Below are positions 1 to 15,560 of a stretch of DNA of 15,560 nt, one piece after another; within the stretch, counting starts at the first letter, position 1, and each line of letters opens with the position of its first letter. The notes under the pieces are model-generated. The model had not been told where the DNA came from and ran no database searches. It saw only the letters and a list, made by a program, of their open reading frames with translations. The DNA is from Candidatus Micrarchaeota archaeon (GTDB lineage Archaea; Micrarchaeota; Micrarchaeia; Norongarragalinales; UBA8480): contig JAZDHP010000006.1 of the NCBI GenBank assembly GCA_043805855.1, positions 1 through 15,560 of the forward strand, in the 5' to 3' direction. The position numbers were made by a program, and so were the translations under genes.

Positions 1-146
1 GAAAAGCACTAGAACAAAACGTAGTAATCACTCCAGGAACCGGCTTTGGAAAACACGGCGAAGGATACGTACGCTTTGCCCTAACCCAAAACAGCCAAAG
101 GCTAAGAGAAGCAGTTGAACGAATAAACAAAGCAATACACACGTAA
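1..146 (+). CDS. PLP-dependent aminotransferase class I/II (LL-DAP/aspartate aminotransferase-like), 3' end only
   Basis: Not in the ORF track. The frame from nt 3 reads [47 protein letters not shown] (TAA 144-146). PGxGFGxxGEGYVRxAL is the typical C-terminal motif of class I/II aminotransferases. Confidence 0.9.
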
Positions 147-214
147 CGCAATAATTCCAACTAACCAACACAACAAAAACGTTTTTCTTCTCACGACGGT
201 TAAACTGATAGCAT

Positions 215-1579
215 ATGACCAAGTGGACAAAGTGGTTTTCTCGAGAATACGGAGTACAATACTGTCAATACGGATTTGACTGCGTTGGCAAAACTCAAGA
301 GCGATTCTACGGCGGGTTTGTTACAAACAGCGTAATCATACCAGAACAGAAAAACCAAGCAATGTACATCCAAGCTGAAGAATGGGACAACTTTTTGAAA
401 AAAACACTATTACATTACCCAACAACACGCGATAAAAAACGCTTTTTCAAAGAATTCAAAAAATTTGGGCGTAAGTATGTTTTAACCTCAAAGAAAAGCT
501 CGCGCGGCTTACGCAAGAAAACCAACGCGGAGTTACTGCAAATTTACGAAAATTACTTGCAAATTTTTCTAGATTACACTTCAGGGATAAGCGTAGCATT
601 TAATTTAAACGAAATACTCGGACAAACAGCTGAAGAAATTCTTAACAAAAAACAGGCAAACGCGGAAATCGCAGCTGCGCTGCTTAAACCATCTGAAGAA
701 ACTGAAATTTTCAAACTACAAAAAATTGCTTTTCAACTAAAAACAAGCAAACCTTCACAAGAACAATTGAAAGAAATTGTAAAACAATACAACTGGATGC
801 CTTGCCTAGACATAATGAATGACCCTTGGACAATTCGCGATTTAGAAGAATTCATCGCAAATGCAACAGAACAAAAGCAAACAATACCCGCAAATGAAGC
901 AGCAACACAGCTTGGCCTAAACAAAAAGGAAATTAAATTCTTCGAATTAATGCGCGTCGTTGCATACATTAAAGACTTGCGCGACGAATATCGTAGAAAA
1001 GGAGTTTTTTACAGTAGAAAAATGTACGGCGAAATTGCAAAACGTGCAGGAATAACAACAAAACAAATCGCCTACGCGACAAACGAAGAAATAAAACAAT
1101 TCCTCACAAACAACACGCCTTTTGACTTGAATAAAATAAAAGAAAGGATGAATGGTTTTGCACTTTACAAAGAAAACGACAAATTCATTATTCTAACTGG
1201 AAGCGAAGCGCAGGCGTTTAAACAAAAATGCGGGCTAGATTCACAATACAGTGGCATTTCAAGCGTAAAAGGAATAGTTGGCTCAAATGGAAACTGCACT
1301 GGACCTGCAAAAATAATTCACGGCGTTGAAGATTTGAAAAAAATCAAAAACGGCGACGTAATGATTGCAATTACAACCCACCCAGACTATGTTCCAGCAA
1401 TGCACCTCGCGGTTGGAATTGTTACAGACGAAGGCGGAATAACTTGTCACGCGGCAATTGTATCGCGAGAATTAAAAAAACCATGCATAGTTGGAACGCA
1501 CATTGGAACAAAAACTTTCCAAGACGGCGACGTTGTTGAAGTTAACGGAACAACTGGAGAAGTGAGAAAAATACAATGA
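215..1579 (+). CDS. PEP-utilising enzyme mobile (phospho-His swivel) domain protein with large N-terminal region; no ATP-grasp domain
   Basis: The C-terminal ~100 aa contain GDVMIAITTHPDY...TDEGGITCHAAIVSRELKKPCIVG (phospho-His motif). The stop overlaps the rpe start (ATGA, 1576-1579). Confidence 0.85.
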   Translation: MTKWTKWFSREYGVQYCQYGFDCVGKTQERFYGGFVTNSVIIPEQKNQAMYIQAEEWDNFLKKTLLHYPTTRDKKRFFKEFKKFGRKYVLTSKKSSRGLRKKTNAELLQIYENYLQIFLDYTSGISVAFNLNEILGQTAEEILNKKQANAEIAAALLKPSEETEIFKLQKIAFQLKTSKPSQEQLKEIVKQYNWMPCLDIMNDPWTIRDLEEFIANATEQKQTIPANEAATQLGLNKKEIKFFELMRVVAYIKDLRDEYRRKGVFYSRKMYGEIAKRAGITTKQIAYATNEEIKQFLTNNTPFDLNKIKERMNGFALYKENDKFIILTGSEAQAFKQKCGLDSQYSGISSVKGIVGSNGNCTGPAKIIHGVEDLKKIKNGDVMIAITTHPDYVPAMHLAVGIVTDEGGITCHAAIVSRELKKPCIVGTHIGTKTFQDGDVVEVNGTTGEVRKIQ

Positions 1580-2226
1580 AAAAAACTTCAATAAAAATAA
1601 AAGCTTCTTTCTTAACCGCAACGCGAAATTGGCCGAAGTTGAAAAAACAACTCGCGCCGCTAGTTAACCAAAAATTAATTGACGGCTTTCACGTTGACGT
1701 GATGGATGGCGAATTCGTCGACGAATACACGTTGAACTGGATGAATGAAAAATTCGTAAAGAAATTACACCACGCTTTTCCAAAAATGTTCATCGAAGTA
1801 CACTTGATGACACAATTTCCAGAAAACTACGCTCACGAATTTAGCAACGCTGGCGCACAGCGCATCTGGTACCACGTTGAAGCGTTCCACCACGAAAAAC
1901 TACTCAAGCACAACGCGGGAAAAGCTGAAGTCGCACCTGCAATTTCACCGCATACTCCACTCAGCGTTTTGAAAAAACCAAAAAGCGTCTTAGTGATGGC
2001 TGCACAGCCTGGCAAAGGTGGACAAAAACTACTTCCGGCAACTTACGACCGCGTGAAAAAACTACGTGTAAAGTTTCCAAAGGCAACTATTTCAATTGAC
2101 TGCGGCGTAAATATAGAAAACATAGCGAAGTTACAAAAAGCTGGCGCGAGTGAAGCAGTTGCAGGCAGTACAATTTTCAAAGGAAACCCGACGAAAAACG
2201 CGTTAGAATTAAAGCGCAAAATTTGA
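1576..2226 (+). CDS. rpe: Ribulose-phosphate 3-epimerase
   Basis: Motifs HVDVMDGEFV, EVHLM, VMxxxPGKGGQ, IDCGVN (DGG variant) and VAGSTIF. Lies next to transketolase. Confidence 0.93.
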   Translation: MKKTSIKIKASFLTATRNWPKLKKQLAPLVNQKLIDGFHVDVMDGEFVDEYTLNWMNEKFVKKLHHAFPKMFIEVHLMTQFPENYAHEFSNAGAQRIWYHVEAFHHEKLLKHNAGKAEVAPAISPHTPLSVLKKPKSVLVMAAQPGKGGQKLLPATYDRVKKLRVKFPKATISIDCGVNIENIAKLQKAGASEAVAGSTIFKGNPTKNALELKRKI

Positions 2227-2229
2227 AAC

Positions 2230-2478
2230 TTATTGTTTATCTTTGTGGTACAAATCTAAGAAAATTAGTTTATCTTCAGTTTTAATGTACAAATATGAAA
2301 GCCTAAACGGCGGAACGTACACTTCACGCGTTCCTTTTCGCGAATAACGCATTGGTTTGCCAATTTCTGGAAAATTAACAACTTTAGCAATTTGCTTCTT
2401 GACTTTTGTTTTCAGTGAAGCGTCTTTAATTTTCAAAACTAGCTTTTCAAAAGTAGGTTCAAAAAAGACCGTTACCAT
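2230..2478 (-). CDS. Type II toxin, RelE/ParE family
   Basis: 82 aa and basic, with PEIGKPMR...GTREVYVPPFRLSY...FLDLYHKD, typical of archaeal RelE/ParE toxins. Overlaps the upstream antitoxin by 7 nt. Confidence 0.85.
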   Translation of the reverse strand: MVTVFFEPTFEKLVLKIKDASLKTKVKKQIAKVVNFPEIGKPMRYSRKGTREVYVPPFRLSYLYIKTEDKLIFLDLYHKDKQ

Positions 2479-2750
2479 TTCTCTAGTTCCTTCAAAAATT
2501 CATCTTTATCGCGTTCTTTGAATAACCCGCGTTCGTATCTTTGAAGCGCCGCTTCAGTTCGCTTAGCAAAAAGTAAATCTGCAGCTAAATTCTTATACAA
2601 GTCACTAGCTTTTTTAACTATAAGTTGCCCGTCAAGTTTAATTAAAACTAAACTTTGCCCCTCACTAAAGTCCTTCCGAAACTCTACAGGAATAACAACT
2701 TGCCCCTTTGAACTCATTTTAGTCACTGCAATATTCAACATTTCAACCAC
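2472..2750 (-). CDS. AbrB/MazE/SpoVT-family DNA-binding protein (antitoxin); start may be ATG at 2741
   Basis: KMSSKGQVVIPVEFRK is the swapped-hairpin AbrB motif. Has an acidic C-terminal end (DKDEFLKELEKW) and lies directly upstream of the toxin. Confidence 0.88.
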   Translation of the reverse strand: MVEMLNIAVTKMSSKGQVVIPVEFRKDFSEGQSLVLIKLDGQLIVKKASDLYKNLAADLLFAKRTEAALQRYERGLFKERDKDEFLKELEKW

Positions 2751-2753
2751 ACA

Positions 2754-2769
2754 GTAAGATTGATCTTAC
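2754..2769. promoter_or_regulatory. Palindromic operator, probable TA autoregulation site
   Basis: GTAAGAT-TG-ATCTTAC is a perfect 7-bp inverted repeat between the minus-strand TATA box and the antitoxin start. Confidence 0.7.
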
Positions 2770-2773
2770 CTAA

Positions 2774-2787
2774 AATATAAACCTTTC
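2774..2787 (-). promoter_or_regulatory. BRE-TATA promoter of the TA operon
   Basis: The minus strand reads GAAAGG-TTTATATT, ending 24 nt upstream of GTG 2750. Confidence 0.7.
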
Positions 2788-2810
2788 TACAATCACGTTA
2801 AAGCGCCAAC

Positions 2811-2818
2811 TTTAAATG
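2811..2818 (+). promoter_or_regulatory. TATA box for transketolase (probably leaderless mRNA)
   Basis: TTTAAATG at -30..-23 from ATG 2841, with no SD in between. Confidence 0.55.
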
Positions 2819-2840
2819 TACAAAAAACGTAACGCGTTCT

Positions 2841-3704
2841 ATGCAGTTTAAGAAAGTAACTAGCGAAAAGCAGTTGAAACTAATTGCCAATAGCCTACGC
2901 CAAGACGTTGTGAAGATGTTATGCGAGGCAAAAAGCGGGCACACTGCCGGATCTCTCGGAATGGTAGACGTTTTCACTGCGCTTTACTTCGCTGTGGCAA
3001 ACCACGACCCGAAAAACCCAAAGTGGGACAAGCGCGATAGAGTTGTACTTTCAAACGGCCACATTTGCCCCATTTGGTACGCTACGCTAGCACAGTGCGG
3101 CTACTTTCCAAAAAAACAACTAATGACCTTGCGTAAACTCGGTTCTCCTTTACAGGGGCACCCACATTACGGCGAAGTACCTGGAGTTGAAAACAGCGGC
3201 GGGCCACTATCGCAGGGCATTTCAATTGCAATTGGCATGGCGCTAGCCGCGCGAATGAACAACGAAGAGCACACGATTTACTGTTTGACAAGCGACGGCG
3301 AACACGACGAAGGCCAGTACTGGGAAGCACTAATGTTTGCAGGTAACCACCACCTAGATAATTTATGCGTCGTTGTTGACCGCAATTATATTCAAATCGA
3401 CGGCAACACAGAAGAAATAAACGCACTGCAGCCACTAAAAGAAAAATACCAAGCGTTCAAATGGAACGTAATTGAAGTAAAAGGCAATGAAGTTAGCCAC
3501 GTTGTAAGCGCGTTGCAAAACGCTGGAAAAGCAAAAGGCAAACCAACAGTAATAATTGCAAACAACATTCCAGGCAAAGGAGTTTCCTTCATTCAAAATC
3601 GATTCGAGTGGCACGGCAAAGCACCAAACGAAAAAGAAGCTGCAATTGCGCTGAAAGAATTGGAAAGCGAAAGAAAACAAATACAAGCCGAAAAAATCCT
3701 ATAG
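2841..3704 (+). CDS. tkt: Transketolase, N-terminal (ThDP-binding) subunit
   Basis: Motifs SGHTAGSLG, RDRVVLSNGH, LQGHP, SDGEHDEGQYWEA...N (ThDP motif), GKGVSF and WHGKAP. Confidence 0.96.
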   Translation: MQFKKVTSEKQLKLIANSLRQDVVKMLCEAKSGHTAGSLGMVDVFTALYFAVANHDPKNPKWDKRDRVVLSNGHICPIWYATLAQCGYFPKKQLMTLRKLGSPLQGHPHYGEVPGVENSGGPLSQGISIAIGMALAARMNNEEHTIYCLTSDGEHDEGQYWEALMFAGNHHLDNLCVVVDRNYIQIDGNTEEINALQPLKEKYQAFKWNVIEVKGNEVSHVVSALQNAGKAKGKPTVIIANNIPGKGVSFIQNRFEWHGKAPNEKEAAIALKELESERKQIQAEKIL

Positions 3705-3719
3705 GTAATAATTACAAAC

Positions 3720-4703
3720 ATGAAATTAAATAAAAAAATGAAACTGGCAAACGCGTCGCAAAGCGCGGAAAAGAAGTCAACTCGCGACGGCTACGGCAAA
3801 GCAATGGTAGAACTAGGTGAAAAGAACAAAAATGTTGTTGCGCTGTGCGCGGATTTAACCGAATCAACTCGTTTAGAGTGGTTCAAAGAAAAATTTCCTG
3901 AACAGTTTATTGAAACAGGCGTAGCTGAACAAAACATGCTCGGCATGGCTGCAGGCCTAGCGCTAAGTGGAAAAATTCCATTCGCAAGTTCATTCGCAGT
4001 GTTCTCACCAGGAAGAAACTGGGACCAACTACGCGTCGGCGTTTGCTATACAAATGCAAATGTAAAAATTGCAAGTAGCCACGCTGGCTTAACTGTCGGC
4101 GAAGACGGAGCAACCCACCAAGCACTTGAAGACATTGCAATAACCCGTGTTTTACCTAATTTAAAAGTAATTGTACCTTGCGATTTCGAACAAGCGAAAA
4201 AAGCGACAATTGCAGCTGCAAAAGACAAATCACCTTGCTATTTGCGCTTCGGCAGGGAAAAAATGCCACAAGTTACAACTGAAAACACTCCATTCGTAAT
4301 TGGAAAAGCCGATATTTACGTTGAGGGAAGCGACGTTGCAATAATTGCATGCGGAATAATGGTAAACGAAGCACTCAGTGCAGCGAAAATGCTAGAAAAG
4401 AAAAAAATAAACGCTGCTGTTGTAAATTTACACACGATAAAACCACTTGACGAAAGTACAATTATTTCAATTGCAAAGAAATGCGGCGTCGTAATTACAG
4501 TTGAAGAACATCAAATGAACGGCGGAATGGGAAGCGCAGTTGCGGAGCTATTAAGCGAAAATTACCCAATTCCATTGAAACGCATTGGTGTACGCGATTC
4601 ATTCGGAGAAAGCGGAACACCAGAACAGCTTCTTGCAAAATACGGCTTAAATGCTGAAAATATCGCGAAAAGTGCTGAAAATATTTTGAAATTAAAAAAA
4701 TAA
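3720..4703 (+). CDS. tkt: Transketolase, C-terminal subunit
   Basis: Motifs TRDGYG, ADLTEST, GVAEQNM, HAGLTVGEDGATHQALED, TIKPLD and VEEHQMNGGMGSAV. Confidence 0.96.
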   Translation: MKLNKKMKLANASQSAEKKSTRDGYGKAMVELGEKNKNVVALCADLTESTRLEWFKEKFPEQFIETGVAEQNMLGMAAGLALSGKIPFASSFAVFSPGRNWDQLRVGVCYTNANVKIASSHAGLTVGEDGATHQALEDIAITRVLPNLKVIVPCDFEQAKKATIAAAKDKSPCYLRFGREKMPQVTTENTPFVIGKADIYVEGSDVAIIACGIMVNEALSAAKMLEKKKINAAVVNLHTIKPLDESTIISIAKKCGVVITVEEHQMNGGMGSAVAELLSENYPIPLKRIGVRDSFGESGTPEQLLAKYGLNAENIAKSAENILKLKK

Positions 4704-4765
4704 TGTAAAAAACAACTAATTTTTACCTCTAGAAAAATATTTTTACAAATTTCTGAAAAAAATTG

Positions 4766-4780
4766 CGAAACGCTTTTATT
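4766..4780 (+). promoter_or_regulatory. Putative BRE-TATA promoter for the micro-ORF
   Basis: CGAAA-cgc-TTTTATT. The predicted TSS (~4803) lies upstream of SD GAGGTGA (4820-4826). Confidence 0.5.
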
Positions 4781-4833
4781 CTAACTCTGTATTACAATTG
4801 TATCTAGAAAACCCCAAACGAGGTGAAAATAAA

Positions 4834-4887
4834 TTGGCAGCAAAGAAAAAAGGCAAAGGTAAAGCAAAAGCAAAGAAGAAACGCTAA
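4834..4887 (+). CDS. 17-aa Lys-rich microprotein MAAKKKGKGKAKAKKKR (TTG start)
   Basis: Strong SD GAGGTGA 7 nt before TTG 4834 and TAA at 4885-4887. It occupies a 350-nt gap with no other gene, with a promoter-like element upstream and T-tracts downstream. Confidence 0.7.
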   Translation: MAAKKKGKGKAKAKKKR

Positions 4888-4910
4888 ATAAAACGCAATT
4901 ATACGGAAAT

Positions 4911-4978
4911 AAACGCGTATATTTTTGATGCAACATTTTTTTCTCAACACGCGTTTCAATCTATCCTTTTCATTTTTT
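4911..4978 (+). terminator. Putative terminator after the micro-ORF
   Basis: AAACGCGT (4911-4918) / ACGCGTTT (4949-4956) inverted repeat enclosing T7 (4936-4942), with further T-runs to 4978. Confidence 0.4.
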
Positions 4979-5053
4979 AATATTTTTCACAGAAAAACCA
5001 AAATAAACTCATTCTACAAGTGCATTTTTTAACAAATATTACCTTAACTAGTC

Positions 5054-5770
5054 ATGGCGAAAGTTGTACTTGTATGGAACGAACACCCGACGGAAGTCGT
5101 AGCTGGTTTCCACGCGAGGAAAGTTGCGCAAATTCTACGAGAAAAATACGGACACGAAGTTGTAGTTGAAAAAATACCCGCAGCTGAAACTAATTATGGA
5201 ATAGCTAGAAAAATTCCAACTAGCAGAAAAAAAGCATCAACAAAAGTAGCTATACAAGCTATACTGCAGAGACTAGGCCAACGAGATTCAACATTGAAAC
5301 TAACCCAGAAAATGGCGCTAAAACACAATGCAATGGCATTTAACTTTCACGCCTCTGGAGCGCTAGCACTTGGCGAAGCACTTATAAGAAGAGCCAGTGC
5401 CTTTAGAATTGGAAAACTTATTGCATCTGATGAATTAAACTCAAGAACTACCTCGCCATATGAAATTGAATTCCATCAAAAACCAAACAAGCCATATGCC
5501 ATATCTATTGAAATGCCGGGAATGCTTTTTTGGTTACGCGGAAGCGTCGGAAAAAGAAATAAACAGCAAATAAAAAAAGCACAAAAAGAATTACTTGACT
5601 TGCAATATAACATGCATAACCCATTTGGCGCAGGCGCTAGCTTGCACGCCGATTACCAAAGAAACGTAATGAGACTCACTAGCCGAGCACAACGCAAATA
5701 CATTTCTCCAATTATTTCCGAAAAAATCGCAGCAGCGATACACGAACGAATAACAGCTAGGCGAGCATAA
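5054..5770 (+). CDS. Hypothetical protein, possible M14/succinylglutamate-desuccinylase-like Zn hydrolase fold
   Basis: 238-aa ORF with a TATA-like TTTTTTAA at 5025-5032. Has HxxE (HPTE) after an N-terminal beta strand, then FNFH and SIE motifs. Confidence 0.6.
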   Translation: MAKVVLVWNEHPTEVVAGFHARKVAQILREKYGHEVVVEKIPAAETNYGIARKIPTSRKKASTKVAIQAILQRLGQRDSTLKLTQKMALKHNAMAFNFHASGALALGEALIRRASAFRIGKLIASDELNSRTTSPYEIEFHQKPNKPYAISIEMPGMLFWLRGSVGKRNKQQIKKAQKELLDLQYNMHNPFGAGASLHADYQRNVMRLTSRAQRKYISPIISEKIAAAIHERITARRA

Positions 5771-5828
5771 ACAAAATAGAAAGTAAAAGACAGAAAATAA
5801 AAGAAAAAATAACTGGAAATTTAGTCGC

Positions 5829-6068
5829 TTATTTCAATCCAAGCGCTTTTTTGATTTCTGGGACGTCGAAGCCTGGAATTACCGTGCCGTCAATGTCAAT
5901 AACAGGCACGCCGGTTTGGCCGCTTTTTTGAATCATTTCCTTCGCTTTCGCGTGGTCTGAACTAACATCATACTCGACGTATTTTACATTATTCTGCTTT
6001 AAGAAATCTGCAGCCATGTGGCAATAGGGACACATTGGAGTCGAGTAAAGAATTACCTTGCTAACCAT
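5829..6068 (-). CDS. Glutaredoxin-like protein (NrdH/YruB type)
   Basis: YSTPMCPYC active site and SGQTGVPVIDIDG...GFD. SD GAGGTG at 6084-6079. Confidence 0.95.
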   Translation of the reverse strand: MVSKVILYSTPMCPYCHMAADFLKQNNVKYVEYDVSSDHAKAKEMIQKSGQTGVPVIDIDGTVIPGFDVPEIKKALGLK

Positions 6069-6137
6069 TTGTAAACAACACCTCTTGCTAGAGAAGAGCA
6101 GAAAGAGAAATAAAAAGGTAACCTTGAACTACTGCAT

Positions 6138-7379
6138 TTAACTGAACAGTACTTTAAGGTAGAACATTGGCGAGTAGAAGATGTCGCGGTTGCTTGGGTT
6201 CAACAAAGAGTTAGAAATCGCCTCTTGAACTGTTTTGCTCCTTGAAGCCTTATCTATTATTAGATTTAGCAAGAAAGTGTTTTGGCCCATTTTTTGCATC
6301 TTGTAACTGGTTTTCAGCTCGGTGCCAACTTCCTTCCATAGCGTATCTTCGTAATCCTTTAACGACGCGGCGCTGAAGTCGTTCTTTGCAAATGCTTTTA
6401 CAATGCTTTCAGCTGCGATTTTTCCACTTGTCAACGCGTTGCCAATTCCTTCGCCAGTAAATGGATCAATTAAAGAAGCAGCGTCTCCAACGAGGATAAA
6501 CCCATTGCCGTGTGCTTTCTTGTGCTTTGAACCAACTGGAAGTGACCAACTGCGAATTGGAGAAATTAGCTTAGCATCTTTGAATCTTTCCTTGAACAAT
6601 GGATTGTTGTCCATTGCTTTTTGCATTGCTTCTTGCAAGTTTACTTTCTTCGCTTTCATGTCGCGCACAATCATACCAGCGCCGACGTTTGCCATGCCAT
6701 TTGCCTCTGGAAAGATCCAGAAATAACCAGGAATTAGTTCGTCAACAAAATGAAGTTCAATTGTATCATTTAAATCTTTGACGCCCGAATAGTAAGCGCG
6801 CACTGCAACGATTTGATGGTTGTCGTCAAAGTTATCGTACTTAACTTTGTTGCTAATTACAGAAGCTGCACCGTCGGCACCAACTACTACTTTTGCTTTG
6901 AAAGAGTATTTCTTTTTGGTTTGCAGGTCAATTCCAGTAACCCCAACTACTTGATCTCCCTCTAATAGTAAGTCACTTACTTGAAATTGTTCAAAAGTGT
7001 GGCTGTATTTCTTTGCGTTTTGGAATATGACATTGTCGAAAACTTCGCGTCGTGCAACGAACCCCGGCGGTTTGTCGCCTTCCTTTCCGCGCGACGGAAT
7101 TTTAACAACTCGACCTTTTGGAGATGAAAATGTAACGCCGTACATTTTAATGTGTTCAGCTTTTTCCATTGCTGGCATTACACCTAGCTCTTGTAAAACC
7201 TTGAGGGATTTACCGCTGATGCCGTCACCGCAGATCTTATCACGCGGGAATTTAGCTTTGTCAATAAGTAAAACGTTTTTCCCAGCTTTTGCAAGGAAAG
7301 TAGCACATGAAGAGCCTGAAGGCCCAGCGCCTACAATTATAACGTCAAATTCTTGTCCGTCAACAAAACCACTAAACAT
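6138..7379 (-). CDS. Geranylgeranyl reductase family FAD-dependent oxidoreductase
   Basis: Motifs DVIIVGAGPSGS, PRDKICGDG, GADGAAS, PGYFWIFP and LVGDAASLIDPFTGEGIGNAL. Confidence 0.92.
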   Translation of the reverse strand: MFSGFVDGQEFDVIIVGAGPSGSSCATFLAKAGKNVLLIDKAKFPRDKICGDGISGKSLKVLQELGVMPAMEKAEHIKMYGVTFSSPKGRVVKIPSRGKEGDKPPGFVARREVFDNVIFQNAKKYSHTFEQFQVSDLLLEGDQVVGVTGIDLQTKKKYSFKAKVVVGADGAASVISNKVKYDNFDDNHQIVAVRAYYSGVKDLNDTIELHFVDELIPGYFWIFPEANGMANVGAGMIVRDMKAKKVNLQEAMQKAMDNNPLFKERFKDAKLISPIRSWSLPVGSKHKKAHGNGFILVGDAASLIDPFTGEGIGNALTSGKIAAESIVKAFAKNDFSAASLKDYEDTLWKEVGTELKTSYKMQKMGQNTFLLNLIIDKASRSKTVQEAISNSLLNPSNRDIFYSPMFYLKVLFS

Positions 7380-7468
7380 ATTTACAAAAACACACCTTGT
7401 AATAATAGTTAATTATACCAAAATTTAAAACAATAAAGAAGTTAAACCTTTACCAAATACTCGGTTTT

Positions 7469-8236
7469 TCACCTTTTTAACGCCCTTTTAGCAACTCCAG
7501 TGAATTCCACGTCGCTGTCTTTCAACGTGCGGAACGGTTGTGCTGTTAGAGATTCTTCCAAAACGTGTGCCGCAATGCCTGCACTTCTTGCCAACGCGAA
7601 GAAACCCTTACCAAACTTATAATCAATACCCAATTCGCACAACAACGCAGCAACTGCGCCGTCAACATTTAAACATAGTTTCTTGCCGCTTGTTTTCTCC
7701 AACGCTTTTTCAAAATCCTCTGCAAATTTACAGTACTTGCCATAAATTTTATTCTCCTTCGCGATTTGGAACAACTTTTGAGTACGCGGGTCGATTGTGT
7801 AAACCTTATGTCCATAGCCTGGAGCGCGTTTCTTCTCTTTTTTCAACTCAATTGCAACTTTTTCTGGGTCAACGGCAACGTTTTCCATGAATAATTTCGC
7901 CGCGTTGTCAATTGCACCACCGTGATAATCCCCAATTGAAAGAATACCAGCGGCCATAGCGCTGTTAAAAGTGTTTCCAGCTGAATACGCATAGCGCGCT
8001 GCAACAATTGACGGAACGTTAATGCGATGCTCTGCACACGCTACTAACATGGCGTCGAGAACCTGCCGCTGTTCCTTTGATGGCAATTCACCTTTGATAA
8101 GAAGATAAATTTGCTCAGTGAAAGTGACTTTGCCGATTAAATCTTCCAAGTTATAGCCGCGAATGTAACTCTTCTCGTCAACATGCTGAGAAATAGCAGT
8201 TTTAAAAGACTTTTCTTCAGTTTTCTTTTCAGTCAT
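7469..8236 (-). CDS. ccl: Citryl-CoA lyase (stand-alone citrate-synthase-like domain)
   Basis: 255 aa with IRGYNLEDLIG, EHRINVPS, HGGA, PGYGHKVY..DPR, NVDG and ARSAGIAAH. Too short for citrate synthase and co-operonic with CoA-ligase subunits. Confidence 0.88.
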   Translation of the reverse strand: MTEKKTEEKSFKTAISQHVDEKSYIRGYNLEDLIGKVTFTEQIYLLIKGELPSKEQRQVLDAMLVACAEHRINVPSIVAARYAYSAGNTFNSAMAAGILSIGDYHGGAIDNAAKLFMENVAVDPEKVAIELKKEKKRAPGYGHKVYTIDPRTQKLFQIAKENKIYGKYCKFAEDFEKALEKTSGKKLCLNVDGAVAALLCELGIDYKFGKGFFALARSAGIAAHVLEESLTAQPFRTLKDSDVEFTGVAKRALKR

Positions 8237-8239
8237 TTT

Positions 8240-8839
8240 TCAATTCACCTTAAAGTTTAATTTAGATTCTTTTTCCAAAGCGCTTTCAAACACAAATTTT
8301 AAGTGCTCGTAAGATTCACGCATTTCGTCCTTGCATTCTTGGATTGTCAGCACGTTCCACTTTTCTTCAATCTTGTGAAAAACGTAAGATAAAGATTTTG
8401 AAAAAGAATCACTGCGCTTTCCTTCAATCCAAAGCAAATGTAAACTACCAATTGGCGGAAGGAATTTATACGCATCAGCGTTTGCGACGATTTCGCCTTC
8501 TAAATATTTATGCACCTTAGCATGATGTTCGCTCATAACTTGAAGTGATTTTTCAGCAAATTCCTTTGAAGCTCCAGCATCGCTAAGCACCTCGCGAGCA
8601 GCTACTAAACTTTCTTTAACGTGGTCTTGAACGCGGTTCTCTCGAAGACACGGGCCAATTCGCAAGTCACACAACCAAAGCGCAGTTTCAACTATTTGCT
8701 CGTCGCCCTTCATCTTTTTAGCTAGTGAAATTGCTTTTTCAATTGCCAAACGAGTGTAAATTTCTGGCGGCGCGTTGTTGTTCTGCGCTTCGCGTAACCC
8801 AACTTCGCGAATTGTTTGAATTGTTGTTTGACTTTCCAT
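8240..8839 (-). CDS. HD-superfamily-like protein with degenerate HD motif
   Basis: The pattern LAKKMKGDEQIVETALWLCDL...DH...EHH...EIVANADA matches HD-domain spacing, but has LCD in place of LHD. Confidence 0.65.
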   Translation of the reverse strand: MESQTTIQTIREVGLREAQNNNAPPEIYTRLAIEKAISLAKKMKGDEQIVETALWLCDLRIGPCLRENRVQDHVKESLVAAREVLSDAGASKEFAEKSLQVMSEHHAKVHKYLEGEIVANADAYKFLPPIGSLHLLWIEGKRSDSFSKSLSYVFHKIEEKWNVLTIQECKDEMRESYEHLKFVFESALEKESKLNFKVN

Positions 8840-8843
8840 TTTA

Positions 8844-9737
8844 TCACAGCACTTCTTTTAGTTTTTCAACTATTTCATGATGCGCTTCGGCAACTAACGC
8901 ACCTGCGTCGGCAAGCGCTTTTTTCTTTGCCTGTGGGCTGCCAGTTGAACCTTGTATAATTGCACCAGCATGTCCCAACTGCATGTTCTTTGGCAAGTAA
9001 TCCGCAAATAGCCCAGCAACAAACGCAACTACTGGTTTTGTGATTATTTTTTTCTTTATCAGTTCAGCGGCTTGCTCTTCGTACGTGCCGCCGAGTTCGC
9101 CGAACATTACGATTGCTTTGGTTTCCTTGTCGTTTTCAAATAGTTGCAACGCGTCTGGAAACGGCGTACCTGCGAGTACGTCACCGCCAATGCCAACTGC
9201 AGTACTCTGACCGTAGCCTGCTTGGCGCAATAACCACGACGTTTCGTTGGTCATTGACCCGCTCTTTGAAACAACGCCGATATTGCCCCTTGCGTAAATT
9301 CTATCCGGGTTGTTTCCCCCAATTGGGCCTAGCTTGCATTCGCCTGGCGTAATTATCCCAACGCTAGTTGGTCCAACAATGCGCGCTTTGCAACGAACAG
9401 CTTCGGCAATTACAATTGAAGTGTCAAAAATCGGCATGCGTTCGGTAATCACGTCAATTAGTTTTATCCCATTGGCCATCGCTTCGAGACAAGCGTCTCT
9501 AGCTGCAAATGGAGGAACATAAACAACCGAAGCATTAATACCGCTGTGATTAGCAAGCGCTTCTTTTACAGTGTCGTAAACTGGAATGCCACTCACTTCT
9601 TGCCCGCCTTTTCCGGGCGTAACGCCTGCGAGAATCTTCGTGCCGTAAGCTTTCATCTCCTCGCTGACCTTTGCTGCTTCGCGGCCAGTAATTCCCTGGA
9701 TTAAAACTTTAGTGTTCTTATTAACAAGAATGCTCAT
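8844..9737 (-). CDS. ccsB: Citryl-CoA synthetase small subunit (SCS-alpha/SucD-like, phospho-His subunit)
   Basis: IQGITG CoA-binding loop, GVTPGKGG, SKSGSMTNE, GIGGD, GELGGTYE and GHAGA (phospho-His). The CCS assignment comes from the partner subunit and the adjacent lyase. Confidence 0.8.
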   Translation of the reverse strand: MSILVNKNTKVLIQGITGREAAKVSEEMKAYGTKILAGVTPGKGGQEVSGIPVYDTVKEALANHSGINASVVYVPPFAARDACLEAMANGIKLIDVITERMPIFDTSIVIAEAVRCKARIVGPTSVGIITPGECKLGPIGGNNPDRIYARGNIGVVSKSGSMTNETSWLLRQAGYGQSTAVGIGGDVLAGTPFPDALQLFENDKETKAIVMFGELGGTYEEQAAELIKKKIITKPVVAFVAGLFADYLPKNMQLGHAGAIIQGSTGSPQAKKKALADAGALVAEAHHEIVEKLKEVL

Positions 9738-9738
9738 T

Positions 9739-10983
9739 TTAGTTTTTCACCTTTTTTGCAGGTTTAGCGCTTGATTTGCTAGTTGTTGCTACTCCCTTTT
9801 TAGCTTTGTACTTGTTTGCGAGTTCAACCATTATCTTTGCAGTTGAAGTCATCGGCGTGTCCGCACCGTAAAGGTGAAGATCAAGGCCAATTTCTTTTGC
9901 CAACTTGCGCATGATTTCAAAACCTTCTTTTTCTCCCGGACCAGCTCGGCGAATAACAATTGGAAACGCTGGCTTAATCTCACGCAGCGCTTGTGCAATG
10001 CCTTCAAACGTCACGTCAACGCGAGTGTTACTTGCAATTCCACCAGCAATCCAACAACCGTTTAACCCCGGCTTGCTGAGAATAACTTTTGTCAATTTGT
10101 ACATTTTTTCCGTTGGAGGGTTTCCGCCGTATTCAGTGTAATTCGCTGGCTTTCCACCAGCAACAAGCAACGCGTCTGTATTTGTCAATGACCCGCCACC
10201 GCCTGAAGTCATCATTGCAATATCTCCGTCAAGTTCAATATATTTTCCCGCAATACCACGGTGGTCGCCTTCGTCGATTTTCTTCGCGTCCAACTCGCGC
10301 TGTGTTGGCAAACGGTCAAACGCACTGCGTTGTTTAAACGTGAAATCTTTATGACGGTAAAGCGCATCGTCGTCCAAGATCATCGCAGTTCCAGCTGCAA
10401 CTACACTCCCGTCAGCAGTTAAACATAATGGATTAATCTCTACAATCGTCGCATCGCAGCCGACAAAACACTTGTACAACCGCGTTAGTGCGTCGGCAAC
10501 TTTTGGCATTGTTTCTCCAGTAAATCCAGCTTGCTTGCACAGTTCTCTTGCCTTCCATCCCTGGAGCCCGTCGAGAGGGTCAACTGGAAATTTCACTAAC
10601 TTTTCAGGATGATTCTTCGCCAACTCTTCAATTTCAATCCCGCCTTCGCTGCTTATCACAACAACGGGTTTCTTCTGCTGATCGTCGTAAACAATACTCA
10701 AGAAATACTCCGCCGTGATGTCAACTTTATCTTCAATGTAAACCTCGTGAACTGTTTGCTCGAGGATTTTCTTGCCAAGCATCTGACTAGCGGCGGCTTT
10801 TGCTCCTTCAATACTATCAACAATTTTAATCGCGCCTGCTTTTCCCCTTTTGCCAGCTAGTACCTGCGCCTTTACAACTCCTGCGCGATCTACTTCTTCA
10901 ACTTTTTGAAACACTTTACCTTGCGGTATAGCTATACCATACTTTGCAACAAGTGCCTTTGACTCATATTCGTAAAGTTTCAT
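9739..10983 (-). CDS. ccsA: Citryl-CoA synthetase large subunit (ATP-grasp + ATP-citrate-lyase-type citrate-binding domain)
   Basis: MKLYEYESK, VVKAQVLAGKRGKAGAI and EINPL mark the ATP-grasp domain. The C-terminal SGGGGS, ANYTEYGGNP, GGIASNT and IRRAGP follow the ACL pattern, not the SucC pattern. SD GAGGAG at 10997-10992. Confidence 0.82.
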   Translation of the reverse strand: MKLYEYESKALVAKYGIAIPQGKVFQKVEEVDRAGVVKAQVLAGKRGKAGAIKIVDSIEGAKAAASQMLGKKILEQTVHEVYIEDKVDITAEYFLSIVYDDQQKKPVVVISSEGGIEIEELAKNHPEKLVKFPVDPLDGLQGWKARELCKQAGFTGETMPKVADALTRLYKCFVGCDATIVEINPLCLTADGSVVAAGTAMILDDDALYRHKDFTFKQRSAFDRLPTQRELDAKKIDEGDHRGIAGKYIELDGDIAMMTSGGGGSLTNTDALLVAGGKPANYTEYGGNPPTEKMYKLTKVILSKPGLNGCWIAGGIASNTRVDVTFEGIAQALREIKPAFPIVIRRAGPGEKEGFEIMRKLAKEIGLDLHLYGADTPMTSTAKIMVELANKYKAKKGVATTSKSSAKPAKKVKN

Positions 10984-11121
10984 GAAATATACTCCTCGTA
11001 TTAATTATTACAAGAAAATCTAGCCGACAAACCTTTAAAAAACCGACGAAAAACGAAGCCATGTACGGCAAAGAGCGTGAACGCATTGGTTTAAACTTTA
11101 AAAACATCTAAACAAATAGCA

Positions 11122-12513
11122 ATGGAAAATTACACTTTATTCGGCTCATGGGAATCCTGCCCACTATTAGCAGGGCACCAATGGGTTAATGTCAAGGCCA
11201 ATAAAAACTTGTTAAAAATCTGTCCAATTGAACGAAAGCTAAAGTACGTTTGCAAAAACGGCAGCCAATATCTCTTTCTTGAAAATAACTATTTAACTGA
11301 ATTAAAAAAATGGTGTAGCGAAAATGAAAACAACTCCGCGTTTTTCCAAAAGCACCTGCGCAATTTCCACACAAAAGCTGAACTAGTAAAGAGAAAAATC
11401 GACACAATAACTCGAGTAAAGCCGCCGAAGTTAACTGACGAGGAACTCGCCGTAGTTTACAATAAAGTAGTTGAACAAATAAACGAAATAACCCCGTTCG
11501 ACCAATTCGGAATGATCACTGAGTCAATATTCGTTGAAAAATTGTCAAAAATAATTTCCAAAGACGCAATTGCCGCCGCAACAATGCCGCCGTGGAGTTC
11601 AACAACAGTAAAAGAAGAACTAGCGGTCGTAAACGCGGCACTTGAAAGTATTACAAATCCAAGCGCAATTGACAAAGGCACAGTACATTTAGCAGAACAC
11701 TATGGCTACATTCCAGTTTTTTGCTTCAACCAAAGCTGGAACGAAGAACACTACGAAAACGAAATTAGCGAAAAGGCAAAACTTGGAAGGGAAAAGTTAG
11801 AACAGCGCAAAACTGAGTTGGAAAACTTTGAAAAAACAACGCGGGAAAAAATCACCGCTGCAACTGCCGGCATTAATTCACCATTACCTGAAATGCTTCA
11901 AGTGCTTTCATTCACGCGCAACGAAGCCGAACTTGTACTTAGTTACGGCAACTGGAAAATGCAATCCTTTTACAAGGAGATTTGTAAACGCCTTAGCATC
12001 TCCGCCGCACAATTGATATTTTACACTCAAGAAGAACTGACAAGCGCAATTATACAAAGAAAAGCAAACGCGGAAATGCTAAACAAACGCAGCACAAGCG
12101 CAATTGGAATTTACACAGACTGCCACAGCGAGCGGCTGCTAGAAGAAAAAGAAATAAATGAGCTGATGAAAAACGCTGCGGTAAAAAGCGGCGCAACTCA
12201 ACAACCAATGTGCGCTTGTCCGGGAAACGCAACTGGAAAAATACGCATAGTGCGAAATGCTGACGATATACTTAATTTTCAACAAGGCGAAATTCTCGTT
12301 GCAAAGTGGACTTGCGTTGACTTTTTACCCGCGATGAAAAAAGCAGCTGCGTTTATCACAGAAGGCGGTGGAATAACGTCACACGCCTCAGTAATTGCGC
12401 GCGAGTTAAACGTACCGTGCGTTATAGGTTACAAAAACGCGACAACAGCGTTCAAAAATGGCGACGTTGTTGAAGTGAACGCGGAACAATTAAAAGTCGT
12501 AAAAGTGAATTAA
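11122..12513 (+). CDS. Second PEP-utilising enzyme mobile-domain protein; no ATP-grasp domain
   Basis: C-terminal GEILVAKWT...ITEGGGITSHASVIARELNVPCVIG. Same architecture and size as 215..1579. Confidence 0.85.
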   Translation: MENYTLFGSWESCPLLAGHQWVNVKANKNLLKICPIERKLKYVCKNGSQYLFLENNYLTELKKWCSENENNSAFFQKHLRNFHTKAELVKRKIDTITRVKPPKLTDEELAVVYNKVVEQINEITPFDQFGMITESIFVEKLSKIISKDAIAAATMPPWSSTTVKEELAVVNAALESITNPSAIDKGTVHLAEHYGYIPVFCFNQSWNEEHYENEISEKAKLGREKLEQRKTELENFEKTTREKITAATAGINSPLPEMLQVLSFTRNEAELVLSYGNWKMQSFYKEICKRLSISAAQLIFYTQEELTSAIIQRKANAEMLNKRSTSAIGIYTDCHSERLLEEKEINELMKNAAVKSGATQQPMCACPGNATGKIRIVRNADDILNFQQGEILVAKWTCVDFLPAMKKAAAFITEGGGITSHASVIARELNVPCVIGYKNATTAFKNGDVVEVNAEQLKVVKVN

Positions 12514-12519
12514 ACTAAA

Positions 12520-13689
12520 ATGGTAGCAGCAACTGAAAGAATAACTAATCCAATTTTTTCTGCAAAGACAAGGCTAGTTTTCGCTGAACTTGACCGTAGT
12601 TTACCTGTTGACGAAAAAGCATTGGCTGAAATGGAGCGGAGAAAAGTTATAATCCGCGTGAAGAACCACGCCGGACTAAGGAGTAATTTTGAAGAAGCTG
12701 GAAAAAAGCCAGAAGAATATGAACACCTCTACGCAATTCCCTTCCGGAAACCAGTACATCCCCTCGAAGTACCTGAATCGCGCACGATTCATCGTAGAAG
12801 TATTCACACGTTTAACTTGCCAAATCGACAATTTGTGTTTAAGGGAACTGGCGTAGATGATGCGCCAGTTAGTTTCGGCCGCCGGACTCACAGTATACGC
12901 GAACAAGAATTTTACGGCGGGGCTACTCTCGAAGGTATTAAAGCTGCAGTTGAAACTCTACAAACTCTAGAGCAAGAGTATGAAACTGCTAAACTAGAAA
13001 AAGATCCAATTGTAAGCTGGGCAAAAGAACACGGCGTAAAAGAATTGCCAGTTATAAAACACGCTGCAGTGTTCAAACCCCTGCAATTTGCGGCATTACC
13101 TAAATGGCATGAAAGTGGAAAACGTAGAGTCGCGATAACCAAAGCAGAATTTGACGCACATGGACTCGGTAACTTTTTTGGTGAGGAAAGAGTACACACA
13201 TACTCGGCTAGCCGCCCTGAAAGAATAAGCGAATTTGCTCTTTCAGACCCAACAAAAAACTGGATAAGAAGCTACATTAAAGTGAAAAACATAGACAAGC
13301 GTACAAAGCGCAAGTTACTAAAACAATTTGTTGTGCGAGGACTACTATTGCTGCACATTGCAGACAAGAGCAAAATTGGTTTATGGCAAGATAGAATGGG
13401 CTCTCCATTTGCACAACGTAATGCTAGCCCAGTTGAATTCTTTGACTTCGATACCGGGCATAATTCAAATTTGCGCAGTCCCAGCGAAAGAGCAGAAGCA
13501 ATTGAAGAATTTGCTGAAACAATTGACACATTTGGAAAGAAGCTAAATGACAAAAGAAAGGAACGCAGTGAATATCTGCGCGGAGATTTGCAGCGGTATA
13601 TTTACGCGGCGTTAAATCACGCCCACAAAAACAACCTAAAAGAAATGGAACAAGAACTAGACAAAATAATTAACCGTAGCTTACGTTAA
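12520..13689 (+). CDS. Hypothetical protein, possible atypical kinase-like (SelO-like) fold
   Basis: 389-aa ORF 6 nt after the previous stop. Motifs FVFKGTG and LLLLH...RN....FFDFD. Confidence 0.6.
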   Translation: MVAATERITNPIFSAKTRLVFAELDRSLPVDEKALAEMERRKVIIRVKNHAGLRSNFEEAGKKPEEYEHLYAIPFRKPVHPLEVPESRTIHRRSIHTFNLPNRQFVFKGTGVDDAPVSFGRRTHSIREQEFYGGATLEGIKAAVETLQTLEQEYETAKLEKDPIVSWAKEHGVKELPVIKHAAVFKPLQFAALPKWHESGKRRVAITKAEFDAHGLGNFFGEERVHTYSASRPERISEFALSDPTKNWIRSYIKVKNIDKRTKRKLLKQFVVRGLLLLHIADKSKIGLWQDRMGSPFAQRNASPVEFFDFDTGHNSNLRSPSERAEAIEEFAETIDTFGKKLNDKRKERSEYLRGDLQRYIYAALNHAHKNNLKEMEQELDKIINRSLR

Positions 13690-13690
13690 A

Positions 13691-14242
13691 CTACTCAATC
13701 TTAACTTCTTTTCCAGTTTCCTTTTTTTCACTTGGCTTTTTCTTTTGAATTACAACTTCGAGTATGCCGTTCTTGTAAGTTGCCTTTGCACTATCTTCCA
13801 AAACAAGTTCTGGCAGTTTCAACGTTTTTGCAAACTTATGGTGCGAGTCGTGAACTGTAATTGAAATGCTCTCCGGCGTTGTCTTTAGCTTAATGTTGCT
13901 CTTCTCTACGCCTGGAAGCTCGGCAATTACTCGAATTTCTTTAACGTGGTTAATAACGTCCACTAAAGGTTCACGTTCCTCTTTCACTTCACCTTTTGCA
14001 ACGTTGCCGAACTGCTGGACGTGCGGCTTGCCGTCAGGCCCAACGCGTATATTTACACCGTAGACAATTGGTTCGCCTGGCTTTAAGTTTTTCTGCCTTT
14101 TAGCCATATCGCCCATTAGTTGGTTCATCAATTCGTCAATTTGGCCAAAGCCAAAACTACTCTCAAAATCAGAGAAAAAGTCATCACCGCTGAAGGGAGA
14201 ACCATCAAAACCAAACATAGACCTACGTTTTTTACCAACCAT
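13691..14242 (-). CDS. hsp20: Archaeal small heat-shock protein Hsp20
   Basis: Motifs PIVYGVNIRVGPDGKPHVQQFGNV, REPLVDV, AELPGVEK and AKATYKNGILEV. SD GAGGTG at 14258-14253. Confidence 0.95.
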   Translation of the reverse strand: MVGKKRRSMFGFDGSPFSGDDFFSDFESSFGFGQIDELMNQLMGDMAKRQKNLKPGEPIVYGVNIRVGPDGKPHVQQFGNVAKGEVKEEREPLVDVINHVKEIRVIAELPGVEKSNIKLKTTPESISITVHDSHHKFAKTLKLPELVLEDSAKATYKNGILEVVIQKKKPSEKKETGKEVKIE

Positions 14243-14312
14243 AAATGTAAAACACCTCGAATATGCTACGCAACACGAGAATTTAAAAATTTAGTTTACC
14301 TGAAATGTAACA

Positions 14313-15167
14313 ATGCAACTTGAAATTCACCCATCGATAAAGCCACGCGTGCGACAACTTAACGCACTTGCTAAGGAAATGATAGAAAGTTGCGATTCGC
14401 CGGCAAATGTGCAGTTTCGATTTGGAAATAACGTAAACCACAATGAAATAGCTTTTCCAGCAACAAACAAAAGAAACAGAGTGCTTCAAATTATTGCGTT
14501 TAACCAACGAGCTGAACCAAAGAGCGCAAGAGAAGTACAGCTTGAAACTTGGCATGAAACTGAACGCACGAGTGACGAAGAAAGTCTCCCTTACATATTT
14601 GAACTGCCAAACGCATCAATACCAACTGCGTTACGCGACGCGTGGGATCGCACTGAAAGCGAAGCGATAAAACAACTTCAACTTAAAGAAGGGCAACACG
14701 TACTAGAACTAGGCCCAGGAAAAGGAAGCGCAATAGCGAAGATATTACGAACTAAAGCCAAAGTAACTGCAATTGACCATTTACCGGCAGTTACTGCTAA
14801 ATTACAACGACAATACGCACCTTACATTCAAAATGGGCAACTAAAGTTACACACGGGGCAATACACTGAAACAACAAGGGCTAGTCAATGGCGCCACGGC
14901 GAAATGGACCACGTGGTTTCATTCTGGGCAACTAACCAACATCCATTTCCACAAAACGTGTTCAAAATGGTACGCGCTGCGTTAAAACCAGGCGGCACTT
15001 ACACCTTTGTAGAAGCTACTCCCTTTTACGACCACACAATCGCGCAGTTGAAAAAAGCTGGGCTACAAGTTGAAAAAGTAGAAGTTAAGGAAACCGTACC
15101 AAAAATACCAATAGATGGCAAAAAAGTAGAACTTTACACAACAGTAATAACCGCAGTAAAAGCGTAA
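14313..15167 (+). CDS. Class I SAM-dependent methyltransferase with unassigned ~100-aa N-terminal region
   Basis: Motif I VLELGPGKG, motif II VTAID, MDHVVS and RAALKPGGTY. Confidence 0.85.
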   Translation: MQLEIHPSIKPRVRQLNALAKEMIESCDSPANVQFRFGNNVNHNEIAFPATNKRNRVLQIIAFNQRAEPKSAREVQLETWHETERTSDEESLPYIFELPNASIPTALRDAWDRTESEAIKQLQLKEGQHVLELGPGKGSAIAKILRTKAKVTAIDHLPAVTAKLQRQYAPYIQNGQLKLHTGQYTETTRASQWRHGEMDHVVSFWATNQHPFPQNVFKMVRAALKPGGTYTFVEATPFYDHTIAQLKKAGLQVEKVEVKETVPKIPIDGKKVELYTTVITAVKA

Positions 15168-15200
15168 AAACTATTTACATCAAACAAAAAACCAAACTGC

Positions 15201-15208
15201 TTTTAAAC
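15201..15208 (+). promoter_or_regulatory. TATA box of the tRNA gene
   Basis: TTTTAAAC lies 34-27 nt upstream of tRNA position 1, which implies a short 5' leader. Confidence 0.6.
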
Positions 15209-15249
15209 TTGCAATAACAAAACAATTACAATATAGCCCCGTCGTCTAG

Positions 15250-15313
15250 AACCGCCTTTTTCTTTTTTAAAGAAAAAGGCCTGTTCGGCCCAAAAAGAAA
15301 AGCGGTCAGACAA
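15250..15313 (+). other. tRNA intron 1 (position 15/16, D-loop), 64 nt
   Basis: Central helix GTCT(15244-47)/AGAC(15308-11), bulges AG^A and AA^T, outer pairs TC/GG, and inner stem ACCGC/GCGGT with one extra C (relaxed BHB). Confidence 0.88.
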
Positions 15314-15336
15314 TGGTCAAGGATACGGGCCTTTGG

Positions 15337-15402
15337 AAAAAGGCCCTCTCATAAAGCCAGAGGTCTAAAAGGCCTGCGGCGATTGAGCGGCCTTTTAAGG
15401 CA
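15337..15402 (+). other. tRNA intron 2 (canonical 37/38), 66 nt
   Basis: Strict BHB: helix CTTT(15331-34)/AAGG(15397-400), bulges GG^A and CA^A, inner stem AAAAGGCC/GGCCTTTT. Confidence 0.92.
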
Positions 15403-15423
15403 AGCCTGCGACAGCGGTTCGAA

Positions 15424-15481
15424 CGGCTTTTCTTTTGAGAAAAGAAAAGACCGAGGGAAAAGAAAACCCTCAAACTGAAAA
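15424..15481 (+). other. tRNA intron 3 (position 59/60, T-loop), 58 nt
   Basis: Helix TTCG(15418-21)/TGAA(15476-79), bulges AA^C and AA^T, closed by the T stem outside and G15425-C15475 inside. Confidence 0.9.
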
Positions 15482-15519
15482 TCCGCTCGGGGCTATATTT
15501 TTCTTATACGTGAAACAAA

Positions 15520-15560
15520 ATGGACTGCATTTTCTGCGAGATTGTAAAGGGAAAAATACC
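15520..15560 (+). CDS. HIT-family protein, 5' end only
   Basis: Not in the ORF track. ATG 15520 reads MDCIFCEIVKGKI(P), the characteristic CxFCxIxxGxIP N-terminus of HIT hydrolases. Runs off the window. Confidence 0.85.
   Translation, partial: MDCIFCEIVKGKI

Follow-up and report, generated by a model that had tools for sequence, protein, structure and literature searches.

The question raised by this locus is whether a 17-codon, lysine-rich open reading frame lying between two longer genes is a real gene and, if so, what its product does. The window analysed is the entire contig C6 (15,560 nt) of the source genome (G000), which has a size of 1.03 Mb in 67 contigs, is 92% complete and is archaeal by its 16S gene (1258 bits with the archaeal SSU model). 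The candidate micro-gene runs on the plus strand from a TTG at 4834 to a TAA at 4885-4887 (4834..4887) and encodes MAAKKKGKGKAKAKKKR, consisting of 9 K, 1 R, 4 A, 2 G and 1 M. This 17-residue micro-peptide would carry a charge of approximately +10 and, after removal of the initiator methionine, would have 16 residues and a monoisotopic mass of 1725 Da; judged by its composition, it is predicted to be disordered. It is housed in a 350-nt gap (4704-5053) which is bordered at the 5' side by the C-terminal half of a split transketolase (3720-4703) and at the 3' side by a plus-strand ORF of 238 aa (5054-5770) with no Pfam match, which has a homologue of 43% identity in the same-genus genome G003 and is absent from the same position in another, G002. 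An earlier reading made from the sequence only had called this the largest gene-free gap in the window, which holds among internal gaps but not for the window as a whole, as its end (15168-15560, 393 nt) contains no ORF of ≥ 60 aa.

Other features of the window include a ParE-toxin-like ORF (82 aa) and a MazE/AbrB-type antitoxin-like ORF (92 aa) on the minus strand (2230-2750), which overlap by 7 nt and sit between ribulose-phosphate epimerase and the split transketolase. A minus-strand run of genes at 7469-10983 resembles a split ATP-citrate lyase or citryl-CoA system and contains ATP-grasp_2 with Citrate_bind, CoA_binding with Ligase_CoA, a 199-aa ORF without matches and a citrate-synthase C-terminal domain. 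Searches of the window for tRNA and tmRNA were negative.

All of the ORF, Shine-Dalgarno (SD), 7-nt spacer, TTG, inverted repeat and T-tracts described in the sequence-only reading were located where it had placed them. The SD, GAGGTGA (4820..4826, plus strand), is followed by the 7-nt spacer, and its CGAGGTG is invariant in all four genus-level sequences that we compared. A TATA-box-like element, TTTTATTC (4774..4781, plus strand), is found with the start codon 60 nt downstream, the letters at 4766-4780 being CGAAACGCTTTTATT. Downstream of the gene, an inverted repeat (4911..4956, plus strand) with arms AAACGCGT (4911-4918) and ACGCGTTT (4949-4956) and a loop of 30 nt begins 24 nt 3' of the stop codon. 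Both a T5 tract (4922-4926) and a T7 tract (4936-4942) lie inside this loop (4922..4942, plus strand) and are kept in G002 and G003. Oligo-T terminates archaeal RNA polymerase, and these tracts are likely archaeal termination signals; as they are located in the loop, the helix would be unable to form in a transcript which ends at them. The helix is the only conserved one near the micro-gene, and its consensus fold has 11 pairs with one compensatory change (G-C to A-U, in G003), which is weak evidence given that only three genus sequences were available.

Promoter statistics were gathered for the source genome. TATA-like hexamers peak sharply at −31 to −26 of first ATGs, where 141 of 690 long ORFs carry one, and this position suggests that the mRNAs of this genome are mostly leaderless. 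The genome-wide peak of SD-like 5-mers is at −16 to −11. With a TATA box at −60 and an SD, the micro-gene would belong to a minority of leadered, SD-driven mRNAs, and the position of the box would imply a 5' leader of approximately 25-32 nt. The box matches the TTTAWA-type hexamers of the genomic peak, and CTTTTATTC is invariant in the four genus-level sequences despite the divergence of the surrounding flank. Of the BRE/TATA-like element proposed earlier, the TATA-like part is in place and the BRE-like part is unverified: CGAAA (4766..4770, plus strand) is present in the source genome but is not kept in G002, G003 or the metagenome relative L217, and the genome yields no BRE consensus, with no information (< 0.05 bit per position) upstream of the TATA hexamer in 141 TATA-aligned upstream regions.

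It should be noted that the signals seen in this single genome are within chance. The genome contains 41,923 start-to-stop ORFs of 10-40 aa, of which 120 have ≥ 50% K+R and 508 carry an SD-like 5-mer at −16 to −4; both features were observed together in 3 ORFs, compared to approximately 1.5 expected. It is the comparison with relatives which establishes the gene.

When 40 relatives were searched at the DNA level, strong matches were found only in the two same-genus genomes. The conserved block (4816..4990, plus strand) has 84% identity in G002 (query 117-290) and 79% in G003 (query 117-339), with the matches reaching from just 5' of the SD to approximately 100 nt beyond the stop, and the flanks outside it differ. 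A metagenome scan added one further genus-level relative (L217) among 19 loci. The G002 peptide is identical to that of the source genome, with 5 synonymous and 0 non-synonymous differences between the two genes, while the same differences read in the other five frames gave synonymous/non-synonymous counts of 0/5, 0/5, 0/5, 3/2 and 0/5. The analysis of synonymous changes that the sequence-only reading had proposed favours the frame of the micro-gene only. The peptide is MAAKKKVKAKKGAKKKR in G003 and MAAKKKGKATKKSAKKKR, with one additional codon, in L217, and divergence within the genus reaches 5 of 17 residues. The TATA box, SD, TTG, MAAKKK, AKKKR and TAA are invariant in the four genus-level sequences, and swaps in the middle of the peptide are limited to G, A, V, K, S and T. 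Length differences in 4 other close pairs are of 3, 6, 9 and 9 nt, all multiples of three. Neither disruption of the frame nor loss of the SD, the two changes which the earlier reading had named as evidence against a gene, was seen in the close relatives. Because the changes relative to G002 are synonymous in this frame only, indels are in frame and the start, SD and stop are conserved, the micro-gene is coding; it is real and under purifying selection.

Two longer forms of the product were considered and rejected. A 29-aa form starting from a TTG at 4798 is possible in the source genome, where the frame is open upstream, but this extension is closed 5 codons upstream in both G002 and G003, so that the 17-aa form is the conserved one. 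For readthrough of the TAA, sequences compared by eye showed that the downstream frame is lost between G002 and G003 via a 1-nt indel.

We then searched for more distant members of the family by pattern, with the same pattern read backwards as the control. At the level of the order, DTGGCNGCNAARAARAAR gave 28 matches in 22 of 68 genomes, compared to 7 for the reversed control. These comprised 16 K-rich ORFs of 8-25 aa, 1 borderline case (G006) and a remainder of ordinary-protein N-termini or noise; the 16 K-rich ORFs have an SD, a TATA-like box upstream and a hairpin or T-tract at the 3' end. At the level of the class, a search for an SD with a short K-rich ORF, which had been suggested from the sequence alone, was carried out as GGTGA 5-10 nt upstream of MAAKKK and gave 23 matches in 22 of 401 sampled genomes compared to 0 for the reversed control, with 20 of the 23 being K-rich ORFs of 9-25 aa. 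An SD-like GGTGA, GGAGG or GGAG at 5-12 nt spacing was present in 31 of 31 archaeal members examined, and the 3' ends of other members have a G+C hairpin plus a T tract. Variant N-termini were found in the same taxonomic family (MVAKKKVAKKVAKKGKKR in G004, MAKAKKKTAKKKRK in G005 and MVMKKKAAKKKVASKKKPAKKKR in G007), at least 6 of whose 12 genomes carry a member; members were ascertained by the SD + MAAKKK pattern, which makes all such counts minimum figures and accounts for part of the conservation at the N-terminus. A six-frame profile search of the 68 genomes with alignment A4 gave 3 weak matches and missed the copy in the source genome. Two genomes of this taxonomic family also have Lys-rich micro-ORFs with a cysteine-cluster end: MAAKKKVARKKSGSKRKCCCC (21 aa) at L038 (minus strand of G006:C12, with the ORF starting at position 268 of the reverse complement) and MEEENKEDKKMKSKKKCGCC (20 aa), which has an SD, at L200 (G005:C36).

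Applied to all prokaryote species genomes, the strict pattern gave at least 120 loci. Among the matches listed, look-alikes occur in about a dozen bacterial phyla and in other DPANN archaea by record label, although labels of metagenome-assembled genomes may be wrong. The bacterial titles include Acidobacteriota/Thermoanaerobaculia, Eisenbacteria, Verrucomicrobiota, Methylomirabilota, Nitrospirota, Chloroflexota, Eremiobacterota, Dormibacterota and Patescibacteria, with some records labelled, possibly wrongly, as Bifidobacterium or Gammaproteobacteria; the archaeal titles, subject to the same doubt, include Aenigmatarchaeota, Woesearchaeota and Nanoarchaeota. One look-alike gene (L086) is located on a bacterial chromosome of 5.9 Mb. 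Pooling the loci from all of the searches gave 124 distinct MAAKKK ORFs of ≤ 40 aa, of which 99 have ≥ 45% K+R. None of these 99 contains D or E, and all but 1 are built entirely from K, R, A, G, S, T, P, V and M; the other 25 are mostly random-looking. In length, the micro-ORFs grade continuously into MAAKKK-start proteins of 41 to > 139 aa that have AKK repeats. The micro-gene of the source genome has the features which define the class, being Lys-rich, 8-40 codons long and free of acidic and aromatic residues, with an SD of its own and a 3' end that resembles a terminator. These comparisons show that it belongs to a widespread, unannotated family of MAAKKK...K/R ORFs.

The sequence-only reading had held that such a gene falls below the cut-offs of gene callers, and this agrees with our finding that 0 of 10 relatives of 20-37 aa were present in a collection of 15 billion proteins. 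No description of stand-alone polylysine micro-genes was found in full-text searches of the literature outside subscription journals and supplements. New here are members in archaea (DPANN) whose promoters are of archaeal type, a tally for the class with a reversed control, the six-frame substitution test and the statistics on poly-A avoidance and stop codons.

For the last of these we used 96 distinct member ORFs from loci L012-L225, with lengths of 8-37 aa (median 18) and a composition of 59% K and 27% A. Lysine was encoded by AAG 702 times and by AAA 325 times. A-runs cause slippage. Runs of ≥ 9 A were found in 0 of the 96 members, compared to 22.4 expected when the Lys codons were shuffled within each ORF, and 0 of 1000 shuffles reached the observed value; this figure, and that for stop codons, is descriptive because kin among the 96 members are not independent. 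The avoidance of slippery poly-A is consistent with a frame which needs to be read faithfully. The stops were TAA in 67 members, TAG in 28 and TGA in 1, though many of the carriers are G+C-rich bacteria. Tandem copies, each with its own signals, were found in G023 and G027, at L101 and at the bacterial loci L148 and L151. Together, the tandem copies and the use of stop codons are hints of dosage effects and high expression.

The surroundings of the micro-gene bear on whether it acts alone. The gene order in G003 is transketolase, micro-gene, homologue of the 5054 ORF and glutaredoxin, while G002 has retained the micro-gene and its 3' block beside a convergent glutaredoxin. From 53 nearest-neighbour ORFs across the loci, the longer 32 were compared to Pfam and 15 matched. 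The 13 Pfam-supported downstream neighbours (7 convergent, 6 co-directional) belong to 12 families, with IF-2B the sole family seen twice, in two close relatives. We found no ribosomal-protein cluster around the micro-gene in the loci examined, and no transporter or processing gene recurring beside it. The claim of a stand-alone unit was borne out by these differing, half-convergent neighbours and by the persistence of the gene in G002 without the 5054 gene, and the micro-gene is a predicted self-contained unit of transcription and translation.

The same evidence bears on the proposal that only the act of translation matters, as in a Lys-tRNA sensor, stalling on lysine runs or an attenuator, with the peptide being incidental. 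We consider this very unlikely, although the ORF, inverted repeat, T tracts and co-directional gene of the source genome and G003 do follow an attenuator-like order, and members of 8-10 codons would scarcely exit the ribosome tunnel before release. Members of 8 residues may also be too short-lived as free peptides, which would favour a function of translation itself or of the RNA. However, an attenuator leader peptide was rejected as there is no conserved co-directional downstream operon: neighbours differ, about half are convergent, and G002 keeps the micro-gene and downstream block without the next gene. An attenuator structure overlapping the end of the ORF was rejected too, as the sole conserved helix is clear of it, starting 24 nt past the stop, and the predicted transcript fold was no better than that of shuffled sequences (z = +1.33). 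Long A-runs, which are prone to stalling and sliding, are avoided rather than enriched.

Several other explanations were weighed against a free nucleic-acid-binding peptide. The sequence-only reading had itself offered a previously unrecognised tiny ribosomal protein, and a site-specific ribosomal or ribosome-associated microprotein, filling an rRNA pocket as a new analogue of eL41, bS22, bL37 or bTHX, would share its size, charge and strong expression signals with the tiny ribosomal proteins that were found only by cryo-EM. Ala/Lys-rich extensions reported on uS19 of Parcubacteria (PMC9297842) also point in this direction. We nevertheless judge it unlikely: lengths range from 8 to 37 aa, conservation is limited to composition, length range and ends, with 5 of 17 residues differing within the genus, every locus examined lies outside ribosomal-protein clusters, a 28-member profile matched no PDB chain at E up to 10, and the genuine eL41/eS32 is elsewhere in the genome. 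It is quite unlikely that this is a cationic peptide exported by an episymbiotic archaeon, with an antimicrobial role or one in membrane or host contact. Short oligolysine peptides are membrane-active and DPANN archaea have a host-attached lifestyle, both of which would suit such a role, but the peptide has neither a signal peptide nor hydrophobic residues, no transporter or processing neighbour recurs, and the same class is found in free-living bacteria with large genomes.

It is highly improbable that the product is instead a purine-rich RNA, such as a sponge for an Sm/Hfq-like protein which binds A-R-N repeats, or that the true gene is antisense. The AAR repeats do fit the A-R-N motif bound by Sm/Hfq-like protein, and the source genome does have open antisense frames of 51 aa. 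Against this, the start, SD and stop are conserved, changes are synonymous only in the plus frame, indels are in frame, and Rfam 15 gave 0 matches for the whole window at E up to 1. On the minus strand, the frame and start of the ORFs vary between the source genome, G002 and G003, one ORF is interrupted in G003, and substitutions in these frames are non-synonymous. A type I toxin/antisense pair was rejected for the same variation in the minus-strand frames, and there is no conserved hydrophobic small ORF. Finally, a functionless chance ORF in an A-rich spacer is barely credible. Short K-rich ORFs are indeed common in the source genome, and their co-occurrence with an SD is close to expectation, but chance is contradicted by all of the comparative evidence (selection, frame, family and A-run avoidance), and the differing flanks exclude the relatives being assembly duplicates.

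The reading we prefer, to which we give about an even chance, is that the micro-gene encodes an abundant oligolysine acting as a counter-ion for nucleic acids and perhaps for polyphosphate. A TATA-type promoter approximately 60 nt upstream would produce a short leadered mRNA, on which the strong SD would bring ribosomes to the TTG start, and transcription would stop at the downstream oligo-T tracts. The product would be an abundant, sequence-independent polycation, in effect a gene-encoded oligolysine, which would bind polyanions such as DNA, rRNA, other RNA and possibly polyphosphate electrostatically. Neutralisation of charge would then promote compaction or annealing, akin to the action of polyamines or of histone-H1-type tails. 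Judging by composition, binding of nucleic acids by charge is probable. Charge, K/A/G-type composition, the MAAKKK start, the AKKKR end and the reading frame are kept, while internal sequence and length vary, as does copy number, which argues for a disordered polycation working by bulk electrostatics rather than a protein fitted to one site.

The sequence-only reading had suggested a DNA condenser for an ultra-small cell. This is weakened by the finding that the genome encodes both a histone and Alba, so that the peptide would not be the sole chromatin protein and there is no chromatin gap for it to fill, and also by the look-alikes in large bacterial genomes such as that of L086. Regarding polyamine synthesis, Spermine_synth was below the cut-off, PvlArgDC and AdoMet_dc were not found in this 92% complete genome, and a gene of the arginase/agmatinase family is present. 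A polyamine-like role would fit this pattern, which does not amount to evidence for it. We would put forward only tentatively, and with some doubt, the broader idea that many archaeal and bacterial phyla carry oligolysines of 8-37 codons as bulk counter-ions for ribosomes, RNA and the nucleoid, partly replacing polyamines in lineages such as this archaeon, in which genes for spermidine synthesis were not found. If this is true, gene-encoded oligolysines would rank with the shortest protein-coding genes known to be conserved and would constitute a ribosomally made equivalent of polyamines.

If the peptides are made, they would represent a large and phylogenetically wide class of genes which is invisible to gene callers, profile searches and standard proteomics, the last because trypsin destroys the peptide. 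Cells have few means of neutralising the charge of nucleic acids, and a genetically encoded polycation would join them; the peptides would also bear on how minimal cells, DPANN and CPR among them, are modelled. As the family avoids long A-runs, it would also offer a simple system for studying how ribosomes handle runs of lysine. For annotation, the case shows that genes of only 8-25 codons can be conserved and that patterns combining signals and composition detect them.

Among known systems, eL41/eS32 (25-39 aa, in eukaryotes and archaea) is similar: it too is very small and extremely basic, has a stand-alone gene and often goes unannotated. It is, however, Arg-rich with a conserved RWKW..KKR..R.KR, whereas the micro-peptide lacks W, contains a single R and is not conserved in its internal sequence. 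The sequence-only reading had set the two apart, and rightly so: the source genome has its own eL41/eS32 of 37 aa on another contig (G000:C45:13346-13456, minus strand), which matches the archaeal chains 9fny_A2 (E 2.2e-7) and 6skf_Bk (E 4.2e-7). Identity of the micro-peptide with eL41/eS32 (PF05162) was rejected on the basis of this genuine copy and the 28-member profile, which matched nothing in the PDB at E up to 10. While this eL41 can still be aligned to distant archaeal eL41, the micro-peptide family is conserved in composition and ends only. Scans of Pfam and NCBIfam with the 29-aa extended frame and 9 relatives of 20-37 aa gave 0 matches, but these scans are insensitive to short members, as they missed the true eL41 as well; a PF05162 search of the source genome gave only E = 5.96, and no control genome was above the cut-off. 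The bacterial bS22, bL37 and bTHX, tiny basic ribosomal proteins which were unannotated until seen in cryo-EM maps, are of the same size class and charge, but they are conserved in sequence and occupy defined rRNA sites, whereas the micro-peptide profile has no PDB match. Amino-acid operon leader peptides such as trpL and hisL, in which a very short ORF rich in one residue is followed by a hairpin and T tracts, resemble the layout of the micro-gene, which differs in having no conserved downstream operon and in that half of its neighbours are convergent.

Chlamydial Hc2 (PF07382), NF038053 hist_H1_lk_Burk and Pseudomonas AlgP share K/A-rich low complexity with the micro-peptide but are roughly 100-240 aa long, compared to 8-37 aa for the micro-ORFs. 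AlgP is reported to associate with polyphosphate granules (PMC9239181). Nine of the longer MAAKKK proteins are AKK-repeat and H1-like, with best scores of 21.4 bits against HC2 (E 2.9e-4, cut-off 40) and 14 bits against NF038053 (cut-off 80). Formal membership of Hc2 or hist_H1_lk_Burk was rejected, as short members had 0 matches and these longer relatives were below the cut-offs. The source genome also has a protein with a long polycationic tail, in an open frame at G000:C22:383-895 (plus strand), with an acidic N-terminus, a zinc-ribbon-like CxxC...CC segment and an H1-like, Lys/Ala/Val-rich C-terminal tail of approximately 75 aa. Protamines, the adenovirus core peptide mu, spermidine and spermine are small polycations which neutralise and condense nucleic acids without sequence specificity; protamines and mu differ from the micro-peptide in being Arg-rich and eukaryotic or viral, and the polyamines in being metabolites rather than gene products.

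Follow-up and report, generated by a model that had tools for sequence, protein, structure and literature searches.

A predicted split ATP-citrate-lyase operon with an additional HD-fold gene in a Micrarchaeota archaeon

The contig JAZDHP010000006.1 (assembly GCA_043805855.1), from a Candidatus Micrarchaeota archaeon, carries a compact group of genes that can be read either as a succinyl-CoA synthetase (SCS, SucCD) followed by a citrate synthase, or as a citrate-cleaving system made of citryl-CoA synthetase (CCS, with large and small subunits CcsA and CcsB) and citryl-CoA lyase (CCL, here Ccl). The analysed DNA, which we call the window, comprises the 15,560 nucleotides from position 1 to 15,560 of this contig, and belongs to a 1.03-Mb metagenome-assembled genome (MAG) that is 92% complete. 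Which enzymes does the group encode, and what could such a small genome use them for?

Gene organization and identity of the encoded proteins

The group consists of four tightly packed genes on the minus strand (7469-10983), and the ORF listing of the window gives the gaps of 1, 4 and 3 nt that had been claimed for them. The genes and their flanking regions are the following.

9739..10983, minus strand: ccsA, putative citryl-CoA synthetase large subunit, 414 aa (Pfam, NCBIfam and PDB matches, motifs)
8844..9737, minus strand: ccsB, putative citryl-CoA synthetase small subunit, SucD-like, 297 aa (Pfam, NCBIfam and PDB matches)
8240..8839, minus strand: X199, between ccsB and ccl, predicted all-helical divergent HD-superfamily fold, 199 aa (AF2 and Foldseek)
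7469..8236, minus strand: ccl, putative citryl-CoA lyase, short citrate-synthase-like, 255 aa (NCBIfam and PDB matches)
10984..11121, no strand assigned: probable operon promoter, in the 138 nt that separate ccsA from the divergent gene 11122-12513 (sequence reading)
7380..7468, no strand assigned: spacer 3' of ccl, probable operon end, 89 nt (sequence reading)

The original prediction spoke of a three-protein operon and gave no name to the product of the remaining gene. Three enzyme genes are indeed present, but the count does not hold, since the group includes a genuine, conserved fourth gene (8240-8839). The promoter assignment is based on a consensus-level reading of the minus strand upstream of the ccsA ATG, where a TTTTAAAG stretch is found about 50 nt away, an A/T-rich stretch about 20 nt away and GAGGAG 9 nt away. 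On the other side of the operon, the spacer contains T-rich tracts and then a TTTAAAT box ahead of a geranylgeranyl reductase gene; a scan for bacterial-type terminators gave no excess (6 found as compared to a mean of 7.0 in shuffled sequence).

CcsA is composed of an ATP-grasp_2 domain (PF08442, 195.2 bits) and a Citrate_bind domain (PF16114, 97.2 bits with a cut-off of 26.8), the latter present in all 120 listed homologues, and ends with a Lys-rich tail beyond about residue 395. The Pfam search found no Ligase_CoA domain (PF00549) in it. TIGR01016 and NF001913 are its top NCBIfam rows, and both SucC cut-offs remain well above the measured scores (296 vs. 375.55 and 291.5 vs. 370). Among solved structures, the whole protein is closest to the CCS large subunit (6hxq_B, 270.4 bits, 2.3e-79), followed by SCS (231 bits) and ATP-citrate lyase (ACL, 175.1 bits). 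When the two domains were searched individually, the C-domain gave 144.9 bits with CCS, 83.2 with ACL and 55.5 with SCS, and the N-domain gave 178.3 bits with Thermus thermophilus SCS beta, its best solved relative, and 107.9 with CCS. Mean identity of the C-domain is 61% to other CCS-type proteins as compared to 27.8% to SucC, and that of the ATP-grasp domain to SucC is 37.5%. The C-domain motifs, which had been described as ACL-like and not SucC-like, fit this picture: the window has GGGGS, PANYTEYGGNPP, GGIASNT and RRAGP, where the consensus of 120 CCS-type proteins reads GGGgS, PANYTEysGNPP, GgtANfT and RRgGP, with 8 ACL-beta proteins in agreement, and five SucC proteins carry NGAGL, PANFLDVGGGA, NIFGGI and RLeGT. 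With respect to human ACLY, whose G309, N346, T348 and R379 we take to be citrate-binding residues, the alignment indicates that the equivalents of G309, T348 and R379 are retained; the equivalent of N346 is Ser318 in the window and Ser also in its near kin (11/120 CCS-type proteins), and Asn in the other 109/120.

CcsB contains CoA_binding (PF02629, 95.8 bits) and Ligase_CoA (PF00549, 71.8 bits) domains, and is the sole Ligase_CoA match in the genome. Its scores are below both SucD cut-offs, by only 9 bits for the equivalog model (327.3 vs. 336) and by more for the other (325 vs. 353.2), and its PDB matches include SCS alpha (2yv2_A, 285.4 bits) and the CCS small subunit (6hxq_A, 230.3 bits). 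The phosphohistidine loop GHAGA is conserved, with G255, H256, G258 and A259 invariant in 21/21 aligned operon partners. As originally described, the small subunit stops soon after this loop, its C-terminus (residue 297) lying 41 residues further on, and it is not fused to the lyase, which has its own ORF.

Ccl passes the NCBIfam citryl-CoA lyase model NF004869 (288.3 bits, cut-off 212), whereas citrate synthase models give at most 98 bits against cut-offs of 332-594. Its best solved relative is CCL (6hxp_A, 238.9 bits, 4.5e-70), the next being a citrate synthase with 88.2 bits, and it covers positions 7-57 and 164-349 of the 357 of the Citrate_synt profile. Residues H105, H143, R151, D192, R217 and R236 are invariant (20/20), and the conserved residues line up with HGGA, GHRVY and NVD of Pyrococcus furiosus citrate synthase. 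We take H105, H143 and D192 to be the catalytic His/His/Asp residues and the three arginines to bind oxaloacetate.

Relatives, phylogeny and known systems

Related stretches were found 465 times in species-representative genomes, and the order ccsA-ccsB-ccl occurs in 60 of 80 related loci (DPANN, CPR, Chloroflexota, Heimdallarchaeota). Phylogeny, which had been proposed as a check on the original prediction, was carried out with unrooted trees of 94 and 45 rows that include no Aquificae sequence, and hence no Aquificae CcsA. The large subunit of the window does not group with SucC; it lies outside both the SucC clade (SH-aLRT support 99-100) and the ACL-beta clade (support 100). Considering that domain content, curated cut-offs, the best solved relatives (6hxq_B and 6hxp_A), catalytic residues and conserved gene order all concur, the operon very probably encodes a split ATP-citrate-lyase system, that is, the CCS large and small subunits and CCL of the original prediction.

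In the best tree the CCS-type rows do not fall on one side of a branch, which speaks against a CCS explanation, although the AU test does not reject such a grouping (p 0.109).

The closest characterized counterpart is the CCS/CCL of Hydrogenobacter thermophilus, which also consists of three separate proteins and supplies the nearest solved structures for both CcsA and Ccl. It shares with the window the GHAGA loop, the catalytic triad of CCL and citrate-domain motifs of the CCS/ACL type. However, the N-domain of CcsA and the whole of CcsB are closer to SCS than to the Hydrogenobacter proteins, the small subunit is shorter (297 aa as compared to a 353-aa chain), GGIASNT has Ser in place of the consensus Asn, an HD-fold gene stands between ccsB and ccl, and the context of a reductive TCA (rTCA) cycle is missing. 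Two of these traits, the Ser at the N346 equivalent and the SCS-like character of CcsB and of the CcsA N-domain, run counter to an explanation by citrate cleavage.

Two-subunit ACL (AclB/AclA; Chlorobium limicola 6HXJ, Methanothrix 6HXI) catalyses the same chemistry with homologous domains, Citrate_bind being common to both, and is found in 8/61 genomes of the order to which the window belongs. In ACL a single ORF of 600-637 aa unites the SucD-like part with the CCL-like one (true ACL alpha ORFs in 8 relatives measure 462-637 aa), Citrate_bind scores are 210-287 bits with respect to about 100 bits for the window type, the genes of relatives adjoin aconitase and isocitrate dehydrogenase (IDH), and the sequences form a separate clade (support 100). 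We rejected an AclAB assignment because the window has no fused alpha subunit of about 600 aa, but separate ORFs of 297 and 255 aa with a gene between them. SucCD shares superfamily and subunit plan with CcsAB, and CcsB nearly passes the SucD model; CcsA differs in that its C-domain has none of the SucC motifs and its scores remain under the curated cut-offs.

It had also been predicted that pipelines would label the operon sucCD plus citrate synthase. This is partly the case: NCBI calls a 61% identical relative of the large subunit 'succinate--CoA ligase subunit beta', but NCBIfam gives the lyase its correct name, as NCBI does in relatives, and the JGI names for relatives are correct. The split arrangement is not new for DPANN. 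A 2022 preprint (10.1101/2022.10.25.513756) describes CCS/CCL homologues in DPANN (Micrarchaeota, Nanohaloarchaea) and CPR that belong to the same protein family and host groups, with the remark that GenBank labels them SCS or CS. The accessible part of this preprint covers distribution and phylogeny; it contains no mention of HD-fold or HAD inserts, nor does it say that the species of the window has lost aconitase and IDH or that citrate synthase is absent across its order.

Genome context and possible roles

The original prediction saw no other rTCA gene nearby, and the search of the genome agrees: no aconitase, IDH, other Citrate_synt, other Ligase_CoA, SucC or fumarase C was detected, and local tblastn found no aconitase, IDH, fumarase C or ADP-forming acetyl-CoA synthetase (ACD) alpha. 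At the sites where congeners carry aconitase and IDH, both flanks are preserved in two contigs of this genome (C39 and C59 of G000) and the genes are absent. For this reason the data, which cover aconitase, IDH, SucC, fumarase C and POR-type oxidoreductases, support an operon that is not part of an rTCA cycle and would stand alone, outside any citric acid cycle. The genome does encode thiolase, HMG-CoA synthase, HMG-CoA reductase and mevalonate kinase, one four-subunit POR-type oxidoreductase and a malic enzyme gene adjoining a lactate dehydrogenase (LDH) gene; its only Ldh_1 protein is of the LDH type, with Gln at the switch position.

Judging from homology with H. thermophilus CCS/CCL and with ACL, CcsA would use its SucC-like ATP-grasp domain to bind ATP and its ACL/CCS-type C-domain to bind citrate, and CcsB would be phosphorylated at His256 and bind CoA, so that the two would convert citrate, ATP and CoA to citryl-CoA. 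Ccl, with its truncated citrate-synthase fold and His/His/Asp triad, would then split citryl-CoA into acetyl-CoA and oxaloacetate. The module likely runs as cleavage on citrate taken from outside; acetyl-CoA could enter the mevalonate pathway towards isoprenoid lipids, and oxaloacetate could be converted by malic enzyme to pyruvate, and this to lactate (LDH) or acetyl-CoA (POR). As a whole explanation, stand-alone citrate cleavage by a split ATP-citrate-lyase system seems to us reasonably probable, while confidence in the cleavage direction and the physiological role is finely balanced.

With regard to this role, POR is already able to make acetyl-CoA from pyruvate, so that it is not evident why a route that consumes ATP would be needed. 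The source of citrate is only presumed, because no CitMHS or DASS carrier was found in any of the 12 genomes searched, that of the window included; this too speaks against cleavage.

The same enzymes could work in reverse, with Ccl forming citryl-CoA by condensation of oxaloacetate with acetyl-CoA and CcsAB releasing citrate and ATP. The reaction is near equilibrium, and Desulfobacter provides a described case of ACL running towards citrate. Such an ATP-conserving citrate synthase would replace a missing ADP-forming acetyl-CoA synthetase in acetyl-CoA-linked substrate-level phosphorylation: ATP-grasp_5 (ACD beta) exceeds its cut-off in 0/4 genomes of the genus as compared to 44/61 of the order, and no AMP-forming ACS was found in the 12 genomes searched. 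Moreover, canonical citrate synthase was found in none of the 61 genomes of the order, and, as congeners nonetheless retain aconitase and IDH, the only candidate for citrate formation in them is CCS/CCL or ACL. We consider the reverse direction rather unlikely, however. No oxaloacetate source was found in the genome, where the searches covered Ldh_1 and HMGL-like proteins and gave only the LDH-type protein and no HMGL-like carboxyltransferase; with aconitase and IDH lost, citrate would lead nowhere and have to be excreted, and no CitMHS or DASS carrier was found; and the complementarity of ACD and CCS is drawn from about four lineages, among them G052, which has both. It is less likely still that the substrate of the two enzymes is not citrate but a hydroxy-acid related to it (methylcitrate, homocitrate, citramalate or malate). 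The Ser shared with the near kin and the failure to find a gene for producing or importing citrate would agree with such a substrate, but the partner lyase scores high on the citryl-CoA lyase model and with H. thermophilus CCL, its six catalytic and oxaloacetate-binding residues are invariant, and the ligase retains 3/4 of the citrate-site equivalents within a C-domain of the CCS type.

Two further readings are disfavoured. That of an ordinary SucCD beside a truncated citrate synthase, the label that certain annotation pipelines would give the operon, could appeal to the top NCBIfam rows of the large subunit, to the near miss of the small subunit, to the solved relative of the CcsA N-domain and to the NCBI label; it is nevertheless very improbable, because scores are under the curated SucC and SucD models (far under for SucC), CcsA lacks Ligase_CoA and differs from SucC in all four C-domain motifs, its place in the trees is apart, the lyase passes the CCL model, and a separate true SucC over the cut-off occurs in 3/5 other genomes with a CCS-type gene. 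A part in CO2 fixation through the rTCA cycle, as in Aquificaceae, would be in line with H. thermophilus, where these two enzymes cleave citrate within the cycle (PDB titles; 10.1101/2022.10.25.513756), and with the same preprint, whose accessible part counts Micrarchaeota with the taxa that are 'theoretically capable' of it. For a genome of 1.03 Mb, 92% complete, with a single POR-type oxidoreductase, without the cycle enzymes searched for and with syntenic loss of aconitase and IDH, this reading is hardly credible at all.

Hydrolase-fold genes in the operon

X199 gave no sequence match in Pfam, NCBIfam or PDB, with Pfam and PDB searched down to E 10, and PF01966 (Pfam HD) did not match at that threshold either. 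The best AF2 model has a pLDDT of 82.8 (58-66 for the other four) and, when submitted to Foldseek, gave the HD protein YpgQ of Bacillus subtilis as best match (5dqw_A, E 1e-4, TM 0.63-0.66); with 2pjq and 3djb, the best matches span TM 0.59-0.69 and E 1e-4 to 6e-3. The model thus indicates that X199 is a divergent HD-fold protein. It resembles YpgQ-type HD phosphohydrolases in the all-helical fold and in length, but differs from them in the missing Pfam HD match, in its position within a CCS/CCL operon and in its metal-ligand sites, where the first His is replaced by Tyr28 (Phe in one member) and the HD dyad by Cys/Gly57-Asp58 in 7/7 clade members. D58, H73, H105, H106 and D122 are retained in the clade, and distant homologues in related genomes pass Pfam HD (6/6).

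At least three contigs of one subclade have the gene between ccsB and ccl, namely the window and the loci L156 (ccsA-ccsB-X199-ccl) and L155 (ccsB-X199), with the same placement. HAD hydrolases are found inside the operon, or fused to it, in other DPANN. In 25/74 loci they stand between ccsA and ccsB, and in P0038 and P0042 they are fused to CcsA. New here are the HD-fold gene kept between ccsB and ccl, and the HAD hydrolases inside or fused to the operon.

That these phosphohydrolase-fold genes are working partners of the citrate-cleaving enzymes, and not passengers, is a speculative and on balance improbable proposal. Such partners might control or proofread a phospho-enzyme or acyl-phosphate intermediate, or might tie ligase to lyase at the spot of the ACL fusion linker. 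If this were true, the split ACL-like systems of DPANN archaea would have a fourth component that is so far undescribed.

Genes of the operon and their products

The genome of the window has 1,031,631 bases on 67 contigs (92% complete, 1.2% contaminated), and the window is the whole of its contig C6. Four minus-strand ORFs follow each other head to tail, with gaps of 1, 4 and 3 nt, so that the packing described in the original prediction was borne out by the ORF coordinates:

9739-10983, minus strand: ccsA, citryl-CoA synthetase (CCS) large subunit, 414 aa
8844-9737, minus strand: ccsB, citryl-CoA synthetase small subunit, 297 aa
8240-8839, minus strand: X199, a gene left without a name in the original prediction, 199 aa
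7469-8236, minus strand: ccl, citryl-CoA lyase (CCL), 255 aa

Downstream of ccl, at a distance of 89 nt, there is a gene for geranylgeranyl reductase. A scan of the window for bacterial promoters and terminators, which is ill suited to archaea, gave nothing above the shuffled expectation.

CcsA matched ATP-grasp_2 (195.2 bits) and the citrate-binding domain of ATP-citrate lyase (ACL), PF16114 (97.2 bits, cut-off 26.8), and had no Ligase_CoA domain in Pfam. Its C-domain motifs had been described as of the ATP-citrate-lyase kind and not of the SucC kind, and the comparison with aligned families (120 CCS-type, 8 ACL-beta and 5 SucC proteins) confirmed this. In the alignment, the 8 ACL-beta proteins have the motifs as in the CCS type.

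Table. C-domain motifs of CcsA (window; CCS-type consensus, n = 120; SucC, n = 5)
Motif 1: GGGGS; GGGgS; NGAGL
Motif 2: PANYTEYGGNPP; PANYTEysGNPP; PANFLDVGGGA
Motif 3: GGIASNT; GgtANfT; NIFGGI
Motif 4: RRAGP; RRgGP; RLeGT

SucC models were the top NCBIfam rows for CcsA, far under their cut-offs (296 vs. 375.55 and 291.5 vs. 370 bits). Among solved structures, the best match was the large subunit of Hydrogenobacter thermophilus citryl-CoA synthetase (6hxq_B, 270.4 bits), followed by the beta subunit of Thermus thermophilus succinyl-CoA synthetase (SCS; 231 bits) and Chlorobium ACL beta (175.1 bits). The C-domain alone scored 144.9 bits with CCS, 83.2 with ACL and 55.5 with SCS, and the N-domain alone 178.3 bits with SCS, 107.9 with CCS and 80.9 with ACL. 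Mean identities to 31 CCS-type, 5 SucC and 8 ACL-beta proteins were 40.8%, 37.5% and 25.3% for the N-domain, and 60.9%, 27.8% and 33.3% for the C-domain, respectively. Therefore, CcsA combines an ATP-grasp half of SCS-like character with a CCS-specific half that is strongly conserved. Of the human ACLY residues G309, N346, T348 and R379, which we take to be those that hold citrate, CcsA keeps G309, T348 and R379 and has a serine in place of N346, as do 11 CCS-type proteins out of 120, which are all closely related to that of the window. Residues from about 395 to 414 (window 9739-9801) form a lysine- and serine-rich tail, KKGVATTSKSSAKPAKKVKN, which falls outside the homologue matches spanning 95-96% of the query.

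The phylogeny of the large subunit was computed on 94 rows from a quick search and on 45 rows, with references taken from the window's order (ACL-type genes) and from five other genomes (SucC genes). In both trees, which are unrooted and hold no Aquificae sequence, the ACL-beta genes of the order formed a clade (support 100), and so did the SucC genes (99-100). The window stood apart from both clades and grouped with two Micrarchaeota genomes (99), beside Chloroflexota and Acidobacteriota; the large subunit thus does not group with SucC, in agreement with the original prediction, which had named a phylogeny among its checks. The CCS-type rows appeared as a short-branched bush, which the two long branches join at different points; therefore, in the best tree these rows do not lie on one side of a branch. 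Holding them together was not rejected by the AU test (p 0.109). These analyses show a large subunit that, by its sequence, is neither SucC nor AclB, while an unrooted tree without Aquificae gives no order of ancestry. An identity as SucCD was dropped, since NCBIfam cut-offs, motifs and tree are all against it.

CcsB has CoA_binding and Ligase_CoA domains, and is the sole Ligase_CoA match in the genome. On the SucD equivalog its score stayed below the cut-off (327.3 vs. 336 bits); among solved structures it scored 285.4 bits with its best match, Aeropyrum SCS alpha, 230.3 with the CCS small subunit and 174.9 with ACL alpha. All 21 aligned operon partners have the GHAGA loop, His256 included, unchanged. 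Ccl passed the NCBIfam citryl-CoA lyase model NF004869 (288.3 bits, cut-off 212), and scored 238.9 bits with H. thermophilus CCL (6hxp_A) as compared to 88.2 with the best citrate synthase. All 20 sequences compared share its residues H105, H143 and D192 as well as the arginines R151, R217 and R236. The enzyme pair corresponds to the known CCS/CCL of Hydrogenobacter.

Elsewhere in the window, a ribulose-phosphate 3-epimerase and a transketolase split into separate genes for the N and C halves (1576-4703, plus strand, Pfam) are an ordinary archaeal non-oxidative pentose phosphate set. Two plus-strand paralogues with 24% identity (215-1579, 454 aa; 11122-12513, 463 aa, transcribed divergently from ccsA) both begin with a helical part of about 340 aa that has no family name, and have at the C-terminus a PEP-utilizers mobile (phosphohistidine) domain; Pfam and NCBIfam showed neither an ATP-grasp nor a PEP-binding domain in them. 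This type is common in DPANN and CPR, and is faintly linked to the fourth domain of rifampin phosphotransferase (Atlas). The ORFs at 5054-5770 (238 aa) and 12520-13689 (389 aa), both on the plus strand, gave no match of usable E-value in Pfam or NCBIfam.

Relatives, gene names and inserted genes

Related stretches were found in species-representative genomes for 465 of 480 candidates. The best 80 of the 465 comprise archaea (Micrarchaeota, Nanohaloarchaea, Woesearchaeota, Aenigmatarchaeota, Iainarchaeum and one Heimdallarchaeote) and bacteria (many CPR phyla, Chloroflexota and Acidobacteriota), with no Aquificae locus; the closest are Micrarchaeota at 82, 67 and 61% identity. The order ccsA, ccsB, ccl on one strand recurs in 60 of the 80; some of the remaining 20 are cut by contig ends, and in loci of the Acidobacteriota type there is no ccl within 6 kb. 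In one Iainarchaeum genome (L066:2788-12501) the order is aconitase, IDH, ccsA, ccsB, ccl, malic enzyme, a cupredoxin-like gene and the alpha subunit of ADP-forming acetyl-CoA synthetase (ACD); thus, in some DPANN the module is still tied to the branch from citrate to 2-oxoglutarate.

All 120 best CcsA homologues carry PF08442 and PF16114. Those that bear a name are called 'succinate--CoA ligase subunit beta', 'acetate--CoA ligase family protein', 'ATP-grasp domain-containing protein' or 'hypothetical protein' by NCBI, as compared to 'citryl-CoA synthetase large subunit' at JGI. A Micrarchaeota operon with 61% identity is named SucC beta, 'CoA-binding protein' and 'citryl-CoA lyase' by NCBI. 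The mislabelling as sucCD plus citrate synthase that had been predicted therefore holds for the large subunit, named SucC beta, and not for the lyase, which bears its proper name.

X199 had no Pfam, NCBIfam or PDB sequence match, and a word-indexed search yielded no more than five close homologues, at 52-78% identity. When 1.84 billion representatives were searched with a profile, 239 proteins came out at E <= 0.001, only one of them near the family's own level (243.5 bits) and the next at 131.3 bits. AF2 predicted an all-helical protein (pLDDT 82.8 for the best model, 58-66 for the other four), which resembles YpgQ-type HD hydrolases (TM 0.59-0.69), and all six weak homologues tested from related genomes passed Pfam HD. 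In contrast to HD hydrolases, X199 and six clade members have Tyr or Phe at the first metal-binding His and Cys/Gly-Asp at the HD dyad; they keep D58, H73, H105, H106 and D122. At greater distance, Met-Asp prevails at the dyad (72 of 86 relatives). In locus L156 the order is ccsA-ccsB-X199-ccl, where X199 is separated from its neighbours by 10 and 13 nt, and locus L155 has ccsB-X199. Two more X199 homologues are on contigs that equal in length contigs with close CcsA homologues. In G002, a genome of the same genus, ccsB and ccl are 47 nt apart with no X199-like gene between them. X199 is about 56% identical between contigs where CcsB and Ccl are about 80% identical. Judging from these comparisons, it is a gene that evolves faster, yet is kept intact and in place.

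Of the 74 loci with both ccsA and ccsB, 25 have a HAD-family hydrolase ORF (Pfam HAD_2) between the two (L060:7209-7964, L075:7143-7793 and 23 further); most of these belong to Nanohaloarchaea, two to Woesearchaeota and one to Woykebacteria. P0038 and P0042, proteins of 561-566 aa, are fusions of HAD with CcsA. The genome of the window has a HAD homologue outside the operon, on contig C48 (32% identity).

Citric acid cycle genes and direction of the reaction

The genome was surveyed by targeted searches for selected families. These found no aconitase, IDH or class II fumarase, no second Citrate_synt or Ligase_CoA, no ATP-grasp_5 (ACD), AMP-forming ACS or HMGL-like carboxyltransferase, and no CitMHS or DASS carrier; local tblastn gave the same absences. 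Aconitase and IDH are present in all three other genomes of the genus. Both flanks of the G002 aconitase map to contig C39 of the window's genome (G000), where about 1.2 kb of small ORFs lies between them with no aconitase remnant (G000:C39:7181-8427). The IDH neighbours of G001, G002 and G003 map to contig C59, which has at this site a lectin-domain gene, a nameless gene and a methyltransferase, and no IDH remnant (G000:C59:22912-25773). Since the flanking genes are there without aconitase and IDH, these are real losses and not assembly gaps. Genome content in the families searched and synteny at both sites thus agree with the original prediction, which saw no other rTCA gene nearby, and a role in the rTCA cycle was dropped. 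The analysis shows three enzymes of the CCS/CCL family, present and intact, in a genome from which the cycle is absent.

The genome has a four-subunit pyruvate:ferredoxin oxidoreductase (POR), whose TPP-binding beta subunit (G000:C32, L005:2594-3660) contains an intein splicing domain (Pfam Intein_splicing, 50.1 bits). A thiolase is present, and the genes for HMG-CoA synthase, HMG-CoA reductase and mevalonate kinase are clustered on contig C35, where an NADP-malic-enzyme-like gene also adjoins an Ldh_1 gene (C35, L152:676-2867; L154:1-3523). With 372.6 vs. 303.55 the Ldh_1 protein is over the cut-off of the L-LDH model, and its stretch ANQKPGQTR contains Gln, the residue of lactate dehydrogenases under the Gln/Arg rule for the LDH/MDH switch position. 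Malate dehydrogenase was ruled out on these two grounds; the protein is read as a putative lactate dehydrogenase, and a citrate-malate-pyruvate shuttle through MDH was consequently dropped.

The enzymes most likely run in the direction of cleavage: CcsAB would convert citrate, ATP and CoA to citryl-CoA via a phospho-His256 intermediate, and Ccl would split the product. The acetyl-CoA would have a clear sink in the mevalonate pathway, and oxaloacetate might be removed by the malic enzyme, as enzymes of this type decarboxylate oxaloacetate. What speaks against cleavage is that no citrate carrier (CitMHS, DASS) was found and that POR is already able to make acetyl-CoA. The reverse direction, an ATP-yielding synthesis of citrate by CcsAB and Ccl, keeps some weight: the genus of the window is without ACD, which is present in 44 of the 61 genomes of the order, and no citrate synthase occurs in the order, yet several members keep aconitase and IDH. 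Neither a SucC over the cut-off nor a canonical citrate synthase was found in any of the 61 genomes, where Citrate_synt matched nothing but short CCL ORFs (6 genomes) and fused ACL-alpha ORFs (8 genomes). In the ACL-type genomes aconitase and IDH adjoin the ACL genes, and members of the order that keep aconitase and IDH may have no other citrate-forming enzyme than ACL or CCS/CCL. For such a synthesis, no source of oxaloacetate was found in the window's genome by the targeted searches (Ldh_1 and HMGL-like carboxyltransferase). Taken as a whole, the original interpretation of citrate-cleavage enzymes outside the rTCA cycle is supported, with a direction and a role that we infer.

Relation to known systems and significance

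The operon is not a new kind of system, and its novelty had been overstated. The preprint 10.1101/2022.10.25.513756 already states that CCS/CCL occurs in DPANN (Micrarchaeota and Nanohaloarchaea are named) and CPR, and that these enzymes are misannotated there as SCS or CS; PMC8091004 mentions a few vent DPANN MAGs with CCS, CCL and ACL genes. Our literature search found no assay of a DPANN or CPR CCS/CCL enzyme. The additions specific to the window are modest: the conserved HD-fold insert, the demonstrated loss of neighbouring cycle enzymes, and the presence of split and fused forms in one order without any citrate synthase.

The operon is useful for annotation, because public records still call the large subunit SucC, and is a useful detail for the physiology of DPANN. 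The order holds both the split form (CCS/CCL, six genomes) and the fused form (ACL, eight genomes) among its 61 genomes, and could be a natural test bed for the scenario that leads from SCS to CCS and to ACL. A host-dependent archaeon of 1 Mb keeps a module for the ATP-dependent splitting (or the formation) of citrate after losing the rest of the citric acid cycle, and this suggests that citrate is a traded metabolite, or that the module supplies acetyl-CoA for lipid synthesis.

Follow-up and report, generated by a model that had tools for sequence, protein, structure and literature searches.

The 261 nt at positions 15235-15495 (+) of the window, which here means the whole 15,560 nt stretch of DNA analysed, were confirmed by in-silico splicing and comparison with relatives as a genuine tRNA-Gln(UUG) gene in four pieces, with three introns of a predicted protein-spliced type. 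The reading that we favour, with a probability of about 0.9, is that this locus would be the organism's sole functional tRNA-Gln(UUG), expressed as one precursor whose three bulge-helix-bulge (BHB) introns are spliced by EndA and RtcB. In composition, the locus consists of four GC-rich pieces alternating with three AT-rich, hairpin-forming inserts. The exons measure 15, 23, 21 and 14 nt (73 nt in total) and the introns 64, 66 and 58 nt, making 188 of the 261 nt intron, and all of these lengths agreed exactly with the original prediction. The introns interrupt the D-loop at 15/16, the anticodon loop at 37/38 and the T-loop at 59/60.

15235..15249 (+): exon 1, tRNA positions 1-15, with the acceptor 5' strand, U8, the D-stem 5' strand, A14 and G15.
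15250..15313 (+): intron 1, 64 nt at 15/16 in the D-loop, containing a U-rich/A-rich hairpin at 15255-15279.
15314..15336 (+): exon 2, positions 16-37, with the remaining D-arm, the anticodon stem 5' strand, the anticodon UUG and G37.
15337..15402 (+): intron 2, 66 nt at the canonical 37/38 site, with BHB geometry.
15403..15423 (+): exon 3, positions 38-59, with the anticodon stem 3' strand, a 4-nt variable loop, the T-stem 5' strand and the T-loop TTCGAA.
15424..15481 (+): intron 3, 58 nt at 59/60 in the T-loop, containing hairpins at 15427-15449 and 15453-15471.
15482..15495 (+): exon 4, positions 60-73, with the T-loop end, the T-stem 3' strand, the acceptor 3' strand and A73.

When the exons were joined in silico, ARAGORN identified the spliced 73-mer as a tRNA-Gln(ttg) of 73 nt and 63 % GC with a regular cloverleaf. 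The first pair A1-U72 and the discriminator A73 are present in this product, and CCA is absent from the encoded 3' end. The exons are colinear within one 261-nt locus, which places the gene outside the split and permuted tRNAs. The four-piece structure originally proposed was thus borne out by ARAGORN's acceptance of the spliced product, with which the output of a custom finder and an uninterrupted orthologue, both described below, agreed.

On the raw window, ARAGORN reported no tRNAs and Rfam reported no families at gathering thresholds, in line with the expectation that standard finders would miss the gene. Nine Rfam matches at E values up to 10 in the region 15100-15560 were rejected as chance, being far below gathering scores and mutually unrelated. 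No group I or group II ribozyme core was found at the Rfam gathering score, and the inserts are only 58-66 nt long. The custom finder enumerates candidate introns of BHB-like form and then fits a generic cloverleaf across them with up to four jumps. Applied to a 418-nt region while blind to the coordinates originally proposed, it returned exactly the same three introns. Among 200 dinucleotide-preserving shuffles of this region, one passed the cloverleaf filters and none yielded a tRNA accepted by ARAGORN. A fully relaxed BHB definition, allowing one helix mismatch and 4-nt bulges, made the finder output noisy.

Each of the three junctions was found to have a 4-bp central helix between two 3-nt bulges on opposite strands. 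The central helix H is formed by the four exon bases preceding the last two of the exon, which pair with the four intron bases preceding the last two of the intron; h and h' denote the outer helices.

15244-15247 / 15308-15311 (+): helix of the intron 1 BHB, with bulges 15248-15250 and 15312-15314 and h' 15251-15255 / 15302-15306.
15331-15334 / 15397-15400 (+): helix of the intron 2 BHB, with bulges 15335-15337 and 15401-15403.
15418-15421 / 15476-15479 (+): helix of the intron 3 BHB, with bulges 15422-15424 and 15480-15482.

For intron 1 the helix is GTCT/AGAC without G-U pairs and the bulges are AG|A and AA|T, flanked by a weak h of 3 bp and an h' of 5 bp with a one-base offset. Intron 2 is of the strict hBHBh' type, with helix CTTT/AAGG (one G-U pair), bulges GG|A and CA|A, an h of 5 bp provided by the anticodon stem and an h' of 8 bp. 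Intron 3 is of the relaxed hBH type, with helix TTCG/TGAA (one G-U pair), bulges AA|C and AA|T, an h of 5 bp provided by the T stem and an h' of only 1 bp. All three therefore possess the outer helix (h or h', at least one) expected of a BHB intron. Cutting after the second nucleotide of each 3-nt bulge, the rule first proposed for this locus, does give junctions 15/16, 37/38 and 59/60 and a complete cloverleaf. An alternative intron 1 of 65 nt had the same finder score as that of 64 nt, but the uninterrupted sequence ...GTCTAG-TGGTC... of two relatives (G003 and G014) decides for 64 nt. Because of the offset h' of intron 1 and the 1-bp h' of intron 3, these two introns would depend on an enzyme of relaxed specificity. 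The free-energy fold of the whole precursor was more stable than those of shuffles (z = -4.48), with the acceptor stem and the intron hairpins paired; the unconstrained minimum-free-energy fold did not reproduce all three BHB motifs.

The same gene was then sought in 40 relatives by blastn, and the custom finder was run on the fetched loci. In G014, from another family of the same order, an uninterrupted 73-nt tRNA-Gln(UUG) was found that is identical to the predicted product at 70 of 73 nt, and two of the three differences form a compensatory change of the T-stem pair 49-65 from A49-U65 to G49-C65. Among members of the same genus, G003 has no intron 1, its exons 1 and 2 being fused precisely at 15249|15314, and retains a 37/38 intron (48 nt, of different sequence) and a 59/60 intron (61 nt). 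G002 has three introns of 37, 63 and 61 nt, of which the 37-nt intron 1 has no detectable similarity to intron 1 of the studied gene. Intron 3 is conserved in both congeners. Exon 1 is identical in G002, G003 and the uninterrupted G014 gene, and alignment of the three congeners (the studied genome, G002 and G003) showed all 73 exon bases to be identical while the introns vary. A single 37-nt intron at 15/16 was found in G020. For the CUG isoacceptor, introns were found at 15/16 and 37/38 in G024, at 37/38 only in G019 and at three sites in G001. In all three congeners tRNA-Gln(UUG) is also followed by the same gene downstream. Taken together, the graded intron series, the invariant exons and this shared neighbour argue strongly against pseudogene decay, assembly error or chance. 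In the window this downstream gene is an ORF (15521-15560, +) starting at 15521 with MDCIFCEIVKGK..., 26 nt past the tRNA, and running off the window end; its presence after the tRNA in G002 and G003 supports orthology of the loci.

No second Gln(UUG) gene was found in the assembly, which is 92 % complete, when it was scanned for Gln-type acceptor pairs combined with the D-arm motif. Two loci of this type were present, the studied one and C45:18147-18401 (-). The latter is a tRNA-Gln(CUG) with introns at the same three sites when aligned with the UUG gene; its D-loop intron appears as 14/15 in the finder output and is counted there in the census below, but in our view this is the 15/16 site cut in an alternative way. 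At this completeness, the studied locus is likely, but not certainly, the sole Gln(UUG) gene of the organism. ARAGORN called a second Gln(ttg) at C5:75326-75448 (-), which was rejected as it is really a tRNA-Leu(UAG) once a D-loop intron of 36-37 nt is removed. This tRNA-Leu(UAG) lies at the end of contig C5 (75327-75447, -), and its reverse complement opens contig C8 (1-120), showing that the two contig ends overlap.

To place the gene within its genome, tRNA genes were counted by standard and BHB-aware searches. Across the 92 %-complete genome, Rfam gave five tRNAs above cut-off and ARAGORN, with introns allowed, gave 11, one of which was misidentified. These low counts bear out the suspicion that many tRNAs had been overlooked. 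For the BHB-aware census, the finder was run over 577 ORF-free regions (114 kb), followed by genome-wide anchoring on T-arm and acceptor pairs. This yielded 21 loci with good stem scores that were accepted by ARAGORN after splicing, including one doubtful locus on C60; clusters with low scores (8-10) were omitted. For annotation, the BHB-aware search therefore recovers at least 21 tRNA genes against five by Rfam and 11 by ARAGORN.

Introns were present in 20 of the 21 reconstructed genes, with one intron in eight, two in six and three in six (one of them doubtful); the only uninterrupted gene was tRNA-Thr(UGU). The 38 introns of the census have a median length of 62 nt (range 24-127), and their positions include 59/60 (n=13), 37/38 (n=10), 15/16 (n=3), 22/23 (n=3) and 53/54 (n=2). 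Besides the studied gene, 15/16 introns occur in tRNA-Val(GAC) and tRNA-Val(UAC), and in Gln(CUG) if it is read against the UUG gene. The earlier impression that three introns of about 60 nt, one of them at 15/16, look unusual needs tempering given this median, the recurrence of the 15/16 site and the six three-intron genes among 21: within its host genome the arrangement is typical rather than exceptional.

Outside the 21, a looser finder setting gave a tRNA-Ser(CGA) with introns at 37/38 and 59/60 and a tRNA-Asp(GUC) at C32:14426-14740 (+) with introns at 53/54 and 59/60, both in the T-arm, the same arrangement as in the published ARMAN-2 tRNA-Pro(GGG). A tRNA-Ala(UGC) locus was also located. 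About 12-16 further interrupted tRNA loci are evident for which the finder gave no solution or only low-scoring ones; the unsolved or low-scoring loci lie on C17, C9 (Ile(GAU) and Glu), C58, C60, C31:37-251, C21, C35, C29 (Cys), C53 (Ala(CGC)), C46 (Gly(GCC)), C10 (Trp), C26, C32 (Pro(UGG)), C8:9848 and C56. The census is accordingly a lower bound.

Pieces of all three introns matched many places in the host genome and its relatives. The genome holds 67 copies of a hairpin with the pattern C-TTTTCTTT-loop-AAAGAAAA-G, of which 58 are in ORF-free DNA and most of the other nine are tRNA loci overlapped by spurious ORFs. In 23 of the 67 cases the hairpin directly follows the T-loop motif GTTCRA, defining a family of 59/60 introns in 23 tRNA genes. 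Its members are built alike, with the U-rich/A-rich hairpin first, then a second hairpin whose loop is GGGAAAAGAAAA, and ...GAAAA|TC at the end. A 5-bp T stem is formed across the intron in 21 of the 23 and all four helix pairs in 18 of the 23. Nucleotide 57 pairs with its intron partner as G-C in 10 members, A-U in eight and G-U in two, and is unpaired in three; this covariation independently supports the BHB at intron 3. Intron 3 itself falls into the 59/60 family and shares 93 % identity with the T-loop intron of another tRNA gene, C58:2492-2548. Intron 1 belongs to a second hairpin family present at several tRNA positions, and its first 51 nt have a copy of 94 % identity at C53:12956-13006. 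A strict version of the hairpin pattern occurred 32 times in the studied genome (G000; one match for a reversed-pattern control), 17 times in G002, 12 in G013 and 10 in G018, and had no copies in 20 of the 41 genomes of the same order searched.

In the intron hairpins (15255-15279, 15427-15471 and those of most introns of the genome), a U-rich strand, CUUUUCUUUU, is paired with an A-rich one. A second A-rich tract, AAAAGAAAA, regularly comes after these hairpins, in the loop of a second hairpin or single-stranded, which permits alternative pairing. The U-rich/A-rich hairpin together with this second tract may be the working part of the intron element.

Intron 2 contains a different dispersed repeat, which the BHB does not need.

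15356..15396 (+): conserved cassette GCCAGAGGTCTAAAAGGCC...GGCCTTTT of about 41 nt inside intron 2.
Cassette copies in the studied genome: C10:14007-14047; C17:8628-8668 (-); C21:13213-13251; C28:13085-13124; C29:47722-47762 (-); C44:6532-6573; C45:18262-18301; C9:21683-21778.

Across its copies the cassette is about 41-45 nt long, with the pattern GCCAGAGGTMTAAAAGGCC-TGCGGC-variable-GAGCGGCCTTTT. Eight regular copies and one interrupted copy are present in the genome and three in the fetched loci of relatives, and the cassette is near-identical in congeners. It lies in sense orientation in intron 2 of Gln(UUG), inverted in the Gln(CUG) intron and in the G001 orthologue of that gene, and also in the D-loop intron of a Ser/Leu-type tRNA on C21. 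At other tRNA genes it precedes position 1 by 1-3 nt, and a TATA-like GGTMTAAAAGG stands about 33 nt ahead of the tRNA. Covariation was absent among 11 copies, so no RNA structure is proposed for the cassette, which is missing from intron 2 of G003. It may be a portable promoter or leader, or a mobile hairpin.

A further element was noted outside the introns. Downstream of two tRNA genes, at C9:30790-30880 and C32:6130-6200 (also C8:560-610 and C45:23330-23450), a GGCCACGCCTGGCC-hairpin-GGCATGGC element is followed by a repeat of the 12-14 nt that end the tRNA, as if an insertion had duplicated the tRNA 3' end.

The presence of the splicing enzymes was assessed by profile searches. A Pfam PF01974 search identified EndA as a 388-aa open frame on contig C10, with catalytic and N-terminal domains (PF01974 and PF02778). 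Residues 9-388 align to residues 10-387 of PDB 4FZ2 (E = 9.1e-131), the epsilon2 homodimeric EndA of ARMAN-2 (PMC3488258). In that enzyme the catalytic triad is Y236/H251/K282, and K161 in an ARMAN-specific loop confers broad specificity (PMC3488258). Equivalents of all four residues are conserved here, by hand count on the 4FZ2 alignment rather than by structure, the contexts FRLYFPG, EWMHSKH, VKKTF and GTYKAK matching those of Y236, H251, K282 and K161, respectively. The protein is a single polypeptide of about 390 aa that aligns end to end with ARMAN-2 EndA (4FZ2), as expected of the epsilon2 type, to which it was assigned. ARMAN-2 EndA cuts strict as well as relaxed BHB motifs in vitro, a 59/60 hBH intron among them (PMC3239211). 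The relaxed-specificity EndA originally postulated is thus supported by full-length homology to the ARMAN-2 epsilon2 enzyme (E = 9e-131). RtcB is encoded on C59. There, in C59:12806-15532 (-), RtcB profile positions 1-50 and 45-426 are matched about 1.4 kb apart within one 960-aa frame, which suggests that the frame may hold an intein or another large in-frame insert.

Candidate expression signals flank the gene.

15201..15207 (+): TTTTAAA, a TATA-like box and candidate promoter whose first base lies 34 nt upstream of tRNA position 1.
15498..15502 (+): T5 run directly 3' of the gene, a candidate archaeal oligo-T terminator.

Similar signals accompany the other genes of the census, with TATA-like hexamers starting at -36 to -30 upstream of many of the 21 (10 motif matches) and a T run within a few bases 3' of most of them. 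In the favoured model, one precursor of about 265 nt would be transcribed from the TATA-like box to the T run past position 73, and each intron with its flanking exon bases would fold as a bulge-helix-bulge. Homodimeric epsilon2-type EndA would cut both 3-nt bulges of each motif, RtcB would presumably ligate the four exons into the 73-nt tRNA, and CCA would be added after splicing. T4-T6 runs, which can terminate transcription in other archaea, also occur inside the introns of the gene, with T5 and T6 in intron 1. Together with the promoter-like cassette, they give more complex expression a small probability.

One such mode would be a tRNA split in cis, in which the T runs of intron 1 terminate a first transcript, the cassette of intron 2 starts the 3' half, and the two halves pair and are trans-spliced. 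The placement of the signals is suggestive: intron 1 holds both a T5 and a T6 run, the sense cassette of intron 2 ends 6 nt before exon 3, and cassettes stand 1-3 nt before other tRNA genes with the TATA-like GGTMTAAAAGG about 33 nt upstream. However, the cassette has the opposite orientation in the paralogous Gln(CUG) gene and the G001 orthologue of that gene, and is not required because intron 2 of G003 is without it. T runs are present in all introns of the genome, so that read-through must be usual, and a transcript begun about 3 nt ahead of the 3' bulge would lack the h' strand of intron 2. We consider a split in cis improbable.

Rarer still, in our estimation, is the chance that this is a dead tRNA gene broken by small, MITE-like hairpin repeats and merely spliceable in appearance. 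That the inserts belong to dispersed repeat families would fit such decay, as would similar hairpins outside tRNA bodies, for example beside duplicated tRNA 3' ends. A dead gene is nevertheless difficult to reconcile with 73 of 73 exon bases being identical in three congeners while the introns diverge, with the placement of every insert so as to form a 4-bp helix and two 3-nt bulges, or with the covariation of helix H across the 59/60 family. No other Gln(UUG) gene was found in the genome to replace it, and the same verdict would have to extend to 20 of the 21 tRNA genes reconstructed. A cloverleaf forced from unrelated DNA by chance, or a misjoining of repeats in assembly, has a negligible probability. 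Three free introns do allow many spliced products, and the region is repeat-rich, but none of the 200 shuffles gave a tRNA, exon order and downstream gene are repeated in the independent assemblies of G002 and G003, and the gene is uninterrupted in G014. The functional, three-intron gene spliced from one precursor is thus the reading retained below.

The gene joins the known multi-intron tRNAs of ARMAN-type archaea and Thermoproteales. Multi-intron tRNAs have been reported in Crenarchaeota, Nanoarchaeum, Korarchaeum, ARMAN-1 and ARMAN-2 (PMC4033280); for this phylum both they and the epsilon2 EndA are already published, with the maximum number of introns per tRNA gene given as three (PMC3239211). 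The closest case is ARMAN-2 (Candidatus Micrarchaeum acidiphilum; PMC3239211; Hirata et al. 2012, PMC3488258), which has the same type of EndA as the studied genome. Of its 43 tRNA genes 56 % are disrupted (Fujishima et al. 2011, PMC3239211), compared with 20 of the 21 genes reconstructed here. The passages on ARMAN-2 that were compared name no three-intron tRNA-Gln and no 15/16 site, and they describe no conserved 59/60 intron family of about 60 nt.

In Thermoproteales, as here, up to three BHB introns occur per tRNA gene and are missed by standard finders (Sugahara 2008 and Fujishima 2010, via PMC4090602 and PMC4033280). Similar intron sequences in tRNAs of different identity are another shared trait, which in Thermoproteales has been read as transposition (Fujishima 2010, via PMC4090602 and PMC4033280). 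Thermoproteales, however, belong to another phylum and have an (alpha-beta)2 EndA rather than the epsilon2 type, and relative to theirs the introns studied here are long (median 62 nt) and built round a U-rich/A-rich hairpin. The split and tri-split tRNAs of Nanoarchaeum equitans and Caldivirga maquilingensis rely on the same BHB-dependent endonuclease and ligase chemistry (PMC4090602, PMC4033280), but their pieces lie at separate loci and are separately transcribed, whereas the exons studied here are colinear within 261 nt. Relative to the parts of the literature compared, the disruption of 20 of 21 genes, an intron size uniformly near 60 nt and a 59/60 family of 23 copies go beyond what has been described.

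Incomplete tRNA sets in new DPANN genomes have been taken as a sign of undetected disrupted genes (Kaneta et al. 2018, PMC5829648). Readings of metabolism or codon usage in DPANN genomes such as the studied one that rest on standard tRNA calls will be wrong. On the retained reading, the cell would depend on splicing for nearly every tRNA, including the only tRNA-Gln(UUG) found, tying survival of the lineage to one broad-specificity endonuclease. The versions of the gene with no, one, two and three introns, together with the intron families, form a clean comparative series for intron gain and loss. It is conceivable, though we lean against it, that the structured, multi-copy families of which the three introns are copies are still on the move. 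One family would then have colonised 59/60 in at least 23 tRNA genes, that of intron 1 would land at several tRNA positions, and the promoter-like 41-nt cassette would have entered intron 2, oppositely oriented in the two Gln genes. If so, the genus may be a live system for BHB intron gain, an idea prompted by the precise presence or absence of intron 1 between congeners and by the occurrence of the strict hairpin pattern 32 times in this genome and not at all in 20 of 41. The routes of gain to be separated would then be reverse splicing into conserved loop sequences and hairpin insertion at the DNA level.

The Micrarchaeota phylum label of the genome is consistent with the EndA match to ARMAN-2. 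Sequencing runs containing words of the stretch, none of them on record as RNA, comprised five groundwater DNA runs, with a word share of 0.04-0.06.

What the first reader, a model, noticed from the sequence alone, without database searches (positions are those of the whole stretch)
15254..15471. Introns share a TTTTCTTT/AAAGAAAA palindrome and a one-arm/two-partners design
Seen: intron 1 has a perfect 12-bp hairpin GCCTTTTTCTTT-TTT-AAAGAAAAAGGC (15254-15280) plus a second partner AAAAAGAAAA (15292-15301). Intron 3 has a 10-bp hairpin CTTTTCTTTT-GAG-AAAAGAAAAG (15427-15449) plus a second AAAAGAAAA displayed in the loop of GAGGG/CCCTC (15453-15471). Intron 2 has AAAAGGCC twice (15338, 15367) for one GGCCTTTT (15389). 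In introns 1 and 2 the distal pairing closes the BHB and the proximal one competes with it. Inference: either a short palindromic element is colonising or spreading with tRNA introns, or the introns are bistable switches gating splicing, or the excised circles are functional RNAs.
Basis: partly seen in the sequence, partly recalled or inferred. Interest (0 to 1): 0.72.

Follow-up and report, generated by a model that had tools for sequence, protein, structure and literature searches.

The report
Triplex-type repeat modules fill tRNA introns
The shared palindromes in the three introns of this archaeal glutamine tRNA gene are copies of small repeat modules that occupy tRNA and rRNA introns throughout this group of tiny archaea, and their three matching tracts point to a three-stranded fold, not to a splicing switch.

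Summary
Window 15235-15495 (+) is a tRNA-Gln(UUG) gene cut by three bulge-helix-bulge introns, in the D-loop, at 37/38 and at 59/60. Standard finders miss it.

The repeats are not specific to this gene. Introns 1 and 3 each carry a three-tract module: a pyrimidine arm, a purine arm and a second purine tract. The genome holds 69 such modules. They lie in 25 T-loop introns, a 23S rRNA intron, tRNA trailers and a gene flank, and in at least 40 of 155 Micrarchaeota genera sampled. Intron 2 holds an inverted copy of a second repeat family.

Copying is recent. Against a congener whose exons are identical, intron 1 is replaced, and intron 3 is 95% identical to a tRNA-Gly intron.

The "second partner" is a mirror of the purine arm, not the best Watson-Crick partner. 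That is the layout of class II intrastrand triplex motifs (Holder 2015). The switch idea is not supported. Whether a triplex forms, and whether in DNA or RNA, is untested.

Earlier notes of this scan reported the same family in other genomes.

The parts
15235..15249 (+). tRNA-Gln(UUG) exon 1: acceptor 5' strand, U8, C9, D-stem 5' strand, A14 and G15.
   Evidence: The in-silico splice gives an ARAGORN cloverleaf. An intron-less relative, L048, reads GTCTAG directly followed by TGGTCAAGGAT.
15250..15313 (+). Intron 1, 64 nt, in the D-loop, with a relaxed BHB. Central helix GTCT 15244-15247 / AGAC 15308-15311. Bulges AG|A and AA|T. Inner helix 15251-15255/15302-15306, with C15307 unpaired.
   Evidence: My reading, and the best solution of my finder. 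The congener G077 has an unrelated 37-nt intron at the same site (27 of 65 aligned columns identical).
15255..15302 (+). Family A module in intron 1. Pyrimidine arm 15255-15268, purine arm 15269-15279, linker 15280-15291 (a GGCC/GGCC mini-hairpin spans 15278-15290), mirror purine tract 15292-15302.
   Evidence: In the global alignment (52 of 68 columns) the shared module stretch, about 56 columns, differs at 4 from the module in the tRNA-His 3' trailer; BLAST gives 94% over 51 nt at C53:12956-13006.
15314..15336 (+). Exon 2: rest of the D-loop, D-stem 3' strand, A26, anticodon stem 5' strand and loop through G37 (anticodon TTG at 15333-15335).
15337..15402 (+). Intron 2, 66 nt, at canonical position 37/38, with a strict hBHBh' motif. 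Central helix CTTT 15331-15334 / AAGG 15397-15400. Inner helix AAAAGGCC 15338-15345 / GGCCTTTT 15389-15396. Outer helix is the anticodon stem.
   Evidence: My reading, and the finder. It is 60 of 66 identical to the G077 orthologue.
15355..15398 (+). Family B repeat core inside intron 2. It is in the orientation opposite to the copies in tRNA-Gln(CUG), tRNA-Ser and tRNA-Val introns of the same genome.
   Evidence: BLAST hits on 8 other contigs on both strands, and the sequences printed.
15403..15423 (+). Exon 3: A38, anticodon stem 3' strand, 4-nt variable loop, T-stem 5' strand and T-loop TTCGAA.
15424..15481 (+). Intron 3, 58 nt, in the T-loop at 59/60 (the boundary can slide by one A). Outer helix is the T-stem. 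Central helix TTCG 15418-15421 / TGAA 15476-15479. Bulges AA|C and AA|T.
   Evidence: My reading, and the finder. It is 56 of 59 identical to the T-loop intron of tRNA-Gly(CCC) at C58:2492-2548, but only 47 of 62 to the G077 orthologue.
15425..15471 (+). Family A module in intron 3. Lower stem GG(C)/G-A-CC, pyrimidine arm 15427-15436, loop GAG, purine arm 15440-15449, mirror purine tract 15458-15466 shown in the loop of GAGGG/CCCTC (15453-15457/15467-15471).
   Evidence: Predicted pair probabilities are 0.94 for the hairpin and 0.98 for the second hairpin.
15482..15495 (+). Exon 4: U60, T-stem 3' strand, acceptor 3' strand and discriminator A. No CCA is encoded.

Best explanation
The three introns are built from two families of dispersed repeat modules that populate the BHB introns of this Micrarchaeota genome.

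Family A is in introns 1 and 3. It has three parts: an all-pyrimidine arm, a perfectly complementary all-purine arm, and, after a short GC-rich linker, a second purine tract. That tract is the mirror image of the purine arm. Equivalently, it is the parallel complement of the pyrimidine arm. Family B is in intron 2, inverted relative to its copies in other tRNA genes.

Splicing depends on the few flanking nucleotides that pair with the exons to make the bulge-helix-bulge. The module is the cargo or core of the intron.

Shown here:
- The modules are copied between unrelated tRNA genes, between intron positions, and into trailers and gene flanks, in both orientations.
- They turn over between congeners.

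Inferred:
- The three tracts interact as a three-stranded helix. The layout is that of a class II purine-motif intrastrand triplex. On the complementary strand it is a class III pyrimidine-motif triplex.
- From published chemistry this is most plausibly formed by single-stranded DNA during replication or recombination.
- Polymerase stalling and template switching at the conserved tRNA loops would then explain the spread and the flanking duplications.

A structural role in the transcript is the alternative. The 'one arm, two partners' look of this gene arises because its tracts are nearly symmetric.
For: Family size and enrichment: 69 modules in 1.03 Mb, against 0-1 in shuffles and 3 in the reversed genome.

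Placement:
- 25 T-loop introns share the blocks CTTTTCTTT, AAAAGAAAAG and GG(G)AAAAGAAA.
- Two copies lie inside the 23S rRNA span.
- One lies 3' of the EndA stop codon, between two copies of the last ~27 nt of the gene.

Orientation: of 59 strict modules, 26 are sense and 2 antisense inside tRNA loci found by my finder; 4 lie near such loci and 27 were unassigned. An antisense subfamily is seen at seven loci (C8, C9, C10, C29, C32, C34, C59), five of them inside or just 3' of tRNA genes (C9, C10, C29, C32, C59); for C8 and C34 the orientation or context rests on my reading of the sequence.

Recent copying, with exons 73 of 73 identical to congener G077:
- Intron 2 is 60 of 66 identical to its orthologue.
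- Intron 1 is unrelated to its orthologue (27 of 65).
- Intron 3 is 47 of 62 identical to its orthologue but 56 of 59 to a tRNA-Gly intron.

Mirror rule:
- In an unbiased census of this genome, run lengths correlate as arm-first-run with third-tract-first-run 0.93 and second with second 0.72. The crossed pairs give -0.09 and -0.16. Among 73 modules, 49 are asymmetric in both tracts. Of these, 46 have the same sign and 3 the opposite.
- In 133 modules the parallel complement fits better in 106, ties in 19 and fits worse in 8. In 110 of 133 it has no mismatch, over a mean of 11.0 nt.
- In a search that fixed only an asymmetric hairpin and left the third tract as any 9 purines, I read 74 distinct listed places. 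Three had no A-rich tract. Of the other 71, 54 were mirror, 14 uninformative and 3 not mirror. A further 618 matches were not listed. The backwards control gave 3 matches in 401 genomes.
- At the EndA flank the two congeners differ in all three tracts together: T6CT3/A3GA6/A6GA3 against T4CT4/A3-4GA4/A4GA3.

Hairpin quality: the arms are strictly one purine and one pyrimidine strand, with 1459 of 1464 Watson-Crick pairs.

Published class: Holder et al. 2015 (PMC4666352; abstract, passages and sections 15-16 read). Class II is a pyrimidine block, then a purine block, then a reverse-Hoogsteen block. One such repeat folds as a DNA triplex in vitro and marks unstable loci.

Splicing machinery: a 388-aa EndA open frame and RtcB are present.
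Against: No physical or expression data exist for any copy, and no RNA run was listed.

Passages in Holder 2015 and Brown 2020 (PMC7583470) say that purine-motif triplexes are not established in RNA or cannot form there. Most copies here are in the sense that would need exactly that in the transcript.

Geometry is awkward for a full-length triplex in the spliceable fold. In intron 1 the third tract abuts the closing helix. In intron 3 it is a 9-nt loop of a hairpin with predicted probability 0.98.

Linkers are often longer than the 1-6 nt of the published class.

Hairpin mismatches show no G-U preference (5 T:G against 5 C:A in 136 modules). That fits DNA-level constraint or young copies, but it does not discriminate between them.

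The modules from L001-L070 were fetched with a pattern that itself contains a mirror core. Only searches are unbiased.

The copies are related to one another, so the counts overstate the number of independent events.

The flanking direct repeats vary from 14 to about 30 nt. No transposase or reverse transcriptase was found (RVT_1: 0 matches in a genome 92% complete). The route of copying is therefore unknown.
Confidence: 0.62

Rival explanations
1. Bistable splicing switch. The pyrimidine arm alternates between the proximal purine arm and the distal purine tract. Only one of the two states presents a cleavable bulge-helix-bulge.
For: In this gene the distal pairings are good: 10 of 10 in intron 1, continuous with the inner helix, and 11 of 12 in intron 3. 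In intron 2 the single GGCCTTTT has two partners, and a competing hairpin GGGCCTTT/AAAGGCCC has mean pair probability 0.76 against 0.22 for the BHB inner helix.
Against: Across copies the distal tract is the mirror and not the complement. In asymmetric copies such as T5CT2 with A5GA2, only about 5 bp stay in register (rows). The distal pairing has probability 0.000 in intron 3 and 0.18 in intron 1. The same module occurs in trailers, in a gene flank and in antisense orientation. In intron 1 a hairpin shortened by 2 bp is compatible with the BHB.
Confidence: 0.08
2. An RNA-level structural element. The transcript itself folds into a three-stranded or loop-in-groove structure. The antisense copies would form a classical U.A-U / C+.G-C triple helix like ENE or MALAT1 elements. 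The fold compacts the AU-rich intron and protects the excised, possibly circular, intron from nucleases.
For: The same mirror covariation supports it. The modules lie in transcribed places: introns, trailers and rRNA introns. Sense orientation dominates strongly in T-loop introns. The three tracts are conserved while loops and linkers vary. In antisense copies the order is U-rich tract, stem-loop, U-rich tract, A-rich tract.
Against: Purine-motif RNA triplexes are not established. There is no G-U wobble signature in the hairpin. The orientation bias may only reflect copying of whole introns. No RNA data exist.
Confidence: 0.2
3. No three-strand interaction at all. The module would be a young, fast-copying selfish repeat. 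The regular tract lengths would be inherited from a few founder copies, or would serve an unknown factor that binds polypurine.
For: Copies are clearly related and recently moved. Linker subfamilies recur across genera. Hairpins are almost free of mismatches, as expected for young copies.
Against: At least nine different run-length states each keep the mirror relation within one genome. Multi-G tracts in other genera do the same. Orthologous copies differ in all three tracts together. No replication or repair process is known that produces a complement without reversal. This last point rests on my own knowledge.
Confidence: 0.1

Closest known systems
Class II (purine-motif) intrastrand triplex repeats of bacteria: the ITxF classes, TMECO, formerly BoxC / PIT elements (Holder et al. 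2015, PMC4666352)
   Same: Three consecutive blocks on one strand in the order pyrimidine, purine, reverse-Hoogsteen purine. The complementary strand has the class III layout. The repeats are many, dispersed and conserved. They are linked to variable loci.
   Different: The module here is A/T-rich, not G/C-rich. The second loop is often 8-18 nt and often a mini-hairpin. The module sits inside BHB introns of tRNA and rRNA genes and next to tRNA ends in archaea. No biophysical proof exists. 'tRNA' has no occurrence in the paper's main text, and 'archaea' occurs only in the two descriptions of its database.
Transposed non-canonical tRNA introns of Thermoproteales (Fujishima et al. 2010). The paper itself was not held; I know it from the citing passage in PMC3239211 and from recall.
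   Same: Near-identical BHB introns in non-homologous tRNA genes and at different positions, read as recent intron gain by copying.
   Different: Here the shared part is a discrete core module with a three-tract design. It occurs in both orientations and also outside introns, and it is found across a phylum.
ARMAN-2 (Ca. Micrarchaeum acidiphilum) disrupted tRNAs with 59/60 introns and the three-unit epsilon2 endonuclease (Fujishima et al. 2011, PMC3239211; Kaneta et al. 2018, PMC5829648; passages read)
   Same: Same phylum. T-loop 59/60 introns with relaxed BHB motifs. Multi-intron tRNA genes hidden from standard finders. A long single EndA open frame.
   Different: The passages I read describe no conserved intron core or repeat family.
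ENE / MALAT1-type U.A-U RNA triple helices (Brown 2020 review, PMC7583470, passages; details otherwise recalled)
   Same: The antisense copies have two U-rich tracts and one A-rich tract with matching registers.
   Different: The window's introns carry the opposite (purine third strand) sense. There is no poly(A) or 3'-end context.
Small palindromic mobile repeats such as MITEs and mitochondrial double-hairpin elements (named in earlier scan note e1-944673; recalled)
   Same: Short, ORF-less, hairpin-rich repeats that colonise introns in either orientation.
   Different: There is no fixed target duplication and no identified transposase. The mirror third tract is not a feature of those elements.

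Membership tests
Archaeal bulge-helix-bulge (BHB) tRNA introns | Two 3-nt bulges separated by a 4-bp helix, with flanking helices, at each exon-intron pair. | tested here: met
   Intron 2 is a strict hBHBh'. Intron 3 has the outer helix, the central helix and both bulges. Intron 1 is relaxed: central helix, both bulges, and an inner helix with one extra unpaired C. This is my reading, and it matches the best solution of my BHB finder.
Archaeal bulge-helix-bulge (BHB) tRNA introns | Removal of the introns yields a canonical tRNA. | tested here: met
   A 73-nt product is called tRNA-Gln(UUG) by ARAGORN. The exons are 73 of 73 identical in G077.
Archaeal bulge-helix-bulge (BHB) tRNA introns | Cleavage by the splicing endonuclease and ligation by RtcB. 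| not testable with these tools
   The genes are present: EndA as a 388-aa open frame at C10, and RtcB at C59. No RNA data exist.
Class II intrastrand triplex motif (ITxF definition) | Pyrimidine block, then purine block, then purine (reverse-Hoogsteen) block, 5' to 3' on one strand. | tested here: met
   The class definition is in the passages.
Class II intrastrand triplex motif (ITxF definition) | Blocks 1 and 2 are Watson-Crick complementary. Block 3 is antiparallel-identical (mirror) to block 2, giving A.A-T and G.G-C triplets. | tested here: met
   1459 of 1464 pairs are Watson-Crick. The mirror fits better in 106 of 133 modules, and 110 of 133 show no mismatch.
Class II intrastrand triplex motif (ITxF definition) | Stems of 6-15 nt and both loops of 1-6 nt. 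| tested here: not met
   Stems are 8-17 nt and the first loop is 0-6 nt. The second loop is 12 nt in intron 1 and about 8 nt in intron 3, and reaches 18 nt elsewhere.
Class II intrastrand triplex motif (ITxF definition) | Triplex formation demonstrated (CD, NMR, footprinting). | not testable with these tools
   No computation offered here models triplexes.
Transposed BHB introns (Thermoproteales type) | Highly similar introns in non-orthologous tRNA genes or at different positions. | tested here: met
   Intron 3 is 56 of 59 identical to a tRNA-Gly(CCC) intron. Over the shared module stretch of about 56 aligned columns, intron 1 differs at 4 from a tRNA-His trailer copy (52 of 68 in the whole alignment). 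Modules occur in D-loop, anticodon-region and T-loop introns.
MITE-like DNA transposon | Fixed-length target-site duplication and a cognate transposase. | tested here: inconclusive
   Direct repeats flank three copies, but their lengths differ: about 14-16, about 27 and about 30 nt. No transposase search was made.
ENE / MALAT1-type RNA triple helix | Two U-rich strands clamp an A-rich strand. | tested here: not met
   The window's two modules have one U-rich and two A-rich strands. Only the antisense copies elsewhere have the ENE-like order.

The most novel reading that the evidence does not exclude
The transcribed module folds into an all-RNA purine-motif (A.A-U / G.G-C) triple helix. Textbooks and reviews treat this structure as not forming in RNA. 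Here it would be conserved as the core of tRNA and rRNA introns across a phylum, to compact or protect the intron or its circle. A close second reading is that the DNA form stalls polymerases and drives template switching at the conserved T- and D-loops, which would be a concrete mechanism for how BHB introns are gained.
Probability: 0.15. Interest if true: 0.92.

Novelty: new variant of a known kind. Interest (0 to 1): 0.72.

Why it matters
How archaeal tRNA introns arrive is an open question. A 2026 preprint on Asgard tRNA introns (abstract read) concludes that "how they arrive remains open".

This genome offers a live case. A recognisable cargo module is shared by dozens of introns, and replacement between congeners is datable. 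The module lies at the most conserved tRNA loops and is sometimes flanked by duplications. Intron gain becomes directly testable with such material.

The module also extends a class known only as bacterial DNA repeats into archaeal RNA genes. Its covariation is clean enough to justify a biophysical test of a triplex in DNA and in RNA.

There is a practical point too. These introns hide most tRNA genes of such genomes from standard finders: 11 genes by ARAGORN, and 5 Rfam matches above the cut-off.

Tried and rejected
- ARAGORN on the window found 0 genes and Rfam at gathering threshold found 0 matches. Neither can see multi-intron tRNAs. I wrote a finder anchored on the T-arm that tests BHB deletions with ARAGORN. 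It lists 36 loci. Several with spans over 420 nt are probably false, and I dropped them, leaving 29.
- A wobble test was meant to tell which strand's RNA is under selection. It was uninformative: 5 T:G against 5 C:A in 136 modules.
- Search for RNA evidence: no RNA holder was listed.
- An Rfam E-value scan of 20 loci that carry the motif in other taxa returned only tRNA hits next to the motif and one sub-threshold match to an unrelated family (Plastid-ycf2). No family covered the module.
- The whole-collection scan used a pattern that already contains a mirror core and had no control. Its bacterial hits cannot be used to test the mirror rule. One family (L071, L145) looks like a direct repeat instead.
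- A reverse-transcriptase route: RVT_1 gave 0 matches in a genome 92% complete. This is not proof of absence.
- My first alignment of the EndA flank used the opposite strand of L190. The alignment itself is poor, but the printed sequence shows the orthologous insertion.
- Fujishima 2010 could not be fetched.
- Literature searches for a description of the module found none. Subscription journals and supplements were not searched.
- A terminator or promoter role was considered. It does not explain the mirror tract or the GC clamps, and it was not tested.
Full report
**1. What is in the window.**

Positions 15235-15495 (+) lie between an ORF that ends at 15167 and one that starts near 15521. The ends are 7 nt that pair perfectly, AGCCCCG and CGGGGCT, followed by a discriminator A. 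ARAGORN finds no tRNA in the window and Rfam finds nothing at gathering score.

Reading by the rules of the bulge-helix-bulge (BHB) motif, I placed three introns.
- Intron 1 is 15250-15313 (64 nt) in the D-loop after G15. Its central helix is GTCT/AGAC, its bulges are AG|A and AA|T, and its inner helix is ACCGC/GCGGT with one extra unpaired C. This is a relaxed motif.
- Intron 2 is 15337-15402 (66 nt) at 37/38. Its outer helix is the anticodon stem, its central helix is CTTT/AAGG, and its inner helix is AAAAGGCC/GGCCTTTT. This is a strict motif.
- Intron 3 is 15424-15481 (58 nt) at 59/60. Its outer helix is the T-stem, its central helix is TTCG/TGAA, and its bulges are AA|C and AA|T.

Joining the four exons gives 73 nt that ARAGORN folds as tRNA-Gln(UUG). 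My own finder ranked the same solution best. A tRNA-Gln gene of another genus (L048) has no D-loop intron and reads exactly the predicted junction.

**2. The observation.**

The repeats are not chance.
- The hairpin pattern has 2 hits in the window against 0.00 expected.
- Five of the ten AAAAGAAAA words of the 15.6-kb window lie within 209 nt, and 2.49 words are expected for the whole window.

**3. It is a genome-wide family.**

The window is contig C6 of a 1.03-Mb, 41% G+C assembly. Earlier notes of this scan call it Micrarchaeota. ARAGORN with introns allowed finds only 11 tRNA genes. The Rfam tRNA model gives 19 matches at E up to 10, of which 5 are above the cut-off.

My finder recovered 36 candidate loci, and 29 have spans of at most 420 nt. 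Their sequences show that nearly all carry a T-loop intron of about 55-70 nt with the same core. An alignment of 25 such introns keeps four blocks: CTTTTCTTT, a short loop, AAAAGAAAAG, and GG(G)AAAAGAAA. The 3' end is YGAAAAT, which pairs with the T-loop. Flanks, loops and linkers vary.

A regular expression for the three tracts finds 69 modules. It finds 0-1 in each of ten dinucleotide shuffles done in 300-nt blocks, and 3 in the reversed genome. The hairpin alone gives 160 hits, that is about 80 loci read on both strands, so nearly every hairpin has the third tract.

Modules also lie in these places.
- In D-loop and anticodon-region introns.
- Inside the 23S rRNA span, at C5:60367-60458 within 57583-61835.
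- In the spacer tRNA between 23S and 16S.
- In the 3' trailer of tRNA-His.
- Just 3' of the stop codon of the splicing endonuclease gene.

**4. Both orientations, and turnover.**

Of 59 modules that pass a strict hairpin filter, 26 are in the sense of a tRNA locus found by my finder and 2 are antisense. Four lie within 120 nt of such a locus and 27 are unassigned. Many of the unassigned ones have a T-loop motif just upstream.

One subfamily has the linker GGCCAGGCGTGGCC. It is antisense to the adjacent tRNA gene in C9, C10, C29, C32 and C59. It also occurs in C34, where I read the tRNA by eye on the opposite strand, and in C8, where the context is unknown. It is sense in C22. In C9 and C32 it is flanked by a duplicated tRNA 3' end of about 14-30 nt. 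The copy 3' of EndA is flanked by two copies of the last ~27 nt of the gene.

The congener G077 has the orthologous tRNA-Gln(UUG), and its exons are 73 of 73 identical.
- Its intron 2 is 60 of 66 identical, which indicates vertical descent.
- Its intron 1 is an unrelated 37-nt sequence without a module (27 of 65).
- Its intron 3 is only 47 of 62 identical.

Within this genome the window's intron 3 is 56 of 59 identical to the T-loop intron of tRNA-Gly(CCC) on C58. Over the shared module stretch, about 56 aligned columns, the window's intron 1 differs at 4 from the tRNA-His trailer copy on C53 (52 of 68 in the whole alignment). The core of intron 2 matches eight other contigs on both strands. 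It is the reverse complement of the element in the paralogous tRNA-Gln(CUG) intron 2 and in Ser and Val D-loop introns.

**5. The second partner is a mirror.**

I wrote each module as T^a C T^b, loop, A^c G A^d, linker, A^e G A^f. In the unbiased census of this genome (73 modules) the Spearman correlations are as follows.

| Pair | Correlation | Meaning |
|---|---|---|
| a-d | 0.83 | the hairpin |
| a-e | 0.93 | mirror relation |
| b-f | 0.72 | mirror relation |
| a-f | -0.09 | Watson-Crick relation |
| b-e | -0.16 | Watson-Crick relation |

Among modules asymmetric in both tracts, 46 have the same sign and 3 the opposite. At least nine different (a,b) states each keep the rule.

Other genera have tracts with two to four G's, and these obey the rule too. 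In L005, for example, the arm is C T5 C T4 C T3 C T and the third tract is GG A5 G A4 G A3 G AA.

Over 133 modules (59 from this genome and 74 from 70 fetched loci) the third tract fits the parallel complement of the pyrimidine arm better than the antiparallel one in 106. It ties in 19 and fits worse in 8. In 110 of 133 there is no mismatch, over a mean of 11.0 nt. When third tracts are swapped among modules, a perfect mirror is expected in 46 of 133 and 92 are observed.

The fetched loci came from a pattern that itself contains a mirror core, so I ran an unbiased search. It fixed only an asymmetric hairpin (T5CT3 with A3GA5) and left the third tract as any nine purines. It hit 57 of 401 genomes in 40 of 155 genera, and the backwards control gave 3 matches in total. 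The output listed 74 distinct places and did not list 618 further matches.
- Three places are the palindrome read on the other strand, with no A-rich tract.
- Of the other 71, by my reading, 54 are mirror. For example, A3GA6 is followed by A6GA3 in G368, G190, G354 and G399.
- 14 are uninformative because the arm is symmetric.
- 3 are not mirror (G326:C16, G156:C7, G346:C8).

At the EndA flank the two congeners differ in all three tracts together.

The hairpin itself is strictly one pyrimidine strand and one purine strand, with 1459 of 1464 Watson-Crick pairs. With a looser filter, 126 of 136 hairpins are perfect, and the mismatches are 5 T:G and 5 C:A.

**6. What this means for the switch idea.**

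A partner selected for alternative Watson-Crick pairing should be a direct copy of the purine arm. It is the mirror instead. This gene only looks like 'one arm, two partners' because its tracts are nearly symmetric (T5CT6 with A5GA4, and T4CT4 with A4GA4).

In the nearest-neighbour ensemble of the 261-nt precursor, the mean pair probabilities are as follows.

| Helix | Probability |
|---|---|
| Intron 1 proximal hairpin | 0.76 |
| Intron 1 distal pairing | 0.18 |
| Intron 3 proximal hairpin | 0.94 |
| Intron 3 second hairpin | 0.98 |
| Intron 3 distal pairing | 0.000 |
| Intron 2 GGGCCTTT/AAAGGCCC | 0.76 |
| Intron 2 BHB inner helix | 0.22 |

Intron 2 does show a real competitor to the BHB fold. 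Such predictions ignore proteins and tertiary contacts.

**7. How it most likely works.**

Shown here: the modules are dispersed, recently copied, independent of orientation, and keep a three-way sequence relation.

Inferred: that relation is the signature of a three-stranded helix. The order pyrimidine block, purine block, mirror purine block is the class II purine-motif intrastrand triplex. Its complement is class III. This comes from Holder et al. 2015 (PMC4666352; abstract, passages and sections 15-16 read). That paper reports three relevant things.
- It shows a G/C-rich bacterial repeat of this layout folding as a DNA triplex in vitro.
- It links such repeats to variable loci.
- It cites polymerase arrest by purine-type triplexes.

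The same paper and Brown 2020 (PMC7583470, passages) say that purine-motif triplexes are not established in RNA.

On present knowledge the DNA form is the safer reading. A single-strand triplex would stall replication and promote template switching. That fits the intron replacement, the flanking duplications of variable length, and the preference for the T-loop and D-loop. By general knowledge these are the most conserved stretches shared by all tRNAs, and they could supply microhomology. Only insertions whose flanks make a BHB would survive. This last chain is my hypothesis.

Against any full-length triplex in the spliceable RNA fold: in intron 1 the third tract abuts the closing helix, and in intron 3 it is a 9-nt hairpin loop.

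**8. Comparison and novelty.**

Known things:
- multi-intron tRNAs and 59/60 introns in Micrarchaeota (PMC3239211, passages);
- copying of BHB introns in Thermoproteales (cited there; the paper itself was not held);
- intrastrand triplex repeats in bacteria (PMC4666352).

I found no description of an A/T-rich triplex-type module as the common core of archaeal tRNA and rRNA introns. The searches were made, and Rfam has no family for it. Kaneta 2018 (PMC5829648, passages) notes that incomplete tRNA sets in DPANN point to unidentified disrupted genes.

Earlier notes of this scan describe the same family in other genomes, including the three-strand idea (e1-1201254 and e1-3793544). I reached the mirror rule before reading them. 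The second note gave me the Holder reference.

**9. Verdict.**

I rate this a new variant of known kinds, with interest 0.72.

Noticed in passing
L189 2021-2160 (= G000:C10 about 28920-29060) and L190 (G077:C26): A family A module lies just 3' of the stop codon of the 388-aa splicing-endonuclease open frame. It sits between two copies of the last ~27 nt of the gene, and both copies still read YEIEWVQP-stop. The congener has the same arrangement, with all three tracts changed together.
   Followed up: partly
G000:C9:30560-30900 and G000:C32:6000-6260: Antisense modules sit 3' of two tRNA genes. They are flanked by direct duplications of the tRNA 3' end: about 14-16 nt in C9, and about 30 nt including the trailer in C32. 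It is unclear which 3' exon copy is used.
   Followed up: partly
G000:C10:14050-14300, G000:C29:32851-33047, G000:C5:60367-60458: Some long introns hold a sense module and an antisense module facing each other. These are a T-loop intron, the 125-nt anticodon intron of tRNA-Cys, and a 23S rRNA intron.
   Followed up: no
L071-L188: The same pattern hits many ANME-1 / Methanophagales records, in a very uniform copy inside a larger repeat. It also hits Aenigmatarchaeota (L142 is a tRNA-Gln with a D-loop intron at the same site), Nanoarchaeia and Iainarchaeum. It hits bacteria too, with 1-4-nt linkers: Clostridia, Saccharibacteria next to tRNA genes, Leptospiraceae and Omnitrophota.
   Followed up: partly
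window 15230-15241 / 15488-15499: The 5' leader AATAT and the 3' trailer ATATT extend the acceptor stem to 12 perfect base pairs (I5). A TTTAAA box lies about 30 nt upstream, and a T5 run follows the gene.
   Followed up: no
G000:C59:12806-15532 (-): RtcB matches in two pieces within one 960-aa open frame, with about 1.4 kb between them. An intein-like insertion is likely, but I did not examine it.
   Followed up: no
G000:C5:75326-75448 (-): ARAGORN calls a second tRNA-Gln(UUG) here with an odd intron. My finder gives ambiguous anticodons for the same locus. The isoacceptor count for Gln is therefore unresolved.
   Followed up: no
G000:C45 (-), finder coordinates 9759-10013: The paralogous tRNA-Gln(CUG) has three introns at the same three positions. 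Family A modules are in introns 1 and 3, and family B is in intron 2 in the opposite orientation to the window's copy.
   Followed up: partly
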